64,000 nt of DNA from Bdellovibrionales bacterium (GCA_041690295.1 JAWLHR010000012.1:31931-95930); one strand, 5' to 3'. Positions 1 through 64,000 are shown, counted from the first letter of the stretch. Program-made: numbers and translations. The notes: a model not told the origin generated them from the sequence alone.

Positions 1-190
1 AATCAATAGTCGGCGGCTTGGTTTTCAAAACCGGTTTCTTTACCGAGCCGCTCGGTCGGCCCAGATATCTGCGAAGCGCTTCCCGTTTTTGCTGTCTTTC
101 GGCCTGTATTTCCGCGGCCTCTGAATATGAACAAATGGTCAGACAGAATAAGACAACGAACCTTATCGCGCTGCTGCTAAAAGGTCCCAA
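1..190 (-). CDS. Partial N-terminus of a putative exported protein running off the left edge
   Basis: Manual translation from TTG at 190: MGPFSSSAIRFVVLFCLTICSYSEAAEIQAERQQKREALRRYLG..., open to position 1, with a signal-peptide-like start. Confidence 0.4.
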   Translation of the reverse strand, partial: MGPFSSSAIRFVVLFCLTICSYSEAAEIQAERQQKREALRRYLGRPSGSVKKPVLKTKPPTID

Positions 191-441
191 TATTCCCCCC
201 GGACGCGAAATATATAACCCGGCTTTAATCCTTTGAGTCAATGCAAATTGGGGTCGGCGCAGCGCGCCCGTTAACCCTCTTTGGGCTTGCGAAAATCCTC
301 CGTTACCACCCGCTTCAGTTCATCATACTTGATGGGTTTTGCCAAAAAAGCGAAGATGTGCCGATTCAAACACTCGCCTTGGCTCCTGATCGCAACGATT
401 CCCCAAATCGGCGAAAATGGCCGCTCAAGAATTCTTGACGA

Positions 442-1485
442 TTAAATCTCCCAGCTCAGAAGAGCGCGCGCCACAAGCTCATCCCGAACAACCTCGTCCT
501 GGACCTCTTTGATCGCTTCCCCGCGAATGAGAAAGGGTTCGGCGATTTTGAAGTCCACATAGGACAAGCGGGACACTTCGGTCGGAAGCGCGAATCGCGA
601 ATTCACGGTTCGAAGGTGGGAGTTATTTTGACTGAAGCGATGGCCCAGACCCAACCGCCACCATTCCACCCGGCCATGGAGCAACCAGGCTTGGTTGTCC
701 ACATCGGGGCCGGCCGATTGAATCTCTTGAAACCGCCAATGCTCGATCATGAATTCACCGCGAACCGGCCAATGCCGCGGTGATCGAAGCTCGAATCCAC
801 CGCCAAAGGCGCGAACAGGATCAAAATAGGCGTAGTCGTGCTCGAAATAGGTCAAGAACGCGTCATGAAATTCGGACTTGGATTTCAGGCTTAACACCCG
901 AGGCGTTTTCTCCGGCGACCCCGATCGCTCATCTTCTTCGCGCAAAACCCGTCCCGAAAAAACGCCGCCCTCTAGAAAAATCCACTCCTGATTATAGGGA
1001 CGAAAAACAGTCACCACGCCCAGATCAATGCTCTTCTCCGCGGTGAAGATTTTTTCCATGAATCCGGGATTCGACGAAAACCAATCATCACGCTCATTCA
1101 CCAATCCCACCGGCAAAAACTGCTGTCCAATCCGGGCCTCAACGTAGTTCTCCCATGGAGAATAAAGGATAAGAGCTTCTTTAACGAAAAACCTTTGCTC
1201 ACGGCCGTCCGACTCAACGGCCATCTCACCGCGAACGCCGATGGTTTTTTCAATCCGGTAATGTCCACCCAGTGCAATTTCATGCAACGAGTGACGTGTT
1301 TTCGTCTGCGGACGCTCGGAGCGACGGTCTTCCTGGGCGCGATACTCGATTTCGAATTCGATCTCATAGGGTTTTCCCGCCGCGTCTTCGGGAAGCGCCA
1401 CAACACTCGTCCCCGATTCTTGCGCCAACGCCGAAAATGCCCCCGCGAGCACCAGAGAAAAATAAAAAGCGGACCTAATGAACAT
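442..1485 (-). CDS. Putative outer-membrane beta-barrel (porin-like) protein
   Basis: Signal peptide (…AFSALA-Q), amphipathic strands, porin-like 'ARIGQQFLPVGL' segment, C-terminal LSWEI. Confidence 0.6.
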   Translation of the reverse strand: MFIRSAFYFSLVLAGAFSALAQESGTSVVALPEDAAGKPYEIEFEIEYRAQEDRRSERPQTKTRHSLHEIALGGHYRIEKTIGVRGEMAVESDGREQRFFVKEALILYSPWENYVEARIGQQFLPVGLVNERDDWFSSNPGFMEKIFTAEKSIDLGVVTVFRPYNQEWIFLEGGVFSGRVLREEDERSGSPEKTPRVLSLKSKSEFHDAFLTYFEHDYAYFDPVRAFGGGFELRSPRHWPVRGEFMIEHWRFQEIQSAGPDVDNQAWLLHGRVEWWRLGLGHRFSQNNSHLRTVNSRFALPTEVSRLSYVDFKIAEPFLIRGEAIKEVQDEVVRDELVARALLSWEI

Positions 1486-2098
1486 AAGGTGCCTCGCGAT
1501 AAGCCGTTAATAGCTGAACATCTTCGGTCTCGATGCCCCACCGGGCGCCTCGTCCATGGGATTCAAAGACCCAACCCTCGCGACGCGAGTCCATATCCGC
1601 CGTGGACTCGTTCACCGTGACTCGGGCCCGTTGCAACTCGCCTTGCAAACTTTGAACATCATTCCAAATCAGAATCCGAACTCCCGTCGAAACACCGTCG
1701 TGAACCTCAATGCGAAGTCGTAAAGTGCCGTCGGGATTCATCTGAACATTCGATAGCTCCGTCCGTGAAGGCAAAAAACCCGGTGAAGCGCACTCCACCC
1801 AAATTTCGTCCTGATCCCGCGAAACCCTGATACGTACGCCGTCGCGATACTCATATCCATTGAAGTGCGAGTGCAATGTGAACGAACTCTTATGTTTCAC
1901 AAACCGCGCGCCGATGACGAAATGCTCCCGCGAGTTCACGCCCTTTAAAAAATCAGCAAAGAGATAGCGCGAATGATCCGCCTGAATATCGATTTTCGTG
2001 TGGGCTTGAATTTCCCGCCGTTGCGCCAGCTCGAAATTTTCCTCAGCGCAGGCGCAGATCAAAAGCGCCATCACGACGACCGAAAGCTTAGCGGCCAT
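1475..2098 (-). CDS. Hypothetical lipoprotein, beta-rich
   Basis: Lipobox-like LICAC after a hydrophobic stretch; overlaps both neighbours, suggesting an operon. Confidence 0.6.
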   Translation of the reverse strand: MAAKLSVVVMALLICACAEENFELAQRREIQAHTKIDIQADHSRYLFADFLKGVNSREHFVIGARFVKHKSSFTLHSHFNGYEYRDGVRIRVSRDQDEIWVECASPGFLPSRTELSNVQMNPDGTLRLRIEVHDGVSTGVRILIWNDVQSLQGELQRARVTVNESTADMDSRREGWVFESHGRGARWGIETEDVQLLTAYREAPYVH

Positions 2099-3320
2099 TT
2101 TGCGTCACTCCACTTTGGCGCTGCAGGTAAATTTGCTCGGGTGACTGATGATTGGCGTTCAAAAGATGAATGTCTCCGAAGCGCGCCAGTTCTTTGTAAA
2201 AGAACGGATCCGCCAATCGCGCGGCCAAATGCAATGCGGAATCACCCGTTTGATCGGTGTGATTGATTCGATCCCCGAGCGCGCGAAACACCCGCCGCAT
2301 CCGCGTGTCCTGCCGGAGCAAAAAGGTAAAGGTTTCCCTGGTTTCCACATCCGTTTCCCGCACCAAGGGGTTGAGCGATTTTAGAAATGAGTGGAGTGGG
2401 AGATGGCCATTGTTATCGGCCAGATCGTAATCAAGCCACTCGCAGTGAGTCAGCGCTCTCACCGCCGCGAACCTGCGGTTTTCGAGCGCGAGATGCAAGG
2501 CCGTTTTGCCCTCATCATCGCGCCGGTTGAAGAGGAGATCCACGGGGGATTCCAGATCACCGATGTAAGTTTGAAATCCGCGCAAGAGGCGATTCAAGAG
2601 CCATCCCGGATAAGATTTCCACCAACTGTCGCTTGTTTCCCACGAACCGGGTCGGCAAATCCGCTCCGCGCTCCACAAGATCACTTCCGAGCGGCCATCA
2701 AGGGCCGCGGCATGCAAATAAGTTCGGTGAAGATGATCTTCTTTGAGCGCGAACCCCCAAAACGGGAGTTCCACCAATCCCCGATAGTATTGCGCTTCCA
2801 GCGCTTCAATCACCTGGCCGTTGGCGGCGACGAACAAAGCGGTGCGCCCCAATTCATCCGGTTGATCAAGATCGCTGAATTCAAAATCATCCAGGAAACC
2901 CAGGGACTGATAGTGCAAGTCGCCGAGCCGGGTAATCATCGCGTGCAGGCCCGAGCGGGACGCGAGATAAACATAACTCTCGCCTTTCGCGTTTTTGTGA
3001 AACAGGTCCTGAGGGGTCAGGTGTTCAAGCAAAACGGCGGCGGCTTCATGATGGGCCTGGGCCAAGGCGAAGCCGAATGGAGTATCCCCGTAAGCATTTT
3101 TCGTGTGCAGGAGCTCGGTGCTGGTTTTGAGGATCGAACGGATGGTTTCCGGGGAGTTGTCATAGACGGCATCGAACAAAGCGTTAGGTATGAGTTTCGC
3201 CCGTTCTTCCGGAGCGATCTCCATTTTACGATTGGTTTGGACATTTCCGCCAAAGTCTTCCCGCCCCGGGGCGCAGGCGACCAAACCTATCAGAACGATA
3301 AGAAAGCATGAAAGGCGCAT
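2088..3320 (-). CDS. Ankyrin-repeat lipoprotein
   Basis: Lipobox LVAC; repeats GDTPFGFA, GRTALFVA, RTYLHAAA, GKTALHLA, GHLPLH, GDSALHLA. Confidence 0.85.
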   Translation of the reverse strand: MRLSCFLIVLIGLVACAPGREDFGGNVQTNRKMEIAPEERAKLIPNALFDAVYDNSPETIRSILKTSTELLHTKNAYGDTPFGFALAQAHHEAAAVLLEHLTPQDLFHKNAKGESYVYLASRSGLHAMITRLGDLHYQSLGFLDDFEFSDLDQPDELGRTALFVAANGQVIEALEAQYYRGLVELPFWGFALKEDHLHRTYLHAAALDGRSEVILWSAERICRPGSWETSDSWWKSYPGWLLNRLLRGFQTYIGDLESPVDLLFNRRDDEGKTALHLALENRRFAAVRALTHCEWLDYDLADNNGHLPLHSFLKSLNPLVRETDVETRETFTFLLRQDTRMRRVFRALGDRINHTDQTGDSALHLAARLADPFFYKELARFGDIHLLNANHQSPEQIYLQRQSGVTQNGR

Positions 3321-3498
3321 ATTTCCTCACTGGAGAGGCTTTTCCACGTACTCGCGCCGACCGTCTCTGTCCAGTCCGGACAGCAAACGAAACCATAGTG
3401 AAAGCAAAAATTTCACTCTCTTCTCTGGTTCTCAATTGAAATGCAAGAACCGACTTCGATTTACAGAACTAGGCTTTTCAGTTTAGGAATGCTGGCAA

Positions 3499-5127
3499 AT
3501 GAAAAAATGGATTCTTTCCCTGACCCTAGGCCTTGCCTGCGCCTCGGCCTCAGCCCACGGGCCGAATGACATGGACATCGAACCGTTTATCGCGGTGATG
3601 TCCGACATCGCGGACCTGACTCCGGAAATCGTGACGACATCGGGAGCCTCGCAGGCCACCATCAAAGTGGCGGGCCATCACCTGGCGCTCAACGGTCCGT
3701 TCTGGCAATTGGTGAGGGGTTGGATTCGCGTGTATTACCATCAGCTCCAAGAGGACTGTGACCATTGTCTTCCAGGGGATGAACATCAATTCGAACAATC
3801 CGCGGAAGATCATATCGCGCGAACCTTTTTTGAATTGAAAGTGAACTCGCCACTCAGGGAAAGTATCGAGCATATCGCCGTGGGAACGGCGGATATCGGC
3901 GCCCGTCTCGGCCCGACCGCGCTTGTTTCCAAGGTGAGCAGCGAAGTGGCCGAAACGGTTTTATCCAAAATGGTGGGCGGCGGCGGCGTCCATATCGTTT
4001 GCAATCTGATCGATGCGGCCATCATCTTCGGAACCCGTCACATCCAATCCGCCTGGCGGTCGTTCGCCTGGGCTCCACGCCTCGGCTCCTCCGGACTCAC
4101 CACCCTGATCCGACACGGTTTTGTCTCATCCAGCGCGGCTCGGGCGTTTAAACGTGTGCAATTCGTCGCCGTCGCCGACGGTCTTAACGAAGAGGCGCTT
4201 CGCGAAGTGGATCTTGAGGGACCGAATCGTTGGTGGGGTTACGCTCGCGAGGGCAAACGGGCCCAGTGGGTGCGGAAATTTCTGCGCAACGGCTCGGCCC
4301 GAGTTTCAAAGCGGGAGTATCTTGGCGGCCGCATGAAGCGGTATTTGCTTTTAAAAGGCCGAAAGCGCGGTCACTCACAATACATGCGCGGCAACAACCC
4401 TATGGATCAGGTTTTGACCGGGAATGTGCTTTGGATTCTGGCGGTCCAGGAAAACATTCTGGAGCGCAGTCTGCGTGCGGGCGTTGATTCCAATGAGCTG
4501 CCGACCATGGCCTCAAAGTTCGGTAGTGACACCGACGAAATTCGCCAAGGGTTGGCCGAAGAATTCGCCCGCGGTCACACTGAAAAAGCCCGTCTGATGG
4601 ACGGGCTCATGAAGGAAGTCGAGGTTATTTTTAATCCTGAAGCCCCCAGCCGACTCCGCTATGCCCAGGTCGCGATCCTGGAATCCGTATTAACCGGTTT
4701 TGTTTACGGCACATTCGGCAACATCCTGAATGAAAAAGGCGAACTGCATGGCAATTCCTGGTCAGGCATCGGGCGCCAGTTCCGTTTGCGCTGGAAAACC
4801 GGCCGATTCGCTTCTTATATTTACGAATGGGCGGACTTCCTCAGGGTCGCGGCTTTGCAAAAGGACCCTGACAAGCTCTATCGGCACAAATACGAAATGA
4901 TGGAAGTGCTCTCCCGGTTATTCGAGCACTTTGGTGAGACTCAATCGCTTATGACGGCGAACTCACGAAATGACTTGGAAGTATTCGAGCGCGAGTTCGC
5001 CGTCCGTGAAAAGCGATTGCGCTCGTTCAAGCCCTGGCGTGAAAAACGAATCGCCTATTCCTGGATCCCCTTCCGTCGGCCCATGCCCATGTGTCGCGAC
5101 ATGAACGCCGCAGTGGAGGCCCCATGA
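3499..5127 (+). CDS. Hypothetical secreted protein (542 aa)
   Basis: Signal peptide MKKWILSLTLGLACASASA; long ORF; no family recognised. Confidence 0.7.
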   Translation: MKKWILSLTLGLACASASAHGPNDMDIEPFIAVMSDIADLTPEIVTTSGASQATIKVAGHHLALNGPFWQLVRGWIRVYYHQLQEDCDHCLPGDEHQFEQSAEDHIARTFFELKVNSPLRESIEHIAVGTADIGARLGPTALVSKVSSEVAETVLSKMVGGGGVHIVCNLIDAAIIFGTRHIQSAWRSFAWAPRLGSSGLTTLIRHGFVSSSAARAFKRVQFVAVADGLNEEALREVDLEGPNRWWGYAREGKRAQWVRKFLRNGSARVSKREYLGGRMKRYLLLKGRKRGHSQYMRGNNPMDQVLTGNVLWILAVQENILERSLRAGVDSNELPTMASKFGSDTDEIRQGLAEEFARGHTEKARLMDGLMKEVEVIFNPEAPSRLRYAQVAILESVLTGFVYGTFGNILNEKGELHGNSWSGIGRQFRLRWKTGRFASYIYEWADFLRVAALQKDPDKLYRHKYEMMEVLSRLFEHFGETQSLMTANSRNDLEVFEREFAVREKRLRSFKPWREKRIAYSWIPFRRPMPMCRDMNAAVEAP

Positions 5128-5540
5128 AGACGTTTCTCGCCTGGCTCGCCGTGATCGGAATTGGAAATCCGGTTTGCGAACTTCACCTGGACCCGACCTA
5201 CCTGAATCTCAAAAGTCTTTATGAGCAAAAACAAAATCATCCGCTGTGGACGCTTTGGGATCAAGCGCGGGCGAATCTCCCGCACCTCAGGGAACTCGGC
5301 CAGGAGAACGCTTATTTTCGTAAAATTGCCGATGCCGCCCAGGCCGCCATCACCAAGCACCATTTGGAATTCGCCCGCGAACCCCACTGGGATGAGCTTG
5401 ATCTCGCCCGGCACGTGGCGATTCTTCGAAGCATCGCCGAGTTCGATCGATCCCGGGCTAAATTCTCCGCCTACAAGATCAAGCGGGCGATTGAAGGCCG
5501 GCATTCCATCAACGAATACATCGACTGCAAATCGCATTAA
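5124..5540 (+). CDS. Hypothetical exported helical protein
   Basis: ATGA overlap with the upstream stop and GGAGG RBS; hydrophobic leader MKTFLAWLAVIGIG. Confidence 0.6.
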   Translation: MKTFLAWLAVIGIGNPVCELHLDPTYLNLKSLYEQKQNHPLWTLWDQARANLPHLRELGQENAYFRKIADAAQAAITKHHLEFAREPHWDELDLARHVAILRSIAEFDRSRAKFSAYKIKRAIEGRHSINEYIDCKSH

Positions 5541-6049
5541 AACAGATATTGAAACGAAATCCCAGTGGCTAAAAGGTACTCCACGTTGTCGTCGCGGTTG
5601 TTCACAAACGCGACCACACCGGTATCAATCATGACCATCTTAAATAAAACACGAAAATGCCGCCGAGCCGGGTAAATCGCCGTCGCCAATTCAATGCCCA
5701 CGCGCAGTTTGGTTTCTTCATAATAATCACGGCTGGGGTATTTGCCCGGTGAAACTAAAAAATAATCGTCGTCCAAGGCATAAAACGTGAATAGACCAAT
5801 CGCGAGCGGCCGCCAGGCGAAGGGGCTCCAATCCAGGTGAAATGGTGAATATCGGTAACCGAGATTCACCTGCCAGCGCGTTTGATCGCCGAAGGGATAT
5901 TGTCCCAAGCCGAACTCAACGTCGTGGGCCCCGGAAAATTCATAAATGGCGGAAGCTGAAGTGCGACCTTGAAAGGCTCCCGTGGAAACGCTCACACCCC
6001 AATTCCCATGGGCAAACGAACCGAATAAAAAAAGAATCGCGGCGATCAT
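5537..6049 (-). CDS. Small outer-membrane beta-barrel protein
   Basis: Signal peptide, amphipathic strands, C-terminal ISFQYLF beta-signal. Confidence 0.65.
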   Translation of the reverse strand: MIAAILFLFGSFAHGNWGVSVSTGAFQGRTSASAIYEFSGAHDVEFGLGQYPFGDQTRWQVNLGYRYSPFHLDWSPFAWRPLAIGLFTFYALDDDYFLVSPGKYPSRDYYEETKLRVGIELATAIYPARRHFRVLFKMVMIDTGVVAFVNNRDDNVEYLLATGISFQYLF

Positions 6050-6840
6050 TTGAACACAACCTTCTTGGTTTCACCACTCTTGTTATAGGTGATGTAAAAT
6101 CCGTCCGCCTTGATCTCCAACAAAACCCACTGAACTTTTTCCGTGCGAGGCACTTGCAGTAATCGGGTACCGGTTTCGCGAAGCCAAAAAACATGCTGGT
6201 GTCCACTGACCGCCAGCTGAACATTGGCATGATCAAGAATGGTTTGATAGGCATTGCCGAAACGTTCACCGTCCCACAACGCCACATGGGAAAAGATGAT
6301 CACGTTCTTTAAGGAAGCGTTGATGGTTTGTTCCAGCCATTCAGGGCTGAAATTTTTGGGATCTTCAAGATTGGCGGAATGCCAGAAAATGTAGCGCCAA
6401 TTATTGGACTCGAAATAAAAATTCGTCGCTCCAAAGGCTTTGCCGAACAACTTGCTCCCCGCGCCGATGGCGTCGTGATTGCCGATCACGGAAAGCGCGG
6501 GAAAGGCTAAATTTTTGTAAGCGGCCAGAAATTGGTCGTATTCAAAATTATATCCGCTATTGGTGAAATCGCCGAGATTCACCACGAAATCCACGCCCGA
6601 GGTGGAGTTGATCTCTTTGATCGCCCGGTCCAGATCTTTGTAGTTGCCATGGGAATCAGCGAATAAAGCGATTCGCACGACTCCATCGCTTTCCACATTG
6701 GCGATCCGGATTAAGTTGGATCCGTTCAAGTCCCTCTCAGAGCGCGCCAGACGGTCGGAAAACGGTGAATCACGAAACGGCGGGCAACCAAGTAGAAAAA
6801 TAATTAAAAAGCCCACAGAGGCTGTACGCAATAAGTGCAC
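6046..6840 (-). CDS. Calcineurin-like metallophosphoesterase (lipoprotein)
   Basis: ADSHG, GDFT, GNHD, SH and GHQH motifs; LLGC lipobox. Confidence 0.9.
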   Translation of the reverse strand: MHLLRTASVGFLIIFLLGCPPFRDSPFSDRLARSERDLNGSNLIRIANVESDGVVRIALFADSHGNYKDLDRAIKEINSTSGVDFVVNLGDFTNSGYNFEYDQFLAAYKNLAFPALSVIGNHDAIGAGSKLFGKAFGATNFYFESNNWRYIFWHSANLEDPKNFSPEWLEQTINASLKNVIIFSHVALWDGERFGNAYQTILDHANVQLAVSGHQHVFWLRETGTRLLQVPRTEKVQWVLLEIKADGFYITYNKSGETKKVVFK

Positions 6841-6942
6841 GGTTCTCCCCTAAGATGCGAATCTATGCGCACGCAAATTCATTTAATTCGAATCACTTGA
6901 AATAGTCACTAACTTATATGGCCGGTTGGCCGATAGCTTGGC

Positions 6943-8277
6943 TTAAAGACCAATCGCAACAGGAGCGACTTTGTCTTGCGTCGTATTGTCGCCGATTTGT
7001 CCCGCGTTATTGTCACCCCAACAAAGGACACGGTTTTGATTGGTGTACCCACAGGTGTGCGACAGGCGGTACAGTGTGCTGCCGTTTTGCCCGCCGGCCG
7101 CGACGTGAATGAATTGTTCTCCGGTTTGTAAAAGCACGACCACGGGATTCGGCGGCGGTGATCGCAAAGTGTTGCCCCGGTTATTTTGTCCGAGCTGCCC
7201 GGTCTCGTTGGAGCCCCAACAATAAAGTCCGGTGTCTTTGATGGCGCAAACGTGAGTGAAATTCGCCGATAGGTGTGTGGTCTTTTGCTCAAAACCCGGC
7301 ACGGCTCGAGGAGTCGTGATGGACGTTGCCGTGCTGTTAACTCCCACCTGGCCAAACTGATTGTAGCCCCAGCAGTAAAGGGAACCGTTGCTCTTTCGCG
7401 CGCACGTCGTTCGATCGGACGCGGCCACCGCGACCGTGTCCGATTCAAATCCCATCACCGGGTTCAATTGAACGGCGGTGGGATTGCGTCCAGCGGTCGT
7501 GGTCGTGTTCCCTAAGCCCAACTGTCCGTTGCTGTTATTTCCCCAACAATAAAGGGCGCCGCCCTTGATCGCGCAGGTGTGCTGATTGCCGGCGGCCACC
7601 GCGGTCACGCCATCGAAATTCGGAACTTTATACGGGACTTGTTGTGGGGCCGCGGACGCCAAACCGGATTGGCCCACATTGGATGTTCCCCAACAGTAAA
7701 GCGATCCATCTTTGATGGCACAGGTGTGATCCCGACCGGCGGAAACCGCGGTCACACCCGCATTCATATTGAACACCGCTTGCGGAAAGGCGGCATTGGC
7801 CGTCGTTCCCGTGCCCAGCCGGTAAGAGGCGCCGGTTCCCCAACAATAAAGGGCCCCGCCCTTGATCGCGCAGGTGTGCGATTCACCCGCGGCCACCGCT
7901 TGAACTCCTGTTTCCATTCCCGATACCGCCGTGGGAATGGTTCGCGAGGACGTGTTGCCCGTACCTAATTTTCCATTGGTATTGTTGCCCCAGCAAAACA
8001 AAGCGCCATTCTTGATCGCACAGGTGTGTGTCAGGCCCGCGGTGAGCGGACCGGAGTTAGAACTTTTCTGATAATCCGTGAGTGGGTCCGATGGCATGGG
8101 AGGAGGCATCGGCTGAGGAGTCGGCATTGGCGCCGGCTCCGGAGTCGGTTCCGGAAGAGGTTCAGGTGATTGACTGGATGAATTCTGAAGACCGGTCGGC
8201 GCATCGAGATCCGCACAATTTTGAAAGAATAGAACCAAAACGATGGCGAGCGAAACCCCGATTAGCCAGCGGTTCAT
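6943..8277 (-). CDS. RCC1-like seven-bladed beta-propeller lipoprotein with Pro-rich linker
   Basis: Seven HTCAIKxGxLYCWG-type repeats with GQLG segments; FFQNC leader; PEPxPxP linker. Confidence 0.9.
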   Translation of the reverse strand: MNRWLIGVSLAIVLVLFFQNCADLDAPTGLQNSSSQSPEPLPEPTPEPAPMPTPQPMPPPMPSDPLTDYQKSSNSGPLTAGLTHTCAIKNGALFCWGNNTNGKLGTGNTSSRTIPTAVSGMETGVQAVAAGESHTCAIKGGALYCWGTGASYRLGTGTTANAAFPQAVFNMNAGVTAVSAGRDHTCAIKDGSLYCWGTSNVGQSGLASAAPQQVPYKVPNFDGVTAVAAGNQHTCAIKGGALYCWGNNSNGQLGLGNTTTTAGRNPTAVQLNPVMGFESDTVAVAASDRTTCARKSNGSLYCWGYNQFGQVGVNSTATSITTPRAVPGFEQKTTHLSANFTHVCAIKDTGLYCWGSNETGQLGQNNRGNTLRSPPPNPVVVLLQTGEQFIHVAAGGQNGSTLYRLSHTCGYTNQNRVLCWGDNNAGQIGDNTTQDKVAPVAIGL

Positions 8278-8329
8278 AATACCCCTTTTAAAATCCCCTC
8301 TTAGACGTCATTTAATTTAATCATGTTCC

Positions 8330-8364
8330 GTCTCAAATGACGACCCTTGATCCCAATCTGAGAC
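8330..8364. promoter_or_regulatory. Two tandem degenerate GTCTCA-N3-TGAGAC sites between divergent lipoprotein genes
   Basis: GTCTCAAATGACGAC (8330-8344) and ATCCCAATCTGAGAC (8350-8364). Confidence 0.4.
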
Positions 8365-8507
8365 ACTAACTCTTAGGCGATTTATAAAGTTCGACAGTCG
8401 CTGGTCTCCTGACAGGTGTTAGAATCCTATTCTTTTTCGAAAAAATCTTCCGGGCAAGGGTATGCCAGTTGCAATAGTTGGTGGTAAGCTTTAAGGGCGG
8501 GGTGTAC

Positions 8508-9329
8508 ATGGGGAAATTCGGAATCAAGCAACTGAGCATATTAGCCGGTTTGTTCGCACTCATTGTCTCATTTCAAAACTGCGCGGAACAGAAGTTTTCC
8601 ACAACCGGGGTGAGCGGCGGCTCATCGGTGACGTTCGGTAATAGTGATGACGACGCCTACGGCGTTGTCACTCAAACCAACGGCCCGAACTGCCGTAGCG
8701 TCCTTAGAAATTCCACGGCCCCGATCAAAATGATCTTCACGGTCGACGTTTCGGGATCCAATCGCTCAGGACAGAGCGGAACTCCGGCCACGGACCCGCA
8801 AAAAGCCGTCCGCGGGGATTCCATCCGCCGCTTCTATAATTCCTATGCGACAAAAACCAATTTCGCTTGGAGTTTCATCACCTTCGCCGGAACTCAGGCG
8901 AAAAGCCTGCTCAAACTGGGTAATTCTCAGGCCATGAGCAGCACGATCGATGATTTCTTCAATATCACGGATAACGGGAATACGCCTTATCTTCCGGCGC
9001 TGAATGAAACTTCAGCGATCATTAACGGCGACACCAGCCGCACCGCGGACACCAAGTATGTGGTGGTGTTCTTCTCCGATGGTATGCCGAATCCGACCGT
9101 GGCCGTGCAAACGCTGACTCAAAATGTGACGAATATTATTAATCTCGTTCCTGGCCGAGTTTCATTCAATACCGTTTATTACGGACAGTACAACGCGGAT
9201 GCGGCCGGACGCTTGCAGGCCATGGCCCAAGCTGGTGGCGGAAACTTCTTGGATACGAATGCCAATCCCACCGGCAACGCCTTCTTGATCAGCGATCTCG
9301 TGGTCGTGCCGGGCGAAGTTTGCCAATAA
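8508..9329 (+). CDS. von Willebrand factor A domain lipoprotein
   Basis: MIDAS motif DVSGS, NTP and FFSDG; SFQNC leader; ATG at 8508 preferred over the ORF-track start at 8478. Confidence 0.85.
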   Translation: MGKFGIKQLSILAGLFALIVSFQNCAEQKFSTTGVSGGSSVTFGNSDDDAYGVVTQTNGPNCRSVLRNSTAPIKMIFTVDVSGSNRSGQSGTPATDPQKAVRGDSIRRFYNSYATKTNFAWSFITFAGTQAKSLLKLGNSQAMSSTIDDFFNITDNGNTPYLPALNETSAIINGDTSRTADTKYVVVFFSDGMPNPTVAVQTLTQNVTNIINLVPGRVSFNTVYYGQYNADAAGRLQAMAQAGGGNFLDTNANPTGNAFLISDLVVVPGEVCQ

Positions 9330-9396
9330 CTTCACCCATCGCTTAACTATCTGAGTCAAATATAGACCCACATCAAAAATTTTCTGGAAATAAGGC

Positions 9397-10815
9397 GTGG
9401 GCTTAAATCGTATTTTAACCGTTTGTCTTTTCCTTGCCGGATTTTCTCTGACCATCTTCGCCATTCAATCCGGTGACGTCTTCATGTATTTGTCGCTGGC
9501 CCGCGATTTCATTCTGCGAGGATCCTGGACGACCCAACAGGATCCGTACTTATATTCGCTGCCTGAAGCCCGCTTGGATTATCTGCATGAATATCTGAGT
9601 TATTTGATTTTCGCTCTGGCCCACAAGATTTTCGGATTTGCCGGGCTAATTGGACTTAAAGCTCTCGTTTGGTCCGCCGTTTTTTTACTCACCCTACTCG
9701 CCTTCCCGCGGGCGAAAAACAGCGATTACCTTTGGGTTGGAATATTCCTACTGGCGATATTGGCCGCTTCATTCCGATTCATTGAACGATCGAGCATGTT
9801 CTCGGATCTTTTTTGCGTCGGCCTCGTGGCTCTTTTGCTGAACAGCGACCGCGTGACCAAAGGGTTGATCGCGGCACTTACGGTCTTGTTCCTGATCTGG
9901 ATTCAACTTCATCCCGGGTTTCCACTTGGACTGGGCCTGCTCGGGCTTTGGGCCCTTTATCATCTCTTCATTGATAAAACGATAAAGCCACGGGAGGCGA
10001 TTTGGCTGGCTTTGCCCGTCGTGGCTCTTTGTTTAAATCCACTGTGGCTCGAGGGAGTTCTTTACCCCTTCGCCTTTGGAACCAATGAGACGGCCATTCT
10101 AAAAAAATACAATTTCGAGTGGATGCCGTCCTATCATCCGGCTTTTCGAACCACGCCCGAAGTCATGGCCTTTTGGCTGCTCCTGCTTGTCACCTTCTAT
10201 CTGATTTGGCGTGAAAAGGCTTGGACCAGCTTGCGCGCGATCTTTATTTATTTTTCTATCGCCATCGCACTCCACGCCGTTCGTTTTGTGCCGTGGGCGT
10301 CCTTTGCCATTCTGATCGCCGCGAAACCCTGGGTGGGACTTAAACATTTATCCCAGGCGGGAAAAATCGGTGCGAGCGTTGTTGCCGCTATTCTTCTTCT
10401 TTTCGCCGCCAAAAATCTGGTCTATGGCTACAATTCCTCTTCAGGGGAGCGCCTTGCCGGCCAACTCTTGGATCCCAAGTTTTTTCCCCTAAAAACCATT
10501 GAGTTTTTACGTGAAAAGCGAATTCCCGGCCGGCTTTATAACACCCATGATTTTGGATCCTATCTCATTTGGCGGCGGGAACTGCCGATTTTTCACCATG
10601 GCTTCGTGACCGATATGAAGTTTTACGAAGCCGAAGTGATCGGCGCGCTACGCTCCCGTGAAACCTTTTTGTATTTGGCGGCCAAGTACAATTGGACGAT
10701 GTTACTCGTGGAGAAGACCTCGTATAAATACTTTTATCACCATTTGAAATCACTCCCCGACTGGAAAATCGTGACCGAGGATGAGGCTTCTTATTTAATT
10801 TACCGGCTGCCTTGA
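9397..10815 (+). CDS. Polytopic membrane protein, possibly GT-C-fold glycosyltransferase-like
   Basis: Many TM helices; acidic loop GDVFMY..DPY..HEYL after TM1; QLHPGF and EWMP motifs; soluble C-terminal domain. Confidence 0.6.
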   Translation: MGLNRILTVCLFLAGFSLTIFAIQSGDVFMYLSLARDFILRGSWTTQQDPYLYSLPEARLDYLHEYLSYLIFALAHKIFGFAGLIGLKALVWSAVFLLTLLAFPRAKNSDYLWVGIFLLAILAASFRFIERSSMFSDLFCVGLVALLLNSDRVTKGLIAALTVLFLIWIQLHPGFPLGLGLLGLWALYHLFIDKTIKPREAIWLALPVVALCLNPLWLEGVLYPFAFGTNETAILKKYNFEWMPSYHPAFRTTPEVMAFWLLLLVTFYLIWREKAWTSLRAIFIYFSIAIALHAVRFVPWASFAILIAAKPWVGLKHLSQAGKIGASVVAAILLLFAAKNLVYGYNSSSGERLAGQLLDPKFFPLKTIEFLREKRIPGRLYNTHDFGSYLIWRRELPIFHHGFVTDMKFYEAEVIGALRSRETFLYLAAKYNWTMLLVEKTSYKYFYHHLKSLPDWKIVTEDEASYLIYRLP

Positions 10816-10864
10816 AAATCCTGGCCATTGCCAAAACGGACCTTCGCGATTAGGAATATTCCTT

Positions 10865-11368
10865 ATGAAAACAGAAACGATTGTCTTGGCCGGCGGCTGT
10901 TTTTGGGGGGTTGAGGAATTACTGCGTAAAGTTCCCGGCGTTGTGAATACCGAAGTCGGATACACCGGCGGGCACACATTGGATCCGATTTATGAGGACG
11001 TAAAGACCGGCGAAACCGGACACGCTGAGTCCGTCAAAATCGAATTTGATTCGGAAAAACTTCCGCTACCGGAACTCTTGCGTCTGTTTTTTGAAATGCA
11101 CGATCCGACCACATTAAACCGGCAAGGCAATGACGTGGGAACCCAGTACCGCTCGGCCATTTTCTACAATAGTCCCGAACAGAAAAAGGCCGCCGAAGAA
11201 GCCATTGCCCGCGCCGCTCAAAGCGGATTGTGGTCGCGGCCCATCACCACCACCGTCGAACCGCTCAGACGGTTTTACTCCGCGGAGGAGTATCATCAGG
11301 ATTACCTGCAAAAGAATCCCGGTGGTTATAATTGCCATTACTGGCGGCGGGAGCCTCCTCAGCCGTAA
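10865..11368 (+). CDS. msrA: Peptide-methionine (S)-S-oxide reductase
   Basis: GGCFWG active site; TGHAE, HDPT, GTQYRSAI, AEEYHQDY. Confidence 0.97.
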   Translation: MKTETIVLAGGCFWGVEELLRKVPGVVNTEVGYTGGHTLDPIYEDVKTGETGHAESVKIEFDSEKLPLPELLRLFFEMHDPTTLNRQGNDVGTQYRSAIFYNSPEQKKAAEEAIARAAQSGLWSRPITTTVEPLRRFYSAEEYHQDYLQKNPGGYNCHYWRREPPQP

Positions 11369-14300
11369 CCAACTTGGTTCCAAACCGCAGCAAAAATCCC
11401 CGGATATTTTCCATGTAGCTAAACACAGCGGGAATCACGATCAGCGTGAGCAATGTGGAGCTGACCACGCCCCCGATCACCGACATCCCCAGCGACCGGC
11501 GCTGATTGGATACTTCGTTCAATCCGATCGCCACCGGAACCATGCCCGCGATCAAACATAAGCTGGTCATGAGAATCGGCCGCAAACGTGTCCGGCCCGC
11601 CTCGATGATCGCCTCAGCCCGCGAATATCCTTTTTCGAGCAGCTGATTGATGTAATCGACCAAAATAATGGAGTTTTTCGTGGCGAGACCCATCAGCATG
11701 ATACACCCGATCATTGAATAAAGATCCAGCGACGCGCCCCCAATGTAGAGTCCAAAGAAGGCTCCACAGGTCGATAGCGGGATCACCAGCATGATGGTGA
11801 ACGGAGTGAAGAACGATTCGTAAAGTGAAGAGAGAATCAGATAAATGAAGATAAGCCCCAAGAGAGCCGCGACCATCATATTGAACATCAGTTCCTGGAA
11901 GTTTTCCGCCTGACCCACGTAGCGGTGGCTCATTCCCGGCGGAAGCTCCAGTTCACCGCCCGGTCCCAACCATTTATCGATATCGGAAATCGCGCCACCC
12001 ATACCGGGACCACCCGGGCGCAAATCAGCGGTCACGGAAACATAGCGGGCACGATTTTCACGATCGATACTCGCCGGGCCTGTCGTGGCGGTGGCTTTGG
12101 CCACACGATCCAATTCGACCAACCGGTCGTTCATATTCGGCACCAGAATTTGCGAATAGTTTTTTTCAAGGTCCCGCTGATCGGGTTTCAAACGCACTCG
12201 CACGTCATATTCAAGACCGTTTTCGCGATAAACCGCGGGGGTCAGCCCCTCAACCTGAGCGCGAAGCTCCTGTCCCACGGCACTACTGCTCACACCCAGC
12301 CGTTGAGCGGCGTTGAGATCCACCAGCACCTGGAATTCGGGCTTACCCGGGCGAAAACTCGTGTCCGGGTCGATGAGCGCCGGGTGATCCATCAGTTTCT
12401 CTTTCACCTTCAACGCAATATCCGAAACCTGATCCAGATTGTGCCCAATGATGTTCATGGTGAATGGGCGCATGCCGCCGCCCACGTAATCGATGTCCTT
12501 CACCATGGGGTTGGCGTCGGAGAATTTCTTCAGCATCTCGCGAAGCTCGCCCTTCACATCAGAGGTGCTTTTTGAGCGAGTGCCGAACGGACGAAGATAA
12601 ACATAAATCTCGGCCTTATTTTTTTCCTGCAGCCGGCTTCCGACCGTGACCACTCGATTCACCACCTCGGGGTGACTGGCGATGACCTCATCCACTTCCA
12701 AGGCGCGCTCGCGCATTTTTTCCAGACTGGTTCCCGGAGCCATGTCAAGACTGACGGAAAATTCACCGCTATCCTGAGGCGGAAAAAACGTTTTCGGCAC
12801 CTTCATCAACGGCACGCAGCTCGACAATACAATGACCCCCGTCGCGGCGAGAGCCATCCAAGGCCGCTTGAGAATCCGTCGCAACAAAGTTTCATACCGG
12901 ATGACCAGCCATTCCTGCACACGATTGAACCAACGAACCGGGGTTCTCATCAAATAGACGAAACGATTCTTGGACTCCACATTGTGGCCGCCACCAAAGT
13001 AAGCGCTCATCATCGGCGCGTTGGTGAGAGCGTCGAACAAGCTGATCATCATAATAAAGCAAACGGTTAAACCGAATTGCTTAAAGAACTGACCGACCAC
13101 TCCGGACAAGAATCCAATCGGCATGAACACCGCGATGATCGTCAACGTGACCGCGATCACCGCCATGGTCACTTCCAAAGTTCCTTCAAGCGCCGCCCGT
13201 CTGGAACCTTTACCCATCTCCATATGACGAAAGATGTTCTCGCGCACCACGATGGCGTCGTCGATCAAAAGTCCGACCGCCAGACTGAACGCCAAAAGGC
13301 TCATGATATTGATACTGAATCCCGCCGCATTCATCAGCGCGAAGGCACCGATCAGTGAAACCGGAATCGCCACACCGGTGATGATGGTCGAGCGAATGCT
13401 CCCCAAAAAGAAATAAACCACAAGTACGGTCAGGATGATCCCGATGATGATGGCCTCAGCCACATCCAGCACGTTCAGGTAGATGTAGCGGGCCGAGTTG
13501 CTCACCACTTTCAGTTCCGCCTCGGCGTCTTTGTATTGCTGGGAGAGTTCTTGATTGATTTTTTCCGCCCGCTCGATCACCGCGTTGGCCACGGCGATCG
13601 TATTCGATCCGCTTTGTTTAAAGACATAAAGCAAGAGAGTGGGTTCGGCATTGAAGTAGGTGTAGCTTAGCGGATCGGCCAAAGTGTCGTTCACTTTTCC
13701 CAGGTCCTTGAGTAAAATCGGACGGTCATTGCCAAAAAAGTTCACGGTGGCGTTTTCAATGGCACCCACACTTTCAAATTCACCGACCGTGCGGAAAATC
13801 ATGTCCTGGCCGGCCTCATCCCGGTTCACGGAACCGGCGGGAATATTTTGACCGGTCATGGACAACCGTCGGGCGATGGCGGTGATGGATAAATTCGCGG
13901 CGGCCAATTTATTACGGTCCAACTCGACATGGATTTCCCGCTTTCGTCCGCCGATGACTTCCACCAAGCCCACGCCATTGATGGTTTCCAATCGGGGTCT
14001 TACGACTTCGTTGGCCAAATCGTAATGTTGGCCCATCGGCATTTTAGCTTTCAAAGAAAGCATCATGATCGGCTGGTCGGCCGGGTCCACCCGGCGAATG
14101 GTGGGCTCCTCGACGTCGTCGGGAAGTTTACGGCGCGCGCTTCCGACTTTATCACGCACCTGTTGTTCAGCGTACTTGACGTCCGTTTCCAGCGTGAACT
14201 CCGCCACCACCAGCGACAAGCCTTCGCGGTTCACCGAGCGCACGGTTTTCACACCGGCGATGGTCCCTAACTCTTCTTCGAGAGGCTTTGAAACCAGGGT

Positions 14301-14480
14301 TTCGATTTCCCTGGGAGCGGCACCCGGATAAGGCGTATTGACCACCACCACCGGGAAGGTGACGTCGGGAAACAGATCCACCGGGATTTTCATGAACGAG
14401 AAAAATCCCAAAACCAGAATCAAGAGCAAAAGGCACGTGATGAAGATCGGCCGTTTGATTGAAAGTTCCGAGATACTCAT
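11265..14480 (-). CDS. RND efflux permease (AcrB/AcrD/AcrF family)
   Basis: 1071 aa; GLLIDDAIVVRENI, KNSIILVD, RLRPILMT. Confidence 0.95.
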   Translation of the reverse strand: MSISELSIKRPIFITCLLLLILVLGFFSFMKIPVDLFPDVTFPVVVVNTPYPGAAPREIETLVSKPLEEELGTIAGVKTVRSVNREGLSLVVAEFTLETDVKYAEQQVRDKVGSARRKLPDDVEEPTIRRVDPADQPIMMLSLKAKMPMGQHYDLANEVVRPRLETINGVGLVEVIGGRKREIHVELDRNKLAAANLSITAIARRLSMTGQNIPAGSVNRDEAGQDMIFRTVGEFESVGAIENATVNFFGNDRPILLKDLGKVNDTLADPLSYTYFNAEPTLLLYVFKQSGSNTIAVANAVIERAEKINQELSQQYKDAEAELKVVSNSARYIYLNVLDVAEAIIIGIILTVLVVYFFLGSIRSTIITGVAIPVSLIGAFALMNAAGFSINIMSLLAFSLAVGLLIDDAIVVRENIFRHMEMGKGSRRAALEGTLEVTMAVIAVTLTIIAVFMPIGFLSGVVGQFFKQFGLTVCFIMMISLFDALTNAPMMSAYFGGGHNVESKNRFVYLMRTPVRWFNRVQEWLVIRYETLLRRILKRPWMALAATGVIVLSSCVPLMKVPKTFFPPQDSGEFSVSLDMAPGTSLEKMRERALEVDEVIASHPEVVNRVVTVGSRLQEKNKAEIYVYLRPFGTRSKSTSDVKGELREMLKKFSDANPMVKDIDYVGGGMRPFTMNIIGHNLDQVSDIALKVKEKLMDHPALIDPDTSFRPGKPEFQVLVDLNAAQRLGVSSSAVGQELRAQVEGLTPAVYRENGLEYDVRVRLKPDQRDLEKNYSQILVPNMNDRLVELDRVAKATATTGPASIDRENRARYVSVTADLRPGGPGMGGAISDIDKWLGPGGELELPPGMSHRYVGQAENFQELMFNMMVAALLGLIFIYLILSSLYESFFTPFTIMLVIPLSTCGAFFGLYIGGASLDLYSMIGCIMLMGLATKNSIILVDYINQLLEKGYSRAEAIIEAGRTRLRPILMTSLCLIAGMVPVAIGLNEVSNQRRSLGMSVIGGVVSSTLLTLIVIPAVFSYMENIRGFLLRFGTKLVTAEEAPAASNGNYNHRDSFAGNPDDTPPRSKTV

Positions 14481-15871
14481 TGTTGCTCCTCAAATGACTT
14501 GAGTTGATTTCGCGCCTGAACCAGAGCTAACTGCGCCCTGACTCGCTGAATTTGAGCCGCCGCCAAATTCTGCTCCAATGTGAGAGCCTGAAAGGTCGTG
14601 GTTCGGCCGTTGATCAAACGCCGCCGCTCTTTTTGCACCAGCTCCGTTTGTAGACGTTCAAGTTTTCTGGCTCGTTCATACTGATCTTGGGCATCGTGAA
14701 GCTTGCGATGGAGATCGGCGTACACACGTTCCAAACTGAATTGGGCGTGGTGAGCCAATTCGCGAGCCGCCCGCCGATTCGCCGCATACCCGCGCCGGAT
14801 ATCGTTTATGGTGCCAATGTCGATGGAAACCGCGAATTGTAAACCGACGGTCCAATAGGGATGGCGGAACTCATGGGCCTCGGAATAAGAGTTGGCCGTC
14901 CGCCCATCCATTCCGTTGGATCCGTAAGTCGCCACCAAATCCAGTTTCGGTTGAATCGTCGAGCGGGCCGAACGTGATTTCATGTCCATCACCCGCGCCT
15001 GCTCCATGAGAATTTTAAAATCCTCACGGGTCATCCCCGGTTTACTGGCCACTTTCATCACCATTTCTTCCGCGGGAAACTCGTCGAGTTTTTCGATTTC
15101 ATCCGAGTCGCGCCCTCGCATCGTATTGAATTGGCGGATCAAGGCCGCCCGCTCGTCGCGCGAAGTTTTCAATTCCAGCTCACGGGATTCGAAGGCCGCT
15201 TGGGCTTGAAGCGCGTCCACATCGTCCACCAGCCGGAGCCCGGACTTTCTCCGCATCAAATCCCTAAGCTTCATCGCCCGCTCCACGTTTTCCTCCTGAA
15301 GCTTGACGATTTGATTGTAGGAGACGAGCGCCCAATAAAGATCTTCCGCATTGAGAAGGAGATTCTTAAGTTCGAAGCGCGCCCGCAATTCTTCGGCGCG
15401 AAGCTCGGAGCGCCGGGCTTCGATGTCCGCCCGCGTGGCATCGCCGAACCCGTTCCGCCAAAGGGATTGGCGAAGCTCAAAAACCGCCGTGGAATCCTGA
15501 TAGTCGGTTGAACTGAAGGCGAAGGCCGGCGCATTGGTCAGCGTATTTCTTTGGGTGAGAAAATAAACATTCCCCTGTAAGCCGAAGGATGTTTGTTTCC
15601 TCAAGCCGAGTTGCCAGCGATGGCCCTGGGCCCGGGATTGAGCGAAATTGCTGATCTGATCCCTTTTGTCGTCGAACTGTTCCACCAAACCATACAATTC
15701 GGGAATGAGAATCGAATCCGCCTCTTCCATCCTCAGTTTTATGGAATCAGCCTGCTGTGCCAGTGACTTGGCTTGGGGATTTTCATTGCGGACCTGGTTG
15801 AGATATTCAGCCAGTGTCAGCGCGTGTCCCGGAACTGATGTGAGCGCGATGATCATCAAGATGGTTTTCAT
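14477..15871 (-). CDS. TolC-family outer-membrane efflux protein
   Basis: Signal peptide, 'LTLAEYLNQVRNENP' start, two helical OEP-like repeats, adjacent to the RND gene. Confidence 0.88.
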   Translation of the reverse strand: MKTILMIIALTSVPGHALTLAEYLNQVRNENPQAKSLAQQADSIKLRMEEADSILIPELYGLVEQFDDKRDQISNFAQSRAQGHRWQLGLRKQTSFGLQGNVYFLTQRNTLTNAPAFAFSSTDYQDSTAVFELRQSLWRNGFGDATRADIEARRSELRAEELRARFELKNLLLNAEDLYWALVSYNQIVKLQEENVERAMKLRDLMRRKSGLRLVDDVDALQAQAAFESRELELKTSRDERAALIRQFNTMRGRDSDEIEKLDEFPAEEMVMKVASKPGMTREDFKILMEQARVMDMKSRSARSTIQPKLDLVATYGSNGMDGRTANSYSEAHEFRHPYWTVGLQFAVSIDIGTINDIRRGYAANRRAARELAHHAQFSLERVYADLHRKLHDAQDQYERARKLERLQTELVQKERRRLINGRTTTFQALTLEQNLAAAQIQRVRAQLALVQARNQLKSFEEQQ

Positions 15872-16497
15872 TTCAAGACTCCATCGGCGAAAAGTTGGAC
15901 GATATGGTCGGCGAATTTTTTGCGAAAGGCTTCATCTTTAAACGACAAGCCGTAATACTTTCGGGCCAGAACATCTTTTCTTGCGGCATCACAACAGGAC
16001 ACGAACATCAGCGAAGCCGCGATCATGGGATCGACTTCGTTTCGCAACAATCCGTTGTTCTTCGCTTCTTCGAAAAACGAAACCACGGCCGTAAACGCGC
16101 GCAGCATGGTGTTTTCGAAAATTTTTAAGATGATCGGATTGGCCGCGCGAATTTCACGCTCAATGATTTCAAAACCGTAGGGATCCTTACTGAAGCCGTC
16201 GAGCATTTCCTCGGCGAAAAGCTGAACACGCACTTTAATTTCATCACGGCTTCGCGGCTCACCTAAGATCCGCAACACGGCTTCCATGCGACCGCGGGCG
16301 AAGGGCTCCATGCACGCATGAAGCAAACCTTCCTTGTCCTTAAAGTGGTAGTTGATGAGGGAGTTGGCGACCTTGGCTTCAGCCGCGATGTCCTTAAGAT
16401 TCGCCCCTTGAAATCCATATGTGGCGAAATGCTTCTTCGCCACATTGATCAGGGTCGATTTGACGTCGTCCGCACTCATGAGAATCTCATCGGCCAT
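15868..16497 (-). CDS. TetR/AcrR-family transcriptional regulator
   Basis: FATYGFQGANLKDIAAEAKVANSLINYHFKDKEGL helix-turn-helix. Confidence 0.95.
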   Translation of the reverse strand: MADEILMSADDVKSTLINVAKKHFATYGFQGANLKDIAAEAKVANSLINYHFKDKEGLLHACMEPFARGRMEAVLRILGEPRSRDEIKVRVQLFAEEMLDGFSKDPYGFEIIEREIRAANPIILKIFENTMLRAFTAVVSFFEEAKNNGLLRNEVDPMIAASLMFVSCCDAARKDVLARKYYGLSFKDEAFRKKFADHIVQLFADGVLK

Positions 16498-16508
16498 ACT
16501 TTCAACTT

Positions 16509-16528
16509 ATTTGAAATTAATTTCAAAT
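16509..16528. promoter_or_regulatory. Perfect 20-bp palindrome, probable TetR operator
   Basis: ATTTGAAATT|AATTTCAAAT, 11 bp upstream of the tetR start. Confidence 0.65.
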
Positions 16529-16652
16529 TCATCGAAATAATTATTAAATTTCCTTTAGGACGGGTTTACTCAGTATTTTCAAGGGTTTATTCGCGCCCAA
16601 ATCGATACAATCGACTTGGAATTGCGGATCCGATCATTTAGATTGGGGCCCC

Positions 16653-17564
16653 ATGATGATTAAGATCTGTGCCTTTTATTATTTTAAACCCCTTTCCGCT
16701 GCCGATGTGGCCCAGCTGAAAGGGGAACTGGAACTGATGGCCGCCCACCAATCCTTACGGGGCCTGGTCCTGATCGGCCGCGAGGGGATCAATTACACCA
16801 TTTCGGGGCCTGATTCCGGAATTGACGCTTTTGAAGCCTGGCTGACCACTCGGCTTGAAATCGAAAATCCTCACTTCAAACACAGCTGGGCCATGAAACA
16901 CCCGTTCAATGAGTTCGTGGTTAAAATCAAAACCGAGATTGTCACGTTGGGAACACCGGAATTGGTTCCATCGGGAAAGCATGGACACATTTCGCCCAGA
17001 GAATGGCATGAAAAACTGCGAACGGGAAAGGCCATCGTCCTCGACACCCGTAATGATTATGAGGTGGAAATCGGCAAGTTCCGAAACGCGATTGATCTTG
17101 GGATCAAAGAGTTCCGGGAGTTCCCCGAAAAACTCGCCAAGTCCGGAATCTCAAAGGACCAAGAGGTATTGATTTATTGTACCGGTGGAATCCGCTGTGA
17201 AAAAGCCATCCTCGAAATGAAGCGCCAAGGTTATGAGCGCGTGAATCAATTGGATGGCGGAATTCTGGCTTATCTGGAACAATTTCCGAATTCCGAATTC
17301 GAAGGCGAATGCTTTGTCTTCGATTACCGGGTCGCGGTTGATCAAAATCTTCAACCCACCCGCCGCTATCGCTTCTGCACCCATTGCGGCCAACCGTCGG
17401 AAACCACGATCGATTGCGCGCTCTGCGGACAAAAAGGCATTGTTTGCCGTCACTGCATTGATGCGGGAATCAACACCTGCACCAAAAACTGCGCCAATCA
17501 CGCGCGCCTCGGCCACAAATCACGCCGCCCGCACTTCCAAGAACTCCGCCTCCGCCAAAGGTAA
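16653..17564 (+). CDS. trhO: Rhodanese-domain tRNA U34 hydroxylase (TrhO/YceA family)
   Basis: EGIN, DTRNDYE..IGKF, YCTGGIRCEK, GGILAY, CFVFDYR; Cys-rich tail. Confidence 0.9.
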   Translation: MMIKICAFYYFKPLSAADVAQLKGELELMAAHQSLRGLVLIGREGINYTISGPDSGIDAFEAWLTTRLEIENPHFKHSWAMKHPFNEFVVKIKTEIVTLGTPELVPSGKHGHISPREWHEKLRTGKAIVLDTRNDYEVEIGKFRNAIDLGIKEFREFPEKLAKSGISKDQEVLIYCTGGIRCEKAILEMKRQGYERVNQLDGGILAYLEQFPNSEFEGECFVFDYRVAVDQNLQPTRRYRFCTHCGQPSETTIDCALCGQKGIVCRHCIDAGINTCTKNCANHARLGHKSRRPHFQELRLRQR

Positions 17565-17585
17565 CCGGTCCATTTAGCCGTAGAT

Positions 17586-17618
17586 ATAAAAATGCCCGTC
17601 TGGGACGGGCATTTTTAT
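17586..17618. terminator. Bidirectional rho-independent terminator
   Basis: ATAAAAATGCCCGTC-TGG-GACGGGCATTTTTAT between convergent trhO and hppA. Confidence 0.85.
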
Positions 17619-17687
17619 TGAACCGTATGAAGTTACGGCCGCTCCGTCATCAGGTGCACTGCATCCTGAAAAGGAACGGCCTCTCTT

Positions 17688-20084
17688 TTACTTCGCGGTC
17701 TTAATCCGCATTGAGTAGAACGAGCGGTAAACGAAGACCAGACCGATCACGAAGAGCACCACACCGATGGCCTGCGCGATCTCTTGCGCTTCAACCGCGA
17801 TTTCCACAGCGAGCAATCCGAACAAGGTGGTGAACTTAATAATCGGATTCAAAGCCACGCTGGTCGTGTCTTTGAAGGGGTCACCCACGGTATCACCGAC
17901 CACGGTCGCCGCGTGAAGATCAGTACCTTTTTCCTGAATATCGACTTCAACGTATTTCTTGGCGTTATCCCAAGCGCCACCGGCATTGGCCATGAACATG
18001 GCTTGGAACAAACCGAACACGGCGATCGAAACCAGGTAGCTGGCGAAGAATGTCGGATCGAAACACGCGAAGGCCAAGGTCAGCGAGAACAACACGCCGA
18101 AGATGTTCAGCATTCCGCTTTGAGCGTACTGCGTACAGATCTTCACCACTTCCTTGGACTTCTCAACGGACGCGGCTTCCTGGGTGTCCAGACGAATATT
18201 CTTTTTAATGTATGCCACCGCACGGTGAGCACCGGTGGTCACCGCCTGCATGGACGCTCCCGAGAACCAGAAGATCACCGCACCACCGGTGATGATACCC
18301 AACATCACCCGCGGATCCATGAGATCCAGACGCAGATTCAAGAGCAGGATGATGGAGAAAATCATGGTGGTGGCACCGATCACCGCGGTACCGATCAACA
18401 CCGGCTTGGCGGTCGCCTTGAACGTGTTACCGGCGGAGTCGTTTTCTTCAAGTAAGTGCTTACCTTTTTCGTAATTCGGCGTGAAACCGAACTGCTTTTT
18501 GATTTCGTCTTCTTTGACCGTCTCGATGGCCGAAAGCTCGAACACCGACTGGGCGTTGTCGGTCACCGGACCATAAGAGTCAACGGCGATGGTCACCGGA
18601 CCCATACCCAAGAAACCAAAAGCCAAAAGACCGAACGCGAACACGGCCGGATAAACCATGTAAGCATCAAGTCCCAATGTCGAAGTGTAGTACGAGACGA
18701 ACATCAGAGCCACGATCGCGATACCTTTCCAGAACGCGGAAAAGTTACCGGCGACAAGACCCGAAAGAATGGTCAGCGAAGCTCCGCCTTCACGGGACGC
18801 GCTCACGATTTCATTCACGTGGCGAGAATGCGAGCTGGTGAAAATTTTGGTGAATTCGGGAATCAACGCACCCGCCAAAGTTCCGCAGGAGATGATGATC
18901 GAGAGTTTCCACCAGAGGCCATCCGGCAAATAGCCGAGCAACAAGTTGGACACGATGAAGGTCACGGCGATGGAGATCATCGAAGTCAACCACACCAACA
19001 TGGTGAGCGGGTGTTCGAAGTTGAACTTTTTCTGACCGGCGAAAATCGCCTTGGAAATTCCGGAGTTCACCCAGTAGGAGACGATCGAGGTGAGAACCAT
19101 CAAGATCCGCATGGCGAAAATCCACACGATCATTTTGGCTTGGAGATCACCGCCCGTGGACGGATTGATCATCGGACGGCCATCGGGGCCGAAGGTCATA
19201 CCGACCGCCAAAATAATGAAGGAGATCAGCGCCACACCGGTCACGCCGTAGGTTTCAAAGCCGTCCGCCGTCGGGCCGACCGAGTCACCGGCGTTGTCAC
19301 CGGTACAGTCAGCGATCACGCCCGGGTTACGAATATCGTCTTCTTTGATGTTAAAGACGATCTTCATCAAGTCGGAGCCGATGTCGGCGATCTTGGTAAA
19401 AATACCACCGGCCACACGCAAGGCCGAGGCGCCCAACGACTCACCGATCGCGAAACCGATGAAGCAGGCTCCCGCCAATTCCGACGGAACGAAGAGCAGA
19501 ATCACGAGCATCAAGATGAGCTCGGTACAGATCAACAAGACACCGATCGACATACCCGCGCGCAGCGGAATGGCCATGATGTCCCAACCGTTGCCGCCGC
19601 GAAGTGAAGCGAAGGCGGTACGGGAGTTGGCGTAGTTATTAATTCGGATACCGAACCAAGCCACCATGTAGGAGCCGAGAATTCCCAGAACCGACCAAAT
19701 CAAGATCAGAAGCACGCTGGAGAATTCCATGTGCCGGAGCACGAGGAAGTAGTAAATCATCGCGCCGCCGATCAGGACCTCAAGACCGATCAGGAACTTC
19801 CCTTGCTGCAAAAGATAAGTTTTGCAGGTTTCATAAATCAGGTTCGACACATCCAACATTTTCTTATGCGCGGGAAGAGCGCGGATGCGGCTGAACTCAA
19901 ACAAGCCGAACAGCATCCCGAAAATGCAAACCAGAATTCCCATATAAAGGATTGTCGTACCCGACATCACGCCGCCGAAAACATCGAACGGAACATCGAG
20001 ATTGGGCATTTTAAGATCAGCTTCCGACGCGAACGCGGGAAGGCTTAACAATGCCAACGGCAACAGACGAAACAAAATCCCCAT
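17688..20084 (-). CDS. hppA: Membrane-bound ion-translocating pyrophosphatase
   Basis: GGIFTKIADIGSDL, DDIRNPGVIADCTGDNAGD, DNAQ, GNTFKA, GGAWDNAKK, GDTVGDPFKDT. Confidence 0.96.
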   Translation of the reverse strand: MGILFRLLPLALLSLPAFASEADLKMPNLDVPFDVFGGVMSGTTILYMGILVCIFGMLFGLFEFSRIRALPAHKKMLDVSNLIYETCKTYLLQQGKFLIGLEVLIGGAMIYYFLVLRHMEFSSVLLILIWSVLGILGSYMVAWFGIRINNYANSRTAFASLRGGNGWDIMAIPLRAGMSIGVLLICTELILMLVILLFVPSELAGACFIGFAIGESLGASALRVAGGIFTKIADIGSDLMKIVFNIKEDDIRNPGVIADCTGDNAGDSVGPTADGFETYGVTGVALISFIILAVGMTFGPDGRPMINPSTGGDLQAKMIVWIFAMRILMVLTSIVSYWVNSGISKAIFAGQKKFNFEHPLTMLVWLTSMISIAVTFIVSNLLLGYLPDGLWWKLSIIISCGTLAGALIPEFTKIFTSSHSRHVNEIVSASREGGASLTILSGLVAGNFSAFWKGIAIVALMFVSYYTSTLGLDAYMVYPAVFAFGLLAFGFLGMGPVTIAVDSYGPVTDNAQSVFELSAIETVKEDEIKKQFGFTPNYEKGKHLLEENDSAGNTFKATAKPVLIGTAVIGATTMIFSIILLLNLRLDLMDPRVMLGIITGGAVIFWFSGASMQAVTTGAHRAVAYIKKNIRLDTQEAASVEKSKEVVKICTQYAQSGMLNIFGVLFSLTLAFACFDPTFFASYLVSIAVFGLFQAMFMANAGGAWDNAKKYVEVDIQEKGTDLHAATVVGDTVGDPFKDTTSVALNPIIKFTTLFGLLAVEIAVEAQEIAQAIGVVLFVIGLVFVYRSFYSMRIKTAK

Positions 20085-20153
20085 GGAGGTCTCCTCATCA
20101 GGCGAAATTGGAAATTTAAGGTTTATAAATCAGGGCGTAAATTGAGCGAGAAA

Positions 20154-20167
20154 TGACACTGTGTCAA
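20154..20167 (-). promoter_or_regulatory. Palindrome overlapping a TTGACA -35 box upstream of hppA
   Basis: TGACAC-T-GTGTCA; the minus strand reads TTGACA. Confidence 0.4.
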
Positions 20168-20206
20168 TTTCCAAGCCCTATGCCGCAACGGGCTAAGAGT
20201 CGGTTT

Positions 20207-21169
20207 TTAAAAAGATGTCCGAAGTTTGGGATCTTTCGCCATCCGCGCGAGCAACTCTTTATTAAGGAAGGCGCAAATCGGACCCTGGCGACCACCGGCC
20301 ACGGGCTCATCATTCAATGAGGAAATCGGCAAAACTCCAAGCGTGGTGCCGACAAAGGCCGCTTCCTTCGCTTTTTTAAGATCCTCAATCCGGACATCGC
20401 CAAGGCGCACGGCTTTTAAACCCAACGTCTTTTGATTTTCTTCAGCCAGCCTCATCACCAACGACACGGTCGTCCCTTTTAAAGTGTAATCAAACTTTGG
20501 CACCACCAACTCAAAGTCCGCCGTAATGATCATCAGATTTTCCGTGGCCCCTTCCGCGAGAACACCCTCCGCGTTCGCGCAAAGCGGGATATCGTAACCT
20601 TGATCGCGGCATTCTTTTTTCATCAACACGTTCTGCAGGTAATTGAGCGATTTGATCCGGCTGTACCAGGGATCCTTGGCCCGCACCGTGCTCAAAAGAG
20701 CGCGACAGCCGTTCGTGTACTTTTCCGCCGGCGGAGAAATCATGCGCGTGATCGCGGCATAAAGCTGGGGCCCCAGTGTTTCCCTTGGATCCGGCGAAAA
20801 ACCTCCCGGCCCGCGTGTCACGTACAAACGTAAAATCCCCGAATCGGCATTACATCGTCTGGCGAGTTCCACGCAGATCGACCGAATTTGATCGATCGAC
20901 CACGGCAGTTCCATACCGATCAAGCGGGCGGAGTTCTGCAACCGGTTCAAATGGGAGTCGAGGTCAAAATAAGCGCGTTCATGAATGCGGGCGGCTTCAA
21001 AAACGCCATCACCGCGATGAAATCCATGATCATCCATCGGCACCGACATCGCCCATGGTTCTTTGAAGTAACCGCCCAACCAGCTCGAATAAAAACCAAG
21101 GTAATTTTGCCAATGAGACTTTGGCTGATCTTTAAGCTTGGAGACCGCGCTTTCCAGTGAATCCCACAT
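20207..21169 (-). CDS. PLP fold-type IV aminotransferase (D-amino-acid transaminase / ADC-lyase-like)
   Basis: DDHGFHRGDGVFE, HLNRL, IKSLNY (PLP Lys), EGATEN, LKGTT. Confidence 0.88.
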   Translation of the reverse strand: MWDSLESAVSKLKDQPKSHWQNYLGFYSSWLGGYFKEPWAMSVPMDDHGFHRGDGVFEAARIHERAYFDLDSHLNRLQNSARLIGMELPWSIDQIRSICVELARRCNADSGILRLYVTRGPGGFSPDPRETLGPQLYAAITRMISPPAEKYTNGCRALLSTVRAKDPWYSRIKSLNYLQNVLMKKECRDQGYDIPLCANAEGVLAEGATENLMIITADFELVVPKFDYTLKGTTVSLVMRLAEENQKTLGLKAVRLGDVRIEDLKKAKEAAFVGTTLGVLPISSLNDEPVAGGRQGPICAFLNKELLARMAKDPKLRTSF

Positions 21170-22074
21170 TATCCTTTTCCTTTGGTCTTGGTCTTGTTCG
21201 GTTTGGCGTTCTTCTCAATATAATCGATGATTTCAGTGGCGACATCAATACCTGTCGCCTGTTCGATGCCCTTCAATCCTGGAGAGGAATTCACTTCGAT
21301 CACGAGGGGGCCACGCCGCGAGCGGATGATGTCGACGCCGGAAATATTCAATCCCATGGCCTGGGCCGCGCTCACTGCGGTTTTTCTTTCTTCCGGCGTG
21401 AGTTTTATGCATTCAGCGGTGCCACCGCGGTGGAGATTGGAACGAAAATCACCTTCTTTCGCCTTACGGCGCATGGCCGCGACCACTCGACCGCCCACCA
21501 CAAAACAACGAATATCCGACCCTTCAGCCTCTTTAATGAACTCCTGGACCAAAAAGTATTCATCGAGATCGCGAAACGCCTCAATCACGCTTTCCGCCGC
21601 TTGCTGGGTTTCGGCCAACACCACTCCTTTGCCTTGCGTCCCCTCGAGGAGTTTGATGACCAATGGCGGGCCGCCCACCAAGCGAATCAGATCGTCGGCC
21701 ATTTTGGTCGAGTGAGCGAATCCGGTGACCGGCATGCCAACACCTTTTCGCGCCAGAATCTGAAGCGCGCGCAGTTTATCCCGGGATCGCGAAATCGCCA
21801 CCGACTCATTCACGCAGTAAACGCCCATCATCTCAAAGTGTCGCACCACGGCCGTGCCGTAAAATGTGACGGAAGCACCGACGCGCGGGATGATGGCGTC
21901 CATGTCGTCGAGGACCTGCATGCGATAGCGAACGCTGGGGCCCTTTGATGTGATATCCATGTAACATCGAAGAGGATCGATGACGAAAATTTCATGGCCA
22001 CGTTTTTGGCCGGCTTCCACCAACCGCTTAGTGGAATACAAGTTGGGGTTTCTCGATAAAACGCCGATTTTCAT
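21169..22074 (-). CDS. rimK: Alpha-L-glutamate ligase (ribosomal protein S6 modification)
   Basis: [40 protein letters not shown]. Confidence 0.96.
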
Positions 22075-22514
22075 TCTTCACCCCGATTGGGCGACTGAAT
22101 AAAACTGCGCGAGGGGTTAATCAAGAACCGCTTTTTCAAAGCCTGCCGGCCCAAAAGCATTCGAAACCCCATGGGGTCGCGGTTCACCAACGTCACTTCG
22201 ATGGGCCAGCTTTCATCGCCAACCTGAATGCGGGTCAAAATCACCGGCCTTAAGGTGGCATGTCCCAAAGAGCTTTTCACCATCCTCTGCTCGAGCAAAG
22301 GGGCCCGAACCCGCCGGGTCTGGTTCTTTTCAAAATGAATCAGAAAGGAAACCATTGAGGTGCCATCATGACTTTCAAGATACCTGATTTTCGTGGCGTG
22401 AAGAGCGGAAGTGCGCGCGCCGGAGTCGACTTTAACTTTGATTCGCGCGATGCCCAGATCCGGAAGCCCGATCCACTCACGCCAACCAATTATTTTTTGT
22501 TTAGCCTTCCCCAT
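22071..22514 (-). CDS. RimK-associated retropepsin-like protease (RimB / 'ATP-dependent zinc protease' family)
   Basis: [31 protein letters not shown] at 22514 lies downstream of a terminator. Confidence 0.9.
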
Positions 22515-22532
22515 GCGGCACCGACTATAAAA

Positions 22533-22564
22533 CGAGAAAAGGGGTGGAAACACCCCTTTTCTCG
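22533..22564 (-). terminator. Rho-independent terminator
   Basis: Perfect 14-bp stem CGAGAAAAGGGGTG-GAAA-CACCCCTTTTCTCG followed by TTTT on the minus strand. Confidence 0.8.
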
Positions 22565-22590
22565 CGCAAGATAAACAATCAAGCTAAATG

Positions 22591-22818
22591 TTAGTTCGCG
22601 TCAGCTTCTTGTTTCTTTTTGCCTTTCTTAGCGGCTTTTTTAGTGGCTTTCTTCGCCATCTTTTTGCCTTTCATTTTGGTTTCTTGCGCGGGCGTTTCTT
22701 CACCCATAGCGCCGTCCATCGTCATCTCATCGCCACCGGCCATTGAGTCCATATCGTGCTCTTCGGCGAAGGCGGAAAGGCTGAGCGCGAAGATCGCGGC
22801 TAAAATCATTTTGCTCAT
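22591..22818 (-). CDS. Small secreted low-complexity protein (Met/acidic N-half, Lys-rich C-half)
   Basis: AGGAGG RBS, signal peptide ending SAFA, own terminator. Confidence 0.75.
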   Translation of the reverse strand: MSKMILAAIFALSLSAFAEEHDMDSMAGGDEMTMDGAMGEETPAQETKMKGKKMAKKATKKAAKKGKKKQEADAN

Positions 22819-22934
22819 GGATTACCTCCTTATTTTAAGATCCATATGCATTCGTACCCGTTACGATACATAGAAAATGCTATGGAGAGGGTTCCACTTA
22901 GGCAAAAGCAAAAAGAGCCTAATGCAGAGTATTA

Positions 22935-24089
22935 CTAAAGATACTCTTTTAAACGAATTAAACGCTCCCTTTCCTCGGCCGGGATATGTATCCCGGACGT
23001 ACCGGAATAGCCCGAATAAAGGGAAGCTTCCAACCGGTGATAACATGTCTTGGCGGTGGCTGTCTTAGGCGCTTTTTTCAAACAAGCTTCATAATAACTT
23101 TCATGAAGATTCCATGATCCCAACTCATCGAGAACTTCATAGGCTTTACCCAAAAGGAACATGGCCCGAGCCTGTTCGCCCGGTTGCTTAAGCAACTTAA
23201 AGTTTTGGTGTAACATCGAAGTGGCGCGAAGGTACTCCACGTCACCCGCATGATCCTTCTCGTATTGCTGAATCGAACGCGCCTTCTTGAACCGTTGCTC
23301 GACCTCGTTGAATAGCTCTTTGGCGTTTCGAAACGAAGTTCGCTTCTTTTCCTTTGACCAATCGCGCAACGATTTTCTCCATCCCTCCCCTTGTTGGGCG
23401 ATATAATAGGGCGTGGTGGATCGCTCCAGGATTTGGTCCAGTTCTCGAAGCGCTCGCCCTGGTGAGTTTTCCACCCGGATCATCAACGCCAGATACCGGC
23501 GGAGCAGGGATTCAAAGTCGAACGCATAAGTCTTTTGGAACTCTTCCGAGTCCAGTAGCGATTCCATGTACTTTAACGCCTCTTCGTATTTACGCGTGGC
23601 TACGAGTAAATCCGCTTTTTCAATCGGCGCGAGATTAAGATTTCGTATTTCACCCAAATCCCAAGCCGCCGCGCCCCCAACAGGAGTCACCGAGTGACAA
23701 CGGAAACAATGATTCAAAGTGCCTTTGGTCACACTCCGGGAGTAGTCCGCAAGCCCCACTTGCAGACTGAACGCGGCCCGGTTGAGATCTTCTCTGAGAT
23801 TCTTCAGCGAGTATTCGATCAGCAAATCATCGCCGATGAACGCCTCACCGGCTTTCGTCGGAACTTGGTGGGCGGCTTGGGCGAATTCACTGAGCAAGCC
23901 CACGATCTTTTCGCGGTTTTTCGGATCCGTGTAAGCCTTTCCGTCGTAGATGTAGGGAAGAAGTCTCTTCACATCCGAGGCCATGCTCTGCATCTGGCCG
24001 GGCCAGGTTTTCCCCGCCTCTGGTTTACTCTTTTGGGTTTTGCATCCCGCGATGGAGATCACCAATAAAACAACGGCCGCGAACTTCAT
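22935..24089 (-). CDS. Lipoprotein with a single c-type heme motif and TPR-like helices
   Basis: IAGC lipobox; CFRCH; helical repeats; ATG at 24089 with GAAGGA RBS. Confidence 0.7.
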   Translation of the reverse strand: MKFAAVVLLVISIAGCKTQKSKPEAGKTWPGQMQSMASDVKRLLPYIYDGKAYTDPKNREKIVGLLSEFAQAAHQVPTKAGEAFIGDDLLIEYSLKNLREDLNRAAFSLQVGLADYSRSVTKGTLNHCFRCHSVTPVGGAAAWDLGEIRNLNLAPIEKADLLVATRKYEEALKYMESLLDSEEFQKTYAFDFESLLRRYLALMIRVENSPGRALRELDQILERSTTPYYIAQQGEGWRKSLRDWSKEKKRTSFRNAKELFNEVEQRFKKARSIQQYEKDHAGDVEYLRATSMLHQNFKLLKQPGEQARAMFLLGKAYEVLDELGSWNLHESYYEACLKKAPKTATAKTCYHRLEASLYSGYSGTSGIHIPAEERERLIRLKEYL

Positions 24090-24164
24090 AAATCCTTCTT
24101 TCGTCATTGTGCGAACACGCACTCAACGTTTACCATTTTAGAAAGTTTGGGGAGGAAAAAGCAA

Positions 24165-25055
24165 ATGAGCAATGCGCTGAATCTCGGCCGTTTGATTTTT
24201 GTCCTATTTTTAGTTTCCTGCGCCAGCGTTAAAACATTCCACATGGGGGACACAACGGACCAGTTGGCGAAAGCCCATGCCAAATCCGAGGAAATCCTTA
24301 CCCATAGCGAAGAAGATTTCCGCCAAAAGAAAGATTTGATGGACAATCTGGCTAAAGCCAAAAGTTCGACCTTCAAAGAATCCGAACAGGACCTCAAAGA
24401 ACGCCTGAAACGAATGCAATCCCATCTGCAGTCCGCGCAAAGCCATCGTAAATTGATGGCGGAGACTCTAAATGAAGTCGAAAATCTCGCCCGCCAACAT
24501 AAGAAAATCCCCGGCGACCAGCCCGAGTATGCGAAGGTCGAGGGCTACGTGGGCCTGTTCGAAAAAGCCACGCAGGATTTCAACGCCGCCATCGCCGATT
24601 ACTCGCGGGAGAGCAATTCCTTCGCCACCGAAGTCGCCAACCGAAAACTCTTTTTTAACTTCGAGGCCGGCGCCTTCGCCGAAAAATTGCGAAAAAGCAT
24701 CGCTTCGGGCCAAACTCAAGCCGCCACCCAGGCCCAGGAGCTGAGTCGCGCGCAAAATATCTTGGAAAGTTTCGAAAGTGGCGACGCCCGTCTGGCGGCG
24801 GAACAGCTCCATCACCAAATGATCACGGCGTCCAAGCAACATGAAGCGAAGTTAACTGAACTTAAGGATTTACAATCCCAGTTTCTTAAAGTGACGGGGA
24901 ACCAGGCGAAAGTGCCAAGCACCTCACCTCACTGGAAGGAAATTCAGCGATTGGTCACGGAGTTGGATCGCGCCAGTCTGGCGTTGGGGGAAATGAACAA
25001 GGAGTTCAAAACCAAAGCGGATCGCTTTCGCCAAACGGTTAAAGGGACTCCCTAG
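24165..25055 (+). CDS. Coiled-coil lipoprotein of unknown function
   Basis: LVSC lipobox; heptad-rich helical sequence. Confidence 0.7.
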   Translation: MSNALNLGRLIFVLFLVSCASVKTFHMGDTTDQLAKAHAKSEEILTHSEEDFRQKKDLMDNLAKAKSSTFKESEQDLKERLKRMQSHLQSAQSHRKLMAETLNEVENLARQHKKIPGDQPEYAKVEGYVGLFEKATQDFNAAIADYSRESNSFATEVANRKLFFNFEAGAFAEKLRKSIASGQTQAATQAQELSRAQNILESFESGDARLAAEQLHHQMITASKQHEAKLTELKDLQSQFLKVTGNQAKVPSTSPHWKEIQRLVTELDRASLALGEMNKEFKTKADRFRQTVKGTP

Positions 25056-25680
25056 GTTCAATGACTTGCTTTTTTATACCGTAAACGATTTCCTCGATCA
25101 CCGGGCCGAAACTTTTTTCACCTGACACCACCCGGTCGGCGAATTTGCGGCTCGGTTCCACGAAAAGATCATGCATGGGTTTGACGTGTTTCGTGAATTG
25201 TTCGATCACGCCTTCCTTGGTGCGGCCGCGTTCGCGAGTGTCACGCTCAAGCCGGCGGCGAAAACGGAGATCTTCTTGCGTGTCGACGAAAATGGAGAGG
25301 TCAAACTGCATACGGACTTCACTTTGCGCCAGCACCAAGGTGCCATCCACCACAACAACCGGTCGGCAGGGAAAGAAGATTTTCTCCATCAGCCGTCGAT
25401 GGGTGCAAAAGTCATAACGAGGCACCCAAATGTCATTTCCAGCTTTGAGTTCGGTGAGATGCTGAACCAAGAGTTCAAATTCCAACGCGTCGGGATGGTC
25501 GAAGTTCACAGACCCGCCATCATGATCAAAGTACTCGTGCAAATCGCGGTAATAACTGTCTTGCGCTAGAATTCCGCAAAAACCTTCGCCCAAATGAGCC
25601 TGGAGCATGCGGGCCAAGGTGCTTTTTCCGGAGCCGCTTCCACCCGCAATTCCAATGGTCATCGTGGCCGAGTGTTTCAT
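25039..25680 (-). CDS. udk: Uridine kinase
   Basis: GIAGGSGSGKST, QDSYY, NFDHPDA, RRLERDTRERGR, VKPMH. Confidence 0.95.
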   Translation of the reverse strand: MKHSATMTIGIAGGSGSGKSTLARMLQAHLGEGFCGILAQDSYYRDLHEYFDHDGGSVNFDHPDALEFELLVQHLTELKAGNDIWVPRYDFCTHRRLMEKIFFPCRPVVVVDGTLVLAQSEVRMQFDLSIFVDTQEDLRFRRRLERDTRERGRTKEGVIEQFTKHVKPMHDLFVEPSRKFADRVVSGEKSFGPVIEEIVYGIKKQVIEPRESL

Positions 25681-25722
25681 AAACTCCAACCTAGAAAATT
25701 TAAATGCTGCGTGTCAAACACT

Positions 25723-27294
25723 TTAGAAGCCCGTGATCCTGAATTCCAAATCCGGGTTTTCCCGTTTGAGCCAATTCAGATCCCATTCCTTCTCTAAAAG
25801 AACAACAGGCCGCTCATGGTCGTCCATATAGAGCTTGGCGCCGCCATTGATCGATTTTGGCGGTTGTCCGTCTTTTGTTATGGGCCAGCGGGCCACGGTG
25901 TATGGCAAGCGATCAAGCCGGACATCCAATTGATATTCATCGGTCAGCCGGAACAACAGCACATCGAATTGCAGTTCACCAACGACACCCACGATCGGGT
26001 CCTGCTTGCCGATCAACGGATCAAAAAGAAGCTGAATGGTTCCCTCTTCGGCCAATTGTTGCACGCCTTTTTGCAAGGTCTTTCTCTTTAAAGGATCCTT
26101 GATGCTCAAGCGCCCGAAAATTTCCGGTGAAAACCGTGGGATGGGATCAAATTGCAAATCCTTACCCTGAACGATCGTGTCGCCGATTTGGAAATAACCG
26201 GTATCAATGATTCCCACGATGTCGCCGGCGAAGGCCACATCCACGGTCTCTCGCTCGCGCGCCAAAAACTGATTGGCATAAGACAGCCTGAGTTCGCGAT
26301 CCAGCCGCGGATGGCGAACCTTCATGCCCCGCTCGAATTGGCCGGAGCAAACGCGAACAAACGCCACTCGGTCCCGGTGTTTGCGATCCATATTGGCCTG
26401 AATTTTAAACACGAACCCCGTGAAGTTTTTGTCGGTGGGATGCACGGTTCCGGCGGTGGAATTTCTCGGCGCGGGCGGCGGCGCATGGGCCGCGAACAAA
26501 TCCAAAAAGATGTCCACTCCCCAGTTGTGCTTGGCGCTTCCGAAAGTCATCGGCGACACTTCGCCATTTAAAAATTCTTCCGTGCTGAACTCGCCGATCG
26601 CCAGCTCCAGAAGCTCCATCTCTTCCTGCAATTGGTTGAAAAATTCCTCGCCCACTTTTTCTTTGATCAAGGGATCCTGCCAACCTTGAACGGGCACGAC
26701 ATCCGCCGCTTCCTCACCTCGTTTGTAAAGTAGGAGTTCTTTACGAAGCCTATGGTAGAGGCCTTTAAAGCGATCGCCCATGCCGATCGGCCACGTGACG
26801 GGATAGCATTTAATCCCCAGCGTGGTTTCCACGTCATCGATCAGGGCCAGCGGTTCTTTACCTTCGCGGTCCATCTTGTTGGCGAAGGTGAAAATCGGAA
26901 TCTTACGCAAGCGACAGACTTCATAAAGTTTGCGAGTCTGTGACTCCACACCTTTGGCGGCGTCAATCAACATGGCCGCGCAATCGGCGGCGATCAGGGT
27001 GCGATAGGTGTCCTCACCGAAATCTTTGTGACCTGGCGTATCGAGCAAATTGACCCTTAAGCCCTTATAATCGAACTGCATCACGCTTGAGGTGATTGAA
27101 ACCCCACGCTGTTGCTCCAGGGCCATCCAATCCGAAGTGGCTTTCTTGGTGCCGGTCTTGCCGTGGACCTCCCCGGCCTCACGGATCACCCCGCCCAGCC
27201 AGAGGATTTTTTCGGTAATTGTGGTCTTACCAGCGTCAGGGTGGGAGATAATGGCGAACGTCCGCCGACGCAGTACTTCGTCTTCAAAGGTCAT
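25723..27294 (-). CDS. prfC: Peptide chain release factor 3
   Basis: RRRTFAIISHPDAGKTT, DTPGH, NKMD, FKIQANMD. Confidence 0.97.
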   Translation of the reverse strand: MTFEDEVLRRRTFAIISHPDAGKTTITEKILWLGGVIREAGEVHGKTGTKKATSDWMALEQQRGVSITSSVMQFDYKGLRVNLLDTPGHKDFGEDTYRTLIAADCAAMLIDAAKGVESQTRKLYEVCRLRKIPIFTFANKMDREGKEPLALIDDVETTLGIKCYPVTWPIGMGDRFKGLYHRLRKELLLYKRGEEAADVVPVQGWQDPLIKEKVGEEFFNQLQEEMELLELAIGEFSTEEFLNGEVSPMTFGSAKHNWGVDIFLDLFAAHAPPPAPRNSTAGTVHPTDKNFTGFVFKIQANMDRKHRDRVAFVRVCSGQFERGMKVRHPRLDRELRLSYANQFLARERETVDVAFAGDIVGIIDTGYFQIGDTIVQGKDLQFDPIPRFSPEIFGRLSIKDPLKRKTLQKGVQQLAEEGTIQLLFDPLIGKQDPIVGVVGELQFDVLLFRLTDEYQLDVRLDRLPYTVARWPITKDGQPPKSINGGAKLYMDDHERPVVLLEKEWDLNWLKRENPDLEFRITGF

Positions 27295-27366
27295 TGGCTT
27301 CGAGTAACGTTTTTGCCGCAAAAAGACAAGATGACATGGAGTTAGGCCTCATTTAATGTCGAGGCG

Positions 27367-27600
27367 ATGGCGGACAAGACCAATAAATTCCCCGACAACA
27401 TTCCGGGTCGGTATTATGTGGACAAGGAATGCATCGCCTGTGATGCGTGCGTACTCGCGGCGCCGGATCACTTTAAAATGCATGATGAGGATGGCCACGC
27501 GTTCGTCATCAAACAGCCGACCACCGAAGAGGAAGAAGAGCGCTGTAAGGAAGCCATGGAAGGATGCCCGGTCGAGGCCATCGGAAACGACGGCGACTAG
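27367..27600 (+). CDS. Ferredoxin (single 4Fe-4S cluster)
   Basis: CIACDAC…GCPVEAI. Confidence 0.92.
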   Translation: MADKTNKFPDNIPGRYYVDKECIACDACVLAAPDHFKMHDEDGHAFVIKQPTTEEEEERCKEAMEGCPVEAIGNDGD

Positions 27601-28427
27601 GCCTTTTCACCCATTTTCACCGGACCGATCTCAGTCTGTATTTCCGGAAATCCTTTTTCATACAAACAAACAACCGTCGATCCGAGATGAAAAATGCCGA
27701 TCTCATCACCCACACGGGTGGCCAAAGGCGGCGTATAAGTGCGATCGGTCGGCGCGTGCCAGAGCCACCTGTTGGTCACAATCGACGGATCCGGAGTGAT
27801 GGTCATATGGCCCACATTGGTGGCCCCCACCATCACCACCGTGAAGCGCCCTTCGGGGCTTACAAAATTCAACACCACCCGTTCGTTCAAACAAAAAAGC
27901 CGTTTGATGTTCGTCACGCTCCATTGATTCACCGGCCAAAGAAGACCCGGGATGTGCCGGGCCGACGCAAGCCCTCCGGTATGAGGCGCGTGCACGCGAT
28001 GATAATCGGCCGGACAAAGATAATACGTCCCGTAGGAGCCGCCCTCATAGGCTTGGGCCAGTTCCGCGTCGCCCAGAAACTCGGCCAGCGAGTAGGTCCA
28101 CCCCTTGGCCTGAACCAATTCCCCTTTTTGAATCACGCCTTTGGTGGAAAGCACGCCGTCCACCGGATGAATCCGTGAGCCCTGGATCGGGCGCGCGCCC
28201 GGCTTTAAACGCCTCGTGAAGAAGTCATCAAAACTTATATAACGGCGGCGCTCGGCCAGCGAAAGATCGATTTTGAAAATTTTCGCGAAAACCGGAATCG
28301 TGAAATAAGTTAGCGGCCAATGGGGCAAACGCATGAGTACGCCCACCGCGCGACTCATCAGGCGCTTCGGAAACCAGGGAAAAATCCATGAGAAAAAGAA
28401 ATCCGAGCAGGCTTTCATTGCCCACAT
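27597..28427 (-). CDS. psd: Phosphatidylserine decarboxylase proenzyme
   Basis: FFTRRLK, YLCPADYHRVH, NERV, VGATNVG, FHLGST self-cleavage motif. Confidence 0.93.
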   Translation of the reverse strand: MWAMKACSDFFFSWIFPWFPKRLMSRAVGVLMRLPHWPLTYFTIPVFAKIFKIDLSLAERRRYISFDDFFTRRLKPGARPIQGSRIHPVDGVLSTKGVIQKGELVQAKGWTYSLAEFLGDAELAQAYEGGSYGTYYLCPADYHRVHAPHTGGLASARHIPGLLWPVNQWSVTNIKRLFCLNERVVLNFVSPEGRFTVVMVGATNVGHMTITPDPSIVTNRWLWHAPTDRTYTPPLATRVGDEIGIFHLGSTVVCLYEKGFPEIQTEIGPVKMGEKA

Positions 28428-28453
28428 GTTAGAGTCTCGTTACAAGGGAGTCC

Positions 28454-30013
28454 ATGAGTCGCACCCTGCGCAATATAGTCCTTGGATTGGACGATTCCCT
28501 TGAGGAACACCTGTCCTGGCTCGTCCCCGATCATGGCGAGTTCAGAATTCTTCGCCAATCCATTGATGCCAGGCGCCGCCATGATCCCCGCATGGTGTAC
28601 TCAGTGGAAGTCTTCGATCGCGGTGAAAAGATCGGCAAACCCAAAATCGAATTGGAAAAGGTGAAGGGTTATAAAGGACTCCCGGTGGTGATCCTCGGCG
28701 CGGGGCCCGCGGGATTGTTCGCGGCTTTGCGGCTCAGTGAGCGCGGTGTTCCCTGCATTCTTCTCGAGCAAGGCTCGGTGACGGAAAAGCGTGTGATCGC
28801 CATTGGTAAATTCTGGCGCCGGGGTGAACTCGATCCGCTCAACAATGTGGGTTTTGGCGAAGGTGGCGCGGGGCTCTTTTCCGACGGCAAGTTGATCACC
28901 AGAATCAAATCCGAACACATCCCCTATGTGATGCAGCGGCTGGTTCAGTTCGGCGCGCCCCCGGAAATCGAATACCTGGCCAACCCCCATGTGGGCTCGG
29001 ATCGGATCCGGCGTGTGATTCCCAAACTGCGCGAACACCTGCTCGCGCTGGGTGCCGACCTGCGCTTTGACTCAAAAGTCACGGAGATTGAACTTTCATC
29101 GTCCTCAGGGCCATCGGCGGTGACGGCCGTACGCTTGGCGAATGGTGAGCGGATCCCCTGTGAACGGTTGATTCTGGCCTGCGGCCATTCCGCTGAAGAT
29201 TTATTCACGCATCTGCGCGATATCGGGGTTCATATAGAAGGTAAATCCTTCGCCGTGGGATTACGAATTGAACATCCTCAAGACTACATCAATGAGATTC
29301 AATACCGGCAGTACAAAGATCATCCGAAATTAGGCGCGGCCAACTATAAGCTGGCCTTTCACGATCAAGCAGCTGATGTCGGCGTTTACAGTTTTTGCAT
29401 GTGTCCTGGCGGATACGTGCTTTCCTGCGCGACTTCACCGGATCGGATCGTCAGCAACGGCATGAGCAATTACAAACGCAATTCGCGCTTTGCGAACTCG
29501 GCGTTAGTGGTCACGGTGAACCATGCCAAAAGCTTCGAGGATACTTTCGGCGGACTTGAATTTCGCCGGCAACTGGAGAATCGAGCCTTTATTTTGGCTC
29601 GGGAAGCGGGCGCCCGGAACGAACTCCCGGCGCAAACGCTTCCCTCCTTCCTCGAAGGCAAGTCCTCGCCCGTCGGCGAATCGTCCTGCCCGTCCGGCGT
29701 CGTCTCCACCCGCTTGGACCTCTTAATGGGAGAAGAATTCAAAAAACATCTCTGGACCGCGCTTCAGACGTTTGATCGCCGTATGAAAGGCTTCATATCC
29801 GATAAGGCCCTGCTCCACGGGGTGGAATCGCGCACCTCATGCCCGATCCGAATCACTCGTGATCCACAAACTTTGCAATCGCTCTCTCATCAAGGCCTTT
29901 ATCCGTGTGGCGAAGGGGCCGGCTATGCCGGCGGCATCACGAGCGCCGCCTGTGACGGTATTCGAGTGGCGGATGCGATTGTTGCAAGAAACCACCGCAA
30001 TCAGAGTGCATAA
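28454..30013 (+). CDS. NAD(P)/FAD-dependent oxidoreductase
   Basis: GAGPAG, GEGGAGLFSDGKL, FCMCPGG, GEGAGYAGGITSAA. Confidence 0.9.
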   Translation: MSRTLRNIVLGLDDSLEEHLSWLVPDHGEFRILRQSIDARRRHDPRMVYSVEVFDRGEKIGKPKIELEKVKGYKGLPVVILGAGPAGLFAALRLSERGVPCILLEQGSVTEKRVIAIGKFWRRGELDPLNNVGFGEGGAGLFSDGKLITRIKSEHIPYVMQRLVQFGAPPEIEYLANPHVGSDRIRRVIPKLREHLLALGADLRFDSKVTEIELSSSSGPSAVTAVRLANGERIPCERLILACGHSAEDLFTHLRDIGVHIEGKSFAVGLRIEHPQDYINEIQYRQYKDHPKLGAANYKLAFHDQAADVGVYSFCMCPGGYVLSCATSPDRIVSNGMSNYKRNSRFANSALVVTVNHAKSFEDTFGGLEFRRQLENRAFILAREAGARNELPAQTLPSFLEGKSSPVGESSCPSGVVSTRLDLLMGEEFKKHLWTALQTFDRRMKGFISDKALLHGVESRTSCPIRITRDPQTLQSLSHQGLYPCGEGAGYAGGITSAACDGIRVADAIVARNHRNQSA

Positions 30014-30092
30014 ATAAACACAATAGAACCATCGCACAATTTTCCATTTAAAACTTGAATGCCTGTGATTCTTTGGTTAACCGGGCCTCAAC

Positions 30093-30767
30093 ATGAAAAT
30101 CATGCGGCTTTTTTTGCTCCTGATCCTCGGGATCGGACCGGGTCAGTTCATATGGGCCCACCAGGGCTTCGTTCAGCTGTATGACTGTGAAATCGATCTC
30201 CTCGCCCCCCGCCCATGGGCCACGCCCCAAATTATTGTTCCTGAAGATCTGGCGAACACGTATCTCATCGCCGACGAAAGAGAATTTGAGCGAATCCTCG
30301 CCAAACACCATGCCTGGGCGGTTCCCGCTTCCAGGGACGAAAACGAGCTTCTCCTTCCATCAGTGGAAAAAATGATGATCGTGCGGTTTAAGGCGGTGGA
30401 CAATAACCTATTGGTCACTCAGCTCCAGCCCGCGGACGAAAACGCCCAACGTGATTATTGGCGACGGATCGCCAATCACCATCATATCGCCTCTGTCTTC
30501 AGCGATCTTGGCCCGGACATGAAGGAATCCATCCTGATCAGCGGCCCCGTGCTGGTGAAACTGATCGTAAAACATGATTTCACATTCGATGAAATCGCGG
30601 CGATTTTAATCGAAACGCAAAAAGGCGAAGTTTTCCGACGTAAAGATGTCTTTCGGTCAATCACCCATTACGGCGGTGTGTTTTATGAGGTGCTGATCGC
30701 CTACGAGGACAATCGCCCGGCCCGTTTGGTCACGATTTATCCCGTAGGCCAAATAAAAGTGAATTAA
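30093..30767 (+). CDS. Hypothetical secreted protein
   Basis: Signal peptide; C-terminus loosely BrnT/DUF4258-like (see findings). Confidence 0.6.
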   Translation: MKIMRLFLLLILGIGPGQFIWAHQGFVQLYDCEIDLLAPRPWATPQIIVPEDLANTYLIADEREFERILAKHHAWAVPASRDENELLLPSVEKMMIVRFKAVDNNLLVTQLQPADENAQRDYWRRIANHHHIASVFSDLGPDMKESILISGPVLVKLIVKHDFTFDEIAAILIETQKGEVFRRKDVFRSITHYGGVFYEVLIAYEDNRPARLVTIYPVGQIKVN

Positions 30768-31819
30768 ACCGCCGGTTCCGCGTCGGTGTTGCCGTCGCTG
30801 TCTTCAAGCAACCCTTCCGTCACCATGGCCACTTCTTCGGCCTGTTCAGCGGACTCAGCCTTTTGCGCCTCGTAACGCTCCAACCAGCGGCGATCTTTCT
30901 CGTCGATTTCTTCACCGACAGCGAGCGCTTCACGAAGATTTTGCGCCCGCTCCGCGTCCCGCTTCTCGCGCATCCGCTGTTTTTCTTGCTCAAAGAACTC
31001 ACTGCTGGTCGAGATCTGGCTCAATTCATCGGTGATTTGCAAAAGTTCTTCTTCACCTTCCGAATAAGACGTTCCCGCCACTTCCTCGGAAAGCTCTTCC
31101 GTCAAATCGCCCAACGTTTCTTTCTTTTCTTCGTCGCCGATGCCTTCGGGGATCAGCTGGTCGATTTCATGAAGTGAAGGAAGTTCTTTAATGTTACGAA
31201 GACCAAAGACCTCAAGGAACTTTCGAGTCGTTTCATAATACATGGGTTTACCGGGCAGCTCACTTCGTTCGCCGAAGTTCACCAGGCCTTTTTCCATGAG
31301 CGCGCGCAAAAGATGCCCGGATTCCACACCGCGAATTTCATCGATTTGCGCTTTCGTCACCGGCTGTTTATAGGCCACGATCGATAAGACCTCGAGCGCC
31401 GGCCCTGAAAGTTTAAAAGGCTTCGGTTTCACCGACTGGCGAAGGTACTTCATATTTTCCGGTTTGGTTCGCAACTGAAAACCGCCGCCAACCTCATCCA
31501 GGCTGAAACCACGGAAGGACTCGTTGTATTCTTCCTGTAAGGCCTGGAGCGCCTCGCGAATATCCTTGGACCGAACTTGTGTGCCTTTGAATGATTGCTT
31601 GATCACCGCGATACTCAGAGGCTTATCGGTCGCGAACAAAACGCTCTCGACAATGGAGCGGATCTGCTCGGGCGAGAGCGTTTCAACCTCTTCAATTTCC
31701 GCCGACTCGAATCCCTCAAGTTCCGTGCCCTGAAGATCCATCGACTCTTCCGATTCTTCCGTGGCTTGCTCTTTCAGATCGTCTTGCGGGTCAAAGTCGA
31801 TTCCATCCTGCTCCATCAT
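30764..31819 (-). CDS. scpB: SMC-Scp complex subunit ScpB with acidic extensions
   Basis: LSGPALEVLSIVAYKQPVTKAQIDEIRGV, TTRKFLEVFGL. Confidence 0.95.
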   Translation of the reverse strand: MMEQDGIDFDPQDDLKEQATEESEESMDLQGTELEGFESAEIEEVETLSPEQIRSIVESVLFATDKPLSIAVIKQSFKGTQVRSKDIREALQALQEEYNESFRGFSLDEVGGGFQLRTKPENMKYLRQSVKPKPFKLSGPALEVLSIVAYKQPVTKAQIDEIRGVESGHLLRALMEKGLVNFGERSELPGKPMYYETTRKFLEVFGLRNIKELPSLHEIDQLIPEGIGDEEKKETLGDLTEELSEEVAGTSYSEGEEELLQITDELSQISTSSEFFEQEKQRMREKRDAERAQNLREALAVGEEIDEKDRRWLERYEAQKAESAEQAEEVAMVTEGLLEDSDGNTDAEPAV

Positions 31820-32790
31820 GCCTCCGAACTCTCAGGCGTGGTGAGGAATGACATGTATTCCAATCCCAGCCGTTTTTCCTCTTCTTCAATTTCCTCGTCG
31901 GTGGCCGCCTCGGCGTAACTTTCCACGGCCACGCTTTCCTCAGCCACATCCTCGGATATCACCGCGGATTCTTCTAAAGCCATATGCATTTGAACTTCGG
32001 CTTGCTCTTCCACTTCCGAATGAACGGACTCGTAATTTTCCACCTGGGAGACAACATCACGATCGATCGGCTTTTTGGCTTCAATATACAGATCCGAAAA
32101 TGCATCCGACTGAAATAAAGAGACAAAGCCCATTTTCGCCAGCTCCAAAAGTGACAAGAACGTCACCAGCGGTTGATTCACACCGTTGGAGCGATCCGTG
32201 ATTAATTCGTGAAAAACAATTTTCTTGCCGACCACCAAGAGGTCCCGAATTTCTAAAATCCGGCTGGCGATGGATTGAAGTTCGCCGATCACGTGATGGA
32301 CCGCCTTCTTCATATTCTTGACGGCTTTACGATAAGCCGCGATCAGCGAAAACAGCGGCTTATCTTCTAGAACCAGTTCGCCCTCTTCCAGTGATTCAAT
32401 GTTGGTGCGAAAACCCCGGGGGAAAACATCCCGGCCCATGATCGGCAGTCTATAAAGCTCGCCCGAAAGCTCTTTAATCTTTTTATACTCAAGAAGCTTT
32501 TGCACCAGCTCCTTGCGCGGGTCCTCCTGGATCTCCTCCCCTTCCTCATTATATTGGGGCAATAACAGCCGTGATTTGATGTGCAGAAGGGTCGCCGCCA
32601 TGGCGATGAACTCGCCCGCGACTTCCAGATCCAGGCGCCGCATGGCCTTAATGTATTCAAGGTATTGATGGGTGATCTGGTGGATATTGATATCGAAAAT
32701 ATCCATTTCCTGCTCGCGGATCAGGTGCAGGAGCAGTCCAAGAGGGCCCTCAAAACGTTCCAGTTGAACATGAATACTCATTGAGATCAT
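31816..32790 (-). CDS. scpA: Segregation/condensation protein ScpA
   Basis: FEGPLGLLLHLI, IKSRLLLP, DPRKELV, TFLSLLEL. Confidence 0.95.
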   Translation of the reverse strand: MISMSIHVQLERFEGPLGLLLHLIREQEMDIFDINIHQITHQYLEYIKAMRRLDLEVAGEFIAMAATLLHIKSRLLLPQYNEEGEEIQEDPRKELVQKLLEYKKIKELSGELYRLPIMGRDVFPRGFRTNIESLEEGELVLEDKPLFSLIAAYRKAVKNMKKAVHHVIGELQSIASRILEIRDLLVVGKKIVFHELITDRSNGVNQPLVTFLSLLELAKMGFVSLFQSDAFSDLYIEAKKPIDRDVVSQVENYESVHSEVEEQAEVQMHMALEESAVISEDVAEESVAVESYAEAATDEEIEEEEKRLGLEYMSFLTTPESSEA

Positions 32791-32814
32791 TTAAAGGCGC
32801 CCGTCTACTTTTTG

Positions 32815-32862
32815 CAACCCAATGCAACAAAATCCCAACGGATTTTTTGTTGCGTCGGGTTG
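32815..32862. terminator. Imperfect hairpin between the site-2 protease gene and scpA
   Basis: CAACCC-AATGCAACAAAA-TCC…GGA-TTTTTTGTTGCGTC-GGGTTG. Confidence 0.35.
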
Positions 32863-32869
32863 GAGGGCT

Positions 32870-33529
32870 CTACACAAAGAAATGGGCGATTTGAACGGAT
32901 AAATGCATAAGGAGAGACGACGCCCATAAAACAGGCACCGCCAGCATATGCCCGGCCATAAGAATAAAGACCAATAAAAAAATACTCAGGGTATTTTGAT
33001 TTTCCAGAAGCCAAAGGTTCCATCGGGCCGGCAAAAAGGGCTCCACGATCTTTCCCCCATCCAGGGGGTGAATGGGGATCAGGTTAAAAACCGCCAAAAA
33101 CAGGTTGATGCTGATAAACGTTTTCATCAGCTGCACAAGGGCGGAACTTGAACTATAGGCAAAAAGTAACGCCAAAATAACAGTCGCGACCAGCGCCAAT
33201 AAAACATTGGACATGGGGCCGGCCAGCGAAATCCAGAACATATCCATTCTGTGGTTTAAGTTTCGCGGATTCACCGGCACGGGACGGGCCCAACCAAAAA
33301 AGAACGGCGATGAAAGAACAATGGCCATGATCGGCAGCACCCAAGTCCCAATCGGATCCGCGTGGGCCATGGGATTCAAAGTCAAACGGCCCGAGAACTC
33401 GGCGGTCCGATCCCCCTTCATTTTGGCGACGAAAGCGTGGGCGAATTCATGAAAACAAAGCGCGAACAAAAACGGGACAAAAAAGATACCCAGCCGCGCG
33501 CCAATCTCGATCATGTTCATGTCTGTCAT
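32870..33529 (-). CDS. Site-2 protease (peptidase M50 family)
   Basis: HEFAH, GRLTLNP, AGP, FNLIPIHPLDGG; ATG overlaps the upstream TGA. Confidence 0.93.
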   Translation of the reverse strand: MTDMNMIEIGARLGIFFVPFLFALCFHEFAHAFVAKMKGDRTAEFSGRLTLNPMAHADPIGTWVLPIMAIVLSSPFFFGWARPVPVNPRNLNHRMDMFWISLAGPMSNVLLALVATVILALLFAYSSSSALVQLMKTFISINLFLAVFNLIPIHPLDGGKIVEPFLPARWNLWLLENQNTLSIFLLVFILMAGHMLAVPVLWASSLLMHLSVQIAHFFV

Positions 33530-35382
33530 GGACGTAACTGTATCAGAACGCCGGTGCGATGGAAACAACGTTTGGCCTGAACTTGAACCTCACGAAACTC
33601 GGGGCTGCGATACTCCGTTCGCCGGATGAAAGGTTGTTTGAGAACCACGGTTTGCACGATCAAAAGATCGTTGTTATCAACCGTGACCGTACGCTCCAAA
33701 TCCATCCATCGAGATTGAATTCGGCAGGCAGGTGGAGCCGATTGCGCCAAGCGAACATTGATCAAGCGCCGGGCGGCGATGAAGTGGTAGGGGTTATCGG
33801 CCAACCTTAGATCGCTTTCCCGATCCTCGGTTTCATAAAAAGCGCCTTCCAGAAATCCATCGGGGATCACCCAAAAATGATCAGCGCCGGCATTGTAACC
33901 GATTCGTCCCGACTCGTATTCCAGTTCGATTTCCATGTCTTTCAGACGGCGATCGGAACGCGGTTCTTTCTTGAATTTATAAGAGCGCACTTCCTGGCCC
34001 TCACTGAAATAATCCAATGTACTGGTCAAAACACTCGATCGTGAATTTAAGAATAAATCATTGGCCAAGCGGAACGGACCGAAGTTTTTGAGCCGCGCCA
34101 GAACGTTGACCTTCACCCGGTCTTCACCGAGAAATCGATAGGTGTGCTCATGAAAATGCTGAAAATGCTTCGGTTCGGATTTCGCGAGCCGCACGAAGCG
34201 GCCCCCTTCTTTGGAAATCACCCAGGCGGGTCGTCCGCTGATATCGTAATTCGGATGCAACGATGCCACCGGATTGGTGGGGTCCAACCAATAGCGGTTT
34301 TGATCCGTTTGCACGGTCAAGACCGCGTGATTGAAGCGGTAAATAGAGGGAAGATTGTAATCCGGCGCTTCACCATAGGGGTTTTCTCCCCGGCGGACGA
34401 GCGCCACACGGGCATTCAAGCCAAGTTCGCGCAAGAGCCGGGTCACAAGGATGGAAAGATCCTTGCAGTCGCCGTAGCGTGACGCCTCGATCTCCGCGAG
34501 TGTCCTTGGCACCAGTCCACCATTATGCCTTCGCCAATCGCCGAAATAACGAAACTCCACGCTCATCTTTTCCAAAATGGACAGCATTTTCTCTTCGGGA
34601 GTTTTCTTGCGCTTGGCCTCGCGGACCCAGCTCTCAAGCTTGGACGGCAACTTTTCGTCGAGGATTTTTTCATATTCTTTTTCGATTTCACTTAGAAACG
34701 GCGCCCAGTCCTTCTCGGTGGAGAGCCAAACCTGCGAACTTCCCGCCGGGTGGAACCAGGCGTTCTTTTCGGCATGAACCCAGCCCGGCAGGGTTTTGCG
34801 ATTGGACACTTCAAAAAATTTGTTCTTGTTGTTCAACCGGTACTTGAGATAGCGACCCGGATCCGAAATTTCATGAAAGAGCGGGCGTTCGGAGCGGACC
34901 GTGATCTTCATGTCTTTGATGTGAATCCAAGGTGAGAAGCTGAACCACGCGGACCACCGATCCTGGAGAAGCGGCTTCTTATTCACGATCCGGTATTTGA
35001 TGTGAAGCCTTGAGCCCACTTGCACTTGCGGATAGACCACCTTTCGGATTCGTAAAGCATCATAATCGCGCGAATCCCCTTTATCGCGATCTTCAATGGC
35101 CGATGCGGGGACCGGGTAACGGTTCTTGCCGTTTTCGGTGAAGGCTTCGATCACTTCCGGCTCGTCGGTCGCCGAATTGTATTCGATTGAAAAAATACTG
35201 GCGTTCACCTTGGCGTCATCGCTTTGGACCTTAATGATTTCGTGCACGGTTTGGGTGTAGGTCCCGTCCTTTCGCACGTCGACCGCGACATGCAATCGAT
35301 CGATCACCGTCGGTGACTCGTCGATTTTGAGCCAGCGCGCTTGCGCGTTCGAAAAGGTGAAAAACAAAACTAACAGCCACAT
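33526..35382 (-). CDS. DUF3857 / transglutaminase-like domain protein
   Basis: Signal peptide; GDCKD, FNHAV and WLDPT supply a Cys-His-Asp triad. Confidence 0.88.
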   Translation of the reverse strand: MWLLVLFFTFSNAQARWLKIDESPTVIDRLHVAVDVRKDGTYTQTVHEIIKVQSDDAKVNASIFSIEYNSATDEPEVIEAFTENGKNRYPVPASAIEDRDKGDSRDYDALRIRKVVYPQVQVGSRLHIKYRIVNKKPLLQDRWSAWFSFSPWIHIKDMKITVRSERPLFHEISDPGRYLKYRLNNKNKFFEVSNRKTLPGWVHAEKNAWFHPAGSSQVWLSTEKDWAPFLSEIEKEYEKILDEKLPSKLESWVREAKRKKTPEEKMLSILEKMSVEFRYFGDWRRHNGGLVPRTLAEIEASRYGDCKDLSILVTRLLRELGLNARVALVRRGENPYGEAPDYNLPSIYRFNHAVLTVQTDQNRYWLDPTNPVASLHPNYDISGRPAWVISKEGGRFVRLAKSEPKHFQHFHEHTYRFLGEDRVKVNVLARLKNFGPFRLANDLFLNSRSSVLTSTLDYFSEGQEVRSYKFKKEPRSDRRLKDMEIELEYESGRIGYNAGADHFWVIPDGFLEGAFYETEDRESDLRLADNPYHFIAARRLINVRLAQSAPPACRIQSRWMDLERTVTVDNNDLLIVQTVVLKQPFIRRTEYRSPEFREVQVQAKRCFHRTGVLIQLRP

Positions 35383-35478
35383 TTTAACCAGCCTTTGGGT
35401 GAGTTTTAAGCCCGATCAAGGACTTGACCTCGCGCCCTTTCCTTTATCCAGAGAGGGTCTTGAGCCGATACAGGATAA

Positions 35479-36891
35479 GTGAAAAAGGTCATTTTCGACA
35501 ACATCCACGGCTATATCACTCTCAACCGCGTCGAAACCCGAATCCTTGAAACTCTTTATTATCAACGCCTTCGTTGGATCCGCCAGCTGGGCTTTAGTTT
35601 TTATATCTTTCCAGGCGCCACACACACTCGACATGCTCATGCTTTAGGCGTCAGTCACGTGATGGATCGAATCCTTCGCGCGCTCGGCCTGGCCACGACC
35701 GATGACAAACTCTTTGATCCCAAAGCCCATGACGACAAAACCACATTCCATCGCATGATGCGGCTTGCGGCCATGCTTCACGACATTGGCACGTTTCCGT
35801 TTTCCCATTCGGTCGAAATGGCTTACATCAACTTCTGGCGCCATCAGGCCGAAGTCGGAAAACCCAAGTACGTCGCCAATCACGAAACCTTGGGCATGCA
35901 CATCATCCAAAACACCGATTTTGAAGGCGGCATCACACGCATTCTCAAAGAAGAAGGCATCGATCCGATGGAGCTTTCGCGGATCATCTCAGGAAAGTCA
36001 GACAATCTTCTGGCCAATCAGCTCATGCACGCCGATGTGGACGCCGACCGGATGGATTATTTGATTCGCGACGCCCACCACACGGGCGTTAAAATCGGTC
36101 TGTTTGACTTGGACTTTTTGATCCGCTCATTACGTCTTCACCAGGCGAACGGCCATTCCATGCTCTGTATTCACGAAGACGGAATTAACGTGGTCGATTC
36201 TTTTCTCGTCTCCCGTTATTTCTGGTATTCGCAAATCATCCACGAGGGAACCGGGTACAAGTTCGATCTGCTTGCCGCCAAAATCTGCGAATACTTCCTG
36301 GAGAATAAACTCTCTTACTCGTTCGAGAACCTCGTGGAAAAAGTGGTCATGAACCCCAATGAGTACTTCACCTTCAACGACTCTTATTTCATGGCCAAGT
36401 TGCACGAGTACTTGGCCGGACGGATTAAACATCCGATGATCGGCGAGTTGAGCGAGATGCTGGCGCGACGGGCTCCACCCGCCCAAATCCGTGTCGCTCC
36501 TTTAAAGCCCACGGTGGTTCGCGACGAAGAGCATCGCCGCGAACTCGTTCACCAGTGCCGAAAAGCCGTGGCCTGGCTCAAAGAGGAATTGGCCGCAATT
36601 GATAAAGAAGCGTGGCTCATCGACGACATCCCCACCCGCGATGTGATGTTCACGCGCAACGTGGAATCGCTAAAGAAGGACAAAAAACATCCGGTGAACT
36701 CCAGCGACTCGGTGAAAGTTCTCACCCGCCATGGCGAACTCAGACTTTTGGTGGATGTTTCACAATCGTTGATGAAGGTTTTGAGCCAATATCGAAATTT
36801 TATCCCTCGGGTTTACCTCAGCACCACGGCCTATGAAAAACTCGAGAAAAAAGGCGTGCTCGAAAAAATGCGGAGCATGAGCTGGGATTAG
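35479..36891 (+). CDS. HD-domain phosphohydrolase (SAMHD1/YwfO-like)
   Basis: QRLRWIRQLG, PGATHTR, HDIG, PFSH, DADRMDYLIRD. Confidence 0.9.
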   Translation: MKKVIFDNIHGYITLNRVETRILETLYYQRLRWIRQLGFSFYIFPGATHTRHAHALGVSHVMDRILRALGLATTDDKLFDPKAHDDKTTFHRMMRLAAMLHDIGTFPFSHSVEMAYINFWRHQAEVGKPKYVANHETLGMHIIQNTDFEGGITRILKEEGIDPMELSRIISGKSDNLLANQLMHADVDADRMDYLIRDAHHTGVKIGLFDLDFLIRSLRLHQANGHSMLCIHEDGINVVDSFLVSRYFWYSQIIHEGTGYKFDLLAAKICEYFLENKLSYSFENLVEKVVMNPNEYFTFNDSYFMAKLHEYLAGRIKHPMIGELSEMLARRAPPAQIRVAPLKPTVVRDEEHRRELVHQCRKAVAWLKEELAAIDKEAWLIDDIPTRDVMFTRNVESLKKDKKHPVNSSDSVKVLTRHGELRLLVDVSQSLMKVLSQYRNFIPRVYLSTTAYEKLEKKGVLEKMRSMSWD

Positions 36892-36894
36892 CCC

Positions 36895-37281
36895 TCAAAT
36901 CACCTGGTGTATCTCTTTAACAATATCCGTGGTCGGAGTGCCCGGACCGAAAACTGCCGCGACCCCTTGAGACTTTAGAAGCTTTGCATCATCAGGCGGG
37001 ATGATGCCGCCAACGAACACAGGAATCTTAACTCCCTTATCCTTCATGAGATTCATGACCGCGGTCACCAATGGAACATGGGCCCCGGACAAAATGGAAA
37101 GCCCAATGATGGCCACATCCTCCTGAATCGCGGCTTCCACCACCATCTCGGGCGTTTGATGAAGGCCGGTATAGATGACCTCGAAGCCCGCGTCGCGGAG
37201 CGCCCGCGCGACCACCTTGGCGCCACGATCATGGCCGTCCAACCCGGGTTTGGCGATTAAGACTCGTATGGGAGTTTGCAT
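36895..37281 (-). CDS. Stand-alone cobalamin-binding subunit (acyl-CoA mutase C-terminal-domain type)
   Basis: [24 protein letters not shown]; start at MQTPIRV, not the 247-aa ORF start. Confidence 0.92.
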
Positions 37282-37333
37282 TCCCGAAGAATTTAACCTA
37301 ACAATCGAATGAGTCAATATAAAGGAGTCAGCC

Positions 37334-38491
37334 ATGAGTGCGGAGCGACCAGCGTTAACGGTCCTAAGTGAAGATGAAATCGCCTTTCGCAACGCCATAC
37401 GGGAATTCTCGGAAGGTGAAATCCGACCCCTCGTTACGAAAATGGATGAAGAAGCCACCTTGGATCCCGGGTTGATCAAAAAATTCTTCGAAATGGGTCT
37501 GATGGCCATCGAAACCCCCGAGCAATACGGCGGCACGGGATTAAGCTTTATGACCGCCTGCCTGGCGATCGAAGAAATCTCCCGCGTGGACGCCTCCGCC
37601 AGTTTGATCGTTGACGTGCAAAACACATTGGTGACCAATGCCCTTCTCCGATGGGCGAACGAAGACCAGAAAAAACGTTACCTGCCCAAAATGGCCACCG
37701 ATACCGTCGCGGCTTATGCGCTCTCCGAGAGTGCCAGCGGCTCGGACGCATTCGCCATGCGCTTAAAAGCCGAAGATAAAGGTGATCACTACATCTTGAA
37801 TGGTCACAAACTTTGGATCACCAGCGCCCATGAAGCCGGACTCTTTTTGGTTTTCGCCAACACGGATTTTAGCAAAGGGTATAAAGGCATCACCGCTTTC
37901 TTGGTCGAGCGTAACTTCCCGGGATTCAAAGTCGGAAAGAAAGAAGACAAGCTCGGCATCCGCGCCTCCAGCACCTGCGAGCTGCTTTTTGAAAATTGCA
38001 AGGTACCGAAAGAAAACGTCGTGGGTGAAGTCGGCAAAGGTTATAAAATCGCCATTGAAACTCTCAACGAAGGGCGCATCGGCATCGGCGCGCAAATGGT
38101 GGGAATTTCTCAGGGCGCCTACGAGGCGACTCGCGAGTACATCAAGCAACGGGAACAATTCGGAAAACCCATCGCCCAGTTCCAAGGCGTCCAGTTCCAA
38201 TTGGCCGAAATGCGTTGCTTGCTCGAAACTTCGCGCCTCTTGGTATATAACGCCGCTCGGTTGAAAGACGCCAAGCAGCCCTTCGTCGAAGAAGCGGCGA
38301 TCGCGAAACTCACCGCTTCCAGGAATGCGGAACGCATTTGCTCGATGGCCGTTGATCTTTTTGGCGGAAACGGTTTCACCAAAGAGTATCCGGTTGAAAA
38401 ATTCTTCCGCGACGCGAAGATCGGCCAGATCTACGAAGGCACGAGCAATATGCAGCTACAAACCATCGCCAAGCTTGAGCTTGGCGGGTAA
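37334..38491 (+). CDS. Acyl-CoA dehydrogenase (short/branched-chain type)
   Basis: [42 protein letters not shown]. Confidence 0.95.
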
Positions 38492-38503
38492 GAGTCGATC
38501 AGA

Positions 38504-39529
38504 TCACCGGATCACGAACCATAAGTCATACATGAGCCGAAGTTCGCCGTTTCTGAAGCGAACGACGGACTTGTATTTCACTTCATTTCCATACCGGTCA
38601 ATTTCCGAAAAGTTGTGATCGTATTCCAAATCAAGCGCTTCGATACCCAGATAGGAAAGGGACATCAACTCTCCGGGTCCCGCGATCCCGTTCAAATCAC
38701 GATCGACCCATAAACTAAGCTGTTTATAAACCGGATCCTTACGGTCGATCACATTGTCACCGTCGTCATACTTGGCGAGTGCAAGGAAGCCGTTCTCGGC
38801 GAACTTCCCATCGGGTCCTAGAGTGTTGTCGCCGAAGAGTTCATTAATGCCGTTCACTTCACCGTTGGCGTTGGGAAGCACAAGCATGGCCATGGCGGAA
38901 TCTTTAAACCAGCTGATTCGTTTCTTCGCGTGCGGGTACGGGGTTGAATTGAGTCCCAAGATATCAAATAAGACGCCGTTTTCCGGCGCGGTTAACTCAA
39001 AACTTTTGTTATCCGTGCGCAAATCCACGAACAAAGGTGATGCCCGCGTGTCACAGTTCTCATAAAGCGTGGGATCCGGCACAAGCCCCTTGGTATTGTC
39101 GGCATAAACCACGTTTCTTCCTTCGATAAGACTGTGCCCCAATTCATTGGTGAGATTGAGGGTCACATCGCCATCAAAGGTCCCTTCACAAAGCACGGTT
39201 AAATCCAACATTCCCGCATCAATCATCTGTCTGAGAGTGGCCGTGTCCGTGTTGTCACAAATGACCGTGCCGTCTTTTCTTACGACCAGTTTCAATTCAT
39301 TCGACAGGACCACTGGGGTTTTGTCTCGGGTCATCGAGTCGGAACAGTAACGCCACAATTGAATTTCGTTATTCGACACCTGAAATCCGAACCCGAAGCT
39401 ATCGTCTGATGGATTGCTGAGAATGGAGTAAAATGCCAGAACACTTGATTTGTCGGATTTGAATTTACCGCTGAAGCAACCTGTGATGAACAAGGCGCAA
39501 AAAATCAAAAGAGTCCGTCGGACCATCAT
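38504..39529 (-). CDS. Lipoprotein with C-terminal FrpC self-processing-module-like Ca-binding domain (paralogue 1)
   Basis: ITGC lipobox; SPLFVDL…ELFGDNTLGPDGKFAENGFLALAKYD…WVDRDLNGIAGPGEL. Confidence 0.8.
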   Translation of the reverse strand: MMVRRTLLIFCALFITGCFSGKFKSDKSSVLAFYSILSNPSDDSFGFGFQVSNNEIQLWRYCSDSMTRDKTPVVLSNELKLVVRKDGTVICDNTDTATLRQMIDAGMLDLTVLCEGTFDGDVTLNLTNELGHSLIEGRNVVYADNTKGLVPDPTLYENCDTRASPLFVDLRTDNKSFELTAPENGVLFDILGLNSTPYPHAKKRISWFKDSAMAMLVLPNANGEVNGINELFGDNTLGPDGKFAENGFLALAKYDDGDNVIDRKDPVYKQLSLWVDRDLNGIAGPGELMSLSYLGIEALDLEYDHNFSEIDRYGNEVKYKSVVRFRNGELRLMYDLWFVIR

Positions 39530-39617
39530 TCCCCCTAAATAAAATGGAAAACCCTATCGAATGAGCCTATAAGCAATGATCAAGCCTGCTTAAACCGTGT
39601 TAAGATGGTATACCGAT

Positions 39618-39651
39618 GGCTCAAAGTTCAACACTTGTCGAAATTGGAGAC
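39618..39651. promoter_or_regulatory. Two tandem degenerate GTCTCA-N3-TGAGAC-like sites
   Basis: GGCTCAAAGTTCAAC (39618-39632) and GTCGAAATTGGAGAC (39637-39651). Confidence 0.3.
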
Positions 39652-39679
39652 AGTGAACGTGGGTGTTTTGAATGATCTT

Positions 39680-40870
39680 GTGAAAATTTTTGGAATCGTC
39701 GCGTGCATAATATTGACTCCAGCACACGCGTTCCTCACCGACTCTCAATATCATGTGGCCACGGAGCCGGAACATTTACTGCTCGATTCGTACACTCATT
39801 GGGATTCCGAAGCGGACAGTGATTTTTTTACCTATCAACGGCCGATTGAATGGGACGGGCTTTGGTATCGCGGAACACGGGTATTTGACTTGTCAGTGGG
39901 AAGCATTTCGAGCAAACAGTTCCTCTATTATCAACGGCTTAAACTTCACCATGGGCTTAGCGAATCTGTCGAGTTTCGCCTTCATTGGCTGCAGGAGCGG
40001 GATTTTGAAGAGGATCGCATCGCCATGCCTCTTGAACTTCGCTTTCGACTAAGTGAGCGCTGGTTTCTTTCAGTCCTTGGCCAACCTTCTTTATATAAAT
40101 CCGAGGATGATGTGGGATTCGCGGTGGCGTTTCGACCCTCCGATGAAAGAGAAATTCAGATCACCGGAATCTGGGGCGATTTTCAGCGAAACATCCGAAA
40201 CCTTGATACCGACGAATGGGGTCAGGCCCCGCAAGCATGGACGCTCACTTCAACCGACCTATCGTCCGAGGCCGGCCCTTCGGACTTTCGCCGCTTCGAG
40301 TATCATATTGAGCCGAAATCCATTCGCACGCAAAACGGTGTCCCTGTCACCTCGCTGAGTTATCAGTCACTTTACCTCAGTGGGTTCAAAACTCGAAAAA
40401 ACGGACACACATTGGGCTACCGGATCTTCGCGGATCGCGCTTTTCATGACGATCACGTAAATACACTTGTTCGGCTGCGCCATCGCTCCATCCTACAAGC
40501 GGAATACGGCTCGCGAATCGGACCCCATATGTTCCGCCCAGGATTCACCTTCACTTACCGCGAAAACCGCATCAATCAGCACCAGGAGATTCATCGTGCG
40601 GTTTTGCCTTACTTCTGGTTCGAGTTTCCCACCCGAAGTAAAAACTTCGGCATTTCCACTTGGTCCGTTGGTTATGACGCCACCGTCTTCGACCGGGATT
40701 CCACTTTGAAGTCGGATGATCGCGCGCTCGAGCACAGACTTAACTTAAAATCCTCGTTGAAGTTCTCGAAGGCCGGAGAACTGGCGTTTCTTTTCACCTT
40801 CGATCTTGACCGCTTCGGAAGCGGAGAAACCTGGGAAGGCGGCGCCGGACAGTTCCGGCTCGATTTCTAA
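39680..40870 (+). CDS. Putative outer-membrane beta-barrel protein
   Basis: GTG start gives signal peptide MKIFGIVACIILTPAHA (alternative start 39605); amphipathic strands; C-terminal QFRLDF. Confidence 0.65.
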   Translation: MKIFGIVACIILTPAHAFLTDSQYHVATEPEHLLLDSYTHWDSEADSDFFTYQRPIEWDGLWYRGTRVFDLSVGSISSKQFLYYQRLKLHHGLSESVEFRLHWLQERDFEEDRIAMPLELRFRLSERWFLSVLGQPSLYKSEDDVGFAVAFRPSDEREIQITGIWGDFQRNIRNLDTDEWGQAPQAWTLTSTDLSSEAGPSDFRRFEYHIEPKSIRTQNGVPVTSLSYQSLYLSGFKTRKNGHTLGYRIFADRAFHDDHVNTLVRLRHRSILQAEYGSRIGPHMFRPGFTFTYRENRINQHQEIHRAVLPYFWFEFPTRSKNFGISTWSVGYDATVFDRDSTLKSDDRALEHRLNLKSSLKFSKAGELAFLFTFDLDRFGSGETWEGGAGQFRLDF

Positions 40871-40885
40871 ATCTCATTTAGAGAC
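40871..40885. promoter_or_regulatory. GTCTCA-N3-TGAGAC-like site
   Basis: ATCTCATTTAGAGAC upstream of an FQNC lipoprotein gene. Confidence 0.4.
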
Positions 40886-41008
40886 AAACTGTTTTTCAGA
40901 TAGGCAGCCGTCGAACTTCTTTGCGCCGGCATCAACCTGACTGATTACCAACGGGCCCACGGCTTGCTTTATCAATATATTGGGACTGGGTGAATCAAGG
41001 GGTAAGAG

Positions 41009-41770
41009 ATGTTCAAAATCAAACACAACTTATGGTTGATCATCGCGGTTTTCGTCACACTTGGGTTCTTCCAGAACTGCGCTCCCAGTCGAGTCAACAC
41101 GACTTCGAACACCTCATCACATAAAGAAGGTGGTTTATTAAACTCAGGTAACGGCACCGGTTATGGCGGAAAGGTTTATGTGTCCATTTTGCCCGACGGT
41201 GAAACCTGCCCCGACGGCTCCAACATCAAGACCCGTTTGGTGACTCAATCCGAGACGATTGGTTATTTTGATCGCAAACTTTGCGCACCGATTCTTCCGG
41301 AGCCCGTCGATCTCTCCAGCGTCGTCCACTATTACAGTGATGAGCCTGGAAATTCATATGACTATTTGGTCTTCAATAATGAAGTGCTCTCCAATGCGGA
41401 TACGGTCGAAGATATTCCACCCACCAACGGCTCGACACCTCCTCCTTCGCCTCCGCTCCCCCAGACCGCCATTGGATATGAATGCACGGGTTTTGAAACC
41501 GGAATCACCCGCATCAGCGTGATCGAAACTGACGGCAATTACACGATTCGCTTCCAAGAAACACCGATCCTCATCGGTCAGCCGATCTCCTTGGAATTCG
41601 CCACCTCGAAAGTTAATGATAACCCACTCACCTTCGGACAGATCGGCGCCAATGGCTTAGGCCATCAACTGACGATCATGCCGACATTGGTCAGTGGTTC
41701 CTTCATTTACAACGACGGAACGATCGTTCGAAACATCACCGAAATGGTGTGTATCGGTGCAGTACGATAA
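41009..41770 (+). CDS. Hypothetical FQNC-type lipoprotein
   Basis: FFQNC leader, GNGTGYGGK motif, Pro-rich linker, paired Cys residues. Confidence 0.75.
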   Translation: MFKIKHNLWLIIAVFVTLGFFQNCAPSRVNTTSNTSSHKEGGLLNSGNGTGYGGKVYVSILPDGETCPDGSNIKTRLVTQSETIGYFDRKLCAPILPEPVDLSSVVHYYSDEPGNSYDYLVFNNEVLSNADTVEDIPPTNGSTPPPSPPLPQTAIGYECTGFETGITRISVIETDGNYTIRFQETPILIGQPISLEFATSKVNDNPLTFGQIGANGLGHQLTIMPTLVSGSFIYNDGTIVRNITEMVCIGAVR

Positions 41771-43205
41771 GTTAATCGAAAATTGCGAATCGGCGCTTCG
41801 CTCCGGCCAAGGTCGCTTGGCCGCCGAGCTTTTGAGCCACTTGCGGATCAATGAGATTCCACGCTCCTATCGACTGAGCCTCGCCAATTTGTGCCGTCGC
41901 GCCGGCCTTCTCAATCAGGGATTACGAATTCTAACGCCTATCCTTTATCCTGAGCTCAAAGGAATTCAGGCTCCTGCAAGCGACATGGAGAAGGCTGAAT
42001 ACGCCGTTTTGCTTGAAAGATCCGGCGCCGTTCGTGAAGCCCTTGGATTTTTGAAGGACCTGGACTCCACCAAGGCTCCTGAAATTTTGCTTTACCGGGC
42101 GTTTTGCCATTTTAAGTCCTGGAATTACGGCTCTTCAATTCCCGACCTCCAAAAGTTTATTCAGCTGATCGAGGACCCTTATCAACGGTTGGTGGGACAG
42201 GTGAATCTGGCCGCGGCGTTCGTGGCTGAATCCCGCGCCCAGGAATCGCGGGAACTCCTTGCGGAGATAAAACGCACCGGGAAAGCCCAGGGGTATATGC
42301 GACTCGTGGCCAACAGCCTCGAGCTCCTGGCGCAGTTACAGATTTCGCTGAGGAAACTCGATCAAGCCAAAGCCGCACTCAATGAAGCGGCTGAAATTTT
42401 CGCCAATGACCAAACCACCGACCGGTTCTTTGTGCGCAAATGGCAGCTCGTGGTGGAAGCTCTGGAAACGCATCAAATTGAGCCGCTGAACCGGCTTCGC
42501 CAGAAGGCCCGCGATATGCGTGAATGGGAGACTTTGCGCGAAGCGGATCTTGTTGAACTAAAAATCCAAACTTCGGAAGAACTCCTAGCAAAACTCTATT
42601 TTGGAACTCCGTTTGCCGACTACAAAGCCCGGATTGAGCGAAGCATTGGGCGCCGACCTTTAGCTGATGAGTACTTATTCGGAGATCCTCGCGGACCTGT
42701 CTTTGACACGGAAACGGGAACCTTTTCGGGAAATAGCTTTTCGAAGCCGGGACATCTGGTCCATAAAGTCCTATCCGCTTTGACTCGTGATCTTTATCGC
42801 CCGCTTCGCATCGGCGGCCTGTTCGCCGAGCTTTTTCCCGATGAGCATTTCAATGTGTTTTCCTCGCCCAATCGGGTTCACCAATTGCTTCATCGCACCC
42901 GCGATTGGTTGGCTCAAAACGAGATTCCCGCTCGAATTCAGGCTCAAGAAGGACAGTATGCACTGGCCGTTGAAGGCCCCGTTGCTTTCAAGATTTCAAA
43001 TTCCACCGCCGTTGATCGCTGGTCACCCCTGATCGCCCGGCTGAAATCCGAGCTTCGGGGTGCGAGCGAATTCACGAGTCAAGATTTGCGCAAGCATCTC
43101 GGCCTCAGCCGCTCCTCCGCCACCCGCTTTCTTCGCTGGGCCATCGAATCCGGCCACGCCACCCGCTACGGCCAAAACAATTTCACGAGTTATCGATTCT
43201 CATAA
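41757..43205 (+). CDS. TPR-repeat protein with C-terminal (winged) HTH, putative transcriptional regulator
   Basis: Helical TPR-like N-half; C-terminal FTSQDLRKHLGLSRSSATRFLRWAIESG; GTG start at 41757 inferred. Confidence 0.7.
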   Translation: MQYDKLIENCESALRSGQGRLAAELLSHLRINEIPRSYRLSLANLCRRAGLLNQGLRILTPILYPELKGIQAPASDMEKAEYAVLLERSGAVREALGFLKDLDSTKAPEILLYRAFCHFKSWNYGSSIPDLQKFIQLIEDPYQRLVGQVNLAAAFVAESRAQESRELLAEIKRTGKAQGYMRLVANSLELLAQLQISLRKLDQAKAALNEAAEIFANDQTTDRFFVRKWQLVVEALETHQIEPLNRLRQKARDMREWETLREADLVELKIQTSEELLAKLYFGTPFADYKARIERSIGRRPLADEYLFGDPRGPVFDTETGTFSGNSFSKPGHLVHKVLSALTRDLYRPLRIGGLFAELFPDEHFNVFSSPNRVHQLLHRTRDWLAQNEIPARIQAQEGQYALAVEGPVAFKISNSTAVDRWSPLIARLKSELRGASEFTSQDLRKHLGLSRSSATRFLRWAIESGHATRYGQNNFTSYRFS

Positions 43206-43235
43206 AAAAAAACGCGGCGGGTGGGGCCCGCCGCG
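43204..43235 (-). terminator. Rho-independent terminator of the 43259-44473 gene
   Basis: CGCGGCGGG…CCCGCCGCG stem followed by a T9 run on the minus strand. Confidence 0.85.
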
Positions 43236-43258
43236 CTCATGTGGGTTTGGGTGGGTTT

Positions 43259-44473
43259 TTAGTCTGCTATTAAGAACCAAAGATCATACATCAATTTGGC
43301 TTCACCGTTGGTGAAGTTAACGACCGACTTGTATCTCACTTCGTTGCCGTACCGGTCGATCTCACGATAGTTGGCATCATACTCGAGCTCCAGGGATTCG
43401 ATGCCCATGTAGGAGAGGGACACCAATTCTCCAGGGCCAGCGATACCGTTCAAGTCATGGTCGATCCACAAGCTCAGTTTGCGATAAACGGAGTCCTGAG
43501 CGTCGATGACACCATCCATGTTCTCGTCGTGCTTGGCGAGTGCCGCGAAGCCATGGGGTGCGAACTTTCCGTCGGGACCAAGCGTGTTATCACCAAAGAG
43601 TTCGTTAATGCCATGGACCTGGCCACGAGCATTCGGCAGAGCCAACATGGCCATGCTTGAGTCTTTGAACCAGCTGATTCGTTTTTTAGTATAAGGTACC
43701 GGCTTCGCATTCAATCCCTGGATGTCGAACAAAACGCCGTTCTCGGGAGCGGTCAACTGGAACCCGACGGTTGAATCACGTCGTAAGTCGACGAACAAGG
43801 GAGAAGATCGATTGTCACAATTCTCATAAACGCTCGAATCGGTCGCCAATCCGGAGCCATTGTCCGCGTAAAGGACGCTTTTTCCTCCCGCGAGCTCCTG
43901 TCCTTTTTCATTGAGAATTGACAGAATCATTTTACCGGAGAGCGACTTTCCGCAAAGGCTGGGAATATCGAAAGTACCAGCATTGATCATGGAGCGAATC
44001 TTGGCCGAATCCGAGCTTTGGCAAACTTTGACGCCGTCCTGAGTGAGCGAAAGGAGAAATGTGATTGAGGTGATCACCGGTGAAATATTTCTCCGAATCG
44101 TTTGCGCATCCGAGCAGGTTCTGACGATCCGGATGCGATTATTTTCAACTTGAACGTACTTACTGTCTTCGATGATTTGATTGATATCGATATTCAAATT
44201 GAGACCAGGGACATTGAGATTAGGAAAGTTAGGGACTTGGCCATTGGTAATCGCACCGGCACCAGGAAGTCCTAATAGCGGGTTTTGGCCTTGATTAATT
44301 TGGCCATTGGCATTCGAGCCACCGCCTTCCTGGTAAATCTGCCCCGAGGCGTTGTCACCGAAAACCGATGAAGACGCCAAAACCTGGGACCGATTGGTCC
44401 GAAACTGCGCTTTGCTGCACGCGCTCATGATGAATGCCGTTCCAATCATCGTAAGGATCGTTGCTTTGTTCAT
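43259..44473 (-). CDS. Lipoprotein with C-terminal FrpC self-processing-module-like Ca-binding domain (paralogue 2)
   Basis: MSAC lipobox; N/Q/G-rich linker; SPLFVDL…ELFGDNTLGPDGKFAPHGFAALAKHDENMDGVIDAQD. Confidence 0.8.
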   Translation of the reverse strand: MNKATILTMIGTAFIMSACSKAQFRTNRSQVLASSSVFGDNASGQIYQEGGGSNANGQINQGQNPLLGLPGAGAITNGQVPNFPNLNVPGLNLNIDINQIIEDSKYVQVENNRIRIVRTCSDAQTIRRNISPVITSITFLLSLTQDGVKVCQSSDSAKIRSMINAGTFDIPSLCGKSLSGKMILSILNEKGQELAGGKSVLYADNGSGLATDSSVYENCDNRSSPLFVDLRRDSTVGFQLTAPENGVLFDIQGLNAKPVPYTKKRISWFKDSSMAMLALPNARGQVHGINELFGDNTLGPDGKFAPHGFAALAKHDENMDGVIDAQDSVYRKLSLWIDHDLNGIAGPGELVSLSYMGIESLELEYDANYREIDRYGNEVRYKSVVNFTNGEAKLMYDLWFLIAD

Positions 44474-44547
44474 GGCTCATCCCCCTGTGCTCAATCTCAG
44501 AATGCCTTCAAGCAACGATAAACTCGACTTACATTTTTGAACCGGTC

Positions 44548-44562
44548 GTCTCGATTTGAGAC
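44548..44562. promoter_or_regulatory. Near-perfect palindrome GTCTCG-ATT-TGAGAC
   Basis: Seen directly in the divergent intergenic region. Confidence 0.5.
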
Positions 44563-44611
44563 GCGCTCTTCTTGCTTTTAACCGCGCTCCCACGATAGAC
44601 ACTTATAAAAG

Positions 44612-45331
44612 ATGCAAAACCTGGAGTATAAAACCGCAGACCATCAATTTCGCAGTCGCGACGAGTACGCCAATGCGAAATATGACATCACCTCCACGTG
44701 GCTCGCCCCATTCCTGGCGGCCGGTCGATTAACTGTGGCCAACGTGGGATGTGGGGGTGGAGAATATAACCACAGATTGGCGGCCTTCGAGGTCAATGTC
44801 GTTGCCTGTGAACCAGAACCAAAAGCCTTCGCGTTGGCCTATGAGTCCGCCAAAACATCTGACCGGATTCGAGTCGAAAACTACGGGCTTGAGAAATTCG
44901 CGGAAGAACATGGACCTTTTGATGTCTTGGTCATGCATGACGTGCTCGAACATATCGAAGACGAAGCCTATGCCGTGGATTGTGTGGCGAAGCTCATCAG
45001 ACCAGGCGGTCAAGCGGTGATCAGCGTACCCGCTTACCAATGGTTATTTGGTTATCATGACGTTCAACTCGGGCATTACCGTCGCTACACGCGAACCCGA
45101 CTCATGGATTTGTTTAAGCCAAGTTTCGAGATTTTAAATGCCCGTTACTACGGGTCCCTTTTCATTCCGGTAACCTTGATTTTTTCGAAGTGGATGCAAA
45201 AGCCCTATCCTATCGGCGAGGTCACGGCAAATAAATGGAAACAGCGGGTATTCAGAACAGCCTGCCAATTCCAAAGACTTTTACCGGAGCCGATCGGGAC
45301 CTCCGTACTGATCCATCTGCAAAAACGCTAG
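44612..45331 (+). CDS. Class I SAM-dependent methyltransferase
   Basis: NVGCGGG, DVLEHI, SVPAYQWLFGYHDVQLGHYRRY. Confidence 0.9.
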   Translation: MQNLEYKTADHQFRSRDEYANAKYDITSTWLAPFLAAGRLTVANVGCGGGEYNHRLAAFEVNVVACEPEPKAFALAYESAKTSDRIRVENYGLEKFAEEHGPFDVLVMHDVLEHIEDEAYAVDCVAKLIRPGGQAVISVPAYQWLFGYHDVQLGHYRRYTRTRLMDLFKPSFEILNARYYGSLFIPVTLIFSKWMQKPYPIGEVTANKWKQRVFRTACQFQRLLPEPIGTSVLIHLQKR

Positions 45332-46176
45332 GGCCTCGTACCACCGTCTTTTCGTACGACCCGGCGATAGGCAAAAAGATCTGAACGACTGATCTCTGGT
45401 AAACCAGTGAGATTTTCGTAATCATCCCACACAGCACTTAAGCAACGGCCGAACAAACCCTCGGATCTGGATGACATAAGGTATTCCACGAGTTTCGCTG
45501 CTTTTTCCGGCGATTCCCCGCCTTGCTCCCGCTGCTTAAGACTTTTCTCGTAAAAGGCGCGCCCCACTTTTTCAGGACCAGCCGTAAGCAAGTCATCCAA
45601 AAATTTAGTGTTCACCGCTCCCGGCGCAATGGAGTTCATGAAAATCCCATGCTCCGAAAGTTCCGCCGCGACGGTTTCGGTGAAACGCCAGATTCCGCCT
45701 TTGGCGGTCACATAGGGAGCAAAGTTCGGCATCGTGGCTTGCCCGCCGCCCGAGAATAGGACGATTCGGCCGCCCCCCGCCTGAGCCATCTTCCTAGCAA
45801 AAACATGGACCGTTCGAACCACTCCCGTAAGATTAATGTCTAGAGCGTCCATCCATTTTTCAATGTCACTCTCTAAAAAAGGACCAATTTCTCCATAGAC
45901 GCCAGCCGCCGCTACTAACCCATGAATGGCACCCAATTCGGACTCCACTGAGTCCGCGAAATTTTTGACCGACTCCAAACTTCGCACATCACAAGTCAAA
46001 GCAAGATGAGGACCGTTCCCTTGGGCATTGATCGATGCTAAAGCTCGATCCAAATCCGAGATAGTGCGTGCTCCTATGGCGACACGAGCACCCATTTTCG
46101 AAAGGTGTTCAGCGATGGCAAGCCCGATTCCCCGACCACCACCCGTAATCGCAATAACCTTATTCTTTAATTCCAC
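45328..46176 (-). CDS. SDR-family NAD(P)-dependent oxidoreductase
   Basis: TGGGRGIG, YVTAK (YxxxK), IAPG; start at 46176 (GTG) or 46188. Confidence 0.92.
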   Translation of the reverse strand: MELKNKVIAITGGGRGIGLAIAEHLSKMGARVAIGARTISDLDRALASINAQGNGPHLALTCDVRSLESVKNFADSVESELGAIHGLVAAAGVYGEIGPFLESDIEKWMDALDINLTGVVRTVHVFARKMAQAGGGRIVLFSGGGQATMPNFAPYVTAKGGIWRFTETVAAELSEHGIFMNSIAPGAVNTKFLDDLLTAGPEKVGRAFYEKSLKQREQGGESPEKAAKLVEYLMSSRSEGLFGRCLSAVWDDYENLTGLPEISRSDLFAYRRVVRKDGGTRP

Positions 46177-47390
46177 GTTGTCCCCCAAAGATCGGATTGT
46201 AGATTTACAACTTTGGCCATGGAACCGTTCTCATTCCATTTTAAATCTTTAAACTGCGGCCGGGCCGTCACGATAACATATAGCCGACAATCATGCGGCA
46301 CCTCTCTAAGGCTCGCGCAATGTTGCAAACACTCGGTGAGCCCTTCAAGCGGCTTACCATTCATGACGGGATCAAACCCATAAACTTCAAAATCGTGCGC
46401 CTTTAATCGTCGCGCTAGTCGCTCGGCCGGAGATCGTCTTACTGTATCCACATCCGGCTTGTAACTGTATCCGGCGAGAAGAACCTTTCTCGGCGATAAA
46501 TTTAAATCCAGGATTTTACTTACAATGACGTCATCAACATTTTCGTTAACCATAAGGACGGCGTTAACCAGCGGTGTAGGGACATCCAGCTGTTGGCCAA
46601 GTTTTTGAATCACCCTCAAATCCCGAGGTAAGGTGCCACCGGCAAATCCGAGGCCTGGCTTCACGTAAGCCAAGGGACCAATCCGTTTATCCGCCTTAAG
46701 AGCCTCAGCGACAAATCCATGATCCACTCCGAATTTCTCGCCGATTCTCGCGACTTCATTGGCGAAAGATATGCTCATCGCCAAGAACGTGTTTGTCGCA
46801 TGTTTCACCATTTCCGCCGTCGCCAGGTTTGTTCTATAAAACTGCGTCTCAAATCGTCCCATCAGAGCCTGAATTCGATCACCGTATGCGGGTTCATCAG
46901 CCCCAATGACCGTCCGATCGGCACGAAAAAATGTTTCAATGCCCTGACCAAGTCTTAAATTCTCAGGAATGTACACCACCGGTGTCCCGTAACGTTGATT
47001 GAGTTCACGACAAAACCCCAGCGGAACCTGACTGCTCACCGCTAAAATCTCAGGCCTTTCGCCTGTGGTAAATCCCTCATCCAATATTTCAAAGAGTACT
47101 TGCGTGTTTGGCCGATCCTGATCGTCCACCGGTGTGTCGGCGGCAAGCCACCAAACTGGCGCTCGCCAACCCGTCCAATCCCCAGTGTGAAATAATAATT
47201 CTCTGTTCGACCCAAGCTCATTGAGTTCCTCAAACCCAGGTTCAACGATCGGGCACGGCGGAAGCCCCGGTTGAAGTTCCGACCCTCTCCGCAGTTTCAA
47301 AACAGTACGGACCTCACCTTTACTGAAACTCACGGCCGTACAAAAAGCCAAATGCCAGTCCCCGATCACCGCCAGCTGAAACTCAGTCAC
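46167..47390 (-). CDS. UDP-glucose/GDP-mannose dehydrogenase-family protein with degenerate active site (LmbL-like)
   Basis: PENLRLG, EMVKHATN, YKPDVDTVRRS retained; GFAGGT replaces GFGGSC. Confidence 0.85.
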   Translation of the reverse strand: MTEFQLAVIGDWHLAFCTAVSFSKGEVRTVLKLRRGSELQPGLPPCPIVEPGFEELNELGSNRELLFHTGDWTGWRAPVWWLAADTPVDDQDRPNTQVLFEILDEGFTTGERPEILAVSSQVPLGFCRELNQRYGTPVVYIPENLRLGQGIETFFRADRTVIGADEPAYGDRIQALMGRFETQFYRTNLATAEMVKHATNTFLAMSISFANEVARIGEKFGVDHGFVAEALKADKRIGPLAYVKPGLGFAGGTLPRDLRVIQKLGQQLDVPTPLVNAVLMVNENVDDVIVSKILDLNLSPRKVLLAGYSYKPDVDTVRRSPAERLARRLKAHDFEVYGFDPVMNGKPLEGLTECLQHCASLREVPHDCRLYVIVTARPQFKDLKWNENGSMAKVVNLQSDLWGTTWN

Positions 47391-48363
47391 GAAGCACCAC
47401 CTGCGCGCCTAGGCGATCAAAATTAAAGGGCACGTCAACAAGACCAGCTTCGCGCATTGTTTTTCGCAATCGACGTTTATCGTCAGCCAGAAACATCAAA
47501 AATCCGCCTCCACCGGCGCCAATAAGCTTTCCGCCAAGGGCACCGTTTTTCATGGCCAAATCGTACCACTCGTCAATTTTTCCGTTGCTCATGGATTTCG
47601 AGCGTGTTCGTTTATGTTCCCAATGAACGTTCATTAACCGGCCGAACTCATCAATCCGGCCGGTTTCAAGCGCCTTTCCAATCTCGATTCCCAATTCTTT
47701 GGTGAAATGGAGATTGTCGATCATTTTGGAATCATCTTTCTTAGTGGCCGAATCCTGTTCCTGTAAAATGTTGGATGCGCTTCGTGAGTAGCCGGTGAAA
47801 AACAAAAGAAGGTGCTCTTCCAGATCAATGCGATCCGCCTCCGCCATTTGCATGGGTTCAGCACTGACCTTTCCGTCCATGGAAATCGTAAAACGGGTTA
47901 ATCCGCCCACCGCTGAAATGTACTGATCCTGTTTTCCGACCGGAGAATTTAACCGGTTAATTTCTATCTCACAGGCTTTTTCCGCCAGACTCATAGCATC
48001 GTGTCTGACTCCGGAATAGGTATAAAGCGCCTTCAATAAGGCCACGGTGAATGTACCTGAAGATCCCAGTCCAGTTCCCGCCGGAATGTCCGCGAAACTT
48101 GAAATTTCAATTCCGTTGCCGATGTCCACTTCGCGCAAGCATTCGCGAACCAGTGGATGTTTAATTTCGTCAATTTTTAGAACGCGCTCCATTTCCGAGT
48201 ATTTGATGATGAAATCGGGCACGAAAATCTTATGTAGCGAAATGTAAATGTACTTATTGATGGCGGCACTTATGAAAGTCGCGCCGAACTGTGAATAATA
48301 GGAAGGCAGGTCCGTACCACCACCACCGATGGAAATTCGTAAAGGTGCTTTTACGATTAACAT
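47383..48363 (-). CDS. GHMP sugar-phosphate kinase (HddA/LmbP-like)
   Basis: PLRISIGGGGTD, PAGTGLGSSG, GKQDQY, GGKLIGAGGGGF. Confidence 0.93.
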   Translation of the reverse strand: MLIVKAPLRISIGGGGTDLPSYYSQFGATFISAAINKYIYISLHKIFVPDFIIKYSEMERVLKIDEIKHPLVRECLREVDIGNGIEISSFADIPAGTGLGSSGTFTVALLKALYTYSGVRHDAMSLAEKACEIEINRLNSPVGKQDQYISAVGGLTRFTISMDGKVSAEPMQMAEADRIDLEEHLLLFFTGYSRSASNILQEQDSATKKDDSKMIDNLHFTKELGIEIGKALETGRIDEFGRLMNVHWEHKRTRSKSMSNGKIDEWYDLAMKNGALGGKLIGAGGGGFLMFLADDKRRLRKTMREAGLVDVPFNFDRLGAQVVLRD

Positions 48364-49349
48364 GGAACCTCCTGACCGGATTGGCGATAGGTTTCATAAA
48401 CCACCCGCATCGCCTCATAGGCGTCACTTAACGACGCTTCGGGCTTCCGTTGTAACTGAACATCCTTTTGAAACTCCGCCCACTCAAAAGCCCAGGAATC
48501 ATCCGGCCCCGGATACTCCCATGTTTGAGATTCAGGCGGTCCCATCTGCGGTAACATTTTATGGTAGGTCAATCGCTCAACGCCATAGCTGCCACCAAGT
48601 CCACTCACATCCAACTTCGCTTTTTTAAAGTAAATTTCGAAGCTGAACATGTTCTTCCACTCCGTACAGCTCACCTGTAAGAATGCGGCCTGGTCCTCTT
48701 TGTTACGTAATAGCAGAAAACCGTTATCCTCAACCGGCATATCCCAGAAATAACGGTGCGACCAACCTTGTACCTTATCTATTTCCCCTAAGAATTGTCG
48801 GGAGAGATCGATCATATGAACGCCCTGATCAATCAACTCCCCGCCGCCGGAGAGTTCCGGTTTCGCCCGCCACTCATTCTCCATGCCCAATCGCCCACCA
48901 TGTCCATAGCGCCCGCGAATAAACATTAAAGGTCCAAACTCTTCCGTTTTCTGTAGCTCACGAATCTTTCTAAATGCCGGATGGTAACGATGGTTGAATC
49001 CCACACGCACAATGGCTCTCTTCTGTTCCGCAAGATCAAGTACCGATTTTAATTCTCCTGGATTTCGCGCTGCCGGTTTCTCCACTAGAACAGCAAGGCC
49101 ACACTCGATCGCCGCTTTCGTAATGGTTGGGAGCAGGTGATGGGGCGTGGCCACGATCACCGCGTTCAATCCCGGATGATTTAGAGCCTGGCGCCAATCT
49201 TCATAAATTTGCGCCGTAGTGTGGGCCTCCGAATTCAATGTTTCCGCGCGCTTTCGGTCCTGATCACAAATGGCGACCAGCTGGCTATCCCCTAAAGCCT
49301 TAGCCCGTTTTTTTCCTATCAATCCGCAACCAATGATAGCGACGTTCAT
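48357..49349 (-). CDS. Gfo/Idh/MocA oxidoreductase (LmbZ-like)
   Basis: GCGLIG, VEKP, GFNHRY, GGGELIDQGVH. Confidence 0.92.
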   Translation of the reverse strand: MNVAIIGCGLIGKKRAKALGDSQLVAICDQDRKRAETLNSEAHTTAQIYEDWRQALNHPGLNAVIVATPHHLLPTITKAAIECGLAVLVEKPAARNPGELKSVLDLAEQKRAIVRVGFNHRYHPAFRKIRELQKTEEFGPLMFIRGRYGHGGRLGMENEWRAKPELSGGGELIDQGVHMIDLSRQFLGEIDKVQGWSHRYFWDMPVEDNGFLLLRNKEDQAAFLQVSCTEWKNMFSFEIYFKKAKLDVSGLGGSYGVERLTYHKMLPQMGPPESQTWEYPGPDDSWAFEWAEFQKDVQLQRKPEASLSDAYEAMRVVYETYRQSGQEVPC

Positions 49350-50296
49350 TCGAGCAACCACTCATTCGACAATAAATATTTGACGGTATCTTTTACGCTC
49401 TCCGAAATGTCATAGCGGGGCCTATAGCCGTGCTCCGTGATTTTTTTGATATCAAGATGGATATGCGGTGAATCTCCAACCCACCCACGTTTTCCACCCG
49501 CGAACCGTAACTCCGGCATAAGCTCCAGGGTCTCACAAATCCAGCCAATGGAATCACGCACGGTACAAGATGCATCCAGACCCAAATTAAAAATGTTCAC
49601 CGCTTCACGCCCGTTCTGAATTCCCGTCAAAACGCCAGCCACGCAGTCATGAACATGCATATAGGATTTTCTTTGATATCCGTCGCCTAGAACATCCAGA
49701 TATTCGGGATGCTTACGAAGCTGTTTCACAAAATCAATCACATGACCATGGGAGTAACGAGGGCCGAGGCAGGAAACAAATCGGAAGATATACGACTGGA
49801 TCCCAAAACCATGGGAGTAAGCCGAAATCATGCCTTCGGCGGCAAGCTTCGATGCTCCATAAAGTGAAGTTTGAATGGGAAATGGTGCTGTTTCTGGAGT
49901 CGGAAAAATTTCGGGCTCGCCATAAATGGAGCCCGTGGAGGCAAATGCGATTTTTTTGACCCCATTTAAACGACACGCTTCAAGCACCTGCCAGGTCACA
50001 ATGGTGTTTTGCTCAAGATCTCGGCGAGGATGCTGAGTTCCGAATCGCACATCCGCATTGGCAGACATATGAAGGACACAGTCCACACCTTTAAAATGGG
50101 GGATAATCGACTCACCTTCCGTAAAAAGATCGCATTTGATGAATTCGAACCGAGGATTCGATTGCGCTTGTCGCAGGTTCTCTTCAAAACCCGTGGAGAG
50201 ATTATCGAGAACACGAACATCATGGCCTTCCTGCAGTAAAGCATCAACCAGATGGCTACCTATAAAACCCGCGCCGCCCGTCACTAAATATCTCAT
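49346..50296 (-). CDS. NAD-dependent NDP-sugar epimerase (extended SDR; LmbM/GalE-like)
   Basis: TGGAGFIGSH, STGSIYG, YGASK. Confidence 0.93.
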   Translation of the reverse strand: MRYLVTGGAGFIGSHLVDALLQEGHDVRVLDNLSTGFEENLRQAQSNPRFEFIKCDLFTEGESIIPHFKGVDCVLHMSANADVRFGTQHPRRDLEQNTIVTWQVLEACRLNGVKKIAFASTGSIYGEPEIFPTPETAPFPIQTSLYGASKLAAEGMISAYSHGFGIQSYIFRFVSCLGPRYSHGHVIDFVKQLRKHPEYLDVLGDGYQRKSYMHVHDCVAGVLTGIQNGREAVNIFNLGLDASCTVRDSIGWICETLELMPELRFAGGKRGWVGDSPHIHLDIKKITEHGYRPRYDISESVKDTVKYLLSNEWLLE

Positions 50297-50316
50297 TTCA
50301 AACTCCAAGTTTGGGC

Positions 50317-50345
50317 ATGGTAAGGAGGGACCTAATGAGTGTCAA
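50317..50345 (-). promoter_or_regulatory. Sigma70-type promoter of the leftward sugar-modification operon
   Basis: Minus strand TTGACA-17 nt-TACCAT, then GGAG RBS before ATG at 50296. Confidence 0.65.
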
Positions 50346-50408
50346 TTTCGCTTAGCGTTATTACTCGCTCATGACAGGCGGTGGTTCTCGAGATTAGAGT
50401 CCTCATCC

Positions 50409-51338
50409 ATGTATTTATCTGTTGTAGTGCCCGTATATAAGGAAGCACGTAACATCGAGGAATTTTTACGACGACTGGTACCGATCATTGAACCGGTCAC
50501 CTCGAAATTTGAAGTGATCTTTGCCATGGATCCCTCGCCTGATGATACGGAATTGGTGTTGGAGAAAGCCAATTCGTCGGACCCAAGAGTTCGTTACCTT
50601 AAATTCTCTAAACGCGTCGGACAACCCATGGCCACAATTGCCGGCATGGAACATTCTAAAGGCGACGCCGTAGTTGTCATGGACGTCGACTTACAAGATC
50701 CACCTGAACTCATCTTGGAGATGCTTGATAAATACAAGCAAGGCTACGACGTGGTTTACGCCCAAAGACTGAGTCGTAAAGGCGAGACTCTGATGAAGCG
50801 CTTGGTCTCTTGGTTGGGTTATAAATTCATCAATCGGATTAGCGATGTGGATATTCCGCCGAATACGGGCGATTTTCGGCTGATGTCTCGAAGGGTGGTT
50901 GATCATGTGGTCTCACTCAAAGAGTCCCACGGCTTTTTACGAGGACTCGTGGCGTTGGTTGGTTTTAATCAAACCGCTGTGCAATTTGAGCGTCCCGCTC
51001 GATTTTCAGGAAAAGGTAATTATAACCGTTGGTTCGGCTCTCTCGTCATCGGCATGAACGGTGTGGTTTGCTTTTCAAATTTCCTATTAAAGCTTTCCTC
51101 CACCTTCGGCTTTATCGTCGCGTTCGGTGCGTTTTTAATGGCAATTATTTACTTTCTCGCCAAACTTCGCGGAGTTCCCTTCCCGCTGGGCAATCCCACA
51201 ATTGTGATTCTGGTTTTATTTCTTGGCGGCGTACAGTTGATGAGCATAGGCATTTTAGGGGAATACATCGGTCGTATTTATGATGAAGTCAAAGAACGAC
51301 CGAAATACATCCTCGATAAAAAAGTGGGTTTTGACTGA
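50409..51338 (+). CDS. GT2 polyprenyl-phosphate glycosyltransferase (GtrB/ArnC-like)
   Basis: SVVVPVY, MDVDLQDPPE, GDFRLMSR, two C-terminal TM helices, GEYIGRIYDEVKERP. Confidence 0.93.
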   Translation: MYLSVVVPVYKEARNIEEFLRRLVPIIEPVTSKFEVIFAMDPSPDDTELVLEKANSSDPRVRYLKFSKRVGQPMATIAGMEHSKGDAVVVMDVDLQDPPELILEMLDKYKQGYDVVYAQRLSRKGETLMKRLVSWLGYKFINRISDVDIPPNTGDFRLMSRRVVDHVVSLKESHGFLRGLVALVGFNQTAVQFERPARFSGKGNYNRWFGSLVIGMNGVVCFSNFLLKLSSTFGFIVAFGAFLMAIIYFLAKLRGVPFPLGNPTIVILVLFLGGVQLMSIGILGEYIGRIYDEVKERPKYILDKKVGFD

Positions 51339-52051
51339 TGCTTCAGTGCGTGGTTCTGGCCGGCGGTCTCGGTACGCGAATGGGCCCGCTCACTCGCCAT
51401 CGCCCTAAAGCTCTCATCCCTATCCTGGGAAAGCCCTTCCTCCAATATCAAATGGAATGGCTGGCCCGTAGCGGAGTCACACATCTGACGTTTTCCATTG
51501 GCCATCTTGGCGAACAAATCGAAGCGTTCGTGAAGTCTAATCCGATCCCGGAACTGACGGTTGATTTCGTTTATGAGGGAAAAGAACTCCTCGGCACCGG
51601 CGGGGCACTAAGGCATGCTTTCGACCAAGGCCGACTTCATGAGGCGTTTGTTTTAGTTTATGGCGACTCTTATTTGCCGCTCAACGTGAGCCAGGTGTTT
51701 AAACATTTTCAAAATCAAAATCAACCGGCCCTGATGACTGTTTTTAAGAACAATGGTCGGTTCGACCGAAGCAACTGCCATTTTGAAGATGGCCAGGTTG
51801 AGTTCTATAGCAAGACTAAGACTTATTCAAAACCACTTATCTATATCGATTATGGCCTCAGCGTCATAAAGCGGCACCTTATAGAAGATAGGTTTCAGCC
51901 GGGCGAAAAAGCGGACCTGGCTACGCTCTTTGAGCATCTGAGCCAAGAAGGCCAGTTGGCGGGATACGAAGTCTTTGAACGTTTTTATGAAATCGGCTCT
52001 CCCCAGGGCCTTGAGGAATTCACTGCTTTCGCTAAGTGTCATTTGACCTGA
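51338..52051 (+). CDS. Sugar-1-phosphate nucleotidyltransferase (HddC/LmbO-like)
   Basis: LAGGLGTRM…PKAL, GTGGAL, YGDSY, FYEIGS. Confidence 0.92.
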   Translation: MLQCVVLAGGLGTRMGPLTRHRPKALIPILGKPFLQYQMEWLARSGVTHLTFSIGHLGEQIEAFVKSNPIPELTVDFVYEGKELLGTGGALRHAFDQGRLHEAFVLVYGDSYLPLNVSQVFKHFQNQNQPALMTVFKNNGRFDRSNCHFEDGQVEFYSKTKTYSKPLIYIDYGLSVIKRHLIEDRFQPGEKADLATLFEHLSQEGQLAGYEVFERFYEIGSPQGLEEFTAFAKCHLT

Positions 52052-52095
52052 ATTCGGGCCATTGTTAGCTTAGCGCCCAATCTAAGGAGTACCCC

Positions 52096-52815
52096 GTGAA
52101 AGAATTTACGTCGCGTTTGAAAGTGGAGCTATTCGCCGATGGCGCTGACCTTAAAGAAATGATTCAGTGCTATAAACAAGGTTGGGTCAAAGGTTTCACT
52201 ACCAATCCCACGCTCATGGCAAAGGCGGGAATTCGGGATTACGAAAATTTCGCGCGTGAAGTTCTACAATCCATCACGGACCTCCCCGTATCGTTCGAAG
52301 TTTTTTCTGATGAATTCAATGAAATGGAAGAGCAGGCTCTAAAAATCGCAAGTCTGGGCCCAAATGCCAACGTGAAAATCCCAATCACTAACACACGAGG
52401 CGAATCGAGCCTGCCATTGATCGATCGATTGCTTGATCGTGGTTTGATGGTGAACGTGACGGCGATTTTGACTGAATCCCAGATTCGAGGTCTTCGGGAG
52501 ATCGTAAAACCTCAGCACAAGGTGATCGTCTCCATATTTGCCGGTCGGATCGCGGATACGGGACTTGATCCCATGCCTATTATGCGCGATGCCGTCGACC
52601 TTTATAAAGACGTTCCCGGAGCGCGAATTCTCTGGGCCTCTCCTCGCGAGGTTTTGAACATTTACCAAGCCGATCAGACGGGAACCCATATCATCACGGT
52701 TCCGCCGTCATTGCTGTCCAAACTGCCCTTGATGGGAAAAGATCTGGAACAGTACTCACTTGAAACGGTTAAAATGTTCCGCGACGACGCGGTTAAATCG
52801 GGGTTTACGCTTTGA
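52096..52815 (+). CDS. Transaldolase-family protein (LmbR-like position in the cluster)
   Basis: ADGAD, GFTTNPTL, VKIP (Schiff-base Lys), NVT, SIFAGRIAD. Confidence 0.93.
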   Translation: MKEFTSRLKVELFADGADLKEMIQCYKQGWVKGFTTNPTLMAKAGIRDYENFAREVLQSITDLPVSFEVFSDEFNEMEEQALKIASLGPNANVKIPITNTRGESSLPLIDRLLDRGLMVNVTAILTESQIRGLREIVKPQHKVIVSIFAGRIADTGLDPMPIMRDAVDLYKDVPGARILWASPREVLNIYQADQTGTHIITVPPSLLSKLPLMGKDLEQYSLETVKMFRDDAVKSGFTL

Positions 52816-53381
52816 TTATTCTCGATCGCGACGGGGTCATCAATCGTTTGGTGATTGATCCCGAACAAGGGACTGTCAATTCACCCCTTCACCCCTCGCA
52901 AGTCGAGCTTATACCGGGATCGCTGGAAGCTATTCGCAACCTGACAAAGGCTGGATTTAAGATCGCGATCGCTACCAACCAGCCGGCAGCAGCCAAGGGT
53001 ACGACAACGAAGGCCAATCTTGACGACGTTCACGCCTCAATTCTTGAGGCCATCGAATCCGCCGGGGGAAAAATTTCTTCTTCGCATATCTGCTTTCATC
53101 GCGCGGAAGACCATTGCCGCTGCCGAAAGCCGGCGACTGGCCTTTTAGAAGACGCATTAAAAGACGTTTCGCTAGAGCAACGCCGGAAATCTTGGATGGT
53201 GGGAGACGGTGTTACGGATATCGAAGCGGGAACACGGCTTGAGCTGAACACCGCCTATTTAGGTCCGAAACGCTGTGACCATTGCAAGTGTCTTGAAGAG
53301 CGAAATTTACACCCCAAAATCTTTGCCAATTTAAAGGCATTTTCTGACTGGTTATGCGAAAGGCGTGAGGAGTACCTATGA
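52812..53381 (+). CDS. HAD sugar-bisphosphate phosphatase (GmhB/LmbK-like)
   Basis: LDRDGVIN, TNQ, CFH…CRCRKP, MVGD. Confidence 0.92.
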   Translation: MIILDRDGVINRLVIDPEQGTVNSPLHPSQVELIPGSLEAIRNLTKAGFKIAIATNQPAAAKGTTTKANLDDVHASILEAIESAGGKISSSHICFHRAEDHCRCRKPATGLLEDALKDVSLEQRRKSWMVGDGVTDIEAGTRLELNTAYLGPKRCDHCKCLEERNLHPKIFANLKAFSDWLCERREEYL

Positions 53382-53977
53382 GTTTTACCGAGAAATTCTT
53401 GAATGAAAGCATGGAAGTGATCAAGTCGCTTCCGGTTGGAGAGATCGAAGCCATGGCTAACGGCTTGGCGAAACTCCGGGACATCGGTGGCCGTCTTTTT
53501 ATCTTGGGTGTCGGTGGATCGGCCGGCCACGCCAGTCATGCGGTCAACGACTTTAGAAAAATCTGTGGCATCGAGGCTTACACCCCCACGGATAATGTTT
53601 CTGAACTCACCGCCCGGGTGAATGACGAGGGCTGGGACACATCCTTTGTTGAGTGGCTTAAAGTTTCACGGCTCAACGAGCTGGACGCGGTTTTGGTATT
53701 TTCCGTCGGCGGCGGAAATCGCGAGAAAAATATTTCAGTTAACCTGGTGCGAGCGTTGGAATTCGCCAAGGAACGCAAAGCCGCTGTTTACGGAATTGTC
53801 GGCAAAGACGGCGGATTTACCAAACAAACCGCGACCGCCTGTGTCGTCATCCCACCGCTTTTTAATGACCACATCACCCCTCATACCGAAGGACTTTGCG
53901 CGGTCGTATGGCATCTTTTGGTCAGTCATCCCGCATTAAAAATCAAAGCCACGAAATGGGAATCAACCGTTGTTTGA
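53378..53977 (+). CDS. SIS-domain phosphosugar isomerase (GmhA/LmbN-like)
   Basis: GVGGSAGHASH, TARVND, FSVGGG, TPHTEG. Confidence 0.9.
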   Translation: MSFTEKFLNESMEVIKSLPVGEIEAMANGLAKLRDIGGRLFILGVGGSAGHASHAVNDFRKICGIEAYTPTDNVSELTARVNDEGWDTSFVEWLKVSRLNELDAVLVFSVGGGNREKNISVNLVRALEFAKERKAAVYGIVGKDGGFTKQTATACVVIPPLFNDHITPHTEGLCAVVWHLLVSHPALKIKATKWESTVV

Positions 53978-55613
53978 ACTAAAGAGCTTTTTTAAGCGCA
54001 ACTGGCAACGAGGTCTCAATCTTATTTTGGGCCTCATGCTGCTCTTTCAGTTTGCGGGGTATGTTTCTGTTTTCAGCGAGAATATCGACCCCCGCTCGAT
54101 CCTATCTTCTCGTGACGCTGACGCGTCCCACATTGTGGGCACGGCCGCGAAAACCCGGTGGTATAAGGACAACGGCGAGTCGGCCTATGGCCCGTTTTAT
54201 TATCGGGTCATTCATACTTTTGCATTCTTTGTAGGACGAGAGTTCGCTCGTGATGGATCAGCCGTCGAAAAAAATGAAATGGCCCATCACTTGGCGGCCA
54301 TGACTTTGTCGCTTGTTTCCATCTACGGAATGGCCTTTTTACTTTCCTCGTTGTTGATCGGGAATTTGGCCGGGCGCCTGGCGTTTTCGATGGTCGTTAC
54401 CGCACTCTTCCTGAGCCATCCAGTTTGGGCTAGTTTTGTTTTTCGCGCCCATCCTGATCATTTTTTCGCACTGGTTGTTCTTGCGGCGTTTCTGGCGACA
54501 GCTAAGGCCATTACGGAGAAAGAAAACGAGCTCGCGTTTAAGCTGGCCGCGCTATTGTGGGGCGCGGCCGGAATGGTCAAACTCTCCTTCGTAATATTTC
54601 TTCCGGCTTTAATGTTCTTATGGATGCCGCCCATTCGAAAGGATACTTTCCACAAGACCGTACGCTTTTATCTTTGGATGTTGCCAAGCTACCTGGCTCT
54701 GGGCTTTCCCCAAAGTTTTAATTTTCCGCGTTCGATTCGATTTCTGATCAACCAGAGTCAATACAGCCTCCCCGCCACAGCTGCGTCTGTGTCGAAGTGG
54801 ATTTCGGAACTCGGTTCCCAACTCTTATGGGTTGGGATCCTCGTACTCTCAATCGCCCTGGTTACAAAAAAGCCCGCCAATCGGCACGAAACGATCCGAT
54901 TGGCTGCCGTGATCCTAATCCCCCTCATCGTTCTGCTGAAGCAGAACTCCGAATATCAAACCGATTATTATCTTTTTCCAATAGTTGCAATGATACTTGC
55001 CTTGGCCGCTCAAACCGTCCGAGGACCCTACTTCCTTCGGGCTGAGAAATTCCAAAATCTGGTTTTGGCGGGTATTTCTCTTTTTACTTTTTTAAGTTTC
55101 GGATTTGTGCCTCTTACCATGGAGAGGGAAATGACCCCAACGCTCATTTGTCGTGAGGAGGCCCATAAGATCTATACTGAAGTTCACAAAATGGCCGATG
55201 AAGGAAAAATCGTCGTTGTCGATCCCTATGTGCCTTATGACCGTGGACGAGGCAGAGATCAAATTAAAGCCAGCTGGAGTAATCACTGGGATCGCGTGAG
55301 AGCGGAACAAGCGGACGCACTGGTGATCAACACGGACTATGCGGGCCGATTTTTGACCTCAGGCGAGCCCGCCCATGGAGTGAAAGTCGATGTGCCGGAG
55401 TGGCAAAAAGTACGAATATTTTATTCATCGTTAAAAAATGAAATCGCCCAGGACACAAATGGGCAAGTCTGGACAAAAGCAATGACAGTCAAATGTCCAT
55501 GGGAGATTTGGATTAAGGACGGCCAATCGCAGCTGCCAAGTGACCGCGCAAGAATGGAAAATTCAGATACGGATATAAGTGGCCAATCCGCCGTCCAAGC
55601 GGCGGAAAAATAG
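53970..55613 (+). CDS. Polytopic membrane protein, putative GT-C glycosyltransferase
   Basis: Acidic DADA loop after TM1, YGP, HPDH, K in a mid TM, about 10 TM helices plus a soluble C-terminal domain. Confidence 0.6.
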   Translation: MFELKSFFKRNWQRGLNLILGLMLLFQFAGYVSVFSENIDPRSILSSRDADASHIVGTAAKTRWYKDNGESAYGPFYYRVIHTFAFFVGREFARDGSAVEKNEMAHHLAAMTLSLVSIYGMAFLLSSLLIGNLAGRLAFSMVVTALFLSHPVWASFVFRAHPDHFFALVVLAAFLATAKAITEKENELAFKLAALLWGAAGMVKLSFVIFLPALMFLWMPPIRKDTFHKTVRFYLWMLPSYLALGFPQSFNFPRSIRFLINQSQYSLPATAASVSKWISELGSQLLWVGILVLSIALVTKKPANRHETIRLAAVILIPLIVLLKQNSEYQTDYYLFPIVAMILALAAQTVRGPYFLRAEKFQNLVLAGISLFTFLSFGFVPLTMEREMTPTLICREEAHKIYTEVHKMADEGKIVVVDPYVPYDRGRGRDQIKASWSNHWDRVRAEQADALVINTDYAGRFLTSGEPAHGVKVDVPEWQKVRIFYSSLKNEIAQDTNGQVWTKAMTVKCPWEIWIKDGQSQLPSDRARMENSDTDISGQSAVQAAEK

Positions 55614-56178
55614 TGCAGCGGCGAATTTCGCAATATCCTTCAGGAAAAAGCGCCCGAATTTCAGCCTTTCCGATGCCTCTTACGTCAGGATTACGTGGGT
55701 TGTCGTAAGCCAGATCATACCACAAAAATAGACCGCCCGGCTTTAGCTTGCGCCAAAGTATCTTCGCCAATTCAGCGCGAAATTTGAAATCAAGAACCGA
55801 ACTGAAAAGCATCGACTGAAATATGACATCAAAACCGTCCCATGGAATCTCACGCGCATCTCCGTGATGAACATTTTCGCTAGGAAGCAACTCTTTCAGA
55901 CGATCACTGCGATCTTCGAGAAGCTCATTGGCAAAAAGATTCGAGCGGCGAATTCCCGACCGCAGAAATCCTGGCAGATTCGCACCTTCTCCCGCTCCCA
56001 CTTCCAGAAATCGAACCTTCGTCAAATCAGAAAACCGTTTATGCAAAAAATGATCAAAATAGTATTCCCGATCAAGCCTTGAGTAATGTTGGAATAATGA
56101 AAACCGCGGGTAAAGACGATCCAAGCCCTTCTCTTTCCGCCGCTGATAGCGTTCTTTAATTAATTCGACTTCGTTCAT
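55513..56178 (-). CDS. Class I SAM-dependent methyltransferase
   Basis: LEVGAGEG, GDA, LKPGG, NPRNPDVRG. Confidence 0.88.
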   Translation of the reverse strand: MNEVELIKERYQRRKEKGLDRLYPRFSLFQHYSRLDREYYFDHFLHKRFSDLTKVRFLEVGAGEGANLPGFLRSGIRRSNLFANELLEDRSDRLKELLPSENVHHGDAREIPWDGFDVIFQSMLFSSVLDFKFRAELAKILWRKLKPGGLFLWYDLAYDNPRNPDVRGIGKAEIRALFPEGYCEIRRCTIFPPLGRRIGHLYPYLNFPFLRGHLAAAIGRP

Positions 56179-57347
56179 CGACGTCCTCGACTGTTCACCA
56201 AAACAAGAGCCCAAATAAACACAACAAAATGATTCACTTCTCCGTCAAAGAAATTAGCTTCGGTCAGACCCCCAAGATGAACGTAGCCTTGAGCGAGCAA
56301 TAACGGCCAACCCCAAGCTGATTTATCCCTAATCCGCCAAGCGGCACGCATAAAATAAAATGAAATTAAAATATAAATTATTGCCGCGAAAACCCCAGCC
56401 CCCGCGGCCCATTGTAAAATCACATTATGGGCATGAGAGGTGAATTTCTCATCAATCCCAAGACGTTGATAATAGTCCGGCAGAAGACGATCACCTTGAA
56501 AAAGACCAGCTCCGAGAAACGGTTTGTCCATCACAATATGTCCATACGAGCGCCAAAGGTGGGTGCGGACCGCGCTACTGTGGTCCATTTCCAAAGTGGC
56601 CATGCGCCCGACTTTGGTGGCCACAGCAGGATTGAGATTCATTAGACCGTATACAAAAACGGCCACTCCAAGGATATAAGGGATCAGCCAACCGCGATGG
56701 TTAAATAAAAAATAGATTCCACCGCAAATGAATAGTGAAATCCATGCTCCACGCGACATGGCCGAAACCGTAGCGAGGCCTCCCAGCACAAGGATTACAA
56801 CGGCAATTTTCTTACCTATGCCTCTAAATCCCGCCAAAGCGGCCGCGAATGTGGATTGACCGATTACATATGCGAACGTCAATGACATGGAAAAAAAGCC
56901 AGTGGTTTTAAAAAAGCCACCCTCCTGGGGATTCACCACACCTTTGCTCGCCCGGATAAAATCAACACCCGTAAAAAACTGTAAAATGGCATAAAGACTG
57001 GTAAGCGCAAGTACCACGCACCAAATCGTTAACAAATTTTGCTCGAACTTCTTGGACCAGGCTAATCCCAAAGCCCAATATAGCCCGTAGAGAACGAGAA
57101 CAAATCGCATGAATCCAAATTGATCCATCAAAGGCTTGAGTGACGGATTTATAACAAGGCTTAACAGCACAATGAGCGATAGTGCTAAAAACCAGGAGCC
57201 AAGGGGAAACTCAAATCTCTCACGAATCTTAACCTTGTGTACAACAGTTACCGCTAAAGTTAACCATGAAATCACCTCCATCGCTGCAATGGATGTATGG
57301 AGTGCCAAAACGTGTAGTAACAACAAGACCGAAACAAACGCCGTCAT
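56175..57347 (-). CDS. O-antigen ligase / O-oligosaccharyltransferase family (Wzy_C) protein
   Basis: Multiple TM helices; SRGAW, R..LW, GAG, HAHN. Confidence 0.88.
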   Translation of the reverse strand: MTAFVSVLLLLHVLALHTSIAAMEVISWLTLAVTVVHKVKIRERFEFPLGSWFLALSLIVLLSLVINPSLKPLMDQFGFMRFVLVLYGLYWALGLAWSKKFEQNLLTIWCVVLALTSLYAILQFFTGVDFIRASKGVVNPQEGGFFKTTGFFSMSLTFAYVIGQSTFAAALAGFRGIGKKIAVVILVLGGLATVSAMSRGAWISLFICGGIYFLFNHRGWLIPYILGVAVFVYGLMNLNPAVATKVGRMATLEMDHSSAVRTHLWRSYGHIVMDKPFLGAGLFQGDRLLPDYYQRLGIDEKFTSHAHNVILQWAAGAGVFAAIIYILISFYFMRAAWRIRDKSAWGWPLLLAQGYVHLGGLTEANFFDGEVNHFVVFIWALVLVNSRGRR

Positions 57348-57985
57348 AGGGAAAAAAGATCCCCTGGTGGTTTCATGTCCAATATCAAAGGCACATTGAT
57401 CTTGATCCCAACAATGCGTAGGAGTGTCGCGAGTATCATAAACAAATCAGACCATAAGGATCTTTGCTCCGCATATTCTCGATTGATCCGGATCTTTTCC
57501 GGCATAATACGCCCAATGTAAAAGTCTTCAGGTGACGAGGACCGTGCCAAAAGCGCGGACTCATCAAAAAACACGAAGGATGCCGGATCAGTGATTCCCG
57601 GTTTAAGTTCTAATACCTTCCGCTGTTCAGGTGTATATTTTTGAACGAAGTACGGAAGTTCAGGGCGTGGCCCCACGAGTGACATTTCTCCTTTGAACAC
57701 GTTCCATAACTGAGGAAATTCGTCCAACTTCAATTTACGAAGCCAACGACCAATACGTGTGATTCGCTCATCACTCCCAACGGTCAGGAGAGCTCCCTTT
57801 TCTGATCTCATCGTTCGAAACTTCCACATTTTAAAGTCTCGCCCATTCTGACCCACCCGAACCTGGCCGAAAAACACAGGGCCAAAATCATCAATTTTAA
57901 TAAGAAGAGCAATGAAAGCGAAGACCGGCCAAAGGATAAGCAGGCCCAAAAACGCAATCGTCACATCAAACAGCCGTTTGGTCAT
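57344..57985 (-). CDS. Bacterial sugar transferase (monotopic phosphoglycosyl transferase, PglC-like)
   Basis: KRLFD, KFRTM, LDEFPQLWNV, MSLVGPRPE, KPGIT. Confidence 0.95.
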   Translation of the reverse strand: MTKRLFDVTIAFLGLLILWPVFAFIALLIKIDDFGPVFFGQVRVGQNGRDFKMWKFRTMRSEKGALLTVGSDERITRIGRWLRKLKLDEFPQLWNVFKGEMSLVGPRPELPYFVQKYTPEQRKVLELKPGITDPASFVFFDESALLARSSSPEDFYIGRIMPEKIRINREYAEQRSLWSDLFMILATLLRIVGIKINVPLILDMKPPGDLFSL

Positions 57986-59142
57986 CGTGCAAACTTTTTG
58001 CAAATATCGCTGACAGCTTCAATCACATCGTTAGCGTCGTTCACCGTCAGTTTGGAACTCAAAGGTAAACTCAACATGCATTCGAAAACTTGCTGAGCCC
58101 TTGGAAAGCTATTCGGCTTCCACCCATACTTTTTGGCGTAATAAGACATCATGTGGATCGGTGTGTAATGAACGCTGGCGCCAATGTTTCTTTCGGAAAG
58201 TTCGTGGATAAATTGATCACGCCCAATGGTCAGTGCGTCTAAGTTCAAAAAGAGGGGGTACAAGTGATAAGAACTTTGCACACCATTTCTGATTTTCAGT
58301 GTACGTAAGAATTTCGACCCGGCGAACGCTTCGTCATAAGCCCTCACCAATTGGAGCCGGCGCTCATAAAGTTCATTTAATCGCTGAAGCTGAACGAGCC
58401 CCAGGGCCGCCGCCATATCAGGAAGATTGTATTTGAATCCCGGCTCTTCCACGTCGTACTTCCATTGGCCACCCTTTTCGAAACGATTCCACGCGGATCG
58501 GGTCATTCCATGTAGAGCTAATACTCGAGCCTTATCCAAAAGATCTTTCGGCCCGGTCATCATGCCGCCTTCACCGCTTGTGATATTTTTTGTCGCGTAA
58601 AAGGAAAACAGGGTTAAATTTCCGCTGGAGCCGATCCACCGATCACCGATTTTCGAGGGCATGCAATGGGCCGCATCCTCGACCACTTTAATCTTTCGGT
58701 TTGATGCCAGGTCATTGATCTCAGGCATTTCACAGGGCTGCCCCGCATAATGCACCGGAAGAATGACTTTTGTTTTCGAAGTCATCGTTTTTTCGATTTC
58801 TTTTGGATCGATCAACAATGTTTCAGGATCTATATCGGCCAACCGAGTCGTGGCTCCCACGTGTTCGATCACATTCGCCGTGGCACAAAAGGTCATCGGC
58901 GTCGTGATCACCTCATCGCCCGGTCCCACGCCATGAACCTTTAAGGCGATATGAAGGCCCGCCGTACAGGAATTGAGCGCCAACGCTTCTTCAGCGCCTA
59001 CGGTTTTCTTAAATTTATCTTCAAATTCTTTGGCCTTGGGCCCCGAAGAAAGCCACTCCCCCTTTTTTAAAACATCGACAACGGCCTCGATTTCAGCTTC
59101 ACTCAAACAGGGCGGAGAAAAGGGCAAGTAGCTTGAACGCAT
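57982..59142 (-). CDS. DegT/DnrJ/EryC1/StrS sugar aminotransferase
   Basis: NSCTAGLH, EDAAH, SFYATKNITSGEGG, GFKYNL. Confidence 0.95.
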   Translation of the reverse strand: MRSSYLPFSPPCLSEAEIEAVVDVLKKGEWLSSGPKAKEFEDKFKKTVGAEEALALNSCTAGLHIALKVHGVGPGDEVITTPMTFCATANVIEHVGATTRLADIDPETLLIDPKEIEKTMTSKTKVILPVHYAGQPCEMPEINDLASNRKIKVVEDAAHCMPSKIGDRWIGSSGNLTLFSFYATKNITSGEGGMMTGPKDLLDKARVLALHGMTRSAWNRFEKGGQWKYDVEEPGFKYNLPDMAAALGLVQLQRLNELYERRLQLVRAYDEAFAGSKFLRTLKIRNGVQSSYHLYPLFLNLDALTIGRDQFIHELSERNIGASVHYTPIHMMSYYAKKYGWKPNSFPRAQQVFECMLSLPLSSKLTVNDANDVIEAVSDICKKFAR

Positions 59143-59232
59143 ATAACCTTAAAAACTCCCATATCCAGCCCAGCGAGTCAAAGGGACAAAAGGGTTGCGT
59201 TGAAAAACACCGGATTTCATATTTAACAGCTT

Positions 59233-60177
59233 ATGAAAGTCATTGAGCATATCGAAGCCGCTAAGGCGCCGGCCTTTTCGGCGGAAATTATTCCGCCCCC
59301 CAGAGGGCGGAGTATCCGTGATCTCATCGAGGTTGTTGAATGCCTGATCCCCATTCGTCCGCGCTGGATCGATGTGACCTCGCATTCGTCTTCCTCTCAT
59401 CTTCATGAAAATCGCGACGGAACTTTACGCCGAAAGATTTATAAGAAACGTCCAGGAACCATCGGCATTTGTGGGGTTATTCAGAATCGCTTTAAAATCG
59501 ATACGGTAGCCCATATCCTGTGTTTGGGCTTTACGCGCGAAGAGACTGAAGACGCATTGATTGAACTCAATTTTCTCGGCGTCGAAAACGTGCTGGCCTT
59601 ACGCGGGGACGAGCCTGACCACGACAAGGCGGTTATGAAACATCAGTCCACGAACAAGTTCGCCATCGACCTTGTTCGGCAACTCCAAGACCTTAAGAAA
59701 GGCATCTTTCTTGAAGACTTAAGCCAAGCCACTCCGCTCGACTTTTGCGTCGGTGTGGCCGGATATCCGGAAAAGCATTTTGAAGCGGCCAATAAAAAAG
59801 TCGACCTGATGCACTTAAAAAACAAGGTTGATGCCGGAGCCGAATACATCATTACCCAAATGTTCTTTGATAACTCACACTTCTACAATTTCGTTAACGA
59901 ATGTCGGGAAATTGGTATTACGGTTCCAATTATCCCAGGACTCAAAATCCTGAGAAGTGTGAATCAATTGCGAAGTATTCCTAAAACGTTCCATGTGGAC
60001 TTACCCGATCCCTTGGTGGATGAAATCCTGGCCAGTCCCGAGCATGCAGCAGAGATCGGCAAACGCTGGTGTCAGCGGCAAGTGGAAGATCTCCTTAATA
60101 ACGGTCATCACAACATACACTTTTATGTCATGCAGGACGCCACCATGGTGTCCGACATCGTAAAGGCGGTGGAATAA
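59233..60177 (+). CDS. metF: Methylenetetrahydrofolate reductase
   Basis: IDVT, LALRGD, AGYPEKH, KVDAGA..ITQMFFD, PIIPG; directly upstream of metH. Confidence 0.93.
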
Positions 60178-60178
60178 A

Positions 60179-63100
60179 GTGTTGAATGCTCACACCCTGA
60201 CGGAACTCGAAGACCGGCTGCAACGTGAAATTCTCATTCTCGATGGTGCCATGGGCACTCTTTTTCAAAGCAAAAAGTTCGGCGAGGATGATTTTCGGGG
60301 TGAGCGTTTCAAGAATCACGCGCAACTTCTCAAAGGCAATTTCGATTTACTGAATCTCACGCAGCCCGAAGCCGTGGCGGAAGTCCATCTCGCCTATCTT
60401 GAGGCAGGCGCCGACATCATTGAAACCAATAGCTTCAGCGCCAACCGGATTTCCCAAAGTGAATTTGGTCTGTCCGATGTGGCAGCGGAAATTGCTCGTG
60501 AATCCGCACGAATCGCCCGCAAAACAGCCGACGAATTCACCGCGCGCACCGGTCGAAAAATTTATGTGGCGGGGTCCATCGGTCCCACGAATCGCACGGC
60601 CTCACTCTCACCGGATGTAAACCGGCCGGGATTTCGCAATATCACCTTTGATGAGCTTCATGCCGCCTACTTTGAGCAAGCCTCCGCGCTGGTGGAAGGC
60701 GGTGCCGATATCCTTTTGCCCGAAACCACGTTTGATACTTTAAATTTAAAAGCCGCGCTTTTTGCCATTCAGGACTTAGAGGAAAAACTTGGGTTTAAAA
60801 TTCCTGTTATCGCGAGCCTTACGGTCTCCGATAAATCCGGTCGCGTGCTGTCGGGTCAAACACTGGAAGCCGCCTATGTTTCCATTCGCCATGCGAAACC
60901 CTTGGCCGTGGGTCTTAACTGCGCCCTTGGCGGACGGGACATGATGGGTTTGATCGCCGATCTCTCCCGCTATGCGGAATGCCACTTGAGCTGTTACCCA
61001 AATGCTGGATTGCCCAATCCTCTTGCGCCGACTGGATATGACGAAACTCCGGAATCCTTCGCCGAAGTGCTTTCGGAAATGGCGGCCATGGGACAGATCA
61101 ACATTGCGGGCGGTTGTTGTGGCACCACACCAGATCACATCCGTGTGATGGCCGAAAAGGTCCGGCGATACGCTCCTCGTAAAATCCCGGCGCCTGTCGA
61201 TAAGCTTTGGCTCTCAGGATTGGAGCCCATTCGCATGGGCTCTAAAGGATCGGCCGCCTTTTGGATGGTGGGTGAGCGCACCAATGTGACTGGATCTCCG
61301 CGCTTTTCCAAAGCGGTTAAGGCCGACCAGTGGGATCAGGCCTTGGAAATCGCGCGCCAGCAAGTTTCGGCCGGCGCCAACATGATCGATGTCAATTTTG
61401 ATGAAGCTCTGCTCGATGGTGAAAAAACCATGCAGCACTTTTTGAATCTGGTTGCGTCGGAACCGGATATCAGCCGCGTTCCGATCATGATCGACAGCTC
61501 ACGCTGGGAGATTCTTGAAAAGGGCCTTAGGTGCGTGCAGGGAAAATGTGTCGTCAATTCGATTTCACTGAAAGACGGCGAAGAGCTGTTTTTGAAGCGC
61601 GCGCGTACGATTCGTAAACATGGTGCGGCCGTGGTGGTCATGGCTTTCGATGAAACGGGACAGGCCACGACCTTGGAAGATCGGCTCCGAATTTGCGAAC
61701 GTGCCTATCGACTTCTGACTGAAAAAGCGAAGTTCGCACCCGAAGACATCATTTTTGACCCCAACGTGTTGGCCGTCGCCACCGGAATGAGCGAGCACAA
61801 TGATTATGCCCGAGGCTTTATTGAAGCCGTTGGCGAGATTAAAAAACGTTGGCCCCGAGTCAGTGTTTCCGGCGGAATTTCCAACCTTTCATTCAGCTTT
61901 CGCGGACAAAACCATGTGCGTGAAGCCATGCACACCGTTTTTCTCTATCATGCCATTAAAAACGGTCTGGACATGGCCATCGTCAACGCCGGGATGATTC
62001 AGGTTTACGAAAAGCTTGACCCGGATCTGAGGAATCTTTGTGAGCGGGTGATTCTAAATAAAGACCCTGAAGCCACGGAAGAACTGATCGCGTACTCACT
62101 GGCTCACAAAAAAGATAAATCCTCAGGTTCGGGACAGACCGAGGATCTTTCTTGGCGTAAAGGTCCAGTTGCGGAACGGCTTTCTTATTCGTTGGTGAAC
62201 GGCATTGATAAGTTCGTCGAGGAAGACACGCTCGAAGCCCTCGAACTATTTAAGTCGCCGATCAAAGTGATTGAAGGTCCGTTGATGGACGGAATGAAAA
62301 TCGTCGGTGATCTCTTTGGTGACGGAAAAATGTTCCTCCCCCAGGTGGTAAAAAGCGCCCGGGTAATGAAAAAGGCCGTGGCGGTTTTAGAGCCCCACAT
62401 GCTCAAAAACAACTCGCAAGCGCCGACTAAAGGGAAATTTCTGCTCGCGACCGTCAAAGGTGATGTTCATGACATCGGCAAAAACATCGTGGGTGTGGTG
62501 CTGACCTGTAACGGCTATGAAGTGATCGATCTTGGCGTCATGGTACCCGCCGAAAAGATTTTAGAGACGGCGATCAAAGAAAAAGTCCAATTCGTTGGCT
62601 TAAGCGGTTTGATCACTCCCTCTCTTGAAGAAATGGCGTACGTTGCAAAACAGTTTGATAAAGCCAATTGCGAAATCCCGATTCTGATTGGCGGCGCCAC
62701 GACATCGCAACTTCACACGGCGGTGAAGATCGCTCCCCAATACCGAGGGCCCATTACTCATGTTAAAGATGCCTCGCTGGTGATCCAGGTTTGCGCGAGC
62801 CTTACGGGCTTCGATAAGGACAATTACGTATCGGGCCTACGCGAGCTTCAACGTAAAATGACCGAGAGCTTTGAAAAGAAGGCGGGCGCGAAAAATCTCA
62901 TTCCATTGACTGAAGCCAGAGCAAGGGCTTTGAAAACTGATTGGCAGCAAATGCCCAAAGTGACGCCGTCTCGAGCGGGCGTATTTGATCTTTCGATCTC
63001 ATTGGAAAAACTTTGCAAGTACATCGACTGGTCACCATTTTTCTGGGCATGGCAGATCAAGGGCAAGTACCCCGCGATCTTTGAACACCCCAAATATGGC

Positions 63101-63841
63101 ACGGAAGCGCGAAAGGTCTTTAATGATGCGCAAATGCTCTTAAGGCGCCTTATCGAAGAGCGGTGGACGACCCCTAGAATCCGCATGGGCCTGTTCCGAG
63201 CGGGATCAATCAACGAATCCGTTCGCGTGTTTATGGAAAATGGCGAGTCACACGATGTTCATTTCACGCGCCAACAATCACCGGACGTCAGTCAGAACCT
63301 TTGTCTCTCGGACTACATCGCTCCCCTGGATCGGGGGTTTGAAGATTACCTGGGTGTGTTCGCCGTGACTTCAGGTGATGGGTTACAAGCTAAAGCCCGG
63401 GAGTTTGAGTTAGCGCACGACGATTACAGCGCGATCATTGTCAAAGCGCTTGGTGATCGGCTGGCCGAAGCATTGGCGGAGTTCGCCCATCTGGAATACC
63501 GAAAAATCTGCGGCATCCAAGAGTCCTGGTCGCTGGAAGAACTCCTCGATGAAAAATACCAAGGCATCCGGCCCGCGCCCGGATACCCCGCCTGCCCGGA
63601 TCACGCTTTAAAAGCCGACATTTGGAAACTCCTCGGTGGAGCCGACAAGATCGGCGCCCGTTTGACGGAGTCATTCGCCATGGATCCGCCGGGAACGGTT
63701 TCTGGATTCATCTTCCTGCATCCGGAATCCAAATATTTCCGCTGTGGCGCGATCGGAGAAGACCAACTGAAGCAACTCGCCCAACTGCGCTCCACTCCAC
63801 CCGAAACCGTGAAACAATACCTGGCTTTCATGGATTTGTAG
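60179..63841 (+). CDS. metH: Cobalamin-dependent methionine synthase
   Basis: [36 protein letters not shown]; all four domains present. Confidence 0.98.
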
Positions 63842-63848
63842 CTGACAT

Positions 63849-64000
63849 ATGCTTACTGCAAAGCAGGTCATCGAAATTTTAGGACTAACTCCCCTGCCTG
63901 AAGAGGGCGGATTCTATAAAGAGACTTATCGGTCAAATCTCAAGTTGGAGCCCATTGACCGCGTGGCTTCCACCGCGATCTACTACATGGTCACACCTGA
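63849..64000 (+). CDS. Cupin superfamily protein (DUF985/Cupin_5-like), truncated by the window edge
   Basis: Manual translation MLTAKQVIEILGLTPLPEEGGFYKETYRS…STAIYYM. Confidence 0.8.
   Translation, partial: MLTAKQVIEILGLTPLPEEGGFYKETYRSNLKLEPIDRVASTAIYYMVTP

Follow-up and report, generated by a model that had tools for sequence, protein, structure and literature searches.

Background

The closest described counterpart of the locus analysed here is the lincosamide GDP-octose pathway, in which LmbR, LmbN, LmbP, LmbK and LmbO act first and are followed by LmbM, LmbL, LmbZ and LmbS; within that pathway, oxidation at C6 and removal of the C8 hydroxyl (a 6,8-dehydration) are carried out by CcbZ and LmbL. 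Formation of octulose-8-phosphate from ribose-5-phosphate by a transaldolase has been reported for LmbR and for Trypanosoma (PMC5854111), and the only characterised orthologues known for the tailoring enzymes L, M and Z act on GDP-octose (PMC12945683). Two further systems provide points of reference: the GDP-D-glycero-alpha-D-manno-heptose pathway (GmhA, HddA, GmhB and HddC), and the O-antigen locus cbu0673-cbu0683 of Coxiella burnetii, for which the literature names a phosphoheptose isomerase (cbu0674), a pair of epimerases (cbu0676/7) and a fusion of adenylyltransferase and kinase (cbu0678) as needed for phase I LPS.

Here we describe, within a window of 64,000 nucleotides from a Bdellovibrionales bacterium (genome G000), a probable variant of the lincosamide-type sugar pathway, predicted from its genes to serve a surface glycan rather than an antibiotic. 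The reference for comparison was the celesticetin (ccb) cluster of genome G645, in which six ORF lengths agree with Table DS1-1 of PMC4351081 and the carrier domain is identical to that of CcbZ in PDB 9DKR; Ccb proteins stood in throughout for the Lmb proteins, to which they are 59-74% identical (PMC4351081, Table 2). Scans with published lmbN primers gave four chance matches and no lmb locus, and matches on an Embleya plasmid (H68) and on Streptomyces plasmids (H9 and H155) proved not to be lincosamide-type clusters.

Organization and distribution of the locus

ORF calling, Pfam and NCBIfam agree on nine intact enzyme genes, lying in two divergent operons with overlapping genes, and all nine were found at the positions and in the families that an earlier note on this DNA had assigned to them. 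The limits proposed in that note (45328..53977) hold for these genes but not for the end of the unit, which is continued by a GT-C-type gene (53970-55613). The operons are separated by a gap of about 110 bases (50297..50408), a putative shared promoter region. A plus-strand SAM methyltransferase gene (44612..45331; Pfam), possibly for a sugar O-methylase, travels with the cassette in the genus, where it adjoins the short-chain dehydrogenase (SDR) gene in three of four relatives at 66-69% identity; homologues adjoin the GT2 gene in loci L130, L224 and L227.

Of the 17 further genomes examined from the genus, four have the cassette, with 60-86% identity and an unchanged divergent layout in each. 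It is also present in Rhizobium, Lawsonia and actinomycetes, and this recurrence in relatives and in distant taxa argues that the locus is not a product of chance. A sample of 301 genomes from the phylum contained its core in 37, with tailoring genes that vary widely around a fixed pair of transaldolase (R) and isomerase (N). In the variant loci L027 and L095 the order is N-K-R-epimerase-epimerase-HldE-like-Z-L, the HldE-like fusion taking the place of the kinase P and the nucleotidyltransferase O, and split transketolase genes are present. Other copies are surrounded by genes for GT2/GT4, Wzy, WecG or ABC transporters. One copy from an actinomycete (L132) has luxCDE-like, FkbM and aminotransferase genes around it, and the L, M and Z of this copy are the rows nearest to the Ccb proteins.

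The transaldolase and its partner isomerase

R (52096..52815, plus strand) scores above the TIGR02134 transaldolase cut-off (325 versus 282 bits) and carries Lys94, Glu68 and Phe148. We take Lys94 to form the Schiff base and Glu68 to be the acid-base residue. The gene is an extra copy beside a housekeeping TalC (second transaldolase at G000:C3:57781), as it is in five of five genomes of the genus. CcbR, by comparison, fits TIGR00875 better than TIGR02134 (143 versus 104 bits), occupies a separate branch of the tree, and has Gln and Leu where R has the Glu and Phe of ordinary transaldolases; the earlier likening of R to LmbR is not borne out, R being of the TIGR02134 type and not an orthologue of CcbR. 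Proteins of that type are also found outside cassettes (L017, L020), and phage sequences searched with R yielded only TalC-like and staphylococcal matches. What distinguishes R is its linkage: its neighbour is N in 19 of 20 phylum loci, and every one of 15 long metagenome loci with N has the two side by side, whereas R is next to a GmhA-type gene in 0 of 20 loci, a pattern that points to a special ketose phosphate.

N (53378..53977, plus strand), a SIS-family ketose/aldose isomerase, forms one clade with CcbN (100/99 support), although the branch to the cassette N is long (2.18); it reaches 39 bits on the gmhA model, against a cut-off of 209, and its union with ten GmhA rows is rejected (p-AU 0.013). 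Both proteins share a remodelled phosphate loop, SV[GH]GG plus an insertion, and a Pro at E. coli position 169. Glu65 and Gln172 of GmhA are Asp and Glu in N; this pair does not serve to mark octose enzymes, because 21 of 40 further GmhA-like rows carry it as well.

In four of the five cassette genomes of the genus (G000, G003, G005 and G007), N is the sole GmhA-family protein, while an HldE-type kinase, an adenylyltransferase and the HldD epimerase are all retained above cut-off. Because the rest of the ADP-heptose route is present, N probably also accepts the seven-carbon sedoheptulose-7-phosphate and would thereby supply the GmhA step that the LPS-core route otherwise lacks. The same four genomes have six or seven GT9 genes each, which by themselves argue only weakly for supply of the core by the cassette, as five to seven also occur in all five cassette-free genomes; nor is the metK-lepA slot claimed to have lost gmhA, which G001, G004 and G010 may have gained there. 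Across the phylum, N is usually present in addition to another GmhA-family match (in 33 of the 37 genomes that bear it).

Kinase, phosphatase and nucleotidyltransferase

P (47383..48363, minus strand), a GHMP kinase that would act at the anomeric position, forms its own clade with neither CcbP nor HddA-type rows, and scores up to 260 bits against other GHMP kinases versus 155 against CcbP. It reaches 163 bits on the HddA model and O (51338..52051, plus strand), a sugar-1-phosphate nucleotidyltransferase for which GTP is assumed by analogy, reaches 72 on HddC, under strict cut-offs (600 and 300) that leave even an actinomycete HddA-type kinase beside gmhA at only 265 bits. O is 31-32% identical to CcbO in pairwise scoring. 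K (52812..53381, plus strand), a GmhB-type HAD phosphatase, scores 54-120 bits on the GmhB models, under cut-off, and the best match of CcbK in this genome is the housekeeping GmhB. The correspondence to LmbP, LmbK and LmbO that had been suggested holds at the level of families; P shows no special tie to its Ccb counterpart in the tree, nor do O and K in pairwise scores, which are uninformative for these two.

Tailoring enzymes

L (46167..47390, minus strand) is a homologue of UDP-glucose dehydrogenase in which, as the earlier reading had it, the catalytic Cys is lost: the alignment shows Thr in its place (GGTLPRD versus GSCFPKD), and in all 27 aligned cassette rows the residue is Thr or, in one sub-branch, Asn. 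The GxGxxG loop has also become G[LD]WHL[GA], with loss of the second Gly of the NAD-binding loop in L, and a Thr is replaced by Gln. CcbL falls inside the cassette clade, apart from 12 Cys-bearing dehydrogenases (SH-aLRT 99), and shares with L the motifs G[LD]WHL, SQ[VL], PENLRLG, KH[AG]TN and G[GSA]TL.RD, all five of which are missing from the four canonical dehydrogenases compared. This genome has a separate canonical UDP-glucose dehydrogenase. L is optional, being found in 3 of 20 phylum loci and missing from the G003 cassette.

M (49346..50308, minus strand; likely start ATG at 50296), an NDP-sugar epimerase, belongs to a 24-row clade with CcbM (SH-aLRT 99; 36% identity), and Z (48357..49361, minus strand), a Gfo/Idh/MocA oxidoreductase, lies on the CcbZ side of its tree (35% identity), from which 17 other Gfo rows split off (SH-aLRT 99). 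The last minus-strand gene (45328..46188) encodes a classical SDR (adh_short, 155 bits; TGGGRGIG and YVTAK motifs), a predicted reductase of a keto-sugar intermediate, with homologues in 16 of 21 L-bearing loci.

A DegT aminotransferase gene (57982-59142), which the earlier note had left unweighed, also lies in the window and is the best match of CcbS in this genome (41%). It was not accepted as a CcbS counterpart: located 4 kb from the cassette, it travels with Bac_transf and Wzy genes, and keeps that company in the cassette-free genome G006. Beyond the genus, none of the 18 loci with L held a homologue of at least 40% identity.

Predicted transfer to a lipid carrier

The first plus-strand gene (from ATG 50409 to 51338) encodes a GT2 protein of the PgfS/ArnC kind (241 and 144 bits on those models, both under cut-off) with C-terminal hydrophobic segments near residues 210-285, and is a predicted polyprenyl-phosphate glycosyltransferase. 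The last (53970..55613) encodes a 547-residue membrane protein predicted to be a periplasmic transferase using the polyprenyl-phosphate sugar: its Atlas neighbours are PMT_2 proteins, its orthologue P0324 carries PF13231, and a model of moderate confidence built from seven sequences (pLDDT 65.5; a single-sequence fold at 42.5 was set aside) gave 15 listed Foldseek matches (E up to 0.001; TM-scores 0.3-0.4), all to GT-C enzymes (STT3, DPY19, ALG12, ArnT and AftA). Both genes lie inside the operon in all five genomes of the genus, and the predicted route agrees with the proposal that the sugar is loaded onto a polyprenyl carrier. No GtrA/ArnEF-type flippase was found among locus ORFs of at least 100 residues.

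The absence of antibiotic assembly genes, noted previously for the window, extends to the whole genome, which holds no LmbT-like, condensation or mycothiol-type genes: a search with the L154/L155 ORFs of at least 200 residues and an LmbT-like protein gave no match for T, D, E or F, and CcbC found only acyl-CoA-ligase-like genes elsewhere, at 25-27%.

Proposed product and alternative readings

We regard it as about an even chance that the locus makes an NDP-octose for a surface glycan. On the basis of family membership and tree position, R would transfer a C3 unit from fructose-6-phosphate or sedoheptulose-7-phosphate to ribose-5-phosphate, N would convert the resulting octulose-8-phosphate to octose-8-phosphate, and P, K and O would yield an NDP-octose (GDP being assumed), which M would epimerise. 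Z would then oxidise C6 and L remove the C8 hydroxyl, and the SDR, at the point where CcbS acts in lincosamide synthesis, would reduce the ketone to leave a neutral 8-deoxy-octose; in G003, whose cassette lacks L, the product would be a non-deoxy epimer. The GT2 protein would load the sugar onto undecaprenyl phosphate, and the GT-C protein would transfer it to a periplasmic acceptor (LPS, an O-glycan or a protein). In the literature searched, no surface glycan of a bacterium was described as containing a straight-chain octose.

The main rival is a modified heptose, in which R boosts sedoheptulose-7-phosphate, N is a divergent GmhA, P, K and O make an NDP-manno-heptose, M, Z, L and the SDR act at C4/C6 by inversion or deoxygenation, and the lincosamide branch was adapted to eight carbons later. 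The ordinary transaldolase residues of R, the status of N as sole GmhA-family protein in genomes that keep the downstream ADP-heptose enzymes, and the fact that P, O and K resemble heptose-type enzymes at least as much as their Ccb counterparts all suit such a sugar, as does the chemistry, since the C6 secondary alcohol that would explain the loss of Cys also exists in heptoses. The companionship of R with N and never with GmhA, the second GmhA-family match in most N-bearing genomes of the phylum, the exclusion of N from the GmhA model and clade, and the GDP-octose substrates of the characterised L, M and Z orthologues argue against it, and we consider it a real but appreciably less probable reading. 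A different higher sugar, such as a nonose (from C3 and hexose-6-phosphate), an octose from arabinose- or xylose-5-phosphate, or a branched or ring-closed derivative, is unlikely: R differs from CcbR, so that its acceptor need not be ribose-5-phosphate, and the tailoring genes around the R-N core are diverse (including the fusion and split transketolase of L027/L095), but there is no positive sign of C9 and the trees place N, L, M and Z next to C8 enzymes. Most improbable is a sugar destined, as in Streptomyces, for an antibiotic or another secreted metabolite, with incidental glycan genes nearby; the surroundings of L132 and its kinship to Ccb would fit, whereas the GT2 and GT-C genes inside the operon, the missing LmbT-like and condensation genes and the glycan or transport genes around other copies speak against it.

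Returning to the octose, it is a tentative proposition, slightly less probable than not, that a straight-chain (8-deoxy)octose is a common but as yet unobserved unit in bacterial surface glycans, made by a cassette of many phyla, from whose family lincosamides took N, L, M and Z while acquiring their transaldolase and kinase elsewhere. Within the genus, the cassette isomerase could, on the same reading, also supply the LPS core; taken furthest, octose could replace heptose in that core. If the octose reading is true: (i) an aldose of eight carbons so far associated with a single antibiotic family becomes a widespread surface sugar; (ii) there is a concrete answer to where the sugar enzymes of lincosamides came from; (iii) soluble, non-streptomycete enzymes for NDP-octose are at hand; and (iv) O-antigen loci that have been annotated as heptose pathways, with a transaldolase that does not fit, acquire a new reading. 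Should the product be a heptose, the route would still be an undescribed one, with a Cys-less dehydrogenase homologue and a GmhA-replacing isomerase.

Comparison with known systems

Judged by its sequences, the match to the lincosamide set is a mosaic. The same eight enzyme families are present, and this locus holds the best G000 match for six of eight Ccb enzymes (M, N, Z, P, O and R), at identities of only 28-36% between locus and Ccb proteins. The kinship that had been proposed is borne out by the trees for N, L, M and Z, which group with their Ccb namesakes and not with GmhA or Cys-bearing dehydrogenases, but not for R, which belongs to another transaldolase subfamily, or for P, which stands apart from CcbP. 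Where lincosamide clusters have a linked aminotransferase and LmbT, the locus has an SDR, a GT2 and a GT-C protein, and the A-domain, carrier, condensation and mycothiol-type genes of those clusters are missing here.

With the GDP-manno-heptose pathway the locus shares the logic of isomerase, kinase, phosphatase and nucleotidyltransferase, but its N, P, K and O are all far under the NCBIfam cut-offs, and that pathway has no place for a linked transaldolase or for the set of L, Z, M and SDR. L retains the three-domain architecture and the active-site Lys, Asn, Asp and Glu of UDP-glucose 6-dehydrogenases, while the catalytic Cys and the GxGxxG loop of that family are both altered. The Coxiella burnetii locus resembles the L027/L095 variant, a lead drawn from gene descriptions and not from sequence, in which cbu0675 is presumably a TIGR02134 transaldolase and cbu0679/0680 are presumably Z- and L-like. 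Finally, lipid-carrier systems (ArnC/ArnT, GtrB/GtrC and the PgfS type) share with the locus a GT2 protein with C-terminal helices and a GT-C-fold transferase; the locus differs from them in having no GtrA-type flippase gene and in its predicted donor, a higher sugar.

Structure of the cassette and its surroundings

All nine genes that the earlier note had described were confirmed as intact reading frames at the positions it gave them, arranged in two divergent operons with overlapping or abutting genes, and their family assignments were upheld by both Pfam and NCBIfam: M (epimerase), Z (Gfo/Idh/MocA), P (GHMP kinase), L (a Cys-less UDP-glucose-dehydrogenase homologue) and an SDR on the minus strand, and O (nucleotidyltransferase), R (transaldolase), K (GmhB-type phosphatase) and N (SIS isomerase) on the plus strand. 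The plus-strand operon opens with a PgfS/ArnC-like GT2 gene (model scores of 241 and 144 bits, below both cut-offs) and closes with a membrane protein of 547 aa, itself without a Pfam match; its Atlas neighbours are PMT_2 proteins, and PF13231 was found in one of six homologues. A structure model of this protein from seven sequences (pLDDT 65.5) gave 16 structural matches at E <=0.001, and all 15 of those listed are GT-C enzymes (STT3, DPY19, ALG12, ArnT and AftA), with TM-scores of 0.3-0.4. The G+C content of the locus is 49.3%, against 52.5% for the genome that carries it (G000).

Positions 55513-59142 (a methyltransferase, a Wzy_C/O-antigen-ligase-like gene, Bac_transf and a DegT aminotransferase) form a conserved framework for the glycan locus, present in the genus both with and without the cassette. 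From sequence appearance, positions 59233-63841 hold an MTHFR-like gene followed by a B12-dependent methionine synthase-like gene (1220 aa). Two paralogous lipoprotein-like genes (38504-39529 and 43259-44473) with a common C-terminal domain (GING/HGINELFGDNT...D.NGIAGPGEL) enclose a 253-aa lipoprotein and a TPR/helix-turn-helix protein. In another sampled genome, G012 (locus L290, G012:C52), orthologues of the window genes near 37300-40900 adjoin a different glycan locus with two GmhA-like genes and an HldE-like kinase, so that glycan loci appear to be exchanged at this chromosomal position.

Relationship to the lincosamide enzymes

The lmb genes of S. lincolnensis were not found in the genomes sampled, and the celesticetin (Ccb) proteins were used as the reference instead; a lincosamide-type isomerase occurred in 6 of 401 genomes of the streptomycete genus sampled. 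The ccb cluster was identified in genome G645, where six ORFs (484, 202, 427, 416, 323 and 232 aa) equal in length the CcbIH, N, Z, F, P and O entries of Table DS1-1 in PMC4351081, and where the C-terminal domain of Z is identical to that of CcbZ in PDB 9DKR; a second ccb cluster lies in G775. Identity between the window proteins and the Ccb enzymes is 28-36%. In G272 and G404, sugar genes in the order R-S-O-P-Z-N-M-L-K adjoin a gene for an LmbT-like transferase (E 1e-47 to 8ILA, named as LmbT in PMC12945683). Streptomycete clusters of this kind (L159, at G272:C17:150000-169999, and those of G404, G621 and G556) also carry an ABC exporter; no A-domain, carrier or condensation gene showed up within the 40 kb covered in G272 and G404, and the clusters perhaps make an undescribed octose-based metabolite. 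What we take, from ORF starts, to be an AHBA-type gene set abuts the G272 cluster.

The earlier note had proposed a lincosamide-type enzyme set, and this held for N, L, M and Z, which trees and motifs tied to their Ccb counterparts, and failed for R and P, which did not group with CcbR and CcbP; in pairwise scores O and K displayed no special tie to CcbO and CcbK. In a 43-row tree that retained 10 of about 75 cassette rows (an 85-row quick tree agrees), cassette N and CcbN formed one clade (100/99), with a long cassette branch (2.18), and a constraint uniting N with 10 GmhA rows was rejected (p-AU 0.013). The two proteins have in common a Pro at E. coli position 169 and the sequence SV[GH]GG plus an insertion, versus STSGN in GmhA, within a loop that we take to be phosphate-binding.

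For L, a single clade of 23 cassette rows and three ccb or lmb-like rows was separated from 12 Cys-bearing dehydrogenases (SH-aLRT 99), and CcbL fell inside the cassette clade (inner branch 94, not starred). Five motifs are common to window L and CcbL and missing from canonical dehydrogenases: G[LD]WHL for GxGYVG, SQVP for STVP, PENLRLG for PEFLR.G, KHATN for KYAAN, and G[GS]TL.RD for G.CFPKD. By BLAST in G000, CcbL matched the canonical dehydrogenase (137 bits) and L (133 bits) at a level score. In trees from which near-copies and weak matches were left out, M fell in a 24-row clade that includes CcbM (99), and 17 other Gfo/Idh/MocA rows were split (99) from the side holding window Z and CcbZ, with no specific sister tie; in both, the row nearest to Ccb came from an actinomycete cassette, L132 (97 and 98).

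CcbR scored 143 bits on TIGR00875 and 104 on TIGR02134, and in the tree its branch joined neither the TIGR02134 group nor TalC. The Glu and Phe of R, as found in Thermoplasma transaldolase, are replaced in CcbR by Gln and Leu. The clade of kinase P was separate from CcbP and from actinomycete HddA-type kinases, and P scored up to 260 bits against other GHMP kinases versus 155 against CcbP. The best match of CcbK in G000 was the housekeeping GmhB. N, P, O and K fell far below the GmhA, HddA, HddC and GmhB cut-offs, as did CcbN and CcbP. These trees and scores indicate that the lincosamide pathway and the cassette share an isomerase and a tailoring trio, and not demonstrably an entry enzyme or a kinase.

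Distribution and core of the cassette

Of 41 genomes searched, five have an R that exceeds the TIGR02134 cut-off: G000 and four of the 17 other members of its genus. All five additionally carry a TalC-type enzyme. Both operons, including the GT2 and GT-C genes, are kept in all four relatives, one of which (G003) is without L, its kinase abutting the SDR. The enzyme set was also found on Lawsonia intracellularis plasmid 3, on a Rhizobium jaguaris megaplasmid, in metagenome loci and in actinomycetes (4/401 genomes, E < 1e-40).

Within the phylum, the N profile gave more than 300 bits in 37 of 301 genomes, with next scores of at most 116. Among 20 loci fetched from those 37, and within at most 20 kb of N, R was present in 19, O in 10, K and Z in nine each, P and M in eight each, and L, the SDR and GT2 in three each. 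N adjoined R in all 15 metagenome loci of at least 15 kb. None of 20 loci had R next to GmhA-type genes, and for an intermediate SIS class the count was 1 of 12. These counts mark R-N as a fixed core, to which L, Z, M and the SDR are an optional tailoring set. The scanned neighbours are mostly glycan genes (GT2, GT4, Wzy, WecG, acyltransferases, ABC permease).

Several loci depart from this pattern. L132 (G385:C38:1-20000) lies among luxCDE-like, luciferase-like, FkbM and class IV aminotransferase genes; its R, N, P and O are window-type and its L, M and Z nearest to Ccb, making it a possible link between the two kinds. In L027 (8751-17433), L095, L098 and L234 the order is N-K-R-epimerase-epimerase-HldE-like fusion-Z-L, where the adenylyltransferase comes first in the fusion; L here forms a sub-branch of its own (GNLERD), and a split transketolase lies close by. 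L197-L200 combine CcbN-clade SIS proteins with a cassette-type kinase, an SDR, and either Z or K, and have no transaldolase within about 8 kb. In the copy at L224:11838-15022 (G1085), L and the SDR each seem split into two frames, apparently through decay or assembly error. N also occurs inside longer proteins (P0171, P0173, P0174, P0177 and those of L222, L223 and L228, the last three fused to phosphatase K).

Nature of the product

LmbR, and reportedly also a Trypanosoma transaldolase, makes octulose-8-P from ribose-5-P (PMC5854111); the function tables of PMC4351081 and PMC12945683 cover the lincosamide genes, and the latter assigns conversion of GDP-octose to GDP-lincosamide to LmbM, LmbL, CcbZ and CcbS. 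The DegT aminotransferase encoded at 57982-59142 has 41% identity to CcbS; its gene travels with Bac_transf and Wzy genes also in G006, a genome without the cassette, and is not characteristic of L-bearing loci outside the genus. An SDR homologue is present in 16 of 21 L-bearing loci, and the better guess is therefore that the SDR would take the place of LmbS, as the earlier note had suggested. In the lincosamide pathway the octose undergoes 6,8-dehydration, work that L and Z would presumably divide. The Cys of UDP-glucose dehydrogenases is needed only for double oxidation of a primary C6 alcohol; its loss from L would fit a substrate of at least seven carbons, and a Trp in the nucleotide loop a shift from dehydrogenase to eliminase.

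The reading that the product is an octose, to which we give about an even chance, must be weighed against a modified heptose. Against eight carbons stands the gene content of G000 (99.89% complete). It encodes an HldE-type kinase, an adenylyltransferase and an HldD epimerase, each over cut-off, together with one GmhB and six GT9 genes, and its sole GmhA-family protein is N. Since the ADP-heptose route is otherwise full, the most economical view is that N acts on sedoheptulose-7-P as well, which would fit either a heptose cassette or an isomerase accepting both chain lengths. In the genus, a GmhA-type gene of at least 184 bits occurs in 12 of 18 genomes (six over cut-off); G003, G005 and G007, like G000, have only N, G015 has both, G016 only an intermediate SIS, and G008 (87% complete) no GmhA-family gene. 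G001, G004 and G010 carry gmhA in the interval from metK to lepA; in G000 (C9:74648-77600) these two genes are separated by 4 bases, with no gmhA between them; five of five further genomes tested also have this slot without gmhA, and most of the genus seems reliant on SIS isomerases from variable glycan loci. Across the phylum, a second GmhA-family match was present in at least 33 of the 37 N-bearing genomes (a lower bound, since the N profile missed the GmhA of G009), so that N is there mostly an addition. A modified heptose is also opposed by the rejected grouping of N with GmhA and by the lack of GmhA-type genes beside R, and we hold it to be possible, if doubtful.

Some other higher sugar appears improbable. 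The claim that antibiotic assembly genes are lacking was borne out, in that comparing the long ccb-region ORFs and the LmbT-like protein with G000 turned up no counterpart of T, D, E or F; this argues against a secreted metabolite, which we regard as very improbable. The earlier interpretation, of an octose made for a surface glycan, thus stands in part: the Ccb-like N, L, M and Z and the lack of antibiotic genes favour it, and the placement of R and P apart from CcbR and CcbP does not.

Comparison with known systems

In the full-text literature, where subscription carbohydrate journals are mostly uncovered, no paper was found that describes the cassette or reports a bacterial surface glycan with a straight-chain octose, a weak negative. 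Four points are new: the direct comparison with Ccb proteins, the mosaic nature of the match, the exit through GT2/GT-C and the absence of GmhA. The Coxiella O-antigen locus has been described (PMC3539893, PMC13552124, PMC5843353, PMC5423948), and the annotations published for cbu0673-0681 resemble the L027/L095 variant, a likeness of annotation only. The cassette belongs neither to the lincosamide clusters nor to the textbook GDP-heptose route; by analogy, it would operate as the lincosamide sugar pathway does and supply its product to a lipid-carrier glycosylation system, with isomerase N and the trio L, M and Z in common with that pathway, and with R and P that differ in their grouping.
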